A stretch of 63,995 nt of DNA, the filler included, from Caldilineae bacterium (lineage in GTDB: Bacteria > Chloroflexota > Anaerolineae > DTLA01), in assembly GCA_037446815.1 (NCBI GenBank). It is 3 parts of 3 records of this genome, joined end to end, with 100 filler letters (N's around TTAATTAATTAA, not from the genome) between each part and the next. Parts side by side here need not be neighbours in the genome. Positions count along the whole stretch, not along the records: positions 54,422 to 63,995 come from JBBIHX010000113.1; 2 more parts are not named here. The stretch is one strand, 5' to 3'. A model generated the notes under the pieces. It was not told the origin of the DNA. It saw only the letters and a program-made list of their open reading frames with translations, and did no database searches. Shown here piece by piece: positions 1 through 63,995 of the stretch (position 1 is its first letter; every line of letters starts with the position of its first letter). A program made the translations under genes and the position numbers.

Positions 1-300
1 TTCATCTTGTGTTGGTCTGTGCGGCGCACCGCCTCCCCGCCCTGTCATGCTGAGCCGAAGGCGGTACGCCCTCGCCCTTCGGGAGAGGGACGGGGTGAGG
101 GGCGAGATTCTTCGCGGCTTCGCCGCTCAGAATGACCGTAGATGCCAACAGACTTTGGAACCGAATCAAAACGAGGCAACTCATCGCCAGGTTTCGGTGG
201 GCTTCCCGTCATTGCGGAGCGATGGAGGGCGAAGAATTCCGCCCTACCGATTCGTGCCGATTCGTGTTACTCGTGGATGACCCCGGCCCCTTCGGGGCTT
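1..300. repeat. Composite REP-like palindrome cluster at contig start
   Basis: 42-136 is a diverged reverse complement of the nested element at 9901-10000. GTAG-type hairpin GGAGGGCGAAGAATTCCGCCCTAC at ~223-247. ATTCGTG short repeats at ~250-276. Confidence 0.8.
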
Positions 301-333
301 GCCGGCGCCCCGCGCCCTCACCTCGCCCCGGCC

Positions 334-1452
334 CTACGGCAGCACGTCCAGCAACTGCTCCCGCAACTCCAGCCAGCGCTCCATGGCGGGCCGCGTAACC
401 ACCGACGGCGGCAGGAACGGGCACCCCTGCGACTCGCGGGTGGAGACCTCAAACGTACCGATGCGGCGCGCCAGGGCCATGATGTCCACCTTGTCGTACC
501 CGATGAGCGGGCGCAGAATGGGCTTGCCGATGCCCAGCGAAATCATCTCCAAACTCGGAAGCGTCTGGCTAGCCACCTGCCCCACGTTCTCGCCCGTAAC
601 GATGGCGTTGGCCCCGATTTCGTCGGCCAGTTGCGCTGCCTTGCGCAGCATCGCGTGCTTGCAGAACAGGCACGTCCACCGCTCCGCGCGCAGGTCGCGC
701 AGGCGCTCCACGATAGGCTCCATCATCTCATGATGGCTCAGCACCAGCGGCTTGATGCGCCAGCCGTAGGCATACCCATCCAGCACCTCGCAGTTCGCCA
801 GCGCCTTGGCGGTCTCCACGTCGCTCTGCGTGAAGTGCAGCGGCGCCACTCCGCACCCCCGCTTCATCATCAGGTACGCCGCCACGGGCGAATCAATCCC
901 GCCGGAGATGAGCGCCACGACCCGTCCCTGAGAGTTCAGCGGCAGCCCCCCTGGCCCAGCATACGCCGCCGCGAAGATGAGCGCCTCTTCACGGCGAATC
1001 TCAACGCCGATGGTTACATCCGCGCTATCCGACAGGTCTACACGGGCCCCCGTCGCCACGCGCACGGCCTCGCCCACCTGCGCGTTGATCTGCGGCGAGG
1101 TCAGGGGGAAGCCCTTGAACGCGCGGCGGGCATCCATGCGGAAGGTGCGGTCAGGGCCGAGGCCGACGCGCCGCGCGATGGACACCGCCTCGGCGGTGAT
1201 GGCGTCCATATCCAGCGGCGTGCGGGACACGGGACTGAGCGACACGATGCCGAACACGCGCTGTAAATGCGGCAGCGCCGACTCCACATCGGCCGTGTCC
1301 ACATACAGCCGCTGCCCGTGCACCGACACCTCGCCCGCCAGGCCGTTGCGCTTCAGGCAATCCTTTATGTTAAGTCGCAGGCGGCGGACAAACAGATTGC
1401 GGTTTCGCCCCTTCAACCCGATTTCCCCGTAGCGCACCAGAATCAGGCCCAT
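334..1452 (-). CDS. thiI: tRNA 4-thiouridine(8) synthase ThiI (THUMP + PP-loop, no rhodanese domain)
   Basis: N-terminal LVRYGEIGLKGRNR, GPGGLP, PP-loop SGGIDSPVA, TGENVGQVASQTL, RPLIGYDK. Start set to the ATG at 1452 behind GGAGG. Confidence 0.93.
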   Translation of the reverse strand: MGLILVRYGEIGLKGRNRNLFVRRLRLNIKDCLKRNGLAGEVSVHGQRLYVDTADVESALPHLQRVFGIVSLSPVSRTPLDMDAITAEAVSIARRVGLGPDRTFRMDARRAFKGFPLTSPQINAQVGEAVRVATGARVDLSDSADVTIGVEIRREEALIFAAAYAGPGGLPLNSQGRVVALISGGIDSPVAAYLMMKRGCGVAPLHFTQSDVETAKALANCEVLDGYAYGWRIKPLVLSHHEMMEPIVERLRDLRAERWTCLFCKHAMLRKAAQLADEIGANAIVTGENVGQVASQTLPSLEMISLGIGKPILRPLIGYDKVDIMALARRIGTFEVSTRESQGCPFLPPSVVTRPAMERWLELREQLLDVLP

Positions 1453-1528
1453 CGCCTCCCCTCCCAAAAAAGCAAGGCGGGGCAAGGGTAACCCCCCGCC
1501 CCGCCGACAATTCGCGACAGAGTTGGGT

Positions 1529-2452
1529 TTAGGCAGCAGCAGGGCGGCGTCCAAACAGCCGACGGAAGAACCCGCCGATCTCGCCCTTCTCCCAGACCAC
1601 CAGAAGCGGCACCGCCGTGAACAGCGACGCGTAGGTTTCGCTCAGCATCCCAACCAGCATCACGAGGATAAACTGCTTGATGGTTGCGCCGCCGAACAGC
1701 AACAGCGCCAGCAGGACGAACATGGCGTTCAACTGCGTCGCCAGCGAGCGGTGGAGCGTCTCCAGCACGCTGCGGTTGACGATGGTCTCGTAGTCCTCGC
1801 CGCGCCGCCGCGGGATATTCTCGCGGATGCGGTCAAACACCACGATGATGTCCTGCACGCTGAACCCGATGACGGTCAGCAGCGCGGTCAGGAACAGGGC
1901 ATCCACCTCCCAACCCAGCACCACGCCCAGGATGGAGAACATGCCGGTAACGACCAAGATGTTCTGCGCGATGGCGATGACCGCGCAGACGCCGTACCGA
2001 AACGCATGGGGCACCTTGCGGAACGCCAGCAGGATAAACGCCACGATGGCCAGCGCCGTGAACCCGATGGCCGTGAACGCCGATTGCGTTACCTCCTTGC
2101 CCACCGACGGGCCAACCGAGCGGAAGTAGAGTTCCGTCACGGGGCCGAATCGCTCCTCCACCTTCTTCAGTAGTTCCGCCTTGGTCTCCTCGTCCACCTG
2201 CTTCATCCGCACCAGAACCGTTCGGTCACCCCCCACGTTGGTCGCCGATGTGTCGGAGTAACCCGCGTCCACAAACACATCCCGCACCTCCGTGGGAAAC
2301 ACAGGCTTCTCAAACCGCAATTCCAGCGCCGCCCCGCCGGTGAAGTCAATGCTGGGCTTCAGGCCGTTTATCGCCAGGGACACAATCCCCGGAATCACGA
2401 TGAGCAACGTAATGAGAAAGTACCAACGTCGTTTCTCTACAAAGTTGAACAT
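1529..2452 (-). CDS. secF: Protein translocase subunit SecF
   Basis: SIDFTGG, VGPSVGKE, IGFSVQDIIVVFDRIREN. Six TM segments. Follows secD. Confidence 0.96.
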   Translation of the reverse strand: MFNFVEKRRWYFLITLLIVIPGIVSLAINGLKPSIDFTGGAALELRFEKPVFPTEVRDVFVDAGYSDTSATNVGGDRTVLVRMKQVDEETKAELLKKVEERFGPVTELYFRSVGPSVGKEVTQSAFTAIGFTALAIVAFILLAFRKVPHAFRYGVCAVIAIAQNILVVTGMFSILGVVLGWEVDALFLTALLTVIGFSVQDIIVVFDRIRENIPRRRGEDYETIVNRSVLETLHRSLATQLNAMFVLLALLLFGGATIKQFILVMLVGMLSETYASLFTAVPLLVVWEKGEIGGFFRRLFGRRPAAA

Positions 2453-2473
2453 GACGCCTCCTCAAGTCCAGTC

Positions 2474-3922
2474 CTAGACGCCCAGCAGCCAGTGCTTGCC
2501 TTCTATCTTCTCGCCAACGGCGTCAAACAGCGCGCGCAGGAACGTACGCGTTACCGTGATGGCCGTGAAGATGTTGATCATCACGCCAAGCCCCAGGGTG
2601 ATGGCGAACCCCTTCACGATGGACGCGCCGAAGTTGGAGCCGAAGATGAAAAGAATCGCGCAGGTGATGAGCGTGGAGATGTTGGAGTCGCGGATGGATG
2701 TCCACGCGCGGTCAAACCCCGCCATCAGCGCGCTGCTCAGACTCCGCCCCGCGCGAATCTCCTCCTTCATGCGCTCAAAGACCAGGATATTGGCGTCCAC
2801 AGCCATGCCGGTGGACAACAGGAAACCTGCGATGCCGGGCAGGGTCAACGTTACCGGGATGAGTTTGTACAGCATGAAGTTCAGCAAGGCGTACAGCACC
2901 AGGGCGAGCGCCGCCATAAGCCCGGGCAGTCGGTAGTAGGTGATCATGAACAGGAGAACGACGATGACGCCGATGATGCCCGCCGTCGTGCTACGCCTCA
3001 CCGAGTCGGACCCCAGCGACGCGCCCACCGTGCGGTTGTCCACCACCTTGAGCGGAACCGGCAGCGCGCCGTACTTCAACTGAATGGCCAGGCTGCGCGC
3101 CTCGTCCAGGGTGAAACTCCCCTCAATCACCCCGCGGCCATCGGGAATCGCCGACTTGATGACCGGGCACGAGATGACCACCTTGTCCAGCACGATGGCG
3201 AGATACCGCCCCACGTTGGCTGCCGTGTGGTCGGCGAACAGCTTCGCGCTTTCGGGCTGCAACTCAAACTGGATGAGCGGCTTGCCCGTGTTGTCAAACC
3301 CCACATCCGCGCTCTTGAGGTCCTTGCCGGTCATGACCGTCTTGTAAACAACCTCCGGCGTGGGAGTAGGAGAAGCGGTCGGCGTTACGGCGCCCGTCTC
3401 GGTAACGGTCTCTGTGGGCGCTACGGTTGCGGTGGCCGTGGCCTCGGCCGTCGGCGTAACGGTTGGGGTAATCGGCTCGGTGGACGATGTGCCGAACGTC
3501 GTCTTCACCACCGTGCCAGGCTCAATGAACGTCTCGGAATCAACGAATTCCAGCAAGCCGGTCTGCCGGAAGGTCGCGATGGCCTGGTCGGGGTCTTTGA
3601 TGCCGGGGAGTTCCACGATGATGCGGCGCTCGCCCTGCAACTGAACCAGCGGCTCGGTAACGCCCAGGCCGTTCACGCGGTTCTCCACGATGGTGCGCGC
3701 GGCCTCCATGGACTCGGCGCTCACCTGCGTCGTCTCCGGCACATCCGCTTCCAGCAGGACCTGCGTGCCGCCCTGCAAGTCCAGGCCCAAGCGCACGGAG
3801 ATGTCGCGCGTCCCCTTGATGAGCGGCAACTTCAGCGTGTTGTGGCCAGGCCAGTCTATCCAAATGGCCAAAGCCGCGATGAGGATGATGAGAATCAGCA
3901 AATTGAAGTTCCGATCCCTCAT
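2474..3922 (-). CDS. secD: Protein translocase subunit SecD
   Basis: LGLDLQGG, RVNGLGVTEP, GALPVPL, GMAVDANILVFERMKEE. Has a Thr/Pro-rich insertion in the extracytoplasmic domain. Confidence 0.96.
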   Translation of the reverse strand: MRDRNFNLLILIILIAALAIWIDWPGHNTLKLPLIKGTRDISVRLGLDLQGGTQVLLEADVPETTQVSAESMEAARTIVENRVNGLGVTEPLVQLQGERRIIVELPGIKDPDQAIATFRQTGLLEFVDSETFIEPGTVVKTTFGTSSTEPITPTVTPTAEATATATVAPTETVTETGAVTPTASPTPTPEVVYKTVMTGKDLKSADVGFDNTGKPLIQFELQPESAKLFADHTAANVGRYLAIVLDKVVISCPVIKSAIPDGRGVIEGSFTLDEARSLAIQLKYGALPVPLKVVDNRTVGASLGSDSVRRSTTAGIIGVIVVLLFMITYYRLPGLMAALALVLYALLNFMLYKLIPVTLTLPGIAGFLLSTGMAVDANILVFERMKEEIRAGRSLSSALMAGFDRAWTSIRDSNISTLITCAILFIFGSNFGASIVKGFAITLGLGVMINIFTAITVTRTFLRALFDAVGEKIEGKHWLLGV

Positions 3923-4045
3923 GAAGTGCTTCTCCTCCTCAGCCGGTATAGCATCTCCGGCCCAAGTTCTTCAACACAAACCAGGGCTCCTTGGCGCGTG
4001 GCTCCCAGGAGCCCTGATGGTTGAAGCCGTTGCATGGTGCGGCCC

Positions 4046-4074
4046 ATTATAGTCTACGGCAATAGGCGTGTCAA
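4046..4074 (-). promoter_or_regulatory. Consensus sigma70 promoter for secD-secF-thiI
   Basis: Minus strand reads TTGACA-17 nt-TATAAT exactly (-35 at 4074-4069, -10 at 4051-4046). Confidence 0.8.
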
Positions 4075-4401
4075 ATAAGTTGCGGCCTCCCGGAATACCC
4101 CGTCCTCGTCCCGCTCATCGGTGGCGATAATCAGGTCGGCGTGCTCGCGGGCGTGTTGCACGCGCTGGCGCATCTCCTCATACAGCCGCGGGGTCAAGAG
4201 CGAGTTGGGCCGCCGCTGCGCTACCGTCTCATAGCGCGCGTCCAGGAAGATGAGCACGTCCGGGGGGTGTATCCGCTGCCACATGTCGGGCACGTAAGAA
4301 TGCTCCTGGGCGATTTCCGCCGCGTCATACCCGGCGCGCCTCAACCTCCACACCAGGGATGACTTCCCGGAGCCACACACGCCGACAACGCCGATTCTCA
4401 T
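4054..4401 (-). CDS. Small P-loop NTPase / nucleoside-kinase-like protein
   Basis: Walker A GVCGSGKS at the N-terminus, DVLIFLDA strand, HADLIIATD. 115 aa. Confidence 0.75.
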   Translation of the reverse strand: MRIGVVGVCGSGKSSLVWRLRRAGYDAAEIAQEHSYVPDMWQRIHPPDVLIFLDARYETVAQRRPNSLLTPRLYEEMRQRVQHAREHADLIIATDERDEDGVFREAATYLTRLLP

Positions 4402-4416
4402 ACCACCGGCCCGCTC

Positions 4417-5136
4417 CTAGATGGGCACGCGCACCGCAAGCCGCCGCACGTCTTCCTGTCCTTCGCGCGGCAAGATGCCCAGCACCAGCACGCTGATGTC
4501 GTCGGCGGGCCTGCCGGAGTCCCGCTCCACGGCCTGCCGCAGGAGGGCATCGGCCACCGCCTGCGGGTTGCCGGTCTGCTCGGCCACCTCGCGCGCGCAG
4601 TCCAGCACAGCCCACGGCCCCTTGCCCCTTCCGGCGGCCCACAGCCCGTCGGTGGAGACAATGGCCCAGGTCCCGGCTTGAAAGGGGAACTCCAGGATGG
4701 TCGGCTTGGTGGCTGCATACAGGCCAATCGGTTGCGCCGACTCGTCTATCTGGCTCCACTCTCCCTCGCGCCGAAGGATGGCGGGGCACTGCGTATTGCG
4801 CGACAGGACAACTGTCCGCGTAGTTAGGTCTAGCGACAAGATTGTGAGGTCGGCGCGGACCTTGCCCCGATACTGCGTGAACAGGTAATCGTGGGCGGCG
4901 CGCGCGGCGGCCCCATCGCGGACGCCTTCGCCCAGCAGCGACACCACCTTGCGCGCCACCATGTTGCTGATGGCCTTGGCTCCGCGCCCGCTGCTCTGAC
5001 CATCCACGAGGACGAAGGACAGCCCGCCCCGAGGGCGCTCTATCATCTCCAGCGTATCGCCGCTTTCCCGCGTGGCGTACTTGCCCACCTTCGCCGCAGC
5101 CACGCGCAGTTCCAGGCCCAGTTCAACGCCCGCCAT
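4417..5136 (-). CDS. PP2C/SpoIIE-like Ser/Thr phosphatase
   Basis: ESGD, VLVDGQSSG, STDGL and DDISVLV are the PPM metal-binding motifs. ATG at 5136 overlaps the upstream gene end. Confidence 0.85.
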   Translation of the reverse strand: MAGVELGLELRVAAAKVGKYATRESGDTLEMIERPRGGLSFVLVDGQSSGRGAKAISNMVARKVVSLLGEGVRDGAAARAAHDYLFTQYRGKVRADLTILSLDLTTRTVVLSRNTQCPAILRREGEWSQIDESAQPIGLYAATKPTILEFPFQAGTWAIVSTDGLWAAGRGKGPWAVLDCAREVAEQTGNPQAVADALLRQAVERDSGRPADDISVLVLGILPREGQEDVRRLAVRVPI

Positions 5137-6844
5137 CTTTCCGCGCCCCCTGCTGCTTCTTGAGCACCTTCTCCGCAAAGGCCAGCGCCTGCTCGCGGGT
5201 CGCAACCTTCCCTTCCGCCTGCGCCTCGCGAATCGCCTCCAGCAGCGCGCCGATGGTCGGCCCTTCGCTCAGTTCCAGCGACGCCATCAGGTCGCGCCCG
5301 TTCACGACCGGCTGGGGCGACACGATGTGCGGCTCGGCAAGGCAGGCTTGTATCACCCGCCGCACGATGGCCTGCGCCGCGGGCCAGTTCGGGTCATCTT
5401 CCACCGGCTGCGTGGCGAACATGTCGGCCAGGAACAGCAACGCCGTCGCCACTGCGCCATCCCCCAGCGCGCGGTGGAATCGGTACAACGCGCGGTTGGT
5501 AACGTGCCGCGTCCGCACCAGCGACAGGAGCCACATGTGCTCGCGGATGACGCCCGACACGAGGGAGACGGCCGCCGCGCTGTAGCGAAGCCGCACCAGC
5601 GCGCTGGCGGCCATCTCCGCGCCCACCTCGGGGTGGCCGAAGAAGCGCACCCGGCCCTTCTCCTCGGTGCGGGTCGCGGGCTTGCCGATGTCGTGCAGCG
5701 CCGCCGCAAGTTTCAGCAGCACAAGCCGCGATTCTGCCGGCGCCTCGCTTTCCATCAGATACGCCGCCACCTGCGAGCGCACCGCGCCCAGGCTCGCCGC
5801 GAATTCGGCCCAGGCCCCATCCGCCGCGCCGCGCAACAAGGCATCGGCCAGCGCCTCCACCGCCTCCACGGTGCGAATGCTGTGCTCCAGCGCACCCCAG
5901 CGATGCGGCAGCGGCTGCTGCAATCCGCGCAAGGGTGCCAGTTCGGGCAGCACTGCGTCCAACAGGCCCAGGCGGTCCATATCGCGCAGGCACTTCCCGA
6001 AGGCGGGCAGCGCCGCCATGCGGTTCACCTCATCCCGAATTCGCTCGGGCGCCACCGTGCCCAGGAGCGCAGCCTGCGCCGCCAGCGCCTGCTCCAAGCC
6101 CGGAGCGAACCCCAGGTTGAGTTGGTGCGCGAACCGCACGGCCCGCAAGAGCCGCGCCGGATCCTGCACAAACGCCGCTTCGGACACAGGCCGCAGGACG
6201 CCCGCCGCCAAATCGCCCAGGCCGCCTGTCGGGTCAACGATGGCCTCGCGCCTCATGTCGCTCAGGGGCATGGCCATCGCGTTGACGGTGAAGTCCCGCC
6301 CGCGCAGGTCGGCCTCCAGGTCGTGCCCGCGGAACGCCGCCACGTCCGCCGAGTACGACTCCCCCTCCCACGAGAACAAGACCCGCGCCACATCCCGCTC
6401 CTCATCCAGCGGGTAGAACGCGCCGCCCAGCGTATCGGCCAGCCGCCGCCCCAGGGTCAGCGCGTCGCGGGGCACGATAAGGTCTATGTCATGGACGGCC
6501 CACCCCAGCAGGAAGTCGCGCACGCTGCCGCCCACCAAGAACGCCGAGGGTTCCCACTGCCCCAGCAGTTGCGCCACGCGGGCGATGGCCGCCTGCGACG
6601 CCGTGCCAAACGCGGGAGCGTTGCCCTCTCGCACGCGCCCGAGCCCATGCGCGGCCTCATCGCTTGCCCGCGGGGGCTCGTCTCCCCTGGGCGGCACGTA
6701 CACCACCTCCGGCTCCTCGCGGCGGCGCGCCGACTTGGCCGACCGGTACGCCTCTTCCTCGGTGCGGCCCACGCCGGCCACCCGGCCCCGCACAAGGGCA
6801 ACCCAGTACCCAGCGTAGGCGCTCAGGTCGGGCGCGCGCGCCAT
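5123..6844 (-). CDS. Class II tRNA nucleotidyltransferase / poly(A) polymerase family with HD domain and a small N-terminal DUF5678-like module
   Basis: GGSVRD..DIDL, RDFTVNAMA, DPARLLRAVRF, LHDIGKP, FFGHPEVGA. Confidence 0.88.
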   Translation of the reverse strand: MARAPDLSAYAGYWVALVRGRVAGVGRTEEEAYRSAKSARRREEPEVVYVPPRGDEPPRASDEAAHGLGRVREGNAPAFGTASQAAIARVAQLLGQWEPSAFLVGGSVRDFLLGWAVHDIDLIVPRDALTLGRRLADTLGGAFYPLDEERDVARVLFSWEGESYSADVAAFRGHDLEADLRGRDFTVNAMAMPLSDMRREAIVDPTGGLGDLAAGVLRPVSEAAFVQDPARLLRAVRFAHQLNLGFAPGLEQALAAQAALLGTVAPERIRDEVNRMAALPAFGKCLRDMDRLGLLDAVLPELAPLRGLQQPLPHRWGALEHSIRTVEAVEALADALLRGAADGAWAEFAASLGAVRSQVAAYLMESEAPAESRLVLLKLAAALHDIGKPATRTEEKGRVRFFGHPEVGAEMAASALVRLRYSAAAVSLVSGVIREHMWLLSLVRTRHVTNRALYRFHRALGDGAVATALLFLADMFATQPVEDDPNWPAAQAIVRRVIQACLAEPHIVSPQPVVNGRDLMASLELSEGPTIGALLEAIREAQAEGKVATREQALAFAEKVLKKQQGARKDGGR

Positions 6845-6867
6845 TGCCCCAGCCTCCGCGCCAGAAA

Positions 6868-7455
6868 TCAGACCGCCCGCTCGGGCGCGGGCTGCCCCGC
6901 CTCGCCCTTCGCGAGGATTCGGTCTGCCTCGTCAAGCCCCGCCTGCAGCGCCTTCAGGTTGATCGCCTCCGTGCCTTTGGGCGCTCTGGCCCGCACGGCC
7001 GCCTCTATCGCCTTGCGCGATACGACGCCCGTCAGCCCCACGATGATGCCCAGCGCCACGATGTTCGCCGTGATGCGGCGGCCGGTCGTCTCCTCGGCGA
7101 TCTTGGTAATCGGAATCATGTAGGCGCGGCTGGTGGGCACCCGATCCACATGCACCGAGTCCACGATGAGGATGCCGTTCCGCTTCATCCCGTACACGTA
7201 CTTGTTGCACGCTTCCTGGCTCATGCAGAGGAGCAGGTCCGCCGCGATGACCTTGGGGTAGTCAATCACGCCGTTGCTGATGACCACCTCGGCTTTGCTG
7301 GCCCCGCCCCGCGCTTCGGGGCCGTAGGACTGGGTCTGCACGGCGTTCTTCCCATCGTACACCGCCGCGGCCTCCGCCAGGATAAGCCCGGCCAGGATGA
7401 GCCCCTGCCCTCCTTCGCCAGCCAGTCGTATCTCGTACCGATCCGTTGCTCCCAT
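6868..7455 (-). CDS. korC: 2-oxoacid:ferredoxin oxidoreductase gamma subunit
   Basis: AGEGGQGLILAG, QSYGPEARGGAS, NIVALG. Confidence 0.9.
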   Translation of the reverse strand: MGATDRYEIRLAGEGGQGLILAGLILAEAAAVYDGKNAVQTQSYGPEARGGASKAEVVISNGVIDYPKVIAADLLLCMSQEACNKYVYGMKRNGILIVDSVHVDRVPTSRAYMIPITKIAEETTGRRITANIVALGIIVGLTGVVSRKAIEAAVRARAPKGTEAINLKALQAGLDEADRILAKGEAGQPAPERAV

Positions 7456-7477
7456 AATGCCTCCTGCGCGCTGTGCG

Positions 7478-8320
7478 CTACCCTTTGGTAGACCGCGCCA
7501 TCGCCCGCTCCACGATTTTCGCGTAAGCGGCCGTGTACTCCGGGAAGTCGCGCTCGTGGAAGATGCCCCGCACGATCTTGCCCTGCAACTGCTCCGGGGT
7601 CATCTTCGCCGCGGCCTCTCGCGTTACGCTGTTTTCCTTCTGCCAGCGGAGCATGTCCACCGCCGTGCCCAGTTTGTTGATGCGCCCGTAGGTCGTGTGG
7701 CAGTAACTGACCGCCTCCACCACCGAGAACCCCTCGTGCAAGAGCGCCTTCTCAATCAGGCGGTCCAGTTCCACGGCGTGGTAGACCGTGCCCCGCGCCA
7801 CGAAGGTTGCCCCAGCCGCGATGGCCAGTTCGCAAATCGGAAACGGCTGGTCAATGTTGCCGTAGGGCGCGGTTGTCGCCAGGCTTCCGGTCGGCGTCGT
7901 CGGCGAGTACTGCCCGCCCGTCATGCCGTAGATGGAGTTGTTGATGATGATGGACGTGATGCCGATGTTGCGCCGCGCGGCGTGGATAAAGTGGTTGCCG
8001 CCGATGGCCAGGGCGTCGCCGTCGCCCATGATCGCGATGACGTGCATCTTCGGCTTGACCATCTTGAGGCCCGTCGCGAAGGCCAGCGCCCGCCCGTGGG
8101 TCGTGTGCATCGTGTTGAAGTCCATGTACACCGGCATACGCCCGCTGCACCCGATGCCCGACACCATGGCGATATCGTCCTTCTCCCAACCCAGGCGGTC
8201 AATGGCGCGAATCAGCGCCCCCATGACGATGCCGATGCCACACCCGGGGCACCATACGTTGGGAAACTTCTTGTGTCGCCGCAGATAGCGGTACATCCGA
8301 TTCTCTTCAAAGCGTCTCAC
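7478..8320 (-). CDS. korB: 2-oxoacid:ferredoxin oxidoreductase beta subunit (TPP-binding)
   Basis: WCPGCG, SGIGCS, HGRA, GDGD, NNSIYGMTGGQYSPTT. Confidence 0.92.
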   Translation of the reverse strand: MRRFEENRMYRYLRRHKKFPNVWCPGCGIGIVMGALIRAIDRLGWEKDDIAMVSGIGCSGRMPVYMDFNTMHTTHGRALAFATGLKMVKPKMHVIAIMGDGDALAIGGNHFIHAARRNIGITSIIINNSIYGMTGGQYSPTTPTGSLATTAPYGNIDQPFPICELAIAAGATFVARGTVYHAVELDRLIEKALLHEGFSVVEAVSYCHTTYGRINKLGTAVDMLRWQKENSVTREAAAKMTPEQLQGKIVRGIFHERDFPEYTAAYAKIVERAMARSTKG

Positions 8321-8322
8321 GG

Positions 8323-9444
8323 CTACTTCTCCTCAATCGCCGCCAGAATCTGCTGCGGCGTGATCATCTCCCCGTTGGCCAGGTTCAAGCGCCGCACCTT
8401 CTGCCGCCCCACGACGCGCTCCACCTCCAGCGCCAACTGCCCCAGGTTCATCTCGGGCACGATGACGCGCTTGCACGTGCGGGCCAGGCGCTCTGTGGCC
8501 TCCTCCGGGAACGGCCAGATGGTTTCCAGTTTCAGGAAGCCCACCCGGTACCGCTTGGCCCGCGCGAGTTTCACCGCATGGCGCGCCGCGCGTGCTGTCG
8601 CTCCGTAGGCCACCACCAACACCCGCGCCCCGGGCGGACAATCCTCCTCGTAGGAGATGATGTCGTGGCGGTGCTGCTCAATGCGACCGAAGGCCCGCGC
8701 AATCCAGGCATCAATCTCGTCCACGCGCTCGGTGGGGAAGCCGGCGCGGTCGTGGAACAGGCCGGTGATGTGGTAGCGATACCCCTCGCCGAAGGGGGCC
8801 AGCGGCGGGACGTCGGTGCTGGGATCCTCAAACGGGAAGTACCACTCCGGCGGCACATGCGCCGGCATCCGATTCGTGATCTCCAGCGCCTCCGGCGGGG
8901 GCAGTTCCACCCGCTCCCGCATGTGGCCCACCACCTCGTCCATCAGAAGAACCACCGGCGAGCGATACTTCTCCGACAGGTTGAACGCCCGCACGGTTAG
9001 CAAGAACGTTTCCAGCACCGACGACGGCGACAGCACAATGATGGGGTGATCGCCGTGGGTGCCCCAGCGCGCCTGCATCACGTCGCCCTGCGCGGGCTTG
9101 GTGGGCAGGCCCGTGCTCGGGCCCGTCCGCTGGACATTCACGATGACGCAGGGAATCTCGGCCATAGCCGCGTAGCCGATGTTCTCCTGCATCAGCGAGA
9201 ACCCCGGGCCGCTGGTGGCCGTCATCGCCTTGACGCCCCCCACCGAGGCGCCGATAACCGCCGCGATGCTGGCGATCTCGTCCTCCATCTGTATGAAGTA
9301 CCCGCCAACCTCGGGCAGGCGGCGAGACAGATGTTCCGCAATCTCCGATGAGGGCGTGATGGGATAACCGGCGAAAAAGCGGCACCCCGCTGCCAATGCG
9401 CCCTCCACGCACGCTTCATTGCCCTGCATCAGCCGTGCCGCCAT
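8323..9444 (-). CDS. korA: 2-oxoacid:ferredoxin oxidoreductase alpha subunit
   Basis: GYPITPSSE, QMEDEIAS, TATSGPGFSLM, RTGPSTGLPT, PEMNLGQ. Confidence 0.92.
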   Translation of the reverse strand: MAARLMQGNEACVEGALAAGCRFFAGYPITPSSEIAEHLSRRLPEVGGYFIQMEDEIASIAAVIGASVGGVKAMTATSGPGFSLMQENIGYAAMAEIPCVIVNVQRTGPSTGLPTKPAQGDVMQARWGTHGDHPIIVLSPSSVLETFLLTVRAFNLSEKYRSPVVLLMDEVVGHMRERVELPPPEALEITNRMPAHVPPEWYFPFEDPSTDVPPLAPFGEGYRYHITGLFHDRAGFPTERVDEIDAWIARAFGRIEQHRHDIISYEEDCPPGARVLVVAYGATARAARHAVKLARAKRYRVGFLKLETIWPFPEEATERLARTCKRVIVPEMNLGQLALEVERVVGRQKVRRLNLANGEMITPQQILAAIEEK

Positions 9445-9724
9445 CCGTGTCCTCCTCCACTTCGGTTACAACGATAGCCAAGTCGGGGCAGTGCACGTCG
9501 CACCAGTGGCACGCGGTGCACTGCTCCTCGCGGGCCACCACCGGCCTGCCATCCTCGTCCATGTCGTACACGTGCTGCGGGCAGAACGCGATGCAGATGC
9601 CGCATCCCTTGCACCAGTTGTCAAACACGTGCACGCGGCCCCGACGCCGCTTCTTTCGCCCTGCAAGCGCGGGAGCGGCCTCTTCCGCCGCGACCGCCTG
9701 CGGGCCCTCCTGTTCGTCCGACAT
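9416..9724 (-). CDS. korD: 2-oxoacid:ferredoxin oxidoreductase delta subunit (2x[4Fe-4S])
   Basis: CKGCGICIAFCP and CTACHWCDVHCPD. First gene of the kor operon. Confidence 0.88.
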   Translation of the reverse strand: MSDEQEGPQAVAAEEAAPALAGRKKRRRGRVHVFDNWCKGCGICIAFCPQHVYDMDEDGRPVVAREEQCTACHWCDVHCPDLAIVVTEVEEDTDGGTADAGQ

Positions 9725-9772
9725 GACCTTCGTTCCCTCCTGTTGTGCCGCGAAGTACAAACGCCTGGGCCT

Positions 9773-9800
9773 ATTCTACGAGTTTGGGCCAGGGCGTCAA
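9773..9800 (-). promoter_or_regulatory. Putative sigma70 promoter of the kor operon
   Basis: TTGACG-16 nt-TAGAAT on the minus strand, about 50 nt upstream of korD. Confidence 0.55.
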
Positions 9801-9877
9801 GGGCGCCAAGTCGGCAACGGGAATGTCATTCCGAGCGGCGAAGCCGCGAGGAATCTCGGGTCCCATTCGCGCAATCC

Positions 9878-10119
9878 GTGCTATCCGTGGATTAAGGGAG
9901 TGTCATTCTGAGGCGCGAAGCGCCGAAGAATCTCGCCCCTCCCCTCACCCCAGCCCTCTCCCGAAGGGCGAGGGCGTATCGCCTTCGGCTCAGCATGACA
10001 GTCGGGGGGCCAACGTGCGACGCACCTCGGAGGTGCGTCGCACGTTTCCCCATTCGCGTCCATTCGCGTTATTCGCGGTTACAAGAAACTCTGCCGGCGG
10101 CGAAGCCGCGAGGAATCTC
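9878..10119 (+). repeat. 242-bp composite REP direct repeat, copy 1
   Basis: Matches 26847-27088 base for base on manual alignment (offset 16969). Contains nested palindromes, including a 35-bp palindrome at 10012-10046. Confidence 0.92.
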
Positions 10120-10165
10120 GCACCCCTATTCGCGCAATCTGTGCTATCCGCGGATACCACTCGAC

Positions 10166-10194
10166 TTGACCGCCCCAGGAACATCGGATACACT
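10166..10194 (+). promoter_or_regulatory. Putative sigma70 promoter
   Basis: TTGACC-17 nt-TACACT upstream of the GGAGG RBS and ATG at 10222. Confidence 0.6.
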
Positions 10195-10221
10195 GGAGCA
10201 GCCCCACGAGGGAGGAAACCC

Positions 10222-11352
10222 ATGCCTGTGCTCACCCCACGCGAACGCATTCGCACGGCCCTGAATCATGCCACGCCCGACCGCATCCCCGTGGATGTCG
10301 GCGGGAGTTACGCCACCGGCGTCAACGTGGAGGCCTACGCCGCATGGAAGGCCCACCTAGGCCTGGACACGCCCACGGTCATCGCCAGCCGCCGCTCCCA
10401 GATCGCGTGGGTGGAGGATAAGATTCGGCAGCGGTTTGGCATTGACACCTGGCCGGTGCTCCCCCGAGGGCCGCGCACCCCGCCCGAGGAAGTGTACCCC
10501 GACGGCTCGTACCGCGACGAATGGGGCGTCGTCCGCAGTCGCCCGCCGGACGGGGGACACTACTACGTCAGCCACGAGCCTCTCGCTGCCGAGTGCTCCC
10601 TGGAGACCATTATCCATTACCCGTGGCCCAACCCCGACGACCCAGGCTACGTGGAGGGGTTGCGAGAAGAGGCACAGAGAGGACACGACGCCCACTACGC
10701 CGTGGTATTATGTCTACCTGTGGGCATGTTGCACCAGGCGACTTTCCTGCGAGGCATGGAGAATCTGTTCGTGGACATGCTGCGCCACCGTCGCCTGGCC
10801 GAGGCCCTTCTGGACGCCGTGCTGGATGTCCAGTACGCTGTAACCGAACGGATGCTGGACGCGGCTGGCGACCTCGCCGACGTGGTCATGTTCGCCGACG
10901 ACCTGGGCACCCACGACCGCCCCATGCTCTCGCCCGCGCTGTACCGCAGCCTCATCAAGCCCAGACAGCGGCGCTACCTGGACATGATTCACGCCAAGAC
11001 CAACGCCAAGGTCGTGTACCACACGTGCGGAGCCATCTACCCGCTCATCGGCGACCTCATAGACATCGGCGTGGACGTGCTCAACCCCGTGCAAGTCTCG
11101 GCGGCGGGAATGGACCCGGCCCGCCTCAAGCGCGAATTCGGGCGCGACCTCTGCTTCTGGGGCGGCATAGACGTCGCCCATGTATTGCCACGCGCGAAGC
11201 CCGCCGAGTTGCGCGAAACCGTGATTCGCATGATTCATACCCTCGGCCCCGACGGCTACGTGCTCAGCGCCACCAACAACATCCAGGCCGACACCCCTCC
11301 GGAGAACCTGTGCGCGATGCTGGAAGCCGCCCCGGGCCACGCGCTCCTGTAG
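10222..11352 (+). CDS. Uroporphyrinogen decarboxylase / MtaA-CmuA methyltransferase superfamily protein
   Basis: RERIRTALNH..PDRIPVD, DEWGV, DDLGT, YHTCG, LNPVQ, FWGGID. True start at 10222; the longer ORF runs through REP DNA. Confidence 0.85.
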   Translation: MPVLTPRERIRTALNHATPDRIPVDVGGSYATGVNVEAYAAWKAHLGLDTPTVIASRRSQIAWVEDKIRQRFGIDTWPVLPRGPRTPPEEVYPDGSYRDEWGVVRSRPPDGGHYYVSHEPLAAECSLETIIHYPWPNPDDPGYVEGLREEAQRGHDAHYAVVLCLPVGMLHQATFLRGMENLFVDMLRHRRLAEALLDAVLDVQYAVTERMLDAAGDLADVVMFADDLGTHDRPMLSPALYRSLIKPRQRRYLDMIHAKTNAKVVYHTCGAIYPLIGDLIDIGVDVLNPVQVSAAGMDPARLKREFGRDLCFWGGIDVAHVLPRAKPAELRETVIRMIHTLGPDGYVLSATNNIQADTPPENLCAMLEAAPGHALL

Positions 11353-11364
11353 CCGTCATCTGCC

Positions 11365-11802
11365 TCAGCGGGGAAGCGCGTACAGCCGGAAGGCGATGTG
11401 TCCCCAGCCCCCGCAGGCCACGCCCACATCCACGCACCCCACGTGCCGAAACAGATACGGGTCGGGCGATAACCCCGCGATGATGCGCTCCTGGAACACC
11501 GCCACCGCCGACGCCAACGCGGGAATCGCCTGCACGCAGATGCGCGAAGGCCCCCGATCCGCCTCCAACACGCCGTGGGGCGAGAAGTACAGTTTGTCGC
11601 CCACCCTATGCCCCGCCGCGCACCCGTGCGACTCCACCACCTCCGCCACGATGACCCAGCGGTCCAGGCGCTGCGCGTTTTCCACCACATAGACATTGTT
11701 GGGTTGCGAGCGGAACGCTTCCAATTCCTCGGGCGTGTACCCCAGGGACTGGCGGAACGCTTCCCAGTCAACCGTCTCGCGGGGCCTTTCCTCGTCTGCC
11801 AT
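11365..11802 (-). CDS. Small Cys-rich protein, TIGR04076-like
   Basis: EVVESHGCAAGHRVGD, ICVQA, GCVDVGVACGGWG. Last gene of the minus-strand operon. Confidence 0.6.
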   Translation of the reverse strand: MADEERPRETVDWEAFRQSLGYTPEELEAFRSQPNNVYVVENAQRLDRWVIVAEVVESHGCAAGHRVGDKLYFSPHGVLEADRGPSRICVQAIPALASAVAVFQERIIAGLSPDPYLFRHVGCVDVGVACGGWGHIAFRLYALPR

Positions 11803-11819
11803 CGCGACCTCCTCTCCGC

Positions 11820-12578
11820 CTAGGCGGTCAAGCGCCAGCCGCCGTCCATGACAAACGTATGCCCGGTTACGGTCTGCATCGCGGGCGACGTGCAGATGAG
11901 CGCCATCATCTCGGCCACCTCCGGCCGCGTTACCAAGCGCTTAAGCGGCGCGGCCTGCGTCGCTCGGGCCGAGAAGCCGGGCTCAAAGGCATCCATCATC
12001 GCGGCGCTCTCGTAGATTTGGCCGGGCGCGATGGCGTTGACCGTGATCTCCGGCCCCAGTTCTACGGCCAGTTCCTCCGTCAGCGTGATGACCGACGACT
12101 TGGCCAGCGTGTAGATGCTGTGCGTGCGGATGAAGGCCGACCCCGCCGCCATCAGGATAATGCGCCCCCAGCCCCGTTGCTTCATCGTCGGCGCCACCTC
12201 TTTCGCAAGCAGGTAGGCCGCCTTCACGTTCACCCCCAGAATCGTGTCCCACTCCCTCTCCTCCATCTGGGTGAACGGCGTCATGGCAAACGGGCCGGCG
12301 CAGTGAATCAGCACGTCCACGGGGCCAAACGCCTGCACCGCTTCAGCCACGAGGGTGCGAACTTGCGCGCTCTGGCTCACATCGGCTTCCACCACAATCA
12401 CGCGGCGGCCTTGGCCTTGCAAGTCGCGACGCAATTGCTCGGCCTTCTCCGCATCCTGAAAGTGGTTGATGGTCAGATTCGCCCCCAGGGCCGCGAATCG
12501 CCGAGCCACGGCCTCGCCCAAATGCCGCGACCCTCCGGTGATCAGCACGTGTTTGTTTTCCAAAGAGATCGTGTCCAT
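11820..12578 (-). CDS. Short-chain dehydrogenase/reductase
   Basis: TGGSRHLG, YxxxK (YTLAK), VNAIAPG, TGHTFVMDGG. Confidence 0.9.
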   Translation of the reverse strand: MDTISLENKHVLITGGSRHLGEAVARRFAALGANLTINHFQDAEKAEQLRRDLQGQGRRVIVVEADVSQSAQVRTLVAEAVQAFGPVDVLIHCAGPFAMTPFTQMEEREWDTILGVNVKAAYLLAKEVAPTMKQRGWGRIILMAAGSAFIRTHSIYTLAKSSVITLTEELAVELGPEITVNAIAPGQIYESAAMMDAFEPGFSARATQAAPLKRLVTRPEVAEMMALICTSPAMQTVTGHTFVMDGGWRLTA

Positions 12579-12589
12579 CTCCCTCCCTC

Positions 12590-13531
12590 CTATTCAAAAC
12601 ACGCAACGACATGGCCGTTGCCCAAGTCCCGCAGCGGCGGCTGCCCCTCCCGGCACGAAGCCTTCCGCGCCCAGCATCGGTCGTAGAATCCGCACCCAGG
12701 CGGCAGGTTGAACAGGCTCGGCGGCTCCCCGTCCAGAATGATGCGTTGCCGCTTCAGCAGCGGGTCGGGAATCGGAATCGCCGAAAGCAGCGCCTTCGTG
12801 TACGGGTGCGCAGGATGGTCAAAGATCTCGTCCGCGGGCCCTGCCTCCACCACACGCCCCAGGTACATGACGAAGACGCGTTCGCACAGGAAGCGCACGG
12901 CACTCAAGTCATGCGAGATGAACAGATAGGCCATGTTCATCTCTCGTTGCAGCCGCTGGAGCAGCCCGAGAATCTGGATGCGGATGGACATGTCCAGCGA
13001 CGATGTCGGCTCATCCAGCGCCACAAAGCGCGGGTTGGTGATAATGGCGCGCGCGATGCCCACGCGCTGCTTCTGCCCGCCGCTCAACTGATGCGGGTAC
13101 CGCTCCAGCAGGCGCGGCTCCAAATTGACGCGCAGCATGGCCTCACGCAGCAGTTCCTCCATCTCGCGCCTGCTTCGCGCCAGGCCGTGCAAGTGGAGCG
13201 GCTCGGCCAGCGTCCGCCGCACCGTAAAGCGTGGGTTCAGCGACGTGTTGGGGTCTTGGAACACCATCTGGAAGTGCCGACGTTGGCGGCGCAATCGCCG
13301 CGCGCTCCACCGAGTGATGTCTGCGCCCTGGAACAGCACCCGCCCCTCCGTCGGCTCCAGCAGGCGCAGGACGCAGCGAGCGGTTGTCGTCTTGCCGCAC
13401 CCGCTCTCGCCGACAAGGCCGACCGCCTCCCCTGGGTGCACGTCCAGGCTCACGCCGTTCACGGCCCAGATTACAGCGCCCCCCTCGCGGAACGCCTTGC
13501 GCAGATTGTCAACCCTAATGACCGGTTCCAT
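12590..13531 (-). CDS. Opp/Dpp-type ABC transporter ATP-binding subunit (OppF-like)
   Basis: GESGCGKTT, LSGGQKQR, LDEPT, C-terminal HPYT and Cys motif. Confidence 0.93.
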   Translation of the reverse strand: MEPVIRVDNLRKAFREGGAVIWAVNGVSLDVHPGEAVGLVGESGCGKTTTARCVLRLLEPTEGRVLFQGADITRWSARRLRRQRRHFQMVFQDPNTSLNPRFTVRRTLAEPLHLHGLARSRREMEELLREAMLRVNLEPRLLERYPHQLSGGQKQRVGIARAIITNPRFVALDEPTSSLDMSIRIQILGLLQRLQREMNMAYLFISHDLSAVRFLCERVFVMYLGRVVEAGPADEIFDHPAHPYTKALLSAIPIPDPLLKRQRIILDGEPPSLFNLPPGCGFYDRCWARKASCREGQPPLRDLGNGHVVACFE

Positions 13532-14507
13532 GGACCCCTCGCCAATTATGACAGGCTACTTGATGGTCGTTCTCAACGACTTCGGCTTGCGGCTTCTGCT
13601 CCCAGCACACCGGCAACGCCACGGGGCAACGCGGCGCGAATCGGCACCCGACGATGCCGTAGGTAACCTCTTCTTTCATCACGCTGGCCGCGCCCGGCGG
13701 CTCCACGCGGCGGTCCACCCGAAGCACCGACCCCATCAGCATGCGCGTGTACGGATGCAGCGGCCTTGCGAACAGCGACGCCACCGACGCGCTCTCCATA
13801 ATCTGGCCCGCGTACATGACGACAACGCGCTGGCACGTCTCGGCCACCACGCCGAGATCGTGGGTAATCAGCAGGATAGACGCGCCCGTCTCCCGCTGAA
13901 CCTCCCGAATCATCTCAAAAATCTGGGCTTGAATCGTTACGTCAAGCCCTGTGGTCGGCTCGTCGGCGATGAGCAGCGACGGACGGCAGGCCAGCATCAT
14001 GGCCACCAGCACGCGCTGGCACATGCCGCCGCTCAACTGGTGCGGGTACGCGCGGGCACGCTTCTCCGCGTCGGCGATGCCCACCTGCCTGAGGAGTTGC
14101 ACCGCCTCCGCGTAGGCCTCCTTGCGCCCCACTCCCTTCTGAATCCGTATGGCGCGCGCGACCTGGTCTCCTGCCCGCATCATGGGGTTGAGCGCGCTGC
14201 GCGTGCTCTGGAAAATCATGGCGACCTTCCGCCCCCGGACCTTGCTCATCTCCTCCGGCGACAGCGCCAACAGATTCTGCCCATTCAGCCAAATCTCGCC
14301 GCCGTCCACCCGCGCCGAGGGCGGCAGGAACCCCATCGTCGTGAGCGAACTCAAGGTCTTGCCCGAGCCGCTCTCTCCCACAAGTCCCACGAAGGCCCCC
14401 CGCCCAACGCTGAACGAGACCCTGTCCAGCACGCGCACGCGCTGATCGTAGCGCGGGAAACTGACGCTCAGCGAGCGAATATCCAGAAGCGGCGTATCCT
14501 GCGTCAT
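13515..14507 (-). CDS. Opp/Dpp-type ABC transporter ATP-binding subunit (OppD-like)
   Basis: [35 protein letters not shown]. Confidence 0.93.
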
Positions 14508-15400
14508 TGCACCGCCTCCGTCGGGGATGTTACATCTCGCAGGCTATCGCCGATGAGGTTGAACGCAAACGCCGTGAGCACGATCACCGCGCCCGGGAAG
14601 AACGATGTCCACCACTGGCCGGAGATGATGTCCCTGGACCCCTCGCTCACCAGGACGCCCCACTCCGGCGTCGGCGGGCGAATGCCCAACCCCAGGAACG
14701 CCAGCCCCGACGCGTCCAGGATGGCCCAGCCTAGGCACAGCGTCGCCTGCACGAGCGCCGGCGTAAGGCAATTGGGCAACAGGTGCAAGTAGATGATGCG
14801 CCAGTTGGAGTTGCCCACGCAGCGGGCCGCCTCGGCGTAGTCGCGCTCCTTGGCGCTCAGCACCTCGCCGCGCGTCAGACGCACGAAGTACGGGATATAC
14901 GCCACCGCGATGGCGATGATCACGTTCGGGATGCTGTTGCCCAGGATGGCCGTGATAGCCAGCGCGAGGATGAACGACGGAAACGCCAGGATCACGTCGG
15001 TAATGCGCATGATGATGTCATCCGCCTTGCCGCCGTAGTAGCCGCTGAACATGCCGACCAATACACCTATCCCCAGGGCAATGGCCACGACGGAAAAGGC
15101 GATGAACAGGTCCAGCCGTGCGCCGTGGACCACGCGCGACAAGATGTCCCGCCCGAACGCGTCGGTGCCCATGGGGTGCATCGCCGATGGCGGCAACAGG
15201 CGGTTCTCCGGATCGGTCTTCAGCGGCTTGTACGGCACCAGCGACGGCCCCGCGATGGTTACGAACAGGACGATGGCCAGCACCACAAGCCCCGCGATCA
15301 TGGACGGATGCGAGCGGAGGACGTACCACGTGCGCCATGCGCGGCTGTCGCGCACGCCCCCCCGTTCGCCTTTGGGTTTCACAACGGCTTCGCTTACCAA
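14504..15400 (-). CDS. Opp/Dpp-type ABC permease (OppC-like)
   Basis: HPMGTDAFGRDILSR, EAA loop, FLGLGIRPPTPEWG. Confidence 0.93.
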   Translation of the reverse strand: MVSEAVVKPKGERGGVRDSRAWRTWYVLRSHPSMIAGLVVLAIVLFVTIAGPSLVPYKPLKTDPENRLLPPSAMHPMGTDAFGRDILSRVVHGARLDLFIAFSVVAIALGIGVLVGMFSGYYGGKADDIIMRITDVILAFPSFILALAITAILGNSIPNVIIAIAVAYIPYFVRLTRGEVLSAKERDYAEAARCVGNSNWRIIYLHLLPNCLTPALVQATLCLGWAILDASGLAFLGLGIRPPTPEWGVLVSEGSRDIISGQWWTSFFPGAVIVLTAFAFNLIGDSLRDVTSPTEAVQ

Positions 15401-15420
15401 CCTTCCGCTCCCGATATAGG

Positions 15421-16440
15421 CTACCCCAAACGAATCCTGGGGTCTATCACGCTGTACAAGAGGTCAATGGCCAGGTTCAGGAACACGTACATGGCCGCAA
15501 TCAAGAGGACAAACCCCTGTATCGCCTCAAAGTCCTTGTTGAGCAGGGCCATCCACGCATAGGAACCGATGCCCGGCCAGGCGAAGATCATCTCCACCAG
15601 CACGTTCCCCGCCATCAGGTAGCCAAACACGATGCCGATGGTCGTCAAGATGGGGATCATGGCGTTGCGGAGCGCATCGCGCCACAGGATTTCACGCATG
15701 GGCACGCCGATGGTCTTGGCCGTGCGGATGTAGTCGGCGTTCAGTTGGTCCAGCATCCCCGCGCGCACGATCTTGGTAATCGGCGCGCTCACCACGAACG
15801 CCAGGGTGAACGCCGGCAACGCCAGATGATGCAGCGAGTCCTTCAGCGCGACGGTGTTGCCCGTGAGGGCGCTGTCCACGATAAACATGCCCGTGATGCG
15901 GGCAGGCGCCTCTATCCCCACGGTGAGGCGCCCCAGCGGCGAAGCAGCCCAGCCCAGCCGATAGTAGAACACGAAGATGAACACAAGCGCGAGCCAGAAC
16001 AACGCAGTGGAAGCGCCGAAGATGGTGAAAATGCGCACCACATGGTCAAACCACGAGTTGTGAAACAATGCGGCCAGGATGCCCAAGATGACGCCCGCGA
16101 AGATGGCGATCAACGTCGCCGCCAGGGCCAGTTCCAGCGTCGCGGGCAGGCGCTGCCATAGGTCTTTCTGAACCGGCTGGCCGGTGCGCCAACTCTTCCC
16201 CATGTCGCCGCGCGCCAGTTTCGCCACGTAGTCCACGAACTGCACCGGCAGGGGCTTGTCTAGCCCCATTTCCTTCTCAATCTGCGCCAGCAACTCCGGC
16301 TTGGCGTATGGCCCCACGCGAACCGCCGCGGGGTTCCCCGGCAGAATGCGCGTGATGATGAACACCACAATCACAACGCCGCACAGGGTAACAAACGCCA
16401 GCGCGAGCCTGCGCAGCACGTAACGTCTCAACGATCCCAA
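15421..16440 (-). CDS. Opp/Dpp-type ABC permease (OppB-like)
   Basis: YVLRRL, LPATLEL, EMIFAWPGIG, DPRIR. TTG start at 16440 inferred. Confidence 0.9.
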   Translation of the reverse strand: MGSLRRYVLRRLALAFVTLCGVVIVVFIITRILPGNPAAVRVGPYAKPELLAQIEKEMGLDKPLPVQFVDYVAKLARGDMGKSWRTGQPVQKDLWQRLPATLELALAATLIAIFAGVILGILAALFHNSWFDHVVRIFTIFGASTALFWLALVFIFVFYYRLGWAASPLGRLTVGIEAPARITGMFIVDSALTGNTVALKDSLHHLALPAFTLAFVVSAPITKIVRAGMLDQLNADYIRTAKTIGVPMREILWRDALRNAMIPILTTIGIVFGYLMAGNVLVEMIFAWPGIGSYAWMALLNKDFEAIQGFVLLIAAMYVFLNLAIDLLYSVIDPRIRLG

Positions 16441-16470
16441 GTCCTCTTCCGCTCCCCTCGTGTAGGCTTT

Positions 16471-16509
16471 GCGTCGGCCCCCAGACGCATCGCATCCGGA
16501 GGCCGACGC
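16471..16509 (-). terminator. Stem-loop between the SBP gene and the permease
   Basis: GCGTCGGCC...GGCCGACGC inverted repeat. No U-tract, so more likely an mRNA stabiliser or partial terminator. Confidence 0.45.
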
Positions 16510-16540
16510 CTTTACAGAATCCCCGGCACGGTAACGGGCG

Positions 16541-18229
16541 CTACTTCTTGCCCATGTACGCGAAACGCAGGCACAGGTCATCCAGTTTCGCGAACCCGTA
16601 GAAGTTCTTGTTCATCGCCACGATCCAGTCGGGCTGATGCAGGTACGCCCACGGGGCCTCGCTCACGATGATCTGCTGCGCCTCATCCAACATCTTCTTG
16701 CGCGCCTCCTGGTCCACCGTCCACGTCGCCTGGGCGATCAGTTCGTCCACGCGCGGGTTGCAGTAGTCCGCGAAGTTCGTGAACGCGCCGCACTTCAGCA
16801 GGAACGTCAACTGGTAAGCGGGGTCGTTGCCCCACGAGTACCAGTCGTGGATGAAGAACGGCAGTTGATGCTGGTACAGTTTGTCAAAGAAGTCGGCGTC
16901 CGTCAAACGGTTCACCGTAACTTCCACGCCCGCCTCGGCCAGACTCGCCTGGATCCACACCGCCGCGTCCACATCCCACGGGATGGACTGGCGCACGGAC
17001 AGTTCCAACTTCAGGTTGGAGACGCCCGCCTCCTTCAGCAACTGGGCGGTCTTCGCCGTATCGGTCTCGTAGTTCCAGAACGACGGGTTGTGCAGCGGCA
17101 TCCCCTTGGGAATGGGCGAGTATGCCCGCTGGCCGTAGCCGTACAGCACCTTGTCCAGAATCGTCTGGTATGGGATGCCGTAGGAAATCGCCTGCCGCAC
17201 CTTGACATTGTCAAACGGCGGAATCTTGTTGTTCATGCCCAGGTAGAACAGGCGGGTGTAGTGGATGGCCTTGACCTTCACGTTCGGGTCCGCCTTGAGC
17301 GCGTCTACATCCTTGAACGGCAGGCCCAGCGCCAGGTCAATGTCGCCCTTCTTCAGCAGCAATTCGCGGTCTTCGGGCGAGGGCACCACTTTGGCGATGA
17401 CCTTGGAGTTCTGGAAGAAGTCGGGGCCTTGCCAGTAGTTGGGGTTCGGCTCAAAGACGTACTCCACGCCAGGCTCCCACTTGGTGAGGATGTACGGGCC
17501 GCTGGGATTGGCGTTCTTGCGGTACCAGTCATGGGCCCAGGGATCCTCGGCTGTGGCGTGGGCCTTGGTCGTCGCCGGATCCATCGCGCCGAACACTTGG
17601 AACGCCAACTGCGGGATGAGCAGCGCGCCCTGCTGCTGCAGATTGATGCGCAGCGTGTACTTGTCCACGACAACCACATCCTCTGCCTTGGAGAAGCCCA
17701 TGAACTGGGTCAGCAGCGGGATGTAACTGCGCGGAGACGTCAGCGCGCGGTCAAAGGTGTGCTTGAACGACTCGGCGGTGATCTCGGTGCCGTCCGCGAA
17801 CTTGGCGCCCTGGCGAATCTTCAGCGTGATGGACTTGCCATCGGGAGCCACGGCAAAGGACTCGGCCAGGCCCGGCACGTACTCCAGTTGCCCCTCCAGC
17901 ACCGTGCCATCGGCGTCGGGCACCAGTTTCTGCTGGAGCATCGGCTCGTACAGGTTGGCCGTCGCGTAGTAGCCCGCGTCGCTTCGGAACTCCATCAGTT
18001 CAATGTGGTCAATGTCGCTGTCCAGCGCCAGGACGATCACGGGCTTGGTCGGAACCGGCGTCGGCGTGGGCGGCGGTGGCGTCGTCGGCTCAGGCGTCGC
18101 CGTGGGCTTGGCCTGATACGGCGGCGGCGCGGTGGGCGTGGCCTTCTTGGCGCAGGCCGCCAGCCCCGCAACCGCAACACCCACCACGACAATCAACACC
18201 AGAATCTTGAACAAACGATCGGTACGCAT
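16541..18229 (-). CDS. ABC substrate-binding lipoprotein (family 5, OppA/DppA-like)
   Basis: Lipobox LAAC, Pro/Thr linker, PGLAES, SGPY..W, PFDNVKVRQAI. Confidence 0.92.
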   Translation of the reverse strand: MRTDRLFKILVLIVVVGVAVAGLAACAKKATPTAPPPYQAKPTATPEPTTPPPPTPTPVPTKPVIVLALDSDIDHIELMEFRSDAGYYATANLYEPMLQQKLVPDADGTVLEGQLEYVPGLAESFAVAPDGKSITLKIRQGAKFADGTEITAESFKHTFDRALTSPRSYIPLLTQFMGFSKAEDVVVVDKYTLRINLQQQGALLIPQLAFQVFGAMDPATTKAHATAEDPWAHDWYRKNANPSGPYILTKWEPGVEYVFEPNPNYWQGPDFFQNSKVIAKVVPSPEDRELLLKKGDIDLALGLPFKDVDALKADPNVKVKAIHYTRLFYLGMNNKIPPFDNVKVRQAISYGIPYQTILDKVLYGYGQRAYSPIPKGMPLHNPSFWNYETDTAKTAQLLKEAGVSNLKLELSVRQSIPWDVDAAVWIQASLAEAGVEVTVNRLTDADFFDKLYQHQLPFFIHDWYSWGNDPAYQLTFLLKCGAFTNFADYCNPRVDELIAQATWTVDQEARKKMLDEAQQIIVSEAPWAYLHQPDWIVAMNKNFYGFAKLDDLCLRFAYMGKK

Positions 18230-18354
18230 GGAACCTCCTCCTTGCTCCTGACTGAAAATCGGGAAACGCCTAGGACCAGATTCCTCAAATGCTGTTCTTC
18301 TGCCTCACCCCCTTTCTTCCACACTACCCAGAGGGTACTTGTCTGCCATTACGT

Positions 18355-18630
18355 TCACCCCCCGAATGCCTTCACCATGAAGGTTACCGTATCCCCATCG
18401 GCCAGGGGCGTGTCCCACCCCTGCTCCAACCGCTGGACAGGAGCGCCGTTCACCAGCGCCAGTACCATGTCCTGTTGCAGGCTGGCGAGGGGAGCGCCCG
18501 CGTCCGCCTGCCGTTGCAGGTCGGCCCACAACCGCCCCAGCGTCGTCCCTGTCGCGCATGTGATGCGCTCCTCTTCCACCCGGCTGCTGTTGGACTGCCG
18601 CAGCCCGAAGAGCCTCAACCGTATCTCCAT
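18355..18630 (-). CDS. moaD: MoaD/ThiS-family sulfur carrier
   Basis: 91 aa ubiquitin-like fold, LVNG, DGDTV, C-terminal GG. Adjacent to the AOR gene. Confidence 0.85.
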   Translation of the reverse strand: MEIRLRLFGLRQSNSSRVEEERITCATGTTLGRLWADLQRQADAGAPLASLQQDMVLALVNGAPVQRLEQGWDTPLADGDTVTFMVKAFGG

Positions 18631-18663
18631 GGCCGCCCTGTCATCTGCTCGCTCCCCGTTATG

Positions 18664-20577
18664 TCAAGGAATCACGGGGATGCCCACGCACACCGAATCC
18701 AAGCCCAGGTACTTCAGCGTGCTTTGCCGCGGGATGCTGGTCTCCAAGTCCCACCCGTGCGCCGTGTAGTACTGGTCCAGCAGGTTCTCCAGCATGGCCG
18801 CATCGGTGATCATCCCCTTGTTGGGGCCGCTTGGCACCGGCTCGTTCATCATCCGCCACGGCAGGCGATCGTCCTTGCGGCGCGCACCCTCACGCACGTT
18901 GAAGCACTTCTCAATCGTAACCATGCGGCGTGCCGCCAGCATCAACTCGTCTTCGGAGTACGGCACGCCCACGGCCAGGCTGAACATCTGCGCCATGTTC
19001 TCCGGATTCACGGCGAAGGCGGCGGTGGACGTGAACACGCAGAAGCCCAGGGCCTCGCTCGCGCCGTAACACTGCTCGTGCCACAGGACGATCTCGGCGC
19101 GCTTCTCCGTCAGGCGCGGGTCGGCGTACTTCTCGTCGCCGGTAACCTTGCGGATCACATCCCGCGCCTCTTGCGTGAACCCGAATTCCGCGTAGGTCTC
19201 CGTCATCAGGTGATCGGGGCCGCGCGGGTTCACGGCGAACGCCAGCGCGTAACTCTTGGCGGCGCGGGTATCCACCGCCGACTGCTCCAGCCCCTTGGCC
19301 TGGATGGCCCACTTCCACGAATCGCCGCCGATTTCCTCCGCCGCCGCCCGCGTCCCTTCCGCCAGCAGGTCGCCCAGAAGCCCCTCGCGGTGGGCGATGC
19401 GTTGAATCAGGGCCAGTTGCGCCTCGGCGTTCCCAAAGCGCAGGTCAAGCCCGTCCGCCTGCTCCGGCGAGATGAGGCCCCGCTCGTAGGTCTCCATGGC
19501 CCACGAGATGACATGCCCCGTGGAGATGGTATCCATGCCCAAATCGTTGCACAGTTGATTGGCCTTGAGCACGGCCTCAATGTCGGTGATGCCGCACTCG
19601 GCGCCCAGGCTCATCACCGTCTCCAGTTCCGGGCCGGAATCAAACACGCCGCCCCACCTCGCAGACTCGCTCCGCACGAACCGATGGCACGCCGTGGAGC
19701 AAGAGAAGCACGACTCGCGCCCGATCAAGTACCCCTGATCCTCCAGGTACTGACCGCTGAGCCGCTCGCCGTGCTCAATGGTAACGCGGCTGAAGTTGTA
19801 CGCCGCCAGCATCCCCATCTCGTTCAGGCCGGGGATAGACCCCGCGGTGCCCCAGTTGTACAGGCTGTGCGAACCCGCATCCGCCGCCAGGGCCCCGCGT
19901 ACCTTCCGCGCCAACGCGAAGAACTCCTTGCCCTTGGCAGGCCGAAGCCCGCCCGTACCCCTGGCGGCGATGGCCTTGAGTTTCTTGCTGCCGAAGACGG
20001 CGCCGATGCCGCCGCGCGAAGCCGAGTTGTATCGCGAGACCATGAAGCAGGCGAACTTCACCTTGTTCTCGGCGGCCGGGCCGATGATGCCGGTGTGGAT
20101 GGTCGGGTCGCCGACTTCTTCCTTGATGAGGTCATCCACCTCGCGCGTGCCCTTGCCCCATAGGTGCTCGGCGGGGCGCAGTTCCACCTTCTCATCGTCA
20201 ATCCACAGATACACGGGGTTCGGCGACACGCCGTGAATCATCACGTAGTCGTAGCCGGCGTACTTGATGGCCGCTCCCAGATGGCCGCCGACGCTCACCT
20301 TGAGGTACAGCCCCGTGGCCGGGCTTTTCGTCGTGATGGACGAGCGTCCCGAGGACGGCGCGCTGGTTCCCGTCAGCGTCCCCGTGCTGAAAATCAGCAC
20401 GTTGTCCGGCCCCAGCGGGTCGGCCCCCGCAGGCACCTGTTCGTAGAGCCACTTCGCCGCCAGCCCGCGCCCGCCCAGGTACTTCCGCAAATCCTCCAGC
20501 GGGACATCTTCAACCCACGTCTCGCGGGTGGACAGGTTCACGTGCAACACTCGCTGCTTGGCAATATCGCGAAGCAT
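18664..20577 (-). CDS. Aldehyde:ferredoxin oxidoreductase family (tungstopterin) large subunit
   Basis: GGRGLA, KSPATG, RGGIGAVFGSKKLKAI, CFSCSTAC, PELET, LGMDTIS, DDRLP. Confidence 0.92.
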   Translation of the reverse strand: MLRDIAKQRVLHVNLSTRETWVEDVPLEDLRKYLGGRGLAAKWLYEQVPAGADPLGPDNVLIFSTGTLTGTSAPSSGRSSITTKSPATGLYLKVSVGGHLGAAIKYAGYDYVMIHGVSPNPVYLWIDDEKVELRPAEHLWGKGTREVDDLIKEEVGDPTIHTGIIGPAAENKVKFACFMVSRYNSASRGGIGAVFGSKKLKAIAARGTGGLRPAKGKEFFALARKVRGALAADAGSHSLYNWGTAGSIPGLNEMGMLAAYNFSRVTIEHGERLSGQYLEDQGYLIGRESCFSCSTACHRFVRSESARWGGVFDSGPELETVMSLGAECGITDIEAVLKANQLCNDLGMDTISTGHVISWAMETYERGLISPEQADGLDLRFGNAEAQLALIQRIAHREGLLGDLLAEGTRAAAEEIGGDSWKWAIQAKGLEQSAVDTRAAKSYALAFAVNPRGPDHLMTETYAEFGFTQEARDVIRKVTGDEKYADPRLTEKRAEIVLWHEQCYGASEALGFCVFTSTAAFAVNPENMAQMFSLAVGVPYSEDELMLAARRMVTIEKCFNVREGARRKDDRLPWRMMNEPVPSGPNKGMITDAAMLENLLDQYYTAHGWDLETSIPRQSTLKYLGLDSVCVGIPVIP

Positions 20578-20587
20578 GTTCCCCCTC

Positions 20588-21076
20588 CTATCGGCTTCGG
20601 TACTGTGCCACCACCGTATGCGCGTGGGCCAGCCGTTTCACCTGCGCCGTAGGCATCGGCTGGGCAAACGACAGCGCGCCGTAGATGCAGTGATCTACGC
20701 AGACTGGCTTGCCATCGCACAGGTCGCACATCATGGCCACGCCCCGCTCCTCGTTCATGTCCGCCGCGCCGAACGGGCAGGCGCGGACGCAATCGCCGCA
20801 CCCGATGCACTCGTCCTCGTCAATCCGCACCACCGGCACCGATGCATCCCTGCGCACGGCTCCGGTGGGGCACGCGGCAATGCACGGCGCGTCCAGGCAG
20901 TTCACACACACCACCGGCACATTCATGCCCAGATCGTGCAGTTGCATGACCCGAATGCGTGAAAGGCTTGGGGCGAAAACGCCCTCCTTCGTGAACGAAC
21001 AGGCCAGTTCGCACGCCTTGCACGCGGTGCACTTCGCCGCATTGATCTGAATGTTCACAATGTGCGCCTCAACCAT
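20588..21076 (-). CDS. 4Fe-4S dicluster ferredoxin-like subunit (DmsB/HydN-type)
   Basis: CTACKACELAC, CVNCLDAPCIAACP, CIGCGDCVRACP, CDLCDGKPVCVDHC. Confidence 0.9.
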   Translation of the reverse strand: MVEAHIVNIQINAAKCTACKACELACSFTKEGVFAPSLSRIRVMQLHDLGMNVPVVCVNCLDAPCIAACPTGAVRRDASVPVVRIDEDECIGCGDCVRACPFGAADMNEERGVAMMCDLCDGKPVCVDHCIYGALSFAQPMPTAQVKRLAHAHTVVAQYRSR

Positions 21077-21081
21077 ACCGC

Positions 21082-21840
21082 CTACTCCTTTCCTTGTGCC
21101 TCTCCCGCATCGTCCGACGGTTTCTCCAGCCGCTCCAGGAAGATGCTGTAGCCGCCATCCGCGGCCAGTTCGCGGTACAGGGACTGCCCGCCAGCCCGCA
21201 CGAGGAGCGCCATCTGGGCCACCCGCTTGCCCAGGCTTCGGGCTGCCCGCACCGTAATCCGCGCGTCTTCATCGCCCTGTTCCACGAGCCTACGCAGCGA
21301 ATTCTTGCGGTCGCCGCACCGCGTCCAGCCTGCCGCCGCGATGTACGACTCCCACGGGTCGCCGGTTACCGGAATCCCGCCCATGACCAAAGCGTGATGA
21401 ATCAACTGCGTTGCCGCCTGCTCCTGGCCCGCGAAGATGTGCGCACCCTGGACGATGATGCCGATGACCCGCAGGCTCTTCGCCACCACCCCACCGTAGT
21501 AACTCCACAGGCTATTGCCCAGCCGGTCAATGAAGCACTTGAGTTGCCCGGGAATCCCCAGATGGTACACGGGTATGGAATAGATGATCGCGTCGGCGGC
21601 CGCCCACTTGTCGCGGAGCATCGCGAAATCGTCTTGGATAAAACATTCGCCGTTCCGCTTGCCGCACGTGTAACAGGACATGCACGGGCCAATCTTCAGC
21701 CTGGCCAGGCTCACCACCTCCGCCTGCATTCGGTCGCCCAGGGCCTTTTGGGCTTCCTCCAGGGCGATGTCCAGCAGGTACCGGCTGTTGCCGGTCGGGC
21801 GCGGACTGCCGCAGATGCCCAGCACCGACAGCGGCTTCAT
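21082..21840 (-). CDS. Iron-sulfur flavoprotein / NADPH-dependent FMN reductase family
   Basis: GSPRPTGNS, CMSCYTC...C, PVY, LKCFIDR. Its ATG overlaps the eda stop. Confidence 0.87.
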   Translation of the reverse strand: MKPLSVLGICGSPRPTGNSRYLLDIALEEAQKALGDRMQAEVVSLARLKIGPCMSCYTCGKRNGECFIQDDFAMLRDKWAAADAIIYSIPVYHLGIPGQLKCFIDRLGNSLWSYYGGVVAKSLRVIGIIVQGAHIFAGQEQAATQLIHHALVMGGIPVTGDPWESYIAAAGWTRCGDRKNSLRRLVEQGDEDARITVRAARSLGKRVAQMALLVRAGGQSLYRELAADGGYSIFLERLEKPSDDAGEAQGKE

Positions 21841-22493
21841 CCCGTTGCTCCTGCCCGCGCGGCGCGGACGGTCTCCGCCAAACGGCGGGCCGCGTCGGTC
21901 ATCTTGGCGAAATCGCCCGCGGCTACCCACTTCTTGTTGACCAGGCTGCCGCCAACGGCCACAGCCACCGCTCCCGCCCGGATGTAGTCGCCCGCGTTCT
22001 CCGCCTCCACGCCGCCGGTCGGAACCAGAGGAGCCTGGGGCAAGGGCGCGCGCACCGCCTTGATGTAGTCAGGCCCGCCCAGCGACGCCGGGAAGACCTT
22101 GATAAGGTCAGCCCCGGCCTCCATCGCCGCGACGATCTCCGTGGGCGTCAGCACTCCGGGCACCGCCACCGCTCCATACCGGTGGCATAGCTCTATCGTC
22201 TTGGGGTTCAGGTTGGGCGACACAATGAACCGCGCGCCAGCCAGCACCGCCGCCCGCGCCGACTCGGGGTCCAGCACCGTGCCCGCGCCAAGAACGACAC
22301 GGTCGCCGAACTTCGCCGTCGCCGACTCCAAAATGCCCAGCGCGCCCGGCGTGGTCATGGTGAACTCAATGATGTCAATCCCGCCCTCCTGAATGGCATC
22401 GGCCACCTTCTGAAGCGACTCGGCGCTGTCCAGCCGCACGATGGCGATGACGCCGGTGCGGAGGATGCGGGCAACTACGTCCTGCTTGAACAT
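21837..22493 (-). CDS. eda: KDPG/KHG aldolase
   Basis: IEFTMTTP, GAGTVLD, FIVSP, TPTEI, KVFPA, PTGGV. Confidence 0.92.
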   Translation of the reverse strand: MFKQDVVARILRTGVIAIVRLDSAESLQKVADAIQEGGIDIIEFTMTTPGALGILESATAKFGDRVVLGAGTVLDPESARAAVLAGARFIVSPNLNPKTIELCHRYGAVAVPGVLTPTEIVAAMEAGADLIKVFPASLGGPDYIKAVRAPLPQAPLVPTGGVEAENAGDYIRAGAVAVAVGGSLVNKKWVAAGDFAKMTDAARRLAETVRAARAGATG

Positions 22494-22502
22494 GCTTCCC
22501 TC

Positions 22503-23486
22503 CTAACGGGCGATGCGCAACCCCGACCCTTTGAGCAGCGTCTCCACTTCAGCGCGGGTCGCCCAGTTGAAATCGCCCCACGATGTCTGCTTGAGCACGG
22601 AGAAGGCATTGCCGTACCGCACGCCGGCAGCCACTCCCTGCGTCAGGTACCCGTACAAGAATCCGGCCGTGTACGCGTCGCCGCCGCCGACGCGGTCCAC
22701 AATCTCAATCTCGTACACGCGGTCGTCGTACACGTTGCCTTCCCGATCCACCGCGATGGCCGTCCACGTGTTGCGCCAGACCGAGGGCGTCTCCCGCAGC
22801 GTGATGGTAACAACCTTGAACCCAAAGCGGTCAATCAGTTGGCGGGCCACGTCCACGTAGGAATCGGCCTTCACCCCGAACACTTTCTCGGTATCCTCTT
22901 CAGTCGTGCTGAGAATATCCACCATCGCCATAAGCGGCTCCTGCACCTGACGAGCCTTCTCGGCGCTCCACAGTTTGGCGCGGTAGTTGAGGTCATAACT
23001 GACTAGGCACCCGTTGCGCTTGGCGGCTTCCATGGCCTCGGCGACGACGGCCGCCGCCGAATCGCTGAGGGCCGGCGTGATGCCCGTCGTGTGGAACAGG
23101 CGCGCCCCTCGCAGCACGTCATCCCACTTGACTTCGCCAGGCCGAATGCGGCTTATGGCCGAGCCCTCGCGGTCGTACAGCACCGAACTGGCCCGAGGAG
23201 CCGCGCCGTACTCCACGAAATACAGCCCCATGCGGTCTTCCGAAGTCCACACAATATGCGACGTGTCCACGCCGAACTCGTTGGCCTTGTTCCGGGCCAT
23301 GCGCCCCAGCGGGTTGTCGGGAAGTCGGCTCACCCACGCCGCCTTCAAACCCAGGCGGGCGACCCCTGTAGCCACGTTCAGTTCCGCGCCGCCCACCGTT
23401 ACCGCCAGCGACGTTACTTGCTCCAAACGCTGGAATCCTGGAGCCGCCAGGCGAATCATCGTCTCGCCGAACGTAACGACATCCAT
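22503..23486 (-). CDS. kdgK: 2-keto-3-deoxygluconate kinase (PfkB family)
   Basis: FGETMIRL, GGAELNVA, YDR, TGITPALS, DLNYRAKLW, DRVGGGDAY. Confidence 0.88.
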   Translation of the reverse strand: MDVVTFGETMIRLAAPGFQRLEQVTSLAVTVGGAELNVATGVARLGLKAAWVSRLPDNPLGRMARNKANEFGVDTSHIVWTSEDRMGLYFVEYGAAPRASSVLYDREGSAISRIRPGEVKWDDVLRGARLFHTTGITPALSDSAAAVVAEAMEAAKRNGCLVSYDLNYRAKLWSAEKARQVQEPLMAMVDILSTTEEDTEKVFGVKADSYVDVARQLIDRFGFKVVTITLRETPSVWRNTWTAIAVDREGNVYDDRVYEIEIVDRVGGGDAYTAGFLYGYLTQGVAAGVRYGNAFSVLKQTSWGDFNWATRAEVETLLKGSGLRIAR

Positions 23487-23515
23487 CTCGTCATGCCTCC
23501 GCGGATTGTTATTCC

Positions 23516-24364
23516 CTATGCGGGGTGTAGCACCCCAGCCCGCCGTGCCGACTCGCTCGCAGGCGCGGCGCCCAGCTGGCGGCTGGCCATCTTGCCCACC
23601 GCCAGGACGCGCTCCACCAGCCCGTCATCCCGAATCGCGCGGGTCATCCGGTCCACCGGCCCCGAAACGCTGATGGCTGCCACCGCCATTTGCAGGTGGT
23701 TCCACAGCGGGATGGCAACGCACATCACATCATCCTCGTGCTCGGCGTTGTCCAGCGCGTACCCGCGCTCACGGACGCTCTCCAACTCGCCCATCAGGGC
23801 ATCCACCGTTGTGATGGTATTCGCCGTGAAGCGCTTCAGGCCGCTCCTGGAGAAGAACGCGCGCACAACCGCAGGGTCCTGATACGCCAAGAGCGCCTTG
23901 CCCACCGCAGTGCAATACGCAGGCGACCGCCCCCCGACGCGCGAACTCATCAGCCCGATGGGCTGAAGTCCCTCCAGTTTCTCCAGATAGATGACTTCCA
24001 TCGTGCGGGGGTCCAGCACGGTCAGGTGCACCGTCTCTCGGGTCGCATCCCGCAAGTCCACGAGGAAGGGATACACGCGCTCGCGCACGTTGAGGTGCGC
24101 CAGGAATGTGCTGGTGGGGCGCAGAACAGCCACCCCGACGCGATAGCGCCCGGTGGCCTCGTCGTGCTCCACGTACCCTCGGCTCTGCAAAGTCGCCAGG
24201 AGGCGAAACGTCGTGCTGGGATTCAATCCCACCCGCTCGCTAACCTCCATCAGCGAAAGCGCTGGGTTCTCTGCCGAGAATGCCTCCAGCACGTCCAGTG
24301 CCCGCAGCACCGCGCGAACATGGTACCTTTCGTTATCTGTGGATTCCGTCTGCATCGGCCTCAT
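23516..24364 (-). CDS. IclR-family transcriptional regulator
   Basis: N-terminal HTH (RALDVLEAF...STTFRLLATL), ETVHL, CTAVGKALLA, RERGYALDNAE. Confidence 0.93.
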   Translation of the reverse strand: MRPMQTESTDNERYHVRAVLRALDVLEAFSAENPALSLMEVSERVGLNPSTTFRLLATLQSRGYVEHDEATGRYRVGVAVLRPTSTFLAHLNVRERVYPFLVDLRDATRETVHLTVLDPRTMEVIYLEKLEGLQPIGLMSSRVGGRSPAYCTAVGKALLAYQDPAVVRAFFSRSGLKRFTANTITTVDALMGELESVRERGYALDNAEHEDDVMCVAIPLWNHLQMAVAAISVSGPVDRMTRAIRDDGLVERVLAVGKMASRQLGAAPASESARRAGVLHPA

Positions 24365-25509
24365 TCGTCTCCGATAGGATAGCGCCCGTATTTCTGCGCC
24401 GCCTCAAACATGGCAAAGAGGTTCTCCAGCGGCACGTTGGGCTGGATATTGTGCACCGAGTTCAGGATGTATCCGCCGCCCGGCGCGAACACGCGAATCT
24501 TGCGTTTGACTTCCTCTTCCACGTCCCGCGGCGTGCCGAAGGGCAACACGCGGATGGCGTCAATCCCGCCCCAGAACGTGAGCCGGTCGCCGTAGTCTCG
24601 CTTGAGCCGCTCCGGCTCCATCTTCGCCGCATCGGTCTGCACGGGGTTCAGGGCATCCACGCCCATCTCAATCAGGTCATCCAGCAGGTCGTACACCGAG
24701 CCGCACGTATGCCACATGACCGGCGCCTGCGTGCGCGACTTGATGGCCTCCATCAGGCGTGCGTGGCGCGGCTTGATGAGTTTGCGGTACAATTCGGGGC
24801 GGACGCACGTCCGGTCTTGGTGCCCCATGTCATCCGACACCGACACCACGTCCACCAAGTCGCCCACCTCGTCCAGCACATCCTCCACCACGCCGAGGAG
24901 CGACTCGGTGATGGCGTCAAAGATCGCCTCCATCAGGCGCGGCTGGGCGATGAGGTCCACGAACCAGTCCTCAAACCCGCGCACGAACTGGCTGCACTGC
25001 AGCACCCAGATGGAGAGGTTGAGCACGAGGGCACGGTCGGTGGATTCGCGCTGCTTCCGGACGCGCTCGCGCAATCCGCGCGTGTAGCCCGGGTCATGGG
25101 GGTCGGGCCAGGGGTGATTCAGCACGTCGTGAATCGTGATCTCGCCGCCAAGGGGTGGCTTCAGCATGTCAAAGTAGTGGGATGTCGGCGGCTTGTGCCA
25201 GGTAATGCCCCACGAATCGCGGTACACATTCTCGCCCAGTTCCACGAACTGGTTTCGCTCCAGTTCCGGCGGGCCGTAGAAGACGCCCACGGTGTCCACG
25301 TGAAACGCATCCAGGATGCGCTCGTCCACCATGCACACCTGCTGCGAGCGTTCCATCACCACGGTGGGGCTATCAATGCCAAAATGGCGCTTCAATTCCT
25401 CATACTTCGGGATCGTGATGGTCGTAATCCACGTGCTGCCGAAATCCACAGGGACACGGTCGGGTTCCCTGTGCGCAAGGGCGGTCAGAACGCGCTCACG
25501 ACTGTTCAT
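24361..25509 (-). CDS. Uroporphyrinogen decarboxylase / MtaA-CmuA superfamily protein (second paralog)
   Basis: SRERVLTALAHREPDRVPVD, DSWGI, DDMG, WHTCG, FWGGID, HNIQ. Confidence 0.87.
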   Translation of the reverse strand: MNSRERVLTALAHREPDRVPVDFGSTWITTITIPKYEELKRHFGIDSPTVVMERSQQVCMVDERILDAFHVDTVGVFYGPPELERNQFVELGENVYRDSWGITWHKPPTSHYFDMLKPPLGGEITIHDVLNHPWPDPHDPGYTRGLRERVRKQRESTDRALVLNLSIWVLQCSQFVRGFEDWFVDLIAQPRLMEAIFDAITESLLGVVEDVLDEVGDLVDVVSVSDDMGHQDRTCVRPELYRKLIKPRHARLMEAIKSRTQAPVMWHTCGSVYDLLDDLIEMGVDALNPVQTDAAKMEPERLKRDYGDRLTFWGGIDAIRVLPFGTPRDVEEEVKRKIRVFAPGGGYILNSVHNIQPNVPLENLFAMFEAAQKYGRYPIGDE

Positions 25510-26633
25510 CGCGCCAACTCCTCCATAGGGCGATAGGCCAGGTCTGGGCGGCCATACCGTGCGGGGCTGAACGCCTTGGCCCCAACCTCGCTGCGCACCG
25601 CTTCGCGAAGCCGCGGATGGCATGGCACGCCCACCAGCGCCACCGACGTCCCCGCCTTCAGTTCCACGCTCATCAAACCGCGCCCGGTGGCGGGGTCCAG
25701 CAGCAGCACCAGGTCGGGGAACATCACCCGCACCTTGCCATCAATCTCCAGGAGCATCGTCTCGTTCTTGATGACGAGCCGCGCGGTACGGCCATCGCTC
25801 GCATTCTTGCCCTGGACTGTGGCCGTGGTGAAGTAGAACCCGAGTTTCTCTTCCTCGTCCAGGCGGGTGATCTCCCCCACAAAGAGGAGCACCCCTCCGA
25901 TCTCCGTCGCCACAGCCGCAATCGGATCGGCACCCCGCTGGCGCGCCGCCTGGACGACACGTCCCAGGTGCAGGGCCTTGCTGATGGTGCCTGGGACGAC
26001 CGCGCCCTTGGCCTGGCGCCCCGTCATGGGGTAGTGATTGTTCGCCCCCAACCCCCCGCCGTTTGTAACGACCCATCGCCCCAATTGGTCGGGGTACGTC
26101 GGGTCCACGGCGCTCTGGACGATGACCACGTTGCCGTTGTAGTCAATGAGGGGCATGGGCGTGAGGGACACCCCATGCCCGATGAAGCTGGTCATCTGGG
26201 TCTCCGGCGCGGACCGGCCCAGCGCGTCGCCGTCAATGATGGGGATGCCCAGCCGCGCCCCTAGTGAAAGCACGACCGGCGTGTTCAGCCCGCCTACCTC
26301 AAACGGCACCATGTGGTCAATCTTCCTGCCGAGGATGCCTTCCATCACGCGAGTTACGGCCTCCAGTTCAAACTGCTCCTCCCAATGCGCCATGATGGCC
26401 TCGGTGCCGAACTCCTCCAGCCGCTTGACCGAACCCATGATGCCGCCGGAGACGACCGTTGCATCGTCGGCGATTTCGTCCAGGGGAATGATATGGGGCT
26501 GGCGGCCATGGGCGAAGTCGTTCTGCATGATGGCCTTGCCCCATTCAGGGGATCCTCCGCCGCCCGTGCCGAGAATGGCCAGGCCCTCCAGGAGGGGGTC
26601 AATGTCCGCAGGGGTGAACGTGTAGATGGGCAT
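25506..26633 (-). CDS. DUF917 family protein
   Basis: GLAILGTGGGG, EVGGLN, DGDALGRSAPE, KNE, FPDL. First gene of the operon. Confidence 0.85.
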   Translation of the reverse strand: MPIYTFTPADIDPLLEGLAILGTGGGGSPEWGKAIMQNDFAHGRQPHIIPLDEIADDATVVSGGIMGSVKRLEEFGTEAIMAHWEEQFELEAVTRVMEGILGRKIDHMVPFEVGGLNTPVVLSLGARLGIPIIDGDALGRSAPETQMTSFIGHGVSLTPMPLIDYNGNVVIVQSAVDPTYPDQLGRWVVTNGGGLGANNHYPMTGRQAKGAVVPGTISKALHLGRVVQAARQRGADPIAAVATEIGGVLLFVGEITRLDEEEKLGFYFTTATVQGKNASDGRTARLVIKNETMLLEIDGKVRVMFPDLVLLLDPATGRGLMSVELKAGTSVALVGVPCHPRLREAVRSEVGAKAFSPARYGRPDLAYRPMEELAR

Positions 26634-26676
26634 GGGCAACCTCCGTTGGCAACGGTCCGCCGCACTGCGGCAGAAG

Positions 26677-26697
26677 GATTTTCGCACCACGAAAATC
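26677..26697. promoter_or_regulatory. Palindromic operator, candidate IclR site
   Basis: GATTTTCG-CACCA-CGAAAATC is a perfect 8-5-8 inverted repeat between the promoter and the first start codon. Confidence 0.6.
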
Positions 26698-26716
26698 GTT
26701 TTTACACTCTGATAAC

Positions 26717-26745
26717 AGTATACACAGAATTTCCCACGTTGTCAA
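26717..26745 (-). promoter_or_regulatory. sigma70 promoter of the DUF917...SDR operon
   Basis: TTGACA-17 nt-TATACT on the minus strand. Confidence 0.75.
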
Positions 26746-26846
26746 GATGCTGGGGCCAAAAAGACGCGGTTCCGAGGCGTCCTGTCGCCTGCTGTCATTC
26801 CGAGCGGCCAAGGGCGAAGAACCTCGCGCCCCGATTCGCGCAACCT

Positions 26847-27088
26847 GTGCTATCCGTGGATTAAGGGAGTGTCATTCTGAGGCGCGAAGCGCCGAAGAAT
26901 CTCGCCCCTCCCCTCACCCCAGCCCTCTCCCGAAGGGCGAGGGCGTATCGCCTTCGGCTCAGCATGACAGTCGGGGGGCCAACGTGCGACGCACCTCGGA
27001 GGTGCGTCGCACGTTTCCCCATTCGCGTCCATTCGCGTTATTCGCGGTTACAAGAAACTCTGCCGGCGGCGAAGCCGCGAGGAATCTC
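26847..27088 (+). repeat. 242-bp composite REP direct repeat, copy 2
   Basis: Identical to 9878-10119. Lies about 40 bp from the contig end. Confidence 0.92.
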
Positions 27089-27129
27089 ACGCCTGCGCGC
27101 ACAGTGTGCGGGCAACCGGCCAGTCGCCC

Positions 27130-27229
27130 NNNNNNNNNNNNNNNNNNNNNNNNNNNNNNNNNNNNNNNNNNNNTTAATTAATTAANNNNNNNNNNNNNNN
27201 NNNNNNNNNNNNNNNNNNNNNNNNNNNNN
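27130..27229. other. Artificial contig linker
   Basis: N-run containing TTAATTAATTAA (stop codons in all six frames). Confidence 0.98.
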
Positions 27230-27297
27230 GACACACGAGGAGAGTGCGCCTACGGTTCACCAACACAAGATGAAACCGACTCCCTGGGTCCAACCCT

Positions 27298-27326
27298 TTG
27301 CCAAACCCCGCCCGCGCGGGTATAAT
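27298..27326 (+). promoter_or_regulatory. Putative sigma70 promoter
   Basis: TTGCCA-17 nt-TATAAT upstream of 27396. Confidence 0.65.
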
Positions 27327-27395
27327 CCCGATAGCCTGGCAAGGCCCGTATGCGCGTGTCATGCGTTCGCGCAAACCATCGGCTCGGCGGGAGAG

Positions 27396-28937
27396 ATGCC
27401 CAAGGGACAGCGAGCGTTCCTTACGTTGGCCGTGTTCGTCGCCGGCATGACCACCATGGCGGTGGAGATGTCCGCTGCGCGGCTGTTGGACCCCTACTTC
27501 GGGAATTCGCTCATCGTGTGGGCGAACCTCATCGGCCTCATCCTGGTGTACCTGTCGGTGGGGTACTACCTGGGGGGTCGCGTGGCCGACCGTTCGCCGC
27601 GCCCGGCGACGCTGTACACCATCACCGGCGCCGCGGCCCTGCTCATCGGCCTCGTTCCCTTTGCGGCGCGACCGGTGCTATCGCTGTCCGTGCGCGGGTT
27701 CGCCGCCTACGACGTGGGACTGCTGGCGGGGTCGCTGCTGGGCGTTCTTCTCCTGTTCGCCGCGCCCATCATCCTCCTGGGGTTCGTGTCGCCGTTTGCC
27801 GTGCGCCTCGCCGTGCGAGATGTCGGCACCACGGGCCACGCCGCCGGACGCATGTACGCCGTATCCACCCTGGGGAGCATCGTGGGCACGTTCGCGCCGG
27901 TCCTGCTGTTCATTCCCGCCATCGGCACGCGGCGGACGTTCTGGCTGTTCGCGCTCGTCCTGCTGGGCGTTTCCGTCGCCGGGCTGGCGATGGCCCGTTC
28001 CCGCCGCGCGTGGGCGTATGCGGTCGGCGGGCTTGTCCTGCTGGTGGCCGCGGTGGTGTTCCCGCCGGGCGTGGTGAAGGCCTCCGAGGGCCTTCTGTAC
28101 GAGACCGAGTCGGCCTACAACTACATTCAGGTGGTGCGCTGGGGCGACGACATCTACCTGCGCCTCAACGAGGGGCAGGGGGTGCATTCGGTGTACAACC
28201 CGCACGAGGAACTGACCGGCGAGGTGTGGGACTACTTCTTGGTGGCGCCGCTGTTCAACGCGCCGCCGTTCGCGCCGTCGCGGGTGTCCAGCCTGTGCCT
28301 CATCGGCCTGGCGGCGGGGACGGTCTCCAAGCAGTACGCGCTGGTGTACGGCAATCTGCCCATGGATGGCGTGGAGATTGATCCCGAAATCGTGCGGGTG
28401 GGCCGCGCATTCTTCGCCATGGACGAGCCGAATCTCCACGTCATCGTCCAGGACGGGCGCTACTTCCTGCGCAACAGCCCCCGCGCCTACTCGGTCATCG
28501 CCGTGGACGCCTACCGTCCGCCCTACATCCCGTTTCACCTCACGACGCGCGAGTTCTTCCAGGAGGTGCGCGACCATCTGGCGGACGACGGCGTAGCGGC
28601 CATCAACGTGGGACGCGCGCCGGGGGACTATTCGCTGGTGGATGCCATCGCCCAGACGATGCGCACGGTGTTCCCCAGCGTGTATGTGCTGGACACGCCC
28701 GATAGGGACGGTAGCCTGGCGTCGTGCCTGGTGGTGGGCACGCGGCAACCGACGACGTTGGACAACTTCCAGGCCAACGCGGCCCACCTGACCGACGCCC
28801 GTCTCCAGACCGTTGCGTCGCGGGTACTGCCCATGATGTGGGAAGTAACGGAGGCGCGGGCCGTGTTCACCGACGACCGTGCGCCGGTGGAGCAAATCGT
28901 TCACCGAATCATCCTGCGCTATGTGCTGGGAGAGTGA
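27396..28937 (+). CDS. Fused membrane / spermidine-synthase-like SAM-dependent protein
   Basis: About seven N-terminal TM helices (PYFGNS, AGRMYAVSTLGSIVGT), then ESAYNYI, IGLAAGT, VEIDP, DGR, DAY, TDDRAPVE. Confidence 0.85.
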   Translation: MPKGQRAFLTLAVFVAGMTTMAVEMSAARLLDPYFGNSLIVWANLIGLILVYLSVGYYLGGRVADRSPRPATLYTITGAAALLIGLVPFAARPVLSLSVRGFAAYDVGLLAGSLLGVLLLFAAPIILLGFVSPFAVRLAVRDVGTTGHAAGRMYAVSTLGSIVGTFAPVLLFIPAIGTRRTFWLFALVLLGVSVAGLAMARSRRAWAYAVGGLVLLVAAVVFPPGVVKASEGLLYETESAYNYIQVVRWGDDIYLRLNEGQGVHSVYNPHEELTGEVWDYFLVAPLFNAPPFAPSRVSSLCLIGLAAGTVSKQYALVYGNLPMDGVEIDPEIVRVGRAFFAMDEPNLHVIVQDGRYFLRNSPRAYSVIAVDAYRPPYIPFHLTTREFFQEVRDHLADDGVAAINVGRAPGDYSLVDAIAQTMRTVFPSVYVLDTPDRDGSLASCLVVGTRQPTTLDNFQANAAHLTDARLQTVASRVLPMMWEVTEARAVFTDDRAPVEQIVHRIILRYVLGE

Positions 28938-28938
28938 G

Positions 28939-29646
28939 ATGCCTCGGAAAGACGGTCGCCGCGCCGACGAACTGCGGCCGATTGAAATCATTACCGGCTT
29001 CACGAAGTACGCCGAGGGGTCTGCCCTCATCCGCTTGGGCGATACCCACGTGCTGTGCAACGTAACGGTGGAGGACTCGGTCCCCGCGCATCGGCTGGGC
29101 AAGGGCGGGTGGGTTACGGCGGAATACGCCCTGCTGCCCCGCTCCACCCTGACCCGCACGCCCCGCGAGACCGCCGGCCTGACCGCCCGAACGCAGGAGA
29201 TTCGCCGCCTCATCGGGCGGAGCCTGCGCGCGTCGGTGGACTTGGCGCTGCTGGGTGAGCGCACCTTCATCGCCGACTGCGACGTGCTCCAGGCCGACGG
29301 CGGCACCCGCACGGCTGCCGTAACGGGTGCATACGTGGCGCTGGCCATGGCCGTGCGGCGGCTCATCGCCGAGGGCGAGGTGGATGCGAGGGCGCTCGTT
29401 GCGCCTGTGGCGGCGGTCAGCGTCGGCATGGTGGGGGGCGAACCGTTGCTGGATCTCTGCTACGAGGAAGACCTGGCGGCAGATGTGGACTTCAACGTGG
29501 TGATGAACGCGCGGGGGCAATATGTGGAGGTGCAAGGGACCGCCGAGGGACGGCCCTTCTCGCACGCAGACCTGCTGCGGCTGCTGGAGTTGGCCCAGCG
29601 GGGCATCGGGCTGCTGCTCGCGGCGCAGGAGCAGGCGCTGGCGTGA
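28939..29646 (+). CDS. rph: Ribonuclease PH
   Basis: RKDGRRADELRP, AEGSA, GWVTAEY, RTQEIRRLIGRSLR, DCDVLQADGGTRTA, EVQGTAE. Confidence 0.96.
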   Translation: MPRKDGRRADELRPIEIITGFTKYAEGSALIRLGDTHVLCNVTVEDSVPAHRLGKGGWVTAEYALLPRSTLTRTPRETAGLTARTQEIRRLIGRSLRASVDLALLGERTFIADCDVLQADGGTRTAAVTGAYVALAMAVRRLIAEGEVDARALVAPVAAVSVGMVGGEPLLDLCYEEDLAADVDFNVVMNARGQYVEVQGTAEGRPFSHADLLRLLELAQRGIGLLLAAQEQALA

Positions 29647-29668
29647 ACTGCGCGACAAGGAGTGAGAC

Positions 29669-30367
29669 ATGGAATTGAGAGCCTACTGGAGGGTGCTGAG
29701 GCGGCGCTGGTGGGTGTGGGTGCTCCTGCCGCTGCTGGTGCTTGCGATCACCCTGCTGACCGCGCGGCCCGCGCCGACGGTGTACACCGCGTCCATGGCG
29801 TTCACCGTGGGCATCCGGCCGGAGCCGAAGACGGGCGCATACTACACCTACGACCGCTACTACACGTGGCTGACGGCGGAGTACTTCGTGGATGACTTGG
29901 CCGAGGTGATTCGGCGGAGCGAGTTCAGCAACGCCGTCAGCGCCGAATTGGCCAAGCGCGGCGTGCAGGTGTCGGGGCTTGCCATCGGCGCGGCCACCCA
30001 GACGGGTAAACTGCACCGCATCTTGAACGTCAGCGTGGCGTGGCATGACCCCGAGCAGATTCGCGCCATTGCCGATGCCATCGCCACGGTGTTGCAGGAA
30101 CAGAGCGCCGCGTTCTTCGGCTTCCTTCAGGCGGAGGACGCCGTCGTGCACCTGATTGATGGCCCCCATTTCGGGGTGGCGGGGCGCAGCCTGCGGGAAC
30201 GGTTGGACCTCCCGCTGCGTCTAGTAATCGCGCTCCTGGCGGGCGTGGCCATCGCGTTTCTGTGGGACTACCTGGACGACACGGTGCGCGCTCGGGAGGA
30301 GTTGGCGCGGATGGGGCTGGACGTGCTGGCGGAGATACCTCGCCGGCGGCGCTGGCCGCACGGATGA
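29669..30367 (+). CDS. Wzz/CapA (YveK-like) polysaccharide co-polymerase
   Basis: MELRAYWRVLRRRWW, two TM helices, C-terminal DYLDDTVR...LAEIP. Confidence 0.82.
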   Translation: MELRAYWRVLRRRWWVWVLLPLLVLAITLLTARPAPTVYTASMAFTVGIRPEPKTGAYYTYDRYYTWLTAEYFVDDLAEVIRRSEFSNAVSAELAKRGVQVSGLAIGAATQTGKLHRILNVSVAWHDPEQIRAIADAIATVLQEQSAAFFGFLQAEDAVVHLIDGPHFGVAGRSLRERLDLPLRLVIALLAGVAIAFLWDYLDDTVRAREELARMGLDVLAEIPRRRRWPHG

Positions 30368-30370
30368 CCG

Positions 30371-30489
30371 CGCGGGGGTAGACCCCCGCGCTACGGGGGC
30401 GGACGTGAGGGGCGTGGCCCTCACCCCAGCCCTCTCCCGAAGGGCGAGGGGGCGTGGCCCTCACCCCAGCCCTCTCCCGAAGGGCGAGG
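30371..30489. repeat. REP cluster: GTAG-type hairpin plus two tandem CCCTCACCCCAGCCCTCTCCCGAAGGGCGAGGG units
   Basis: Tandem copies at ~30418-30450 and ~30457-30489. Same unit as 9942-9974. Confidence 0.85.
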
Positions 30490-30512
30490 GAGTGTGGCCC
30501 TTCCGCGGCGCT

Positions 30513-30541
30513 TTGCCCGCGCGCGGCAGGTGTGGTACAAT
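30513..30541 (+). promoter_or_regulatory. Putative sigma70 promoter
   Basis: TTGCCC-17 nt-TACAAT upstream of the AGGAGG RBS of 30571. Confidence 0.6.
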
Positions 30542-30570
30542 TGACCGACGACATCCGTTAGGAGGCAGGA

Positions 30571-31347
30571 TTGGAATTCCGAGACTACTTGGAGATCATC
30601 CGCAAGCGAGGCTGGATTTTCATCTTTCTGGCCCTGTTCACGGCGGCCGTCGCCGTCCTGGTGGGCAAAGTGCAGACCCCCGTATACCGCGCCACCATCG
30701 TCCTGCGCGCAGAACCGGCGCGCGCCGACTGGGGACTCAGCAACACGGCCAAAGACCTGCTCCGCAGTTACACGCTGCAAATCCGCAGCCACAACACGGC
30801 CCAGCGGGCCATTGAGCGCGGCCAGTTGGACATGTCCACCGACGACCTGCTGAGCAAGATCACGGTCAGCCCCGACCCGTCCAACTTCTCCATCCGCATT
30901 GATGCCAAGGACACCGACCCGAAGGTGGCGATGACCATCGCGCAAAAAGTGGCGGAGATTTTCGCGGAGGACCGCGCCGCCTGGAACGAGAAGCAGGACA
31001 AACGCGACCGCATTGAGGTTACCATCAACGACAACGTGCGGTATGCGGAACTGTTCTCCCCGAAACTCAAGATCAACGCCATCGTGGGCTTTGTCGTGGG
31101 GCTGCTGTTGGCGGGCGTCATCGTCTTCTTCCTGGAGTGGGTTCAGGCAGACCTGCTGCGCACGCCGGAGCAGGTGGAGCGCATCACCGGTCTGGTGGTG
31201 CTCGGCTCCATTCCGGCGGGCGGCGAGGCCAATCCCGCGCGGCGCAGGTGGGCGCTCCCCCGCATTCGCCCCGAGACGCTGCTGTACTTCGGGTTGGGGC
31301 TTATTGTGGGAGCCGTCGGATTTGCCATTGTCAGCCAGATTCTGTAG
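30571..31347 (+). CDS. Wzz/CapA (YveK-like) polysaccharide co-polymerase, second paralog
   Basis: EFRDYLEIIRKRGW, TPVYRA, SPKLKIN, VLGSIP. Has an extra C-terminal TM segment. Confidence 0.82.
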   Translation: MEFRDYLEIIRKRGWIFIFLALFTAAVAVLVGKVQTPVYRATIVLRAEPARADWGLSNTAKDLLRSYTLQIRSHNTAQRAIERGQLDMSTDDLLSKITVSPDPSNFSIRIDAKDTDPKVAMTIAQKVAEIFAEDRAAWNEKQDKRDRIEVTINDNVRYAELFSPKLKINAIVGFVVGLLLAGVIVFFLEWVQADLLRTPEQVERITGLVVLGSIPAGGEANPARRRWALPRIRPETLLYFGLGLIVGAVGFAIVSQIL

Positions 31348-31406
31348 CGGCCGCCGTTCCCGCGCCGGAATGCGGGTAGGGTCGCTTCTCGGAGGGATGC
31401 TTGCAG

Positions 31407-32093
31407 ATGAGCGATAAGACTCTGCAAAACTTGATCACGGTTGCGCAGCCGCGGTCTGCCATCAGCGAGGCGTACCGCACGCTGCTCACCAGCATTGATT
31501 TCGCCGGGCTGGACAAGCCGATTCGCACCCTGATGCTGACCAGCGCAAGCCCAGAGGAGGGCAAATCGTCCACCCTGGCGAACCTGGCCGTCGTGGCGGC
31601 CCAGGAGGGGCGCAAGGTCATCGTCGTGGATTGCGACCTGCGCCGACCCTCGCTGCACACCATCTTTAGCCTGCCCAACGGCGAGGGATTGACCACGGCC
31701 CTGATGAGCGCCGAGGCGTTGAAGTCGCCGCCGCTCCGCTCGGTGGGCGTGGACGGCCTGTCGGTGCTCACCAGCGGGCCGATTCCACCCAACCCGCTGG
31801 AACTGCTGGGCTCGCGCCGCATGCAGGAGTTGCTGGCCGGGCTTGCGGAGCGGGCCGATTTGGTGCTGGTGGACGCGCCGCCGGTTGTCGCCGTGGCTGA
31901 TGCCGCCATCCTGGCCTCCAAGGTGGATGCCGTCCTGCTCGTGGTTCAGGCAGGCAGGGCCAAACGGGACTACGTGGAGCGGGCCAAGGCGCTGCTGGAA
32001 AAGGCCAACGCGCGCATCATCGGCGCGGCGCTGACCAACGTGCAGGCCGATAGCCTGCTCACCCGATACTACGCCGCCGAGGGCACGCGGTAG
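31407..32093 (+). CDS. CpsD/CapB bacterial tyrosine kinase
   Basis: SEAYRTL, TSASPEEGKS, VDCDLRRP, GPIPPNP, DAPP, C-terminal YY. Confidence 0.92.
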   Translation: MSDKTLQNLITVAQPRSAISEAYRTLLTSIDFAGLDKPIRTLMLTSASPEEGKSSTLANLAVVAAQEGRKVIVVDCDLRRPSLHTIFSLPNGEGLTTALMSAEALKSPPLRSVGVDGLSVLTSGPIPPNPLELLGSRRMQELLAGLAERADLVLVDAPPVVAVADAAILASKVDAVLLVVQAGRAKRDYVERAKALLEKANARIIGAALTNVQADSLLTRYYAAEGTR

Positions 32094-32096
32094 CGG

Positions 32097-32864
32097 ATGG
32101 CGCACTCCCCTGCGGCAGGGCTGATTGACCTGCATACGCACATTGTGCCGGGTGTGGACGACGGCGCGCAGACGCTGGACGAATCGCTGGCCATGGCTCG
32201 CGTGGCTCGGGCCGACGGCGTCGCGCAACTGGTGGCGACGCCCCACATCCCGCTGGCGGGGCTGAACTTCGCCGAGTGTGAGCGGCGACTGGACACCTTG
32301 CGACAGTACCTTGCGGGGCATCAGGCCGATGTGGAGGTGCACCTGGGGGCAGAAGTGAGCCTGGAGCCGGAAATCCTGCGTTGGCTCTTGGAAGGGCTGG
32401 CATGGCCCATCGGCGGCACGCGCTACATCCTGGTGGAACTCCCATTCTTCGTCCTACCGCCATACACCGAAGAAGTGATCTTCCGACTCCAGGTGGCGGG
32501 CTTCAAACCCATCCTGGCGCACCCTGAGCGCAATGCGTCCCTGGCCGCAGCACCCGACCGCCTGGGGCATTTGGTGGAGCGAGGCGTGTTGGTGCAAATC
32601 ACCACGACGAGCGTTCTGGGCGGGTTCGGGGCGCAGGCGAAGTCGGCGGCCATGACGTTTCTGCAGCAGGGCTGGGTGCATGTGCTGGCCTCGGACGCGC
32701 ACTCGGCCAACCACCGCCCGCCGTCGTTGACCGATGCGGTGCGAGAGTTGGAGAAGGTCATCGGGCTGGAGGCATGGAGCCTGGTTACAACAAACCCTGC
32801 CGCGATTCTGGACGACCGCGACGAGGTAGCGCCGGCGCGTCGTGCCAAGAAGGCGCGGCGATAG
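32097..32864 (+). CDS. CpsB/CapC PHP-family tyrosine phosphatase
   Basis: DLHTHIVPGVDDGA, ATPH, AHPERN, ASDAH. Confidence 0.92.
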   Translation: MAHSPAAGLIDLHTHIVPGVDDGAQTLDESLAMARVARADGVAQLVATPHIPLAGLNFAECERRLDTLRQYLAGHQADVEVHLGAEVSLEPEILRWLLEGLAWPIGGTRYILVELPFFVLPPYTEEVIFRLQVAGFKPILAHPERNASLAAAPDRLGHLVERGVLVQITTTSVLGGFGAQAKSAAMTFLQQGWVHVLASDAHSANHRPPSLTDAVRELEKVIGLEAWSLVTTNPAAILDDRDEVAPARRAKKARR

Positions 32865-32877
32865 TCTAGGAGGCGCG

Positions 32878-33957
32878 ATGAAAGGGCTGATTCTCAGCGG
32901 GGGCAAGGGCACGCGACTTCGGCCGCTCACCTATACCGGCGCCAAGCAACTGGTGCCGGTGGCCAACAAGCCGGTCCTGTTCTACGTCATAGAAGACCTG
33001 GTGGAGGCGGGCATCACCGACCTGGGCATCGTCGTCGGCGACACCGGCGACCAGATTCGCGAGGCCGTCGGCGATGGCTCCCGTTTCGGCGCGAAGGTTA
33101 CCTACATCCAGCAGGAGGCTCCGCTGGGCATCGCCCACGGCATCAAGATTTCCCGCGACTTCCTGGGCGACGAGCGGTTTGTGCTGTTCCTGGGCGATAA
33201 CTTCATCCGCGACGGCATCGTCCCGTTCGTGCAGGCGTTCCAGGACGATTCGCTCAACGCGCAGATTCTGCTGTACAAGGTGCCCAACCCCGAGGCCCTG
33301 GGCGTCGCCGTGCTGGACGCGCATGGCCGCGTCGTGCGCCTGGTGGAAAAGCCCAAGGAATTCGTCAGCGACCTGGCCGTCATCGGCATCTACATGTTTG
33401 ACCGAAATGTGTGGGAAGCCGTCAACGCCATCAAGCCTTCCAAACGCGGCGAGTTGGAGATCACGGACACCATCCAGTACCTGGTGGACAAGGGGCTGAA
33501 CGTCAAGGCGTCCATGGTTCACGGGTGGTGGATTGACACCGGCAAGATGAGCGACATCCTGGAGGCCAACCGCCTGGTGCTGGACACCTTTGAGACGCGC
33601 ATCCTGGGCGAGGTAGACGCCAACTCCGAGGTGTACAACAAGGTCGTCGTGGAGCGGGGCGCGCGCGTCGTCAACAGCATCATCCGCGGGCCTGCCATCA
33701 TCGGCGAAGAAACGCAGATTATCAACTCGTACATCGGCCCGTTCACCAGCATCTACCATCATTGCCTGATTCAGGACGCGGAGATAGAGCACTCGGTGGT
33801 GCTGGAAAACAGCCGCATCGTGGACGTAGACCAGCGGATTGAGGATTCGCTCATCGGGCGCAACGTGGAGATCACGCGCTCGCCGCTGAAGCCCCGCGCC
33901 TACAAACTCATGCTGGGCGACCACAGCAAGGTGGGGCTTATCGGCAACGGGAGATAA
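32878..33957 (+). CDS. rfbA: Glucose-1-phosphate thymidylyltransferase (long form)
   Basis: GGKGTRLRPLT, KQLVPVANKP, LGDN, EKP, RGELEITD, left-handed beta-helix tail. Confidence 0.92.
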   Translation: MKGLILSGGKGTRLRPLTYTGAKQLVPVANKPVLFYVIEDLVEAGITDLGIVVGDTGDQIREAVGDGSRFGAKVTYIQQEAPLGIAHGIKISRDFLGDERFVLFLGDNFIRDGIVPFVQAFQDDSLNAQILLYKVPNPEALGVAVLDAHGRVVRLVEKPKEFVSDLAVIGIYMFDRNVWEAVNAIKPSKRGELEITDTIQYLVDKGLNVKASMVHGWWIDTGKMSDILEANRLVLDTFETRILGEVDANSEVYNKVVVERGARVVNSIIRGPAIIGEETQIINSYIGPFTSIYHHCLIQDAEIEHSVVLENSRIVDVDQRIEDSLIGRNVEITRSPLKPRAYKLMLGDHSKVGLIGNGR

Positions 33958-34022
33958 TAGCGGCCGGCCGCCAGCGTTCAGCGCCGGCGGCTGATTGCTG
34001 ACCGCTCTTCGGAGAGGTGCGA

Positions 34023-35429
34023 ATGACAGTAAAGACAACTCTGGTTTATCCGGGCATCGCCGGATACGGGTTTGACTGCTTGGGCAAGGGGATGGAAGCC
34101 GGATGGGTGAGCCATGGCCTTGCCCATATCAGCGCGGCGGCCAAGGCCGAAGGGTTTGACATAGACCTGATTGACCTGCGCGCCCTCAAGGGGTGGGACG
34201 ATTTCCGCGCCGAAATCCGTCGGCGCCGCCCCGACGTGCTCGGCTTCACCATGATGAGCGTGGACTACGACCCGGTGATGCAGTCGGTGGAGATCGTGAA
34301 GCAGGAACTGCCCGACAGCATCGTCGTGGTGGGCGGGCCGCACCCGACCCTCGCGCTGGACGAGGTGGCCCAGAACCCCAAGATTGACTACATCGTAACC
34401 CACGAGGGCGAGATCACGTTCCCCAAACTCCTGCGCGCCATCCAGGAGGGCAACCGCCCCGCCGACCGCATCCTGGTGGGCGAGATGCCGAACCTGGACG
34501 CGCTGCCCTTCCCCGACCGCGAACTGTTCCTGGCCGAATGGCGCAAGTTCGGGTACACGCTGGACTCGCCCGAGGTGCCCTTTGTGGAAGAACTGCCGCC
34601 GCCGTTCCTCACCATCATCGCGGGGCGCGGGTGCAAGTACAACTGCAACTTCTGCCAGCCCGCCGAGCGGCGCATCTTCGGCCGCAAGGTGCGCCGGCGC
34701 AGCGTGCCCAACATCATCGCCGAGTTGAAGGCCCTGCGCGACCGCTACCACTTCGCCTCGTTCATGTTCCACGACGACTGCTTGACCGAAGATCGCGACT
34801 GGGTCATTGAGTTCTGCCACGCCTACAGGGCCGAAGGGTTCACCCAGCCCTTCTTCTGCCAGAGCCGCGCCGACATCATCGTGAAGCACCCCGACATGGT
34901 GCGCCTCATGGCTGACGCGGGCCTGCGCGGGTACTTCATCGGGTTTGAGAGCGGCAGCGACCGCGTCCTCAAGTTCCTGCGCAAGGGGACGACCCGCGCC
35001 ATCAACCTGGAGGCCGCGCGCATCTGCCGCAAGAACGGCATCGCCATCTGGGCCAACTACATGCTGGGCATCCCCACCGAGACGAAGGAAGAGGTCATGG
35101 AGACCATCTCCATGCTGAAGGAGATGGATCCCGACTACTACAGCCCGGCTTTCTACACGCCCCACCCGGGCAGCGACCTGTTTGACTACTGCGTGGAGAA
35201 CGACCTGTCGCTCATTACCAGCCACGAGCAGTACCGCCGTTCACCCACCGAGGCCAAGATCAAGGGCATGGACTACGACTTCCTGCGCTGGGCGCTGGCG
35301 GAATCCCAGCGGCGCAAGCCGTGGAATCAGTTCCGGCGCACCGTTCGGCGCTACTGGAAGCGTTACGCCTCGCCCAAGAAGATCGCGCGCAAACTGCTGC
35401 GCATGGCCCGGCTTCTTCCGGCGGGCTAG
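34023..35429 (+). CDS. Cobalamin-binding radical SAM protein
   Basis: N-terminal B12 domain (VVGGPHPT, HEGE), GRGCKYNCNFC, GFESGSDRVL. Confidence 0.9.
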   Translation: MTVKTTLVYPGIAGYGFDCLGKGMEAGWVSHGLAHISAAAKAEGFDIDLIDLRALKGWDDFRAEIRRRRPDVLGFTMMSVDYDPVMQSVEIVKQELPDSIVVVGGPHPTLALDEVAQNPKIDYIVTHEGEITFPKLLRAIQEGNRPADRILVGEMPNLDALPFPDRELFLAEWRKFGYTLDSPEVPFVEELPPPFLTIIAGRGCKYNCNFCQPAERRIFGRKVRRRSVPNIIAELKALRDRYHFASFMFHDDCLTEDRDWVIEFCHAYRAEGFTQPFFCQSRADIIVKHPDMVRLMADAGLRGYFIGFESGSDRVLKFLRKGTTRAINLEAARICRKNGIAIWANYMLGIPTETKEEVMETISMLKEMDPDYYSPAFYTPHPGSDLFDYCVENDLSLITSHEQYRRSPTEAKIKGMDYDFLRWALAESQRRKPWNQFRRTVRRYWKRYASPKKIARKLLRMARLLPAG

Positions 35430-35463
35430 AGCAGAGACCCCATTCTAACGCAGGAGAGCGCAC

Positions 35464-36495
35464 GTGAAACGTCTGATGATCACCGGCGGAGCAGGGTTCA
35501 TCGGCTCCAATTTCGTGCACTACGTGCTGGAGAACCACCCCGATTACCACGTGGTGGTCTACGACAAACTGACCTACGCGGGCAACCTGGACAACCTGCG
35601 CGACCTGGAGGGCGATCCCCGCTACGCCTTCGTGCGCGGCGACATTTGCGATGCGGCGCTGGTGGAGCAGACCGTGCGCGACTTCAAGATTGACACCATC
35701 GTCAACTTCGCTGCCGAGACCCACGTAGACCGCTCGCTGATGGAGCCGGGAAGTTTCATCCAGACCGACGTATTCGGCACCTACGTCCTGCTGGAAGCCG
35801 CCCGCAAGTTCAAGTTGGAGCGGTTCCACCAGGTCAGCACCGACGAGGTCTACGGCGAGGTGCTGGATGGCGCGTCGGTGGAGACCGACCCGCTGATGCC
35901 GCGCAGTCCCTACTCGGCCAGCAAGGCCGGCGGCGAGCACATGGTGTACGCGTACTTCGTGAGTTTCGGCGTGCCGGCGACTATCACCCGCGGCTCCAAC
36001 AACATCGGCCCGTACCAGTATCCGGAGAAGGCCGTGCCCCTGTTCATCACCAACGCCATTGACAACCTGCCGCTTCCCGTGTACGGCGATGGGTTGCAGA
36101 TGCGCGACTACCAGTACGTGTGGGATCACTGCGAGGGGATTGACGTCGTACTGCACAAGGGCGTGCCGGGCGAGGTGTACAACCTGGGCACGGGCGTGGA
36201 GACGCGGAACATTGACATGGCGCGGCTCGTGCTCCGTCTGCTGGGCAAGCCCGAGAGCCTTATCCATCACGTAACGGACCGCCCGGGCCACGACCGCCGC
36301 TACGCCCTGAACTGCGACAAGATCAAGGCGCTGGGATGGCAGTCGCGCCACACCTTTGAGCAGGCGCTGGAGAAGACCGTCCGCTGGTACGTGGACAACG
36401 AATGGTGGTGGCGCAAACTGAAGACGGGCGAGTACCTGGAATACTACAAGCGCCAGTACGGCGAGCGCCTCGCCAAGGCGCAGAAGGCGCTATAG
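35464..36495 (+). CDS. rfbB: dTDP-glucose 4,6-dehydratase
   Basis: TGGAGFIGSNF, DKLTYAGN, AAETHVDRS, STDEVYG, YSASKA, DRPGHDRRY. Confidence 0.95.
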   Translation: MKRLMITGGAGFIGSNFVHYVLENHPDYHVVVYDKLTYAGNLDNLRDLEGDPRYAFVRGDICDAALVEQTVRDFKIDTIVNFAAETHVDRSLMEPGSFIQTDVFGTYVLLEAARKFKLERFHQVSTDEVYGEVLDGASVETDPLMPRSPYSASKAGGEHMVYAYFVSFGVPATITRGSNNIGPYQYPEKAVPLFITNAIDNLPLPVYGDGLQMRDYQYVWDHCEGIDVVLHKGVPGEVYNLGTGVETRNIDMARLVLRLLGKPESLIHHVTDRPGHDRRYALNCDKIKALGWQSRHTFEQALEKTVRWYVDNEWWWRKLKTGEYLEYYKRQYGERLAKAQKAL

Positions 36496-38139
36496 GAACA
36501 CGAACGGGAAGATTAGCCGCGTGGTCTGCCGCAGGATGAGTAGGTAGACGTCCACACGCGGCACTTGGCCATCCCAAAACGGGTATGTTGACACGACGTG
36601 GAACTGCCCGCGGTACAAGCCCGGGGGCAGGGCGTCGGCCCCGGTCAGATGCAGCACGACCTGCTCGCCCGGCGCGAGGAGCCCGCCGGATGGTTCTACC
36701 CTCAGCCAGCCCTGGTCCGCTGGCACTGCCACGTGCCAGTCTATCACGCCGGTTCCGGTGTTGGTGAGCGTCAGCGATGCCTCAACCGCCTGCCCGGGCT
36801 CGGCGCGGATGATCCACTCCGTCGCCGATGCGGCCAGGTGCGGCCGATCCACAAGCCCCCACAGCGCGACCGCCGCGTCTATGCGCCCGTAGCCGTAGTA
36901 ATCGTTGCGCCCGCTGTCGTCGTAGGCGTAATCCCCGACCTGGGTGGCGCTGGCCTTCATGTGGGCTTCCACCTGCTCGTGGTTCCAGTCGGGCCGCAGG
37001 GCGCGAATCAGCCCCGCCAGCCCCGCCACGTGGGGCGAGGCCATGGACGTGCCGCTTTTGTACCCATAGGAGCCGCCGCGCAACGTGTTGTAGATGGACA
37101 CCCCAGGCGCGGCCAGGTCAACAAAGGCGTTGTACTCCGAGAACCCGGCCCGCTGGTCCGCCGAGTCGGTCGCGACGACGGAAATGACGTTCTCCATCGC
37201 GGCGGGATACATGATGGGGTTCACGGAACCGCACCACGATCCGCCGGTCGCGCAGTTGCCCGCCGCGGCCACAAGCAGCACGTCGTATTGCTCGGCCACG
37301 TAGTTGATGACGTCCTGCAGCATGCCGCTGTAGTCCGAACCGACGAGACTCATGTTCACAACACGCGCGCCGTTCTTGGCGGCGTAGTAGAGGCCGTCGG
37401 CCACGCTCCTATAGGAGCCCTTTCCCGACGAATCCAGCACCTTGACGGGCATGATTCGGCAACGCCACAGGACGCCCGTCACGCCGATGCCGTTGTTCCC
37501 GACGGCCCCGACGATGCCTGCCACGTGGGTGCCGTGGCCATGATCATCCACGGGGCAGCCGTCGTTACTAATCACGTTCCAGCCCCAGCGGTCGTCTATA
37601 TAGCCGTTGCCGTCGTCATCCACGTCGTTGTCGGCGATTTCCCCGAAGTTCTGCCACAGATTGCCCTGCAGGTCGAGGTGCTCCAAATCCGCGCCTGTGT
37701 CCAAGACGGCGATGACGATATCCCCATCGCCGCTCAGCACGTCCCACGCCAGGGGCGCGCGAATCTTCGTCAGTCCCCACTGGGTGCCGAACTGGGCGTC
37801 GTTGGGGGTAATCGTTGCGTGGACGAAGTACTCCGGCTCGGCCGCCACGCCATAGGCTTCGCGGAGGGCCCGGGCGATGGCTTCCTCCTGCCCCTCGGGA
37901 ACGGCAAGTTGCACCCAAGTGGGCAGGGCCTGCAACTTGTCCACAATCGGGTAGCCCGCCCATTCCCGCGCCTGCTCTGCCGACGACATCGCCTCGGCGG
38001 GCAGTTTCGCCCAGACGACGCCCGGGGTGTACCTCTGCGCGGGGGCCGGGGTGGGGGTTGGCGTTTCGCCGGATACCCGCCCGCCGACCGCTGCCGCCAC
38101 TAGGATTACAAGCAAGATTCGTATTGGAAGTCTGCGCAT
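36490..38139 (-). CDS. Secreted S8 (subtilisin-like) serine protease with C-terminal BACON/Ig-like domain
   Basis: Signal peptide. Catalytic triad motifs VLDTG, HGHGTHVAG, SGTSMASPHVAG. Confidence 0.92.
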   Translation of the reverse strand: MRRLPIRILLVILVAAAVGGRVSGETPTPTPAPAQRYTPGVVWAKLPAEAMSSAEQAREWAGYPIVDKLQALPTWVQLAVPEGQEEAIARALREAYGVAAEPEYFVHATITPNDAQFGTQWGLTKIRAPLAWDVLSGDGDIVIAVLDTGADLEHLDLQGNLWQNFGEIADNDVDDDGNGYIDDRWGWNVISNDGCPVDDHGHGTHVAGIVGAVGNNGIGVTGVLWRCRIMPVKVLDSSGKGSYRSVADGLYYAAKNGARVVNMSLVGSDYSGMLQDVINYVAEQYDVLLVAAAGNCATGGSWCGSVNPIMYPAAMENVISVVATDSADQRAGFSEYNAFVDLAAPGVSIYNTLRGGSYGYKSGTSMASPHVAGLAGLIRALRPDWNHEQVEAHMKASATQVGDYAYDDSGRNDYYGYGRIDAAVALWGLVDRPHLAASATEWIIRAEPGQAVEASLTLTNTGTGVIDWHVAVPADQGWLRVEPSGGLLAPGEQVVLHLTGADALPPGLYRGQFHVVSTYPFWDGQVPRVDVYLLILRQTTRLIFPFVFL

Positions 38140-38284
38140 TCTTTCACCCAGTTGTCTGAATTGCCTACACATACTACAATAACGCAGGTAAGGCTGTCAA
38201 GGCACGCGCATCATGCGCAGGGCAAGCGCCAAATTGCCCTACGCCGGTGACTGTGCGCCTGTAGCACTGTACACGGAGGAGGAC

Positions 38285-40114
38285 ATGAACGTCTACGCTG
38301 GCCGACTACTCACCATCAATCTGTCCACAGGCGAAGCGGCCACGGAGCCGATTCCCGAAGAGCAGGTGCGGACGCACCTGCTGGGCAGCGGGCTGGCCGC
38401 CGACCTGTACTACCGCCAGATGCGGCCCGACCTGGACCCGCTGGACCCCGCCAGCCCGGTGTACGTGATGACGGGCCTGTTCACGGGCACGATGCTGCCC
38501 ACCGGGTGCAAGTTCTCGGTGTGCGGGCGCTCGCCCCTCACCGGCGTCTGGAACGAGTCCACGGGGGGCGGGTACTGGGGGCCGGAGTTGCGCTTCGCCG
38601 ACTACGACGGCATCGCCATCGTCGGGCGCGCCGAACGGCCTGTGTACCTGTGGATCACCGAGGCGGGCGCGGAAATTCGCGACGCCGAACACCTGTGGGG
38701 GCTGGATTGCTACGAGGCCGTGGAGCGCATCCGCGGGGAGACGGACCCCAAGGCGCGCGTCATCGCCATCGGCCCCGCGGGCGAGCGACTGGTGCGCCTG
38801 GCCGCCATCATGGTGGACGGGCACGAGGCGCGCGCGGTGGGCCGCGGCGGAATGGGGGCCGTCTTCGGGAGCAAGAACCTGAAGGCCATCGCGGTGCGGG
38901 GGCACGGGCGGCCCACCTACAAAGATGAGGCGGCCCTCCGCGCCTCGGTTCGTGCGAAGAACAAGGTCATCCAGGAGCACACGGTCGGGTTCACGAAACT
39001 GGGCACGGCGGGCGGCGTGGCGCGGGCCGAGCAGAGCGGCGACCTTCCCATCAAGAACTGGCTCCAGGGATCGTGGCCCGACGGCGCGGCGAAAATCACC
39101 GGCCAGACCGTCGTGGAGCGGTACGAGGTCAAGCACTACCACTGCTTTGGCTGCCCCATCGGCTGCGGCAAACTGGTCCCCCTTGGGCCGCAGGGCGAGT
39201 ACATCCACGCGCCCGAGTACGAGACGGCAGGCTCCATGGGGAGCATGTGCCTGGTGGACGACCTGGAGAGCATCATCCGCGCCAACGACATCTGCAATCG
39301 GCTGGGGCTGGACACGATTTCCGTGGGCGCGGCCATCGCCACGGCCATGGAAGCCGCCGAGCGCGGGCTGCTGCCGCCGGAGATGACGCGGGGGCTTGAC
39401 CTGCGCTGGGGCAGCCGGGCAGCGTTGGTGGCCCTGACCGAGCAAATCGGCATGAACGAGGGCCTTGGGGCGTGGCTGGGGCAGGGCGTGCGCGCCTTCT
39501 GCCGCCGACTGGGCCCTGGGGCGCGCGACATGGACGTAACCGTGAAGGGGCTGGAACTTCCCATGCACGACCCGCGCGCGTACATCTCCATGGGCGCCAA
39601 CTACGCCACGGCCAATCGCGGCGCGTGCCATCTGGAGGCCATGTGCCATTGGCGGGGCGCGGCCGGCTTGCAGTTGCAGGACGTGTGGGCGCCCGAACCC
39701 TACGACGCCCACGCCAGCGCGGGCCAGGGCAAGATGGCCGCCATCTGGCAGAACTACCTGGCGACGTTCAACCCGCTGGGCCTGTGCAAGTTCAGCATCC
39801 GCGGGCCTGTGGAGCCGAAGGATGTGTGCGAGTGGCTGGGGCTGGCGCTGGGGTGGGACATCGCCCCGGCCGAACTGTTGCGCATCGGGGAACGCCTGTT
39901 CAACCTGAAGCGTCTTATCAATGTGCGGCTGGGCGTAACGGCGCGCGATGACACCCTGCCGCCGCGCATCCTTACCGTGCCGCGCGACAGCGGCGGGGCC
40001 GCGGGCGTGCTGCCCGACCAGGAGGTGCTCCTCGCGGAGTACTATGAGGAGCGGGGCTGGGACGCCAATGGCGTGCCCACGCTGGAGCGGCTGAAGGCGT
40101 TGGGGTTGGCCTAG
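38285..40114 (+). CDS. Aldehyde:ferredoxin oxidoreductase family protein (second copy)
   Basis: RSPLTG, GRGGMGAVFGSKNLKAI, CFGCPIGC, PEYET, GLDTIS, NRGACH, DDTLP. Confidence 0.92.
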   Translation: MNVYAGRLLTINLSTGEAATEPIPEEQVRTHLLGSGLAADLYYRQMRPDLDPLDPASPVYVMTGLFTGTMLPTGCKFSVCGRSPLTGVWNESTGGGYWGPELRFADYDGIAIVGRAERPVYLWITEAGAEIRDAEHLWGLDCYEAVERIRGETDPKARVIAIGPAGERLVRLAAIMVDGHEARAVGRGGMGAVFGSKNLKAIAVRGHGRPTYKDEAALRASVRAKNKVIQEHTVGFTKLGTAGGVARAEQSGDLPIKNWLQGSWPDGAAKITGQTVVERYEVKHYHCFGCPIGCGKLVPLGPQGEYIHAPEYETAGSMGSMCLVDDLESIIRANDICNRLGLDTISVGAAIATAMEAAERGLLPPEMTRGLDLRWGSRAALVALTEQIGMNEGLGAWLGQGVRAFCRRLGPGARDMDVTVKGLELPMHDPRAYISMGANYATANRGACHLEAMCHWRGAAGLQLQDVWAPEPYDAHASAGQGKMAAIWQNYLATFNPLGLCKFSIRGPVEPKDVCEWLGLALGWDIAPAELLRIGERLFNLKRLINVRLGVTARDDTLPPRILTVPRDSGGAAGVLPDQEVLLAEYYEERGWDANGVPTLERLKALGLA

Positions 40115-40161
40115 GCGGAGGTGCCCCAGGCGGCTGTCGCGGGTGGCCGTGGACGGGGCCT

Positions 40162-42681
40162 ATGCGCATGAAACGGTGGCTTGGCGGAAAACCGAGACTG
40201 TGGCGTGGGGTGTGTCTGGGCGCCCTCGCCGGCGGCGCGCTGGCCCTGGCGTTGGCGGCGGTCGCCGTCCTGTGGCCGCTGTCGCCTGAGCGGCTGCTGG
40301 CCGCCGCGCCGAGGCCCGCGACGCAGATTCTGGACCGCCATGGGCGCGTCCTCTACGAAATCCTGGATCCCAACGCCGGGCGCTATCGCCGCGTCCCGCT
40401 GGATGAGATTCCGCTGCACTTGCGCCAGGCGACCATTGCCACGGAGGACGCCACGTTCTACTCCAACCCAGGCGTGGACATCTGGGCCATCGCGCGGGCC
40501 GCGTACATCAACATCCGGGGCGGCGAGGTGCTGGCGGGCGGGAGCACCATCACCCAGCAGGTGGCGCGCACCCTGCTCATGTCGCCGGAGGAGCGTTCGC
40601 GCCGCACCCTGTGGCGCAAACTGAAGGAGAGTTTCCTCGCCTATCGCCTGGCCCGCCACCTCACCAAAGACCAGGTGTTGGAACTGTACCTCAACAACGT
40701 GTACTACGGCAACCTGGCCTATGGCGTGGAGGCGGCGGCCCACACGTATTTCGGCAAGCCCGCCCGGGAACTGGACTTGGCCGAGTGCGCGCTCCTGGCG
40801 GGGCTGCCCCAGTCGCCCTCGGCGTACAATCCGCTGGCCAATCCCGAGGCGGCCAAGGAGCGGCAGCGCGTCGTCTTGGGGCTGATGGCGAAGCAGGGGT
40901 ACATCACCGAGGCGCAGGCCGCCGAGGCCGCCGCGGAGACGCTGCACTTCGCCGCGTCGCCCTTTCCCATCGCCGCGCCGCACTTCGTCATGTACGTCCG
41001 CGAGCGCCTGGCCGCAATGCTGCCGGAGGAGACGCTCCGCAGCGGCGGGCTTCGGGTGTACACGACGCTGGACCTGGACGCTCAGCGCGCCGCCGAGGAT
41101 GCCGTGCGCCGCCACCTCCAGAAACTTGCCGAGCGCAAGGCCGGCGAACCCGACCATAACGTGCGCAATGCCGCCGTCGTGGCGCTGGACCCCCGGACGG
41201 GCGACATCCTGGTGATGGTGGGCAGCCCGGACTACTTCAACGCCGAGATTGACGGCGCGGTGAACGCGGCGCTCGCCCTGCGCCAGCCCGGGTCGGCCAT
41301 CAAGCCCATCACCTACGCCGCGGCGTTCACCCGCGACTACTCGCCCGCCACGATGCTGGTGGACACGCGCGAAGCCTTCACCACGCGCGAGGGCGACCCC
41401 TATGTCCCGCTGAACTACGACCTGCGCTTCCACGGGCCGGTCCTGCTTCGGCAGGCGCTGGCGTGCTCCTACAACCTCATCGCCGTGAAAGTGCTGCAAC
41501 ACATCGGCATTGACGCGCTGATTGACACGGCCCGCGCCCTGGGCATCACGTCGCTGGACGACAGCGAGCGGTGGGGGCTGGCGCTGACCCTGGGCGGCGG
41601 CGAGGTGAGCCTGCTGGAACTGACCCAGGCGTACGCCGCGTTCGCCAACGGCGGGCAGGTCGTCTCGCCGCGCGCTATCCTTCGCGTGGAGGACGCCCAA
41701 GGGCGCGTCATCGCCTCTTGGGAGCCGGCAGCGCCCCGCCAGGGGGTCTCGTCGCAGGTGGCGTTCCTCATCACGGACGTGCTCAGCGACAACACGGCGC
41801 GCGCGCCCGCCTTCGGCGAGGACAGCCCCCTGCGCCTGTCGCGGCCCGCCGCGGCCAAGACGGGGACGACCACCGACTGGCGCGACAACTGGACGGTGGG
41901 CTACACGCCGAACCTGGCCGTTGGCGTGTGGGTGGGCAACGCGGACAACTCGCCCATGCGCGACGTTTCGGGCATCACCGGCGCCGCGCCTATCTGGCAC
42001 GATGTCATGGAAGCGCTCCTGCGCGACCTGCCGGTGGCGACCTTCGCGCCGCCCGACGGGCTGGTGCGCGTGGAAATCTGCGCCGACTCGGGCCTCCTGC
42101 CCAATCCCGACTGCCCGCACCGTCGCCTGGAGTGGTTCATCCGGGGCAAGGAGCCGACGAAGGTATGCGACTGGCATCGCGCCGTGGAGATAGACCGCCT
42201 GTCGGGGCTGGTGGCCGGGCCGAATTGCCCGCCGGAATTCGTGGAGCGGCGCGTGTTCACCTTCTGGCCGCCCGAAGCGCTGGACTGGGCGCGCGCCGAG
42301 GGCCTTCCCATGCCGCCCAGCGCCGCGTGTCCGCTGCACCCGGGCGCGGCCGTGGACGTTCCCCAGGCGCAGGGCCTGGCGCTCATCTCGCCGGATCCGG
42401 GCGGCGTGTACCGGTTGAGCCGCACGCTCCCGCTGGGCGTGCAGGCCTTGGAAATCAGCGCGCGCCCCGTGGGCGGCGCGGGACTGGCCGAAGTAACGTT
42501 CTACCTGGACGGGAACGTCGTCGGGCGCGTGTCGGAGCCGCCGTACAGGGTCATGTGGCCCATGGAGCCGGGCGAGCATCTCGTGTGGGCAGAGGCGTCT
42601 CTGCCGAGCGGCGGCACGTTCGTCTCCGAGGCGCGCCGATTCACCGTCCTTCCCCCCGATGCGCCGCCAGCGGGCGGATAG
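40162..42681 (+). CDS. Class A penicillin-binding protein (PBP1C-like) with C-terminal Ig-like domain
   Basis: Transglycosylase motifs TEDATF, GGSTITQQVAR, RKLKE. Transpeptidase motifs SAIK, SYN, KTGT. Confidence 0.9.
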   Translation: MRMKRWLGGKPRLWRGVCLGALAGGALALALAAVAVLWPLSPERLLAAAPRPATQILDRHGRVLYEILDPNAGRYRRVPLDEIPLHLRQATIATEDATFYSNPGVDIWAIARAAYINIRGGEVLAGGSTITQQVARTLLMSPEERSRRTLWRKLKESFLAYRLARHLTKDQVLELYLNNVYYGNLAYGVEAAAHTYFGKPARELDLAECALLAGLPQSPSAYNPLANPEAAKERQRVVLGLMAKQGYITEAQAAEAAAETLHFAASPFPIAAPHFVMYVRERLAAMLPEETLRSGGLRVYTTLDLDAQRAAEDAVRRHLQKLAERKAGEPDHNVRNAAVVALDPRTGDILVMVGSPDYFNAEIDGAVNAALALRQPGSAIKPITYAAAFTRDYSPATMLVDTREAFTTREGDPYVPLNYDLRFHGPVLLRQALACSYNLIAVKVLQHIGIDALIDTARALGITSLDDSERWGLALTLGGGEVSLLELTQAYAAFANGGQVVSPRAILRVEDAQGRVIASWEPAAPRQGVSSQVAFLITDVLSDNTARAPAFGEDSPLRLSRPAAAKTGTTTDWRDNWTVGYTPNLAVGVWVGNADNSPMRDVSGITGAAPIWHDVMEALLRDLPVATFAPPDGLVRVEICADSGLLPNPDCPHRRLEWFIRGKEPTKVCDWHRAVEIDRLSGLVAGPNCPPEFVERRVFTFWPPEALDWARAEGLPMPPSAACPLHPGAAVDVPQAQGLALISPDPGGVYRLSRTLPLGVQALEISARPVGGAGLAEVTFYLDGNVVGRVSEPPYRVMWPMEPGEHLVWAEASLPSGGTFVSEARRFTVLPPDAPPAGG

Positions 42682-42683
42682 GG

Positions 42684-42746
42684 TTTCGTCTTGTGTTGGT
42701 GAACCGTAGGCGCACTTTCCTCGCGTGTCATTGCGAGCGAAGCAAT
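42684..42746. repeat. Dispersed repeat
   Basis: TTTCGTCTTGTGTTGGTGAACCGTAGGCGCACTTTCCTCGCGTGTC is a near reverse complement of 27230-27276 and shares its start with 1-17. Confidence 0.75.
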
Positions 42747-42773
42747 GCATCCTCACCCAACCTCACCCCCTCG

Positions 42774-43009
42774 ATTGGGCTTCAAGAATGGGCCCGAACC
42801 CGCTTGCGAAGGCGTAACCTCGGTCCGCTACCCGAATCTCTTCCGGCTGCGCCGGAAATCGGGCGAGCGTCTCCCCGCCGTGGACATCGGTAACCTCAAC
42901 GCCTGCCAGACAGCCTTGCCCTACATCCCAACAGAGATGTACACGCCAGTCCGTGCCCCGGCTCCCAGGTTGGCTTACCACTTGTCCAACAGTTAAGTTG
43001 CCGCATATG
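42774..43009 (-). mobile_element. Internally deleted IS4-family remnant (transposase fragment plus one probable terminal IR)
   Basis: Translates to SQPGSRGTDWRVH..D...VEVTDVHGGETLARF.....VADRGY (DDE_Tnp_1-like). IS-end-like CATATGCGGCAACTTAA begins at 43009. Confidence 0.75.
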
Positions 43010-43111
43010 GGAACGAGGGGGTGAGGTCAGGTGAGCCGCCCGATCTGTGCATCCCGTGGATACCGTTTCTGTCCGTGCAATCCGCGGATGACGCCGGCCC
43101 GCGCGCAGCCG

Positions 43112-43594
43112 CTACAGGAGCCACGAGCCAACGGCCAGCCCCACCATGGTAACCGCCGCCGCGAACTTGAGGACAACGCCGCCCAGGGTGCCCAGGAGCG
43201 CGCCCAGGCCGGCCCTGAACGCCTCGCGGCCCTTCTTCCCGCCGATGAGTTCGCCGGCCACGGCGCCCGCGAGGGGCCCGATGAGGATGCCCACGGGCTG
43301 CAGGATGAACAGCCCCAACACCCCGCCGACGATGGCGCCAACCACGCCCTTCCACGACGCGCCGGCGCGCTTCGCTCCGTAGGCCTGCGCCAGGTACACC
43401 AGGCCCTCCGTCGCCAGGGCAATGAGCGCCACTGCGCCTAACACCACTCCATCGGCCCAGGTCAGCCCGTCGGCGGCGGCCAGGAGCAGCGCGCCCGCGA
43501 CGATGAGCACGCTATCGGGGAAGTTGGGGATGATGGCCCCGATGAGTCCAACGAGCATGAGCACAAATGCCAGAACGGTCAGCGCAGTCGCCAT
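43112..43594 (-). CDS. DUF456 family membrane protein
   Basis: GLIGAIIP, YGAKRAGAS, GILIGPLAGAVAGEL. Confidence 0.85.
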   Translation of the reverse strand: MATALTVLAFVLMLVGLIGAIIPNFPDSVLIVAGALLLAAADGLTWADGVVLGAVALIALATEGLVYLAQAYGAKRAGASWKGVVGAIVGGVLGLFILQPVGILIGPLAGAVAGELIGGKKGREAFRAGLGALLGTLGGVVLKFAAAVTMVGLAVGSWLL

Positions 43595-43633
43595 GGCCTT
43601 CTCCTCTCGGAATCGGATCGCGCAAGCATAGGA

Positions 43634-45043
43634 TCACCCACCTTGAGACTCCAGCACGCGGATGGTCTTCCAGCGCCCGCGACGGAACATCCAGTACATC
43701 AGGGCCGCGCGCCCGCCCCAGTCCACTGCCGTCCCGAGCCAAACGCCCGCCAGCCCCCAGCCGAAGACAACGGTGAACAGGTAGACCGTGATGATGCGGA
43801 AGAAGATGGTGCCGATGAACGTAACGTACATGGGGCTTCGCGTGTCGCCGGCGCCGCGCAGCGCGCCGCCCAGCACCATCTGCACGGCCATGGATGCCTG
43901 CTCCAGCGCCGCCAGCCGCACGGCCATGCCCGCCAGGTCCACCACCTGCGGCGTGGCCCCGAAGATGGCGGCCAGCGAGCGCCCGAACAGCGCGAACACC
44001 AGCGCGATGCCGTTCATCACGATGAGGGCATACCGTAGAGACGTGCCAATGCTCTTTTCGGCCATGTCGGGCTTGTCCGCGCCCAGCGACTGGCCCACCA
44101 TCGTTGTGGCCGCGACCGAGAGGCCGAACCCGGGCATGAACGACAGCGACTCCACGGTAACCGCGATTTCATGTGCGGCGATGGAGTCGGTGCCTAGCGA
44201 CGATACGATGCGCGTGAAGGCGACGGAACCGGCGCGCAGGATGAGATTCTCGCCCGCCGCCGGCAGCGCCAGCCGAATCATCTCGGCGGCGATGCGGCCG
44301 CTCCACTGGAGGACGCGGCGCGGCTCCACGTGCACCAGGCGGCGGCCCGTGAACACAATCCACATGGCGAGCGCCCCGCCGACAATGCGGGCCGATGCGG
44401 TGCCGATGGCCGCGCCCCTGACCCCAAGCGAGGGCAGCGGCCCCACCCCGAAGATGAGGCTGTACGCGGCGAGCACGTTCCATGCGTTCATGGCCGCGGT
44501 AACGTACATCGGCGTCTTGGTGTCGCCGGCAGCGCGCATGACGCCGTTCACAACAGACAGCGGAAAGCCGAAGAAGGATGAGAGCAGAACGATGCGCATG
44601 TACAGGCTGCCGAGGCGCACGACCTCCGGCTCCACGCCCATGAGCCGCATGAGGCCCTCCGCATTGGGCCACATGAGGGTTGCCACGGTCGCCGCGGCCA
44701 GGACCGAAAGGGCAATGCCCTGTCCCGCGATGCGCTTCGCCAGGTCGTAGTTCTTCGCGCCCCACGCCCGCGCCACCATGGCCACCGTGCTGGTGGTGAG
44801 GGCGGAGAAGATGGATTCGGCGATGAAGACGAACATCCCGCCCAGGCTTACCGCCGCCAGGCTGGCCGGATGGTGCAGCCAGCCGATGAGCAGGGTATCC
44901 ACGAACCACACGACGGTGTACAGGAGGTTCTCAACCACGGCCGGGCCGGAGAGTTTGATGATATTGCGCGTGAGGTTCTCGTCGGTGAGAATCAGCCCCT
45001 GGTCTTTGGGTGCGGAAGGCTTGCTCAATGCGTCGCTCCCCAT
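43634..45043 (-). CDS. MATE family efflux transporter
   Basis: About 12 TM segments, RAAGDTKTPM, LRGAGDTRSPM, GLAGVW. Confidence 0.92.
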   Translation of the reverse strand: MGSDALSKPSAPKDQGLILTDENLTRNIIKLSGPAVVENLLYTVVWFVDTLLIGWLHHPASLAAVSLGGMFVFIAESIFSALTTSTVAMVARAWGAKNYDLAKRIAGQGIALSVLAAATVATLMWPNAEGLMRLMGVEPEVVRLGSLYMRIVLLSSFFGFPLSVVNGVMRAAGDTKTPMYVTAAMNAWNVLAAYSLIFGVGPLPSLGVRGAAIGTASARIVGGALAMWIVFTGRRLVHVEPRRVLQWSGRIAAEMIRLALPAAGENLILRAGSVAFTRIVSSLGTDSIAAHEIAVTVESLSFMPGFGLSVAATTMVGQSLGADKPDMAEKSIGTSLRYALIVMNGIALVFALFGRSLAAIFGATPQVVDLAGMAVRLAALEQASMAVQMVLGGALRGAGDTRSPMYVTFIGTIFFRIITVYLFTVVFGWGLAGVWLGTAVDWGGRAALMYWMFRRGRWKTIRVLESQGG

Positions 45044-45099
45044 GCGGTGCGGTTGGGGACATTATACCCTGGCGCCCGCGCCGCAACAAACCGCGCCGC

Positions 45100-45480
45100 G
45101 GCAACCGCGAATGGCGAAGCCGCGTCCGCGGATAACACGGATTGCGCGGATGGGGCAGAGTAGAGCGAATTGGCAACTGCTCCACACGAATAGGGTTTGG
45201 TTGGGGAGGCCGAAGGCCGGGGTGAGGCATGCCCGCGCGCCGGACGCCCGAGTCTAAAGCCTCGGGCTGAACGAGCAAAGCCCTGCGGGCTGTCAGCCCC
45301 GAAGGGGCTTCTGTCCGTAGCGCGGCGGCTTTAGCCCCGCGCGGGGCCGGCGTCATCCACGAATCTACATGAACGGAACGTGCGACGCACCTCCGAGGTG
45401 CGTCGCACGTTGAGCCGTGCTGATGTAGAAGCGACCGGCCGGTCGCCCTACATATGCGCCCACTGGCGCTTCGCCGCTCA
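45100..45480. repeat. Composite REP cluster
   Basis: Third copy of the 35-bp palindrome (45377-45411), a GTAG hairpin (~45425-45451), and GCGCGGCGGCTTTAGCCCCGCGCG (near-copy at ~47586-47610). Confidence 0.8.
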
Positions 45481-45517
45481 GACTTCCTTGCGGTGCGTAA
45501 CTCCGACCAACGAGGCG

Positions 45518-46225
45518 CTAATCGCCGCCGGGGCCCTCGCGCGGGGGCTCCACCGGCGCCCAGCCGCGACGGATGGCACACAGCGCCGCTTCGGTGCGGG
45601 AGCGCACGCCCAGTTTGCCGTAGATATTCCCCAGGTGCACCTGCACCGTGCGCACCGAGATGCACAAGCGGCGGGCAATCTCCTTGTTGCTGGCGCCCGT
45701 GGCGACGAGCCGCAGGACCTCCATCTCGCGGTCGGTGAGCGGCTCGGGGAGGTCTACGTCGTGAGCGCCCGCTCGGGCATGCTCGCCTGCGGCCAGTCTG
45801 CGCATCATGGCGCGCATCGCCCGCGCGTCCAGCGCCGGTTCCCCGCGCGCCACGGCGCGGATGGCCGCCAGAACATCGGCCAATCGGGCCGACTTGACGA
45901 TGTACCCCTCCGCGCCCGCCTCCAAGAGCGCCAGGATGTGCCGCTCGTCCTCGTGGGCGGTCAGCGCCAGGATGCCCGCCTCGGGGCACTGGTCCAGAAT
46001 CGTGCGCGTCGCCTCCAGGCCGTCCATCTCCGGCATCTCTATGTCCATGAGGATGACATCGGGGCGCAGGAGCATGGCAAGGCGCACCGCTTCAACCCCG
46101 GTGCGCGCCTCGCCCACAACCTCCATGTCCGGCTGCAGGTTCAGGATGTCCCGCAGGCTTTCCCGCACGACGGTGTGGTCATCGGCCAGCAGGACGCGAA
46201 TCTTGTCCGAGGCCACCGACCCCAT
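45518..46225 (-). CDS. NarL/LuxR-family response regulator
   Basis: [35 protein letters not shown]. Confidence 0.93.
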
Positions 46226-46254
46226 GGCGCTCCCCCTTGCCGCACGCGCGTGTC

Positions 46255-47406
46255 CTAGCGCAACGGCTTGTCGTAGATGCGGTAGGTCTTGTACACCTTG
46301 CCGCCCATGAACTGGATGTCGCGGTTCATCATGAGGTTGCTCTCCAAAATCCACGACATCTCCGCATGGGCATAGCCGCGCGGCGCGGCGTTCATGGCCG
46401 TGTCGTAGTAGAACAGGGCCGAGATGCCCTTCATGCGATGCTGCTCCACCACGCCCATGGCGAACACGCGGCAGATGGTGAACTTCTTGAACGTCTTGTA
46501 CCACAGCAGGCGAACCAGGGCGGGAATCAGCCTGCCGCCGGTGCCCTTCAGCGCCTGATTGATGTCGGGCAGCGTGAGGGAGAACCCGACCGGCTCCCCG
46601 TCTATCTCGGCGATGAGGACCAGGTTGGGATCAATCACCATCTTCAGGTTTTCGGCCAGGTGGTCAAACTCCGCGTCGGTCATCGGGACGAAGCCCCAGT
46701 TCTTCTCCCACGCGGAGTTGTACACCTTCTTGATGCGCTCCACCTCGTTGTCAAAGTCCTTCAGGTTGATCTTGCGGACCACTATCCGCGATCGCGCCCG
46801 GACCTTCTCCACCACGCGCGCCAGTTTCTCGGAACGCACGACGCCGTCCTTGCTCACAACCTCGGCGGTGTCCAGCCAGTAGGCGTACAGGTCCTGCGCC
46901 TTGGCGAACCCCGCCCGCTCAATGAACTCGGCGTAGTAGGGCGGGTTGTACGTCATCAGGGCCACGGGACTGGAGTCAAACCCGTCCACCAGAAGCCCGC
47001 ACTCCTCGTTGGTGGAGAAGTTCATGGGCCCGCGCAGGACGTCCATGCCTCGCGCCCGCACCCAGTCGGCAGCGGCATTCAGGAGCGCCTCGGCCACCTC
47101 GTAGTCCCGCACGCACTCAAAGAAGCCAAAGAAGCCGGTCTTCTCGTTATGGAACTGGTTGTGGATGTGGTTGATGTGCGCGGTGATGGTGCCCACGGGT
47201 TCGTTGCCGCGCAGCGCCAGGAACAGTTCCACGTCGGCGTGCTCGTAGAAGGGGAACTTCTCGCGGTCAAACATGGCCTTGCGGTCCATGCGCAAGGGGG
47301 GAACCCAGTACGGATCGTTACGGTAGAGATGATAGGGAAAATCCACGAATTGCTTGAGTTGCTTGGGGGTACGGACAGGCTCCACACGCAGTTGCTGGCT
47401 AGACAT
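46255..47406 (-). CDS. YghO-like double-GNAT acyltransferase
   Basis: [66 protein letters not shown]. Confidence 0.82.
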
Positions 47407-47692
47407 CGGTTGCCTCCTGACGGTGAGATTCGCTCGTGGGCGGGTCGCCGGGCCTGCGCCGACGGCCTGCGCGAGCGGTGCCCGAGGGCGGCCGCCACGG
47501 TGCCCAACGCCTATTGTAGCACCGCGCACCCGCCGGGCCAAACGGCCCCGCAACGCGGCAAATGGCCAATCTGCTCCACACCCTCAGCGCGGCGGCCTTA
47601 GCCCCGCGCGACCATGCGCCAATTTGCCGCGCACCCGCGTACAGCAAATGGCCGCCTACAAGAACAACACCACAGGCGGCGTGGGGCTTCGC

Positions 47693-48997
47693 CTAAACCC
47701 CGCCCGATTCCAAAATCTCGGCGGCGACCTTCTCCCCGTAGGCCACGGCGTAGTTCATCCCCCGATCCTCGGGGTAAATCTGCGCCATGCAGCAAAGCCA
47801 CAGGCCCGCTATCGGGGTGCGGAAGGGCGGGCGTATCTGCGAGTAGCGCAGTCCCACCACGGGCTGCGTGTACCGCTCCCGCCAGGCGTACAGCGCCTCC
47901 ACCCAGTCGGGCGAGAACTCCGGAAACACGGTGCGCAGGTACGGCAGATACGCCTGGAACAACTCCTCGGCCGTCATGGCGTAGTACGGGTCGTTGGCGT
48001 CCATGTACCGCGACACGTAGGCCAGGTGGTGCCCGCCGTACTCCTCGGGCCGCTGCATGTTGGTGTGCTCCACCACGGCAACGAATGGGATATTGGGGTC
48101 GTTGATGTTGAGCCAGTAGGTGGTGGACAGGCTCCGCTTGAGTTTCATGATGAGGCAAGCGTTGGCCAGGTACTTGATGCGGCCCAGGCGTTCGCGGTAG
48201 TCCTGGGGCAGGTCGGGAGCCATGCGGAGCAGGACTTCGGGCGCGGTGGTAACCAGCACCAGGTCAAAGTCCTCGCGGCGGCCGTTGGACACCACGCCTG
48301 TGGCCCGCCCGCCCTGAATCACGACCTGCTCCACCGGCGACGACAGGCGGATGTCCACGCCCAGATCGCGCAGCCGGGCCTCAAAGGCTTCCAGAGCGCG
48401 CCCGAACCCGCCCACCAGATACCCCAGATGCTCGGCCTGGCCCTTGCCGCGCGACCCGCCGCGCAGTTTCAGTTTGTTCCAGAACCATACGGCGGCCACC
48501 TCGTCGGCGTAGGCCCCGAATTTGTTGCGGAGCAGGGGATACCACACAACCTCGTACACGCGCCGCCCGCCCCACTTGATGAGCCAATCCTTGGCGGTGA
48601 TCTCCTCCAGTTTGCGCCAGTCCCTCACGAAGCGCGGGATGATGGCCAGCGAACCCAGCCGCAGCCTGTTGATGAGGCTCAGCGGCTTGAAGCGAATCAC
48701 ATCCATGGGCGTGGCGAGCCGAAAGATGCGGTTGACGTACCAGGTGCTGGTAACCGTGGGGTTCCAGACCAGATCGCCGCCCAGGCCCAAATCCTCTATG
48801 AGGCGCACCATCGTTCGGTCGCTGGTGAACAGGTGGTGGTAGAACTTCTCCAGGTACACGCCGTTGACGCGAAACGACCCGGCCAGCCCGCCGAGCGAAT
48901 CGTCGCGCTCGTACAGCGTGCACGAATGGCCGGCCTTTGCCAGCACGTGCGCGGCGCTCATGCCGGTGAGTCCGCCGCCGATGATTGCGATACGCAT
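47693..48997 (-). CDS. NAD(P)/FAD-dependent oxidoreductase (protoporphyrinogen/amine oxidase-like)
   Basis: IIGGGLTG, GGLAGSF, EKFYHH, YWLNIND, IYPEDRGMNY. Confidence 0.85.
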   Translation of the reverse strand: MRIAIIGGGLTGMSAAHVLAKAGHSCTLYERDDSLGGLAGSFRVNGVYLEKFYHHLFTSDRTMVRLIEDLGLGGDLVWNPTVTSTWYVNRIFRLATPMDVIRFKPLSLINRLRLGSLAIIPRFVRDWRKLEEITAKDWLIKWGGRRVYEVVWYPLLRNKFGAYADEVAAVWFWNKLKLRGGSRGKGQAEHLGYLVGGFGRALEAFEARLRDLGVDIRLSSPVEQVVIQGGRATGVVSNGRREDFDLVLVTTAPEVLLRMAPDLPQDYRERLGRIKYLANACLIMKLKRSLSTTYWLNINDPNIPFVAVVEHTNMQRPEEYGGHHLAYVSRYMDANDPYYAMTAEELFQAYLPYLRTVFPEFSPDWVEALYAWRERYTQPVVGLRYSQIRPPFRTPIAGLWLCCMAQIYPEDRGMNYAVAYGEKVAAEILESGGV

Positions 48998-49127
48998 AGG
49001 CTCACCTCGCTCCACATTGTTCACAGTCAGGCCCGCTGCCATATCTCGGAGTGGCACGCGAGGATTTTACCACAGATGGCGCCATTGCCGAAAATGCGGC
49101 GGGGTGGCGGCTACCCCACGGGTGCAA

Positions 49128-49283
49128 TCCACCGATGGCGCGGATTCGCACGGGCGGGGAAGGCGATGATAACCGCAGGAGGATTGTATCCGCGGATGAC
49201 ACGGATTGGGCGGATGGGGCAGAGTAGAGCAAATTGCCAATTTGCTCTACGAGATTCTTCGCGGCTTCGCCGCTCAGAATGAC
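49128..49283. repeat. Composite REP cluster
   Basis: GTAGAGCAAATTGCCAATTTGCTCTAC hairpin followed by GAGATTCTTCGCGGCTTCGCCGCTCAGAATGAC, identical to 103-136. Confidence 0.8.
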
Positions 49284-49360
49284 GGGCCGTCGACTGCTCC
49301 CGCGCCCTCACACTGGCGGCTGCCGACAGGCTCCGGCCCCAATCGCGGTCGCCGATTCCT

Positions 49361-49389
49361 TTGCCCGCGCCCCGAATTGATGTTATAAT
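49361..49389 (+). promoter_or_regulatory. Putative sigma70 promoter (extended -10)
   Basis: TTGCCC-17 nt-TATAAT with TG one base upstream of the -10. Confidence 0.65.
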
Positions 49390-49406
49390 CGCGCCACCGG
49401 AGACGA

Positions 49407-50899
<1,493 letters not shown>

Positions 50900-50990
50900 A
50901 AAGCGCATCCGAAGCCCCGCGCCATCGGCACCCGTGGCAGACGCGAGGGCGCAATCCTGACAAACGCCCGCTCTATCGGGAACCCGGAGG

Positions 50991-52232
50991 ATGAACATGC
51001 CCATGGATTTGGCGCAACTAGAGCAAATGGTAACGTGGCTGGACGAGGAACGGCGCAAGGACAAGGAGGAACTGGCCCGCTTGCGCCAGCGACTGGAGCA
51101 GCAACTGCTGGCCGCCGACGAGCACCTGCGGCGGTTCCAGGAACTGGACGCTCGCCTGTCCGCGTTGCAGACCCAGGTCGCCCGACTTGCGCGATTTGAG
51201 CAGTCGCTGGAGCAACTGCGCAAGGAACTCGTCGCGCTGGTGGAGCAGGCCGACCAGAAGTTCACCGCCGCCCAGCGGGAAGCCGAGCGCGCCCGCCTGC
51301 TGGAGCGCGAGGCGCAGACCCAGGCCCTCGCCGAATTGCGCAAGCAGTTGGAGTCCCTGCCCCAGGTGCAGGAGGCGCTGGAAGCCCGCAGCACCGAGGA
51401 GCAGCGCCTCAATCAGTTGATCCTGGAGCAGCGCCCGCTGATTCTCGCGCTGCGGGATCGCCTGGACGAGCAGATTCACGCCACCCGCGTCATGGAAGAA
51501 CAGCGCGCCCATGATACCAAACGCATCGCCCAGGTGCAGGAGACGGCGACCGAACTCCTGCGCCGCACCGAAGCCCTCACGGCCAAAACCCAGGTGCTGG
51601 AGGACAGCCTGCGGAAGACCGAGCAGCAGGTGGCGACCATCCAGGCGACTCGCGACGACCTCCGCGCCGAACAACGCCAGTTCGTGGAGGAGCAACTCCT
51701 CGCCGACCAGCGGCGCAAGCGCCAGTTAGACGAATGGGCGCAGGAATTCGCCCAGCAGCAGAAGCGCATGGCCGACTTCTCGGCCACCATGCAACTGTAC
51801 AAGGACTTCTACGACAAGAACCGCCACGCGTTGGAAAGCCTGGAGAAACTCCAAACCCACCTGTCCCAGCGCCAGGCCGAACTTGCCGAGATGCAGCGCC
51901 TGTCCGAGGAGCGGCAGAAGAAGATCCTGCTGGAGTGGCGCGAGGAGAACGAAAAGCGGTGGAAGCAGGAGGCCCTGGCGACGGAATACGCCTGGAACCA
52001 GCAGCAGCGCCAGAATGAGGCGTTCGCCAAGCGATTGGACGCGCTGGAGGCAACCGCAGCAGACCTGGACGCGGAATTCACGCGGTCGTGGGACGAACTG
52101 ACCCGGACCGTCGGCGCGATGCTGGAATGCCTGCACAAGCGGCAGGCGGATTTGGACGAGATTCTCGCGGCCCGCAAGAAGAAGGCGGCCGCCGCGGCGA
52201 AGAAGGGGACGGAACCGCCCGCCGCGCCCTAG
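50991..52232 (+). CDS. Long coiled-coil protein of unknown function
   Basis: 413 aa, E/Q/R/L-rich heptad pattern throughout. GGAGG RBS. No catalytic motif seen. Confidence 0.8.
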   Translation: MNMPMDLAQLEQMVTWLDEERRKDKEELARLRQRLEQQLLAADEHLRRFQELDARLSALQTQVARLARFEQSLEQLRKELVALVEQADQKFTAAQREAERARLLEREAQTQALAELRKQLESLPQVQEALEARSTEEQRLNQLILEQRPLILALRDRLDEQIHATRVMEEQRAHDTKRIAQVQETATELLRRTEALTAKTQVLEDSLRKTEQQVATIQATRDDLRAEQRQFVEEQLLADQRRKRQLDEWAQEFAQQQKRMADFSATMQLYKDFYDKNRHALESLEKLQTHLSQRQAELAEMQRLSEERQKKILLEWREENEKRWKQEALATEYAWNQQQRQNEAFAKRLDALEATAADLDAEFTRSWDELTRTVGAMLECLHKRQADLDEILAARKKKAAAAAKKGTEPPAAP

Positions 52233-52289
52233 GGTTCGGATTGCTGAAGCGCGGGTTCAGCAGAAGGAGTTCCCACAGAGGAAAGGCAC

Positions 52290-54176
52290 ATGCACGTCAT
52301 CGGAACCGCCGGACACGTAGATCACGGCAAGTCCACGCTAGTCAAGGCGCTCACCGGAATAGACCCAGACCGCCTGAAGGAAGAGAAAGAGCGCGAGATG
52401 ACTATTGACCTGGGGTTCGCCTGGCTCACGCTCCCCAATGGCGAATCGGTCGGCATCGTGGACGTGCCCGGCCACAAGGACTTCATCAAGAACATGCTGG
52501 CGGGCGTCGGGGGGATAGACGCCGCCATCCTGGTCATCGCCGCCGATGAGGGCGTGATGCCCCAGACCCGCGAGCACCTGGACATCCTCAACCTCCTGCA
52601 GGTGCGCAATGGCATCGTCGCCCTCACCAAGAAGGATTTGGTGGATGACCCCGAGTGGCTGGACCTGGTGATGGCCGACGTGGCCGAGACGCTGGAGGGG
52701 ACGGTACTGGCGGGCGCGGACATTGTGCCGGTCTCGGCCCGCACGCGCGAGGGCATCCCGGAACTCCTCGCGGCGCTGGAGCGCATCTTGAGCGAGATTC
52801 CCCCGCGTCCGGACCGCGGGCGGCCTCGCCTTCCGGTGGACCGCGTGTTCAGCATCGCGGGGTTCGGCACCGTGGTAACCGGCACGCTAATAGACGGTTC
52901 GCTCCGCACGGGTCAGGAGGTGGAAATCCTGCCCCAGGGGCTGAAGGCGCGCATTCGCGGCCTCCAGACGCACAAGCAGAAGGTGGACATGGCCATGCCC
53001 GGCAGCCGCGTGGCGGTGAATCTGACCGGCGTGGACACCGACCAGGTTCAGCGCGGCAACGTGGTTGCGCTCCCGGGTTGGCTGCACCCGACGCTGCTGG
53101 CTGACGTGCGGCTGAAGAGCCTGGACGACGCCCCGCGCGCCCTGCGCCACGGCCAGGAGGTGGAGTTCTTCTGCGGCGCGGCGGAGGTCATGGCCAGGGT
53201 GCGGCTGCTGGAAGAAGATTCGCTCCTGCCGGGCCGAGAGGGGTGGGCGCAGGTATCGTTGAGCAGCCCGGTCGCCCTGGTGAAGGGAGACCGCTTCGTC
53301 ATCCGCCAGCCATCGCCCAGCCTCACCATCGGCGGCGGGGTCATCGTCAACCCGCACCCGGGCCGCAAGCACCGTCGGAAGCAGGCCACCGTCATCGCGC
53401 AACTGGAGACCGCCGCCCACGGCACGCCGGAGGAGATCGTCCTGCAGGCGCTGGAGTCGCCGCCGCCCCTGGAGATGGCCGACGTGCTGCGCAAGAGCGG
53501 CCTCGCCCGCGACATGCTCCGCCCGACGCTGGAGCGCCTGTTGGGCCAGGGAGAGATTATCGCCCTGGGCGACAAGGCCCTGGGCGATGCGACCTTCGTT
53601 ACCACGCCGGGCGCGTGGCAGGCCCTGGTACGCCAGGTGGCTGATTTGCTCCGGGCGTACCACGACCAGTATCCCGCCCGCGTGGGGATGCCGAAGGAAG
53701 AGGTGAAGAGCCGCCTGAAGTTGCCGCCGCGATTGTTCGCCGAGGTGATCCAGCGGGCCGCAGGCGAGGGCGCGGTCGCCGATGACGAGACCACCCTACG
53801 CCTGCCCTTGCACAAGCCCCACTTCCGCCCCGACGAGCAGGCGAAGGTGGACGCACTGCTGGCCGCCTTCCGCCGTTCCCCCTACGCCACGCCTTCGGTC
53901 GGCGAGTGCGAGCAGGCCGTCGGCGCCGAGGCGTTCAACGCGCTGGTGGAGCAGGGACGGCTGGTGAAGGTGAGCGCGGACGTGGTGTTCCTCGCCGAGA
54001 CGTACCAGGAGATGGTGGATCGCGTGGTGCGCTTCATCCAGGAGAACGGCTCCATCACCGTGGCGCAGGTGCGCGACATGTTCAACGCCAGCCGCAAGTA
54101 TGCCCTGGCGCTGATGGAGCACCTGGACCAGTGCAAGGTAACCCGCCGCGTGGGGGATGAGCGGGTGCTGCGGTGA
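52290..54176 (+). CDS. selB: Selenocysteine-specific elongation factor SelB
   Basis: [40 protein letters not shown]-terminal winged-helix [22 protein letters not shown]. Confidence 0.96.
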
Positions 54177-54254
54177 GGGATGTTCGCCTGGGGCGCCAAC
54201 GTGTGCCGCGCCTTCGGTTGGGTCGCAGTCGGGGACTCGAGGCGGCGCCGCTTT

Positions 54255-54282
54255 GTAGGGGCGACCGGCCGGTCGCCCCTAC
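54255..54282. repeat. GTAG-type REP palindrome
   Basis: GTAGGGGCGACCGGCCGGTCGCCCCTAC is a perfect palindrome. Variant at ~45425. Confidence 0.85.
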
Positions 54283-54321
54283 ACTACGACACCGCCCCGA
54301 CTGCACCGAGCGCACGGCACT

Positions 54322-54421
54322 NNNNNNNNNNNNNNNNNNNNNNNNNNNNNNNNNNNNNNNNNNNNTTAATTAATTAANNNNNNNNNNNNNNNNNNNNNNN
54401 NNNNNNNNNNNNNNNNNNNNN
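54322..54421. other. Artificial contig linker
   Basis: N-run containing TTAATTAATTAA. Confidence 0.98.
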
Positions 54422-54431
54422 TGGGCAGATT

Positions 54432-54460
54432 TTGACAGGGAGGGGGAGTTGTGGTATAAA
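54432..54460 (+). promoter_or_regulatory. sigma70 promoter with extended -10
   Basis: TTGACA-17 nt-TATAAA, with TG at 54452-54453. Confidence 0.75.
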
Positions 54461-54465
54461 AGCAT

Positions 54466-54524
54466 TGTACCGTAATCTGATAACGTGTATCGTATTCCGA
54501 TACAACGTCTTGTACTCCGATAGG
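54466..54524. promoter_or_regulatory. Three tandem operator-like boxes with 20-bp period
   Basis: TGTACCGTAATCTGATAAC / TGTATCGTATTCCGATACA (perfect 7-5-7 palindrome) / CGTCTTGTACTCCGATAGG. Confidence 0.65.
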
Positions 54525-54599
54525 TCATATCAAGATTGACCAGCCCTGGCCAGCGGTGACCGGTCCAGTGTCGCACACACCCGACAAGGAGCGAGAACG

Positions 54600-55334
54600 A
54601 TGGCGTTGCTTAAGGTCCAAGGCCTCACCAAGTCCTTTGGGGGCCTTACGGCGATCCGGGATGTTGACCTGGAACTCCAACAAGGCGAGATTCTCGGACT
54701 CATCGGCCCCAACGGCTCCGGCAAGACGACCCTCCTCAATCTTATCACCGGCTTCCTCAAACCCACCAAGGGCACGGTTCACTACCTGGGAGAAGACATT
54801 ACCGGCCTTCCCCGATTCAAGATCGCGCAGAGAGGCATCGCGCGCACCTTTCAGTTGACCAAGTCGTTCCTGGACTTCACCGCCCTGGAGAACGTGATGG
54901 TGGGCCGCGCATACGGGCAGCAGCCCGCCAAGAACCTGGCGCAGGCGGCCGACGAGGCGCTGGAGATTCTGGAGCGCGTCGGGCTTCGCGACAAGGCGCA
55001 TGTGAAAGCCAGGAACCTGACCCTGATGCAGCGCAAGAGGCTGGAACTGGCCCGTGCATTGGCGACAAGACCGCGCCTTCTCCTGCTGGATGAGTTGATG
55101 TCGGGGCTGAACCCCGGCGAGACCGAAGAGGCCATGGCGCTGATTCGCCAGATTCGCGATTCCGAGATCACACTCATCGTTGTGGAGCACATCGTCAAGG
55201 CGATTGTGGGGCTGTCGGACCGCATCGCAGTCCTCAACATGGGCGAGAAGATTGCCGACGGCGCGCCCGCTGATGTGTGCGTGGATCCGCACGTCGTAGA
55301 ATGCTATCTGGGGAAGGCGATATGCTTGAAGTAG
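54600..55334 (+). CDS. LIV/HAAT-family ABC ATP-binding subunit (LivG-like)
   Basis: GPNGSGKTT, GIARTFQ, LLLDE, VEH. Confidence 0.92.
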   Translation: MALLKVQGLTKSFGGLTAIRDVDLELQQGEILGLIGPNGSGKTTLLNLITGFLKPTKGTVHYLGEDITGLPRFKIAQRGIARTFQLTKSFLDFTALENVMVGRAYGQQPAKNLAQAADEALEILERVGLRDKAHVKARNLTLMQRKRLELARALATRPRLLLLDELMSGLNPGETEEAMALIRQIRDSEITLIVVEHIVKAIVGLSDRIAVLNMGEKIADGAPADVCVDPHVVECYLGKAICLK

Positions 55335-56023
55335 TGGGAATTGACGCTGGATACAAGGATTTGCAGGCCCTCTGGGGAGTCTCGCTGCGGGTGAATGAGG
55401 GCGAACTGGTTGCCCTTGTTGGCCCCAACGGCGCGGGCAAGACGACGACGCTGAAGGTCATCAGCGGCCTCATCCGACCGACGGCAGGCAACGTGCTCCT
55501 GGACGGGCATTCGCTCATCAAAGAGCCGCCGCACAAGATTGTGGAACTGGGCGTCTCCCAGGTTTTGGAGGGCGGACGGGTCTTTACGGGCCTGACGGTG
55601 ATGGAGAACCTGGAACTGGGGGCGTTCAGCGCCAAGGCGCGGAAGGGTAGGGCGGAGAATCTGGAGCGCGTGTTTGCCCTGTTCCCGCGACTCAAGGAGC
55701 GGCAGCGCCAACGCGCCGGTACCCTCAGCGGGGGCGAGCGCCAGATGTTGGCCATCGGTCGGGCCTTGATGTCCAACCCGCGCATCCTTCTGCTGGATGA
55801 ACCCTCCTTCGGCCTGGCGCCGCTTCTGGTAGAGCAGATATTCCGCATGATCACGGAGATCAACAAGCAGGGCGTTGCCGTGCTCTTGGTGGAGCAGAAC
55901 GTGCGCGCCGCCCTGGAGCTGACCCAAAGGGCGTACGTGATTGAGAACGGTCGGGTGGTAGGTGAGGGAAGCGGGGAGGCTCTCCTGTCGTTTGAATCCA
56001 TTCGCAGCGCATATCTAGCGTAG
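55322..56023 (+). CDS. LIV/HAAT-family ABC ATP-binding subunit (LivF-like)
   Basis: GPNGAGKTT, LSGGERQMLAIGRALM, DEPSFGLAP, VEQN. Confidence 0.92.
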   Translation: MLEVVGIDAGYKDLQALWGVSLRVNEGELVALVGPNGAGKTTTLKVISGLIRPTAGNVLLDGHSLIKEPPHKIVELGVSQVLEGGRVFTGLTVMENLELGAFSAKARKGRAENLERVFALFPRLKERQRQRAGTLSGGERQMLAIGRALMSNPRILLLDEPSFGLAPLLVEQIFRMITEINKQGVAVLLVEQNVRAALELTQRAYVIENGRVVGEGSGEALLSFESIRSAYLA

Positions 56024-56042
56024 AAGGGAAAGCGAGGTCTCT

Positions 56043-56924
56043 ATGCTGTCGGCTGTGGCGCAGAACGTGGTCTTTGGGCTACTGGTTGGCGGCCTTTACG
56101 GGCTGGCGGCCGTTGGCCTCTCCCTGGTTTTCGGCGTTACCAAGTTCCTCAACGTGTCCCACGGCGAACTTCTGATGCTGGGCGGGTATGCCGCCTTCTG
56201 GATGTACACGCTGTTCCGTGTGGACCCCTTTTTCGGGCTTCCTCTTGTCGCAGTGCTTCTCGTGATCCTCGGGTTCATCCTGTACCGGCTGGTCTTCGTT
56301 CGCATGACGAAACTCAATGACGAGAGCAAGATTCGGAACACGATGCTGGTGGGGTTTGGGCTCGGAATCATCTTCCAGAACGTTGCGCTTCGCCTGTGGA
56401 GTGCTGACCAGAGGGGTATCACCACCACCTACTCGTCCCAAGTGCTGAAGTTCCTCGGCGTGCGGTTCCCCGTGGTGCGGGTGGCGAGCTTCCTCATCGC
56501 GCTGGTTGTCCTGGTCGCACTGCACCTGTTTCTCAAGCGAACCTATCTTGGGAAGGCGATACGGGCCACGGTGCAGGACTGGGAGGCGGCCGCGCTGCTG
56601 GGCATCGGCACCGAACGGGTCTATCTCATCTCCTTCGTCATGGGCGCGGGCCTGGCGGGGTTGGCGGGCGCGCTGGTGAGCGTGGGGTATTCCATTGAGC
56701 CGAGCATGGGGCTGGAGTGGACGCTCACGTCTCTCATCGTCATGGTGCTGGGCGGCCTTGGGAGTTTTGTGGGGACATTCGTGGCGGGGCTGCTGCTGGG
56801 GGTTACTCAGTCGCTTACGTTTCTCTGGCTGGGGGGCACCTATCGGGAGGTCGTTGCGCTGTTGTTGTTCCTTCTGGTCCTCGTTGTCCGACCGCAGGGC
56901 CTATTCGGTGTCAAGGAGGGCTAG
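56043..56924 (+). CDS. LIV/HAAT-family ABC permease (LivH-like)
   Basis: GLSLVFGV..LNVSHGE, GKAIRA, VLGGLGS, RPQGLFG. Confidence 0.92.
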   Translation: MLSAVAQNVVFGLLVGGLYGLAAVGLSLVFGVTKFLNVSHGELLMLGGYAAFWMYTLFRVDPFFGLPLVAVLLVILGFILYRLVFVRMTKLNDESKIRNTMLVGFGLGIIFQNVALRLWSADQRGITTTYSSQVLKFLGVRFPVVRVASFLIALVVLVALHLFLKRTYLGKAIRATVQDWEAAALLGIGTERVYLISFVMGAGLAGLAGALVSVGYSIEPSMGLEWTLTSLIVMVLGGLGSFVGTFVAGLLLGVTQSLTFLWLGGTYREVVALLLFLLVLVVRPQGLFGVKEG

Positions 56925-56927
56925 CCG

Positions 56928-57896
56928 GTGACTGGAAAGCGAGTTCTCTCTGTTGGCCTCATCCTTCTCGTCATCGCGGCGCTGGTTGCTCTGCCCATCT
57001 TCGTGAAGATGGAGAGCACGATCAACCTCGCGATTCTGGTTGCGCTTTACGTGTCTCTGGCTTCCAGTTGGAACATTCTGGGGGGCTACACGGGGCAGAC
57101 GAGCCTGGGGCATGCGGCGTTCTTCGGCATCGGGACGCTGGCCACGCGCATCCTGTGGTTGTCGGGATGGCCTCTGTTGGTCAGCATACTGGTTAGCGGC
57201 GTCATCGCCGTGGTGTTTGCCCTGATCATAGGGGCGCCGGCCTTCAAGTTGAGGGGGGCCTACTTCGCCATCGGGACCCTGGCCCTGGGGCAGGTTCTCT
57301 ACGTCATCGTTGGGGACCGATGGCCCATGATCACGTCCTTGCCGTCCGAGCGCCTTGCCACATACGACCTTGTGCCTCGGTACTACCTCTTCTTGGCCGT
57401 CGCGTTGCTGACGATTGGGGCGGCGTATCTGTTGGTGCATTCCAGGCTGGGGTTGGGACTGATGGCGGTGCGGGAGGAGGAAGACGCGGCGGAATCGCTG
57501 GGGGTGAGCGCGCTTCGGCACAAATTGCTGGCTTTGAGCGTAAGCGCCTTCTTTGCGGCGGCCACCGGCGGCGCGTTTGCCTACTATCACGTGGGGTACT
57601 ATCCGCAGTTGCCGTTTGGGCCCATCTGGAGTTTTGATTCGGTTACCATCGCGTACATCGGCGGGACAGGCACGATTATCGGGCCTATTGTGGGGGGCGT
57701 GTTCTACGTTCTGCTCAAGGAACTGCTCTCGCTGAAATTCGTTGAAATCCACCTGACCATATTCGGCGTGCTGTTCGTTTTGGTTGTCATGTTCCTGCCC
57801 GGAGGCTTGGTGGAGGTTTGGTCCAAGATTCGTGGGCTCTTGTCCCGAGTCTCACAGAAGCGGAAACCTACGCCAGTCGCGCAGCAGGGCAGTTGA
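56928..57896 (+). CDS. LIV/HAAT-family ABC permease (LivM-like)
   Basis: SWNILGGYTGQTSLGHAAFFG, YFAIGTLA, IGGTGTIIGP, LPGGL. Confidence 0.92.
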   Translation: MTGKRVLSVGLILLVIAALVALPIFVKMESTINLAILVALYVSLASSWNILGGYTGQTSLGHAAFFGIGTLATRILWLSGWPLLVSILVSGVIAVVFALIIGAPAFKLRGAYFAIGTLALGQVLYVIVGDRWPMITSLPSERLATYDLVPRYYLFLAVALLTIGAAYLLVHSRLGLGLMAVREEEDAAESLGVSALRHKLLALSVSAFFAAATGGAFAYYHVGYYPQLPFGPIWSFDSVTIAYIGGTGTIIGPIVGGVFYVLLKELLSLKFVEIHLTIFGVLFVLVVMFLPGGLVEVWSKIRGLLSRVSQKRKPTPVAQQGS

Positions 57897-58031
57897 GGAG
57901 GGCCTTGCTGTGGAAATCGGTGCGCATCTTTACACGAGGAGAGGAGGTTGCCTATGCGATGATTGCGTCAACCCCGAGAAGACCGACGAACAGCGATCTC
58001 AGTTTTGAACCATGCTAGAGGAGGAGTGGCG

Positions 58032-59339
58032 ATGAAATCCAAGATGTACCTTGTGATCGTAGCAGCGGTTGTAACCAGCCTGCTGCTGGGCGCGTGCGCG
58101 ACGCCTGCGCCGACGGCAACGCCGACCAAACCACCGGCCCAGCCGACAACCCCACCGGCCCAACCGACGACACCGCCGGCCCAGCCGACGGCCACAAAGC
58201 CCAAACCGCCCGAGTTCATTGAAGTCGGCGCGGTCGTTCCGCTCACCGGGCGGTTCGGCTCTCTGGGCGCCATGGTCAAGCCCGGCTACGAATTCGCCGT
58301 GGCTGACATCAACGCCGCCGGCGGCATCTACGTGAAAGAGTACGACGCGAAGATCCCCATCCGCCTCACCATCTACGACGACGAGTCGGATCCCACCAAG
58401 ACGGTGAGCAAGATGGAGACCCTGTTCTCGGAGAACAAGATCGTGGCCTACCTGGGTGGCGCAGGCAGCGATATGCACGCGGCTGCGGCTCCCATCGCTG
58501 AGAAGAACAAGGTCCCGTATCTGGGGATTGCGTTCGCGCTGTACCAGATTCACCAGAAGGGCTATAAGTACCTGTTCTCTCCGTTCCCCAAGTCGCCCGC
58601 GCAGACGCGCGACGTGTTTGAGGTCTTGAACACGCTGCCCGCCGATCAGCGCCCGACGAAGATTGCAATCTTCCAGGAGAAGACGGACTGGGGCATTGAA
58701 CTCGCCAATCTGTGGAAAGAGAATGCCGCCAAGTACGGGTACACCATCGCGGTCCACGAGGAGTACACGCCGAAGGCTAGCGACTTCTCGGCGCTGATCC
58801 TGAAGGCAAAGGATGCTGGGGCCGATGCGCTGTTCTGCGTGCCCACCATGCCCGACGGCATCACGCTGTTCAAGCAGATGGCCGAATTGGGGTGGACGCC
58901 CAAGTTCAGCCTGGTGATTCGCGCGCCCGAGAACGTGCAGTGGTCGCAGACGCTCGGCAAGATCGGCGACTACGCCACAATGTTTGCGGGCTGGCACAAC
59001 GGCGAGAAATTCCCCGGCGTGGCCGAACTGAACGCCAAGTATCAGGCGCAGTTTGGGCGGCCTGCCGACCTGCTCACCGGCCCGGCCTACGCTTGTGTGC
59101 AGATTCTGGCGGACGCCATTGAGCGCGCGGGCACGCTGGACCGAGACGCAATCCGCGATGCCATTGCGGCGACCAACATGATGACCGTGATCGGCCCGGT
59201 TACCTTCAATGCCGATGGCACGGGCAATGTGGTGAACCCGCTCTCGCAGTGGCAGAACGGCAAGTTGGAGTTGGTGTGGCCAGCCGATCAGGCTACCGCG
59301 CCTCTGGCCTATCCCGCTGTTCCGTTTGACAAGAGGTAA
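58032..59339 (+). CDS. LIV/HAAT-family substrate-binding lipoprotein
   Basis: Lipobox LGAC, PPAQPTT linker, VPLTG, INAAGG, YDDESDP, QWQNG. Confidence 0.92.
   Translation: MKSKMYLVIVAAVVTSLLLGACATPAPTATPTKPPAQPTTPPAQPTTPPAQPTATKPKPPEFIEVGAVVPLTGRFGSLGAMVKPGYEFAVADINAAGGIYVKEYDAKIPIRLTIYDDESDPTKTVSKMETLFSENKIVAYLGGAGSDMHAAAAPIAEKNKVPYLGIAFALYQIHQKGYKYLFSPFPKSPAQTRDVFEVLNTLPADQRPTKIAIFQEKTDWGIELANLWKENAAKYGYTIAVHEEYTPKASDFSALILKAKDAGADALFCVPTMPDGITLFKQMAELGWTPKFSLVIRAPENVQWSQTLGKIGDYATMFAGWHNGEKFPGVAELNAKYQAQFGRPADLLTGPAYACVQILADAIERAGTLDRDAIRDAIAATNMMTVIGPVTFNADGTGNVVNPLSQWQNGKLELVWPADQATAPLAYPAVPFDKR
58131..58193 (+). repeat. 3 x 21-bp coding tandem repeat (PPAQPTT/PPAQPTA)
   Basis: CCACCGGCCCAGCCGACAACC / CCACCGGCCCAACCGACGACA / CCGCCGGCCCAGCCGACGGCC. 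Confidence 0.85.
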
Positions 59340-59365
59340 GAGACCGACAGGGTAAGCAGACGGTT

Positions 59366-59412
59366 GCCTGCGGCGGTGTGTAGCCCCGCGGGGGTGAATC
59401 ATCGCCGCAGGC
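59366..59412 (+). terminator. Stem-loop after the SBP gene
   Basis: GCCTGCGGCGGTG...CATCGCCGCAGGC. No U-tract. Confidence 0.45.
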
Positions 59413-59470
59413 CCCGCCCACGGGAATTCTGTGGACAGACGCTGATTGAGCCCAGGAGAAGACTGATTCC

Positions 59471-60574
59471 ATGCCCGGTATCCGTCGCGTGGACGTGCCC
59501 ACCAACCGAATCACGGATGCAATCCAGCGGATTGACATGCGCAATACGGCCTACGGCCTTGCCACTCGGGGCGAGTACGGGCCGGTGGTGCAGCGGCACA
59601 TGCAGCGCACACTGCCCGAGAAGTATCCGCTGTCGGCGGCGCAGAAGGACATCGTGGACTACATGGCCGCGATGGCTGCCAACCCTGTCGCGCCGCAGAT
59701 CGCGCCGGTCCCGGCCGACCCGGAAGCGCTATCGCGCCACATGAAGGCCGTATGCCGATTCATGAAGGCCGATGCCGTGGGCATCTGCCGAGTCCCAACG
59801 TATGCGTACTACAAGTGCGACAAGCAGGGGAACCCGATAGAGCCCGCATTCCCGAATGCCATCATGATCGCCATGCGCAAGGACTGGGCAACCGTCCGCG
59901 CGTCCACGGGCAGGGACTGGATCGGAGACCCGGTTTCGTTTCAGGCGTATACGCACCTGGCGCTGGTTGCCGAGATCGTCGCCAACTATGTCAGGCGCTT
60001 GGGCTGGAACGCTTCGGCGCAGTACGGGCCGTCGTTCGTGAACCGCTACTCGGTGCTGCTGCCGCCGCTGCTTCTGTGGGCCGGCCTCGGTGAAATCAGC
60101 CGGGCGGGCATCGTGCTCAGCCCGACGCTGGGGCTGGGGTTCAAGGCGGCCGCCGTTCTTACCGACATGCCGCTGGCCCCCGACAAGCCCATAGACTTTG
60201 GGCTCCAGCGTTTCTGCCAGACTTGCCACATCTGCGCGGACAATTGTCCGAGCCATGCGATTCCCAGGGGCGACAAGGTTCTGTACAACGGCTACGAGAC
60301 GTGGAAACTGGACACGCAGCGGTGCGCGAGTTTCAATTTCACCAACGCCAAAGGCACGATGTGTAACCGGTGCGTCAAGGTGTGCCCGTGGACGGCGCCA
60401 TCGGTCTGGCCCTACAACGTGGTGCATCGTCTGGGGATGGGTTCGCGGCTGATGCAGCGCGTCGCGATCCGCCTGGCGGGCCTTCTGGACACGAACGGCG
60501 CTCGGCCGCACGAGAAGTGGTGGTATGACCTGGAGGATGTCGGGGATCGCCTAGAGTGGCGTGGCAACGGCTAG
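59471..60574 (+). CDS. Cobalamin-dependent reductive dehalogenase-like protein, short cytoplasmic form
   Basis: ADAVGIC, AGLGEISRAG, FKAAAVLTDMPLAPDKPIDFG, FCQTCHICADNCPSHAI, WKLD..RC, CNRCVKVCPW, KWW.DLE. No twin-arginine leader. Confidence 0.82.
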   Translation: MPGIRRVDVPTNRITDAIQRIDMRNTAYGLATRGEYGPVVQRHMQRTLPEKYPLSAAQKDIVDYMAAMAANPVAPQIAPVPADPEALSRHMKAVCRFMKADAVGICRVPTYAYYKCDKQGNPIEPAFPNAIMIAMRKDWATVRASTGRDWIGDPVSFQAYTHLALVAEIVANYVRRLGWNASAQYGPSFVNRYSVLLPPLLLWAGLGEISRAGIVLSPTLGLGFKAAAVLTDMPLAPDKPIDFGLQRFCQTCHICADNCPSHAIPRGDKVLYNGYETWKLDTQRCASFNFTNAKGTMCNRCVKVCPWTAPSVWPYNVVHRLGMGSRLMQRVAIRLAGLLDTNGARPHEKWWYDLEDVGDRLEWRGNG

Positions 60575-60733
60575 GAGGCAGAAGTTTCATCGTTTGGAAT
60601 CATTCGTTGAGTGATTTGTTGATTACCGAGGTTGCGCAGTGGGTGCCCACGATTCGCCGCGTCCATTCGGGCGGGCGCCGACCTGCGCAGGCCCGCGGTT
60701 CATTCTCAGAAATCAGTTTGTATGGAGGTTGCG

Positions 60734-61408
60734 ATGACGGAAACATACACGTTGGCGGAAGCCACCATGAAGGTTATCCAGGACCGCCGGAGCATCCGCT
60801 CCTTCACCGACGAGCCGGTGTCCGAAGAGGCCATCCGGATGATCCTGGAGGCAGCGCGACAGGCCCCGTCGGGTGAGAACGCCCAGCCGTGGCGGTTCAT
60901 CGTGGTGCGGGATGCCGAGACGCGTAAGGCGCTCGGAGCCATTGGCGGGGGAGGCAGCGGCCGCCGCTTCACGGCCGAGTTTGTTACCAAGAAGATGCAG
61001 GAGCGTTTCGCGGGTCTTCAGGACGAAGAGAAGAAGAAGGCGGCCTTTGAGAAATTGACGTCCGGCAATGTTTCGGCGTTTCTGGCCGACGCGCCTGTGG
61101 ATATCGTGGTGTGCGGGCGCAAGAACGTTTGGGACTTGCCCTACGACACCTCGGCGGCCATTGAGAACATGCTGCTGATGGTAACGGGGCTTGGCCTGGG
61201 CGCGTGCTGGGTCATTGCGCCGTGCATTGACGTGCGGGACGAGGAGCGGCTGCATAAGTTGCTCAACGTCCCCGACGACATCAAGATCGTGAGCATTATC
61301 GCCATCGGGCACCCGACCCGGCCGCATCGCCCGCGACCGCGCTTGCCGCTGCACGAATTGGTCTACAACGAGGTCTGGGGGACCCCGTACTACAAGGAGG
61401 AAGCATGA
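60734..61408 (+). CDS. Nitroreductase-family flavoprotein
   Basis: RRSIRSF, APSGENAQPWRFIVV, AAIENMLL..TGLGLGACW, IAIGHP. Confidence 0.9.
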   Translation: MTETYTLAEATMKVIQDRRSIRSFTDEPVSEEAIRMILEAARQAPSGENAQPWRFIVVRDAETRKALGAIGGGGSGRRFTAEFVTKKMQERFAGLQDEEKKKAAFEKLTSGNVSAFLADAPVDIVVCGRKNVWDLPYDTSAAIENMLLMVTGLGLGACWVIAPCIDVRDEERLHKLLNVPDDIKIVSIIAIGHPTRPHRPRPRLPLHELVYNEVWGTPYYKEEA

Positions 61409-61866
61409 CACGCGAGAATCTGCCCAGCGATTACGCGAATAGCGTCATCTACGAGATTCAAAAGGCATTTTGGGATGAGCGCGGCAACGGCGCCCGATTC
61501 CGGCTGACGACGGTGGGGCGCGAGTACTTCTCGGACAAGTGCCTGGCCCAAATCCACGGCGAATCGGTTGGCGAGATTGTGCAGGGCATTGGCAAGGCTC
61601 TCGCCGAGGAGGGCATCGCAGCGGGCATGTCCTACGAGGAAGAGGATCGCATCGTGCGGCTGAAAATCCCCGGCTGCCTGCATCAAAGCGTGGAGCGCCG
61701 ATTCCTCGCCGCCGGAGCCGAGCCGCTAATGTGTGTCCCCGCGAACCTGGTGGTGCTGGCGGTGGAGGCGGTGCTGAAGCGCCCGGCGGAAATCGCGGAA
61801 ATCAAGGTCGGCGACGACGGCTGCGAGGTTACGCTCGTTCTGTTTGAACCGCGGCCGGGACTGTAG
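61405..61866 (+). CDS. Hypothetical protein, possible V4R/H-NOX-like ligand-binding fold
   Basis: 153 aa. Spaced Cys pattern GCLH...MCVP...GCEV. Overlaps the nitroreductase stop (ATGA). Confidence 0.6.
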   Translation: MTRENLPSDYANSVIYEIQKAFWDERGNGARFRLTTVGREYFSDKCLAQIHGESVGEIVQGIGKALAEEGIAAGMSYEEEDRIVRLKIPGCLHQSVERRFLAAGAEPLMCVPANLVVLAVEAVLKRPAEIAEIKVGDDGCEVTLVLFEPRPGL

Positions 61867-61884
61867 ACACGGAGGATAAGAGGC

Positions 61885-62784
61885 ATGGACAAAGTCGTTA
61901 CTCTCTCCGAAGCGGTTGCGTCCATTCCGAGCGGCGCTCATGTGGCGCTGTCGGGCTTCGCCATCACCCGGGCTACCATGGCCTTCGCTGCCGAAGTGCT
62001 GCGGCAGGGCATCCGCGACCTGACGGTGTCGCAGTGCGTCGGGGCGATGGACGCGGACCTGCTGGTGGGCGGCGGCGCGGTCTCCCGCATCCTGTATGGC
62101 GGCGGCTCGCTGGACCGCTTCGGCCGCCTGGCCTGCGTGAACCGCGCCATTGAGGAAGGGAGCATCGTCGCCGAGGAATACAGCAGCCTCTCCATGGTGT
62201 TCCGCTACATGGCGGGGGCGCTGGGGTTGCCCTTTGTGCCCATTCGGTCGTTGCGCGGCTCCGACACGCTGGCGCATCTGGAGGAGGTCGCCCCGTCGGC
62301 CACAGCCTACGTGGACGACCCGTTCACCGGTGACCGCTGGCTGGCCCTGCGGCCGCTGAATCCCGATGTGGCGGTGGTGCAGGTGCAGGTGGCCGACCCG
62401 GAGGGCAACGCGTGGATTTACGGCCCGCGATGGGACAACGAGGAGCAGGTCAAGGCCAGCAAGCGAACCATCGTCATCACGGAGCAATTGGTGCCGACGG
62501 AAGTCATCCGCCGCGATCCCGAGCGCACGGTGATTCACGGGTTCCGCGTGTCGCACGTGGTGCGCCTGCCGTTCTCGGCGCACCCGACAGCCGTGTACCG
62601 CGCCTATGACTACGACGCGGATCACATCCGCCTGTACGCGGAAGCCGCGAAGACTCCCGAAGGGATGCGCGCGTATCTGGACAAGTACGTGTACGGCGTC
62701 AAGGATCACTGGGAATACCTGGAACTCCTCGGCGGGGTGCGGCACCTGACGAAACTGGCCGCGGATCCCATCCTGGGCTACTGA
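61885..62784 (+). CDS. Family I CoA-transferase subunit A (GctA/PcaI-like)
   Basis: DKVVTLSEAV, DLLVGGG, AGALGLPFVP, DPFTG, PDVA, ADPEGN, AHP...YDYD. Confidence 0.9.
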   Translation: MDKVVTLSEAVASIPSGAHVALSGFAITRATMAFAAEVLRQGIRDLTVSQCVGAMDADLLVGGGAVSRILYGGGSLDRFGRLACVNRAIEEGSIVAEEYSSLSMVFRYMAGALGLPFVPIRSLRGSDTLAHLEEVAPSATAYVDDPFTGDRWLALRPLNPDVAVVQVQVADPEGNAWIYGPRWDNEEQVKASKRTIVITEQLVPTEVIRRDPERTVIHGFRVSHVVRLPFSAHPTAVYRAYDYDADHIRLYAEAAKTPEGMRAYLDKYVYGVKDHWEYLELLGGVRHLTKLAADPILGY

Positions 62785-62798
62785 TGGAGGCACTGGAC

Positions 62799-63569
62799 AT
62801 GAGCGAAGATGTTGCATATACTCCATTTGAATTGATGGCGGTGGCCGGCGCTCGCGAACTCAAGAACGGGGAGATCGTGGCCGTTGGGCTGGGGCTGCCC
62901 GTCGTGGCCACTTTCCTGGCGAAGCGCACCCACGCGCCGGACATTACCATCATGTTTGAACTGGGCGTGATTGACCCCGAGCCGATCCATACGGGCGTGG
63001 GGCTGGCAGACCCTCGGGTCTGGTACCGCGCCAAGGTGCTGAGCAGTTTCGTGGATATGCTGGGGTCGGTGCTGCACGGCGGGCGCGTGGACGTGGGCTT
63101 CCTGGGCGGACTGGAAACCGACGCCTATGGCAACCTGAACACGACGCTCCTCGGCGACCCGAAGGGCAAGTTCCGGCACTTCGTGGGGAGCGGCGGGGCG
63201 AATGACATTGCGTCGTCCTCGCGCCGAACGATTATCATCATCCGGCACGAGGAGCGCAAGTTGAAAGAGGCGGTGTCGTTCATCACCAGCCCTGGATACA
63301 TCCGAGGCGACGGGCAACGCGCCCAGGCGGGCCTGACGGGCGGGCCGAGCCGCGTCATCACCGACAAGGCCATCTTCGGGTTTGACCCCGAGACCAAGCG
63401 CATGACGCTGCTGTCCATCCACCCGGGGTGCGCGCTGGAGGATGTGCTGGGGACGATGGGGTTCAAGCCCATCGTGCCCGCGCATGTGCCCTTCACGGAG
63501 CCGCCGACGCCCGAGCAGGTGCGCATCATCCGAGAAGAGATTGACCCCGAGGGGATTTACTCCGGCTAG
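62799..63569 (+). CDS. Family I CoA-transferase subunit B (GctB/PcaJ-like)
   Basis: VGLGLP, catalytic Glu in MFELG, DVGFLGG..D.YGNLN, GSGGANDI, FITSPG. Confidence 0.9.
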   Translation: MSEDVAYTPFELMAVAGARELKNGEIVAVGLGLPVVATFLAKRTHAPDITIMFELGVIDPEPIHTGVGLADPRVWYRAKVLSSFVDMLGSVLHGGRVDVGFLGGLETDAYGNLNTTLLGDPKGKFRHFVGSGGANDIASSSRRTIIIIRHEERKLKEAVSFITSPGYIRGDGQRAQAGLTGGPSRVITDKAIFGFDPETKRMTLLSIHPGCALEDVLGTMGFKPIVPAHVPFTEPPTPEQVRIIREEIDPEGIYSG

Positions 63570-63606
63570 GGGACGCGCGTGTGAGTCTATCAAGGAAGAG
63601 ACGATT

Positions 63607-63828
63607 ATGCCTTACGTGGTAACCGACAAGTGTGAACAGTGTGGCATCTGCGTGGCAGGATGTCCGGTGGGCGCCATCACCGAAGAAGCCACCAAGTCCG
63701 AGATCCACCCGGATATCTGCATAGAGTGCGGCACGTGCCACGACAATTGCCCGTTTGAGGCCATCATCTTCGTGGAGGAGGAAGAGGTCGCGGATAGCGG
63801 CGCGGTGGGCGCGGCCAAAGGGGCGTAG
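63607..63828 (+). CDS. 2x[4Fe-4S] ferredoxin
   Basis: CEQCGICVAGCP and CIECGTCHDNCP. 73 aa. Confidence 0.9.
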   Translation: MPYVVTDKCEQCGICVAGCPVGAITEEATKSEIHPDICIECGTCHDNCPFEAIIFVEEEEVADSGAVGAAKGA

Positions 63829-63933
63829 AGCGACGCCGTTCGCTTTCGGCTTGGGGCAGTTGCGGCCGACCGCGCGGTTCAATTAAGGGTAGGTGGTGCA
63901 GAGTCCTCGCCGGGTCATCTGCGCCTTCCTATG

Positions 63934-63966
63934 TGGACGCCACCCTGGTTGTTGGGGTGGCGTCCA
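63934..63966 (+). terminator. Hairpin downstream of the cluster, followed by the start of a REP
   Basis: TGGACGCCACCC...GGGTGGCGTCCA, then GAGATTCCTCGCGGCTTC at the window end. Confidence 0.45.
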
Positions 63967-63995
63967 TGCTTCGGCGGGAGATTCCTCGCGGCTTC

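Follow-up and report, generated by a model that had tools for sequence, protein, structure and literature searches.

The operon described here belongs to an uncultured Anaerolineae (Chloroflexota) bacterium and is composed of three modules, each of which also occurs separately in relatives. We interpret these modules, with moderate confidence, as a HAAT importer (module A), an NpRdhA-type reductive dehalogenase (module B) and an independent CoA-transferase/flavoenzyme set (module C). The operon fills its own contig of 9574 bases (9.6 kb) at positions 54422-63995 of the window, that is, of the whole 63,995-nt stretch of DNA analysed. We treat this contig as separate because a run of N with filler, an N/TTAATTAATTAA joint, lies before it at 54322-54421. 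Eleven co-oriented genes on the + strand follow a promoter close to the consensus and three operator-like palindromes in tandem. A previous, sequence-only reading had described this arrangement and every element was recovered in place; its observation is confirmed, and its interpretation is partly supported. The features are as follows.

54322-54421, no strand: contig joint, N run with ttaattaattaa in the middle; the operon contig begins at 54422
54432-54460, + strand: sigma-70-like promoter, TTGACA at 54432-54437, 17-nt spacer, extended -10 TGgTATAAA, -10 hexamer at 54455-54460
54466-54524, + strand: three operator-like units in tandem, all imperfect GTAYCG-N5-YGATAC-like palindromes
54600-55334, + strand: LivG-like ABC ATPase (ABC_tran and BCA_ABC_TP_C; LivG model 218.9 bits, under its cut-off)
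55277-56023, + strand: LivF-like ABC ATPase, likely start ATG 55322
56043-56924, + strand: LivH/UrtB-like HAAT permease (BPD_transp_2, E 5.8e-40)
56928-57896, + strand: LivM/UrtC-like HAAT permease (BPD_transp_2, E 1.6e-35)
58032-59339, + strand: substrate-binding lipoprotein (Peripla_BP_6) with signal peptide, lipobox LLLGAC and Pro/Thr-rich tether
59366-59412, + strand: intercistronic stem-loop 3' of the binding-protein gene, without a T tract (z -2.4; 3 of 200 shuffles fold equally well)
59471-60574, + strand: putative single-domain cytosolic reductive dehalogenase homologue (RdhA), 367 aa, assigned by TIGR02486, structure matches, tree and residues
60734-61408, + strand: nitroreductase-fold flavoprotein, about 224 aa, not BluB; GGAGG ribosome-binding site ahead of ATG 60734
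61405-61866, + strand: 153-aa partner of the nitroreductase, V4R/Bet3/H-NOX-type fold
61885-62784, + strand: GctA-like CoA-transferase alpha subunit (CoA_trans; 1poi_A, E 1.2e-48)
62784-63569, + strand: GctB-like CoA-transferase beta subunit (CoA_trans; catalytic Glu59, GSGGAND motif)
63607-63828, + strand: 2x[4Fe-4S] ferredoxin, 73 aa, 3' of the CoA-transferase

The promoter at 54432-54460 is absent from the list returned by a consensus promoter scan because that scan demands T at the last -10 position; together with the operator units, it is kept in both closest relatives examined (L001 and L002). No regulator gene for the palindromes is present on the contig. The operon is followed by alaS, ruvX and yceG in L001 and preceded by an MttB-family gene and a PLP-enzyme gene in L002.

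Judged by its sequence, the B12/Fe-S protein of 367 aa is a genuine RdhA of the cytosolic NpRdhA/BhbA clade and not a QueG. It scores 177.9 bits against the RDH model TIGR02486 (cut-off 160.35) and 38.8 bits against the QueG model TIGR00276 (cut-off 200). Among solved structures, NpRdhA (4ras) is matched with an E-value of 3e-79, residues 2-357 aligning to chain positions 264-620, versus 4e-28 and 7e-25 for the PceA-type structures 8q4h and 4uqu and 4e-4 for QueG. NpRdhA possesses a vestigial N-terminal domain that the window protein lacks, the match being otherwise end-to-end, and this reduction to the catalytic domain suggests that the protein is probably a homodimer. In a tree of 84 rows, it falls among 38 Anaerolineae rows that form one clade (support 100), close to other short forms and to a 31-row, mostly alphaproteobacterial clade containing the two-domain forms. 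Of the two checks proposed in the sequence-only reading, the model comparison separates the protein from QueG and the phylogeny groups it with the cytosolic clade. The family is abundant, 1187 of 7680 candidate proteins matching at E <= 1e-10, and its members come, according to record titles, from MAGs of groundwater and other sources. To our knowledge, no short-form member has ever been assayed. As for the literature, the earlier suggestion that this is not a described pathway holds for the combination of importer, RdhA and module C, for which text searches found no description, but not for the RdhA itself: in the accessible portions of the two papers, the type appears as a 'simplified cytosolic type' from metagenomes (PMC12219181) and a TAT-less Chloroflexi clade is reported (PMC4959651).

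The association between RdhA and the importer is strongly conserved in Anaerolineae. In 35 of the 38 loci, rdhA is immediately preceded, in the same orientation, by the binding-protein gene, and the full run of two ATPases, two permeases, binding protein and RdhA is found in 24, several of the others being cut by contig ends. The synteny expected in relatives was accordingly found for importer and RdhA; it did not extend to module C, which stands beside RdhA in only 13 of the 38 loci. Among solved structures, those most similar to the binding protein bind amino acids, not aromatic acids. The binding-protein orthogroup is common to loci with and without RdhA, and the binding proteins of one RdhA-less genome and of a relative that carries RdhA share 93% identity, so the compound taken up is not necessarily halogenated. 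Genes adjoining RdhA in relatives point to aromatic catabolism and encode a catechol 2,3-dioxygenase (TIGR03211, 329.5 bits; cut-off 320.2), CHMI isomerase, tannase/feruloyl esterase, BD-FAE esterase and a cupin, together with a regulator of the IclR type that matches BhcR and PcaR/PobR best, in both cases under the cut-off. None of these neighbours occurs on the window contig or in the loci of its three closest relatives. Catechol 2,3-dioxygenase requires O2, whereas tungsten AFOR enzymes are O2-sensitive, so this island may not be one pathway.

Module C is an independent block. The 153-aa protein has the V4R-like fold that had been proposed for it, with C91, H93, E97, C110 and C140 invariant. 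The start of its gene shares 4 nt with the end of the nitroreductase gene, and the two genes are adjacent in 13/13 and 11/11 loci of two locus sets. A scan of seven longer members of the family showed three nitroreductase-V4R fusions and one partial case, and in one of the fusions the nitroreductase half is 54% identical over 216 aa; such fusions in other organisms indicate that the pair forms an enzyme of its own. Structure prediction gives weak support for a complex (score 0.56; best of three controls 0.00). Of solved complexes, 58 of 80 attain this mark, as do 2 of 110 mismatched pairs, and a pass at <=0.60 counts as weak; contacts agree between runs to at least 78%, and partner pLDDT is at least 87. 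The CoA-transferase subunits find their best solved match in GctAB (E 1e-48 and 1e-51), and the catalytic Glu aligns with the 'vESG' of GctB. Unlike the decarboxylase AibB, which has Asn or Ser at this position, the window protein keeps the Glu, and E59 and GSGGAND are invariant in 12/12 beta orthologues. These residues mark it as a genuine family I (GctAB-type) enzyme by prediction, as had been proposed. The ferredoxin gene follows the CoA-transferase in all 12 RdhA loci long enough to include this position, and module C is present in every locus with this gene (11 called loci and the window). The ferredoxin gene thus travels with module C, not with RdhA, and may serve the flavoenzyme only.

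This distribution bears on the sequence-only interpretation, in which a halogenated acid would be converted to its CoA thioester and then dehalogenated by RdhA, with the nitroreductase and ferredoxin as the dedicated electron chain. All the genes do share one operon and one promoter, and in one relative (L008) the RdhA and nitroreductase genes each have a palindrome of the window's operator type upstream. In a 300-genome sample, 9/9 genomes with an RdhA orthologue also carry an orthologue of the 153-aa protein, and unfused cytosolic RdhAs are described, in the sections available, as needing an external reductase and ferredoxin (PMC7565698, PMC12219181). Nevertheless, 25 of the 38 RdhA loci lack the CoA-transferase, nitroreductase and ferredoxin within up to 10 kb on each side. 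RdhA and the block lie on different contigs in two of the nine sampled genomes, and of the 19 block-bearing genomes in the sample, 10 yielded no RdhA orthologue; in these, the block adjoins the same importer orthogroup. The block's presence at only a third or so of the RdhA loci and in genomes where no RdhA was found argues against a single CoA-ester dehalogenation pathway, which we regard as improbable. The dedicated electron supply fares no better: the fusions resemble a substrate-handling enzyme rather than a ferredoxin reductase, and we know of no nitroreductase-fold enzyme that acts as one. Even less credence attaches to the nitroreductase-fold protein being a BluB-type 5,6-dimethylbenzimidazole synthase making the lower cobalamin ligand for RdhA. 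TIGR02476 is indeed its best NCBIfam match and BluB (2isj, 70 bits) is among its solved relatives, but the 95.7 bits fall short of the curated cut-off of 150, and its counterparts in the genomes of five relatives reach 88-98 bits, none passing, whereas 3 of 14 control genomes exceed the cut-off. On these scores, the BluB identity was rejected; besides, the gene is always coupled to the CoA-transferase, is fused elsewhere to the V4R-fold domain, and occurs in genomes that yielded no RdhA orthologue.

Two further alternatives concern RdhA itself. That it is a membrane-coupled terminal reductase of organohalide respiration is very improbable, despite its family membership and the additional, separate TAT-bearing RdhA in one relative genome (G004), which lies far off in the tree (branch 4.7). 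The window protein lacks a TAT leader, since its ORF cannot extend upstream of 59471, and the 'RR' of MPGIRRVD aligns to internal NpRdhA residues 266-270. It has no transmembrane segment. The earlier remark that the contig holds no rdhB-like anchor is weak alone, the contig being 9574 bases long, but gains from the finding that no small membrane-protein gene adjoins the operon in the window or in the close relatives' longer contigs. Co-transcription with an importer implies a cytoplasmic substrate, and the three closest genomes have one RdhA each above cut-off, of the window type only, which indicates that they are not specialised organohalide respirers. A cytoplasmic, non-respiratory enzyme, as first proposed, is thus supported by these predictions. 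More weight, although still clearly the lesser share, goes to a non-dehalogenase that uses cobalamin and its clusters to reduce an imported, non-halogenated natural aromatic. QueG, which reduces an epoxide, offers a precedent within the superfamily; loci that have RdhA and loci that lack it share the importer orthogroup and the catabolic island around it, the family is abundant, and the short forms are treated as 'RdhA-like' in the available part of PMC12219181. The pocket also differs: the position of the NpRdhA Arg552 is Asn (N289 in the window) in 38/38 Anaerolineae and Arg in 31/31 members of the alphaproteobacterial clade, and that of A419 is Asp (D153) in 37/38. The model scores, above the curated cut-off for RDH and far below it for QueG, speak against this reading, as does retention of the catalytic Y160, K225 and S156, equivalent to NpRdhA Y426, K488 and S422 (37/38, 38/38 and 37/38 in the clade). 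All eight Fe-S cysteines (249, 252, 255, 259, 285, 298, 301 and 305) are present, every one checked being invariant in the clade. Nor do we know of any non-dehalogenating member of the NpRdhA branch.

Under the favoured three-module reading, the five-gene HAAT/LIV-type importer with its tethered lipoprotein would bring in an organic solute, most likely phenolic or aromatic. In the cytoplasm, the soluble module B enzyme, a protein of the catabolic (NpRdhA) branch with cobalamin and 2x[4Fe-4S], would strip a halogen ortho to the ring hydroxyl from halogenated forms of that compound, a role suggested by family membership. It would do so by the NpRdhA mechanism, through a cobalt-halogen adduct, with the proton coming from the Tyr160/Lys225 pair and electrons passing from reduced ferredoxin to the two clusters. 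A ferredoxin donor is proposed by analogy with NpRdhA, which was driven in vitro by ferredoxin, a reductase and NADPH; the residue roles are likewise taken from the portion of that paper available to us (PMC7565698). Module C would form the CoA thioester of an acid and then probably reduce it with ferredoxin-derived electrons; its substrates would belong to the same family or be products derived from it, and it would not depend on RdhA. Two features are new: the position of RdhA directly after a HAAT binding-protein gene in Anaerolineae, and a clade that keeps the Tyr/Lys/Ser set yet carries Asn for R552 and Asp for A419. In the available text on NpRdhA, Arg552 binds the substrate hydroxyl and the R552L change cripples the enzyme (PMC7565698); that the entire Anaerolineae clade is without this Arg counts against the dehalogenase reading. 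The replacements suggest a substrate other than 3,5-dihalo-4-hydroxybenzoate, possibly one whose second ortho position carries a hydrogen-bond donor (OH or NH2), as in a halocatechol.

Runs of N occur in the window at 27130-27229, 49954-49963 and 54322-54421, the last with ttaattaattaa in mid-run; the window thus consists of several contigs placed end to end, and genes facing each other across the joints are not true neighbours. The operon occupies a contig of 9574 bases (54422-63995), a separate piece of the metagenome-assembled genome (MAG), and the SelB gene of the preceding contig need not adjoin it in the genome. All eleven genes listed in the sequence-only reading are present on the contig, all on the plus strand.

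52290-54176, plus strand: SelB, selenocysteine-specific elongation factor, on the preceding contig (TIGR00475, 358.6 bits, cut-off 242)
Operon contig, plus strand: two LIV-type ABC ATPases
Operon contig, plus strand: two BPD_transp_2 permeases
58032-59339, plus strand: Peripla_BP_6 binding protein with signal peptide, lipobox and Pro/Thr-rich tether
59471-60574, plus strand: RdhA-like protein
60734-61408, plus strand: nitroreductase-fold protein
61405-61866, plus strand: 153-aa protein without Pfam or NCBIfam match
61885-63569, plus strand: two CoA_trans subunits, PF01144 on both
63607 (true start) to 63828, plus strand: 2x[4Fe-4S] ferredoxin of 73 aa

The operon is preceded by a promoter (TTGACA, a 17-nt spacer and TGgTATAAA), which a consensus promoter scan demanding T at the last -10 position had missed, and three imperfect GTAYCG-N5-YGATAC palindromes lie in tandem 3' of it. 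Promoter and palindromes are kept in the loci of the two closest relatives (L001 and L002), and in the locus of a more distant relative (L008), palindromes of the same type stand 5' of the RdhA gene as well as of the nitroreductase gene. When 80 loci were searched with a regular expression, this operator palindrome was confined to the sub-clade formed by the window, L001, L002 and L008, the other matches looking random. Gene spacing is tight save around the RdhA gene, which follows a gap of ~131 nt containing a stable stem-loop and precedes one of ~160 nt. An Rfam scan of the operon contig (E ≤ 0.1) returned no match and, consequently, no cobalamin riboswitch. The sequencing runs listed with the stretch are five DNA runs from four studies, with no RNA run.

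The RdhA homologue (367 aa) scores 177.9 bits on the reductive dehalogenase (RDH) model TIGR02486, above the curated cut-off of 160.35, and fails the QueG model TIGR00276 (38.8 bits, cut-off 200). Among solved structures, it aligns end to end with the catalytic domain of NpRdhA (E 3e-79; residues 2-357 on NpRdhA 264-620), PceA-type structures being matched at E 4e-28 and 7e-25 and those of QueG at E 4e-4 and 7e-3. The protein thus corresponds to the catalytic half of NpRdhA devoid of the vestigial N-terminal domain, and corrinoid binding is predicted from its similarity to the cobalamin-binding core of that enzyme. Two Fe-S motifs are formed by C249, C252, C255 and C259 (CxxCxxCxxxCP) and by C285, C298, C301 and C305. 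Because the open reading frame cannot be extended upstream and the 'RR' at residues 5-6 falls on an internal NpRdhA motif, there is no TAT signal; inspection of gene neighbourhoods revealed no small membrane-protein gene that could encode an RdhB-like anchor, either in the operon or in the flanks of the relatives' loci, although a distant rdhB may lie elsewhere in the genome. The protein therefore shares, at the locus level, the lack of TAT and RdhB that is a trait of the cytosolic branch, and departs from the respiratory, PceA-type enzymes in having no TAT leader, in its much closer match to NpRdhA than to PceA and in its tree position, remote from that of a TAT-bearing RdhA. Neither a vestigial N-terminal domain nor a fused C-terminal reductase is present, and with 367 aa covering only NpRdhA 264-620 the protein belongs to the 'simplified cytosolic type' as delineated in the available text of PMC12219181. 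The HMM scores, the structure matches and the missing TAT signal bear out the sequence-only reading in so far as it proposed a cytoplasmic, catabolic-type RdhA distinct from QueG.

The family is extensive, with 1187 proteins at E ≤ 1e-10 among 7680 candidates, the best 120 of the 1187 all being at least 64% identical. Many of these proteins are named 'reductive dehalogenase' in the source; the other names are 'epoxyqueuosine reductase' (some), '4Fe-4S dicluster domain-containing protein' (a few) and 'ferredoxin' (one). Uncultured Chloroflexota abound in short cytosolic RdhA homologues, of which none, to our knowledge, has been assayed. Groundwater is mentioned in record titles of Anaerolineae MAGs, and the runs listed with the stretch at small shares carry the labels of sediment, hot-spring and subsurface metagenomes.

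A tree of 84 rows, built with a quick method and without NpRdhA, BhbA, PceA or QueG reference sequences, included 80 related loci (out of 94 relatives found) and three outgroup frames from the relatives' genomes. The RdhA homologue falls within a 38-row Anaerolineae clade (support 100). Adjacent to this clade stand short forms of Dehalococcoidia, Desulfatiglandales, Acidobacteriota and Bacillota and, beyond these, a 31-row, mostly alphaproteobacterial clade that includes the long two-domain forms. The genomes of the closest relatives each hold one RdhA above the cut-off, namely the importer-linked form only. One relative's genome, G004, has a cytosolic form and, in addition, encodes an RdhA of 466 aa whose N-terminus is TAT-like (TRREFLK; L081:1381-2781, minus strand, on G004:C12); this TAT-bearing protein scores 242.5 bits over the full RDH model, and its branch length in the tree is 4.7. 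In another relative, the RdhA orthologue contains one in-frame TAG (G042:C65:48596-49663), and a small nitroreductase-like frame of 167 aa, found in three related genomes, has a single in-frame TAG whose position is shared by all three (G001:C64:3464-3916, G002:C102:3265-3717 and G003:C130:2115-2561).

Conservation of the active site was read on the alignment of the 84 rows, with residue roles taken from the NpRdhA ligand structures as presented in the available text of PMC7565698. The equivalents of Tyr426, Lys488 and Ser422, namely Y160, K225 and S156, are retained across the cytosolic clades, and the second cysteine set is invariant in all 84 rows. Arg552, which in NpRdhA hydrogen-bonds to the substrate hydroxyl (PMC7565698), is replaced by N289, this position being Asn in 38/38 rows of the Anaerolineae clade versus Arg in 31/31 rows of the alphaproteobacterial clade. 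The equivalent of Ala419, which lines the NpRdhA pocket for the second, non-ligating bromine (PMC7565698), is Asp in 37 of the 38 Anaerolineae rows, and Lys307 and Phe290 of NpRdhA are also lost in the RdhA homologue. Judged from the sequence, the retained chemistry-bearing residues speak for a functional RdhA, and the altered pocket speaks for a different substrate, which might be one whose second ortho position bears a hydrogen-bond donor, for instance, a halocatechol. That the protein would serve a function other than dehalogenation appears unlikely to us.

Apart from the pocket, the enzyme resembles NpRdhA in its catalytic residues, in both Fe-S motifs and in its cytoplasmic location without TAT leader or RdhB, but lacks the ~260-residue, cobalamin-binding-like vestigial N-terminal domain and differs in that its gene is tied to a HAAT ABC importer. 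BhbA of the bromoxynil pathway in Comamonas sp. 7D-2, compared here by description only, is portrayed in the available texts of PMC12219181 and PMC4959651 as a catabolic, non-respiratory RdhA dehalogenating an aromatic compound before ring cleavage, which is the predicted point of likeness; the fused C-terminal NAD(P)H reductase ascribed to BhbA in these texts is missing from the window protein, so that any electron donor must be a separate protein. Further counterparts are the RdhA-like proteins of the simplified cytosolic type from Chloroflexota and Desulfobacterota, with an average of 395 aa (PMC12219181), and the TAT-less, RdhB-less Chloroflexi clade DEH-C11 (PMC4959651), these forming a sister group to the NpRdhA/BhbA enzymes; an rdhA has also been reported in an Anaerolineales single-cell genome (PMC4959059). 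With these groups the window protein and its clade in our tree share the size and an architecture without vestigial domain, TAT or RdhB, as far as these groups are described in the available portions of PMC12219181 and PMC4959651. The neighbours of the simplified-type and DEH-C11 genes mentioned there are IclR/MarR regulators, beta-oxidation or galactose genes and tRNA genes, with little synteny (PMC12219181, PMC4959651), whereas the Anaerolineae clade is distinguished by its nearly invariant tie to a single importer orthogroup and by the fixed Asn/Asp pocket. The enzyme type is already known from metagenomes and is uncharacterised; relative to the available text of these studies, novelty lies in how tightly RdhA is coupled to the importer, in a pocket specific to the clade, in the modular make-up of the island and in the enzyme formed by the nitroreductase and the V4R-fold protein, although part of the synteny may already be visible in the gene-neighbourhood tables of PMC12219181 and in Figure S4 of PMC4959651.

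Two LivG/F-like ATPases, two BPD_transp_2 permeases and a Peripla_BP_6 protein in one operon constitute an importer of the HAAT (LIV) type, as the sequence-only reading had it, and the synteny of importer and RdhA proved to be conserved, conserved synteny being a check which that reading had named. Gene neighbourhoods were compared in 38 loci (the window, L001-L036 and L058), in which open reading frames were picked by cross-locus conservation and then clustered. In 35 of the 38, RdhA comes immediately after the binding-protein gene and has the same orientation; the three exceptions are L008, where RdhA heads the same operon, L013, with a spurious intervening ORF call, and L019, at a locus edge. 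The complete run of five importer genes and RdhA is found in 24/38 loci, several others being cut by contig ends.

The block of nitroreductase, 153-aa protein and CoA-transferase alpha and beta subunits behaves differently: it is present at 13/38 RdhA loci and its position varies. It lies 3' of RdhA, as in the window, in L001-3, L014 and L023; 5' of the importer in L007, L011, L012, L013 and L018; between RdhA and importer in L008; and 9 kb off in L025. The ferredoxin gene follows the CoA-transferase in 12/12 loci extending that far. We further surveyed 300 genomes of the class sampled around the relative G001; these are MAGs, so that absence may reflect incompleteness. A profile of the 153-aa protein matched 27 genomes at E ≤ 1e-5, of which 19, at 209 bits or more, were taken to hold orthologues, and the RdhA search matched 26 genomes at E ≤ 1e-40, nine of them with at least 541 bits. 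All nine RdhA genomes hold a 153-aa orthologue (in two of them on a different contig from RdhA), and in 10 of the 19 block-bearing genomes of this MAG sample no RdhA orthologue was found.

Eleven stretches around the block, nine from genomes without a detected RdhA and two from genomes with RdhA on another contig, all contain the four-gene block whole, and the ferredoxin was detected in 10 of them. In five (L121, L123, L125, L127 and L129), the block lies beside importer genes 55-75% identical to those of the window, and the binding protein is 64-69% identical in the two of these five that extend to it; cupin, IolN, aldehyde:ferredoxin oxidoreductase (AFOR), IclR and tannase genes also adjoin the block in these stretches. 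Downstream of the binding-protein gene, L125 and L127 carry other genes in place of RdhA. A binding-protein tree of 50 rows places the two sequences from RdhA-less loci inside a 37-row orthogroup (support 100). One of these, from L125 (G224:C22), is 93% identical to the binding protein of the RdhA-bearing L008; the two loci share the order nitroreductase block, importer, IclR and cupin, with RdhA at the head of the operon in L008 and no orthologue found in G224, a contrast that points to recent gain or loss of RdhA.

As the same importer orthogroup occurs with and without RdhA, the latter is best described as an optional add-on of the importer, and the imported compound need not be halogenated. 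By the same token, the distribution of the block indicates that the nitroreductase, CoA-transferase and ferredoxin are not a private electron supply of RdhA. The comparative evidence (the block at 13 of 38 RdhA loci, and no RdhA found in 10 of 19 block-bearing genomes) thus contradicts the proposal that all genes of the operon form a single pathway, in which an imported halogenated acid would be dehalogenated as its CoA ester with electrons from the nitroreductase and ferredoxin.

The best curated match of the nitroreductase-fold protein is BluB (TIGR02476), which we rejected as an assignment, the score being 95.7 bits against a cut-off of 150; orthologues in five relatives score 88-98 bits on this model, and 3 of 14 control genomes have a match above the cut-off. 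Iodotyrosine deiodinase chains match weakly (52.8 bits for 6pz0 and 38 for 3tnz and 3gb5, versus 89 for uncharacterised nitroreductases). In the 153-aa protein, C91, H93, E97, C110 and C140 are invariant across an alignment of 12 sequences. Its structural model (mean pLDDT 78) gave nothing at E ≤ 0.001 in a Foldseek search against the PDB, and Pfam V4R (PF02830) matched none of the 12 family members scanned. VIA-align recovered TRAPPC3 (Bet3; Z 8.8, rmsd 4.1, 136 aligned), BcsD (Z 8.5), MJ1460 (Z 7.5, rmsd 3.9, 122 aligned), YslB (7.1), PoxR (Z 7.0, rmsd 4.6, 135 aligned), DmpR (6.8) and H-NOX (6.6), Z values in a range classed as middling for this method. The likeness to V4R and phenol-sensor proteins (MJ1460, 2OSO; PoxR, 5FRU; DmpR, 6IY8) and to Bet3/TRAPP is one of fold, over most of the predicted model; in contrast to those proteins, the 153-aa protein is paired with a nitroreductase-fold enzyme, to which it is fused in other cases as the C-terminal domain. 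Its nearest clusters in the Atlas carry the newer Pfam names RdxA_C and MJ0207 on 10-49% of members, and a literature search for 'MJ0207' found no paper.

The start of the 153-aa gene overlaps the nitroreductase stop by 4 nt. Although a word-index search for longer or fused forms found none, an exhaustive profile search, which yielded 126 representatives of the family, did recover fusions: among seven longer representatives picked by eye, three have a full N-terminal nitroreductase domain and one a partial one, and the nitroreductase half of one fusion is 54% identical to that of the window over 216 residues. A predicted complex of the two proteins scored 0.56 against 0.00 for the best control, a pass that, at 0.60 or below, ranks as weak; the mark of 0.56 is reached by 58/80 solved complexes and 2/110 mismatches. 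The overlap, the fusions and the complex prediction lead to the conclusion that both proteins are subunits of a single two-part flavoenzyme. Paralogues only distantly related to the 153-aa protein (24-30% identity; L110-L114, L119 and L120) adjoin genes for DUF4388 and Roadblock/LC7 proteins; one of these loci also holds a Ras/Arf-like small GTPase, and another a response regulator. Eukaryotic TRAPP (Bet3) pairs with Rab GTPases, and this neighbourhood recalls such pairing; as these paralogues do not stand beside nitroreductases, they have no bearing on the operon.

The closest solved match of the CoA-transferase is GctAB of Acidaminococcus fermentans (PDB 1POI; E 1e-48 for 1poi_A and 1e-51 for 1poi_B). 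E59 of the beta subunit aligns with the Glu of the GctB 'vESG' motif, a position held by Asn or Ser in the decarboxylase AibB, and E59 and the GSGGAND motif are invariant in 12/12 orthologues. The fold family also includes AibAB, a decarboxylase, and IpdAB, a ring-opening hydrolase; the catalytic Glu and the GctAB match identify the window enzyme as a true family I CoA-transferase of the glutaconate CoA-transferase type. The family assignment of the sequence-only reading accordingly stands, with two CoA_trans subunits, the catalytic Glu and the GxGG oxyanion motif in place, but the genomic context is unrelated to the glutamate fermentation of GctAB. The constant company of CoA-transferase and ferredoxin suggests that the two-part flavoenzyme might carry out a ferredoxin-driven reduction of an acyl-CoA; one could speculate that the side-chain double bond of a hydroxycinnamoyl-CoA, supplied by neighbouring esterases, is the target.

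In the relatives, the gene content around RdhA is that of a predicted aromatic/phenolic catabolic island. Frequent neighbours are a cupin, a 304-aa protein of no family, two PIG-L/LmbE-type deacetylases and, in 24/38 loci, a tungsten-type AFOR with a small protein that looks MoaD/ThiS-like by eye and falls in no Pfam family. A catechol 2,3-dioxygenase (329.5 bits, cut-off 320.2) is present in 17/38 loci, and a CHMI-type isomerase, a SnoaL-like protein, BD-FAE and tannase/feruloyl esterases, a second LIV-type importer and regulators of the IclR and LysR families also occur, the IclR regulator reaching the cut-off of neither of its best models, BhcR and PcaR/PobR. A creatininase-family neighbour, considered as a phloroglucinol ring-opening enzyme, was rejected as such, the phloroglucinol enzyme being of the 'cyclase' family according to the available text of PMC10470551. 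With 479.9 bits against a cut-off of 245, this neighbour is instead an IolN equivalog, IolN being the hydrolase that opens the ring of 3-dehydro-scyllo-inosose. The IolN equivalog (L009:1988-2953 and 19 further loci, cluster c6; genomes G001-G003, G005 and G224) adjoins the cupin, the 304-aa protein and the AFOR, and its hydrolytic ring opening is odd in an aromatic island. No island genes are found on the operon contig of the window or in the loci of the three closest relatives: alaS, ruvX and yceG lie 3' of the operon in L001, MttB-family and PLP-enzyme genes lie 5' of it in L002, and the IolN equivalogs of the three relatives are elsewhere in their genomes. The other contigs of the window likewise contain no island genes, only distant AFOR and IclR paralogues.

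18835-20553, minus strand: distant AFOR paralogue, ~29% identical to the island AFOR
38303-40027, plus strand: distant AFOR paralogue, ~29% identical to the island AFOR
23591-24316, minus strand: IclR-family gene, 38% identical

The boldest picture, which we put forward as a long shot, is that the Anaerolineae enzyme, far from being an ordinary halophenol dehalogenase, would be a cobalamin reductase coupled to the importer, with its pocket re-tooled by the Asn that replaces Arg552 and by the Asp in the second ortho pocket; it would either reduce a plant-derived phenolic while sparing halogens or act specifically on halogenated natural products of the catechol or aminophenol type and so prepare them for ring cleavage, next to an undescribed ferredoxin-linked nitroreductase-fold flavoprotein that would act with its V4R/Bet3-fold subunit and the CoA-transferase on acyl-CoA substrates.

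The operon and its relatives offer a testable handle on the short cytosolic RdhA, in the form of an importer with a screenable binding protein; the fixed pair of pocket changes predicts a substrate class other than that of NpRdhA, and the operon-encoded ferredoxin is a candidate electron donor for RdhA. The comparison also corrects the tempting view that all redox genes of the operon serve the dehalogenase, and sets apart the nitroreductase/V4R-fold pair as a separate two-part enzyme, worth characterising by itself. Should dehalogenation of natural halogenated phenolics prove true, the Anaerolineae would join the non-respiratory halogen cycle.
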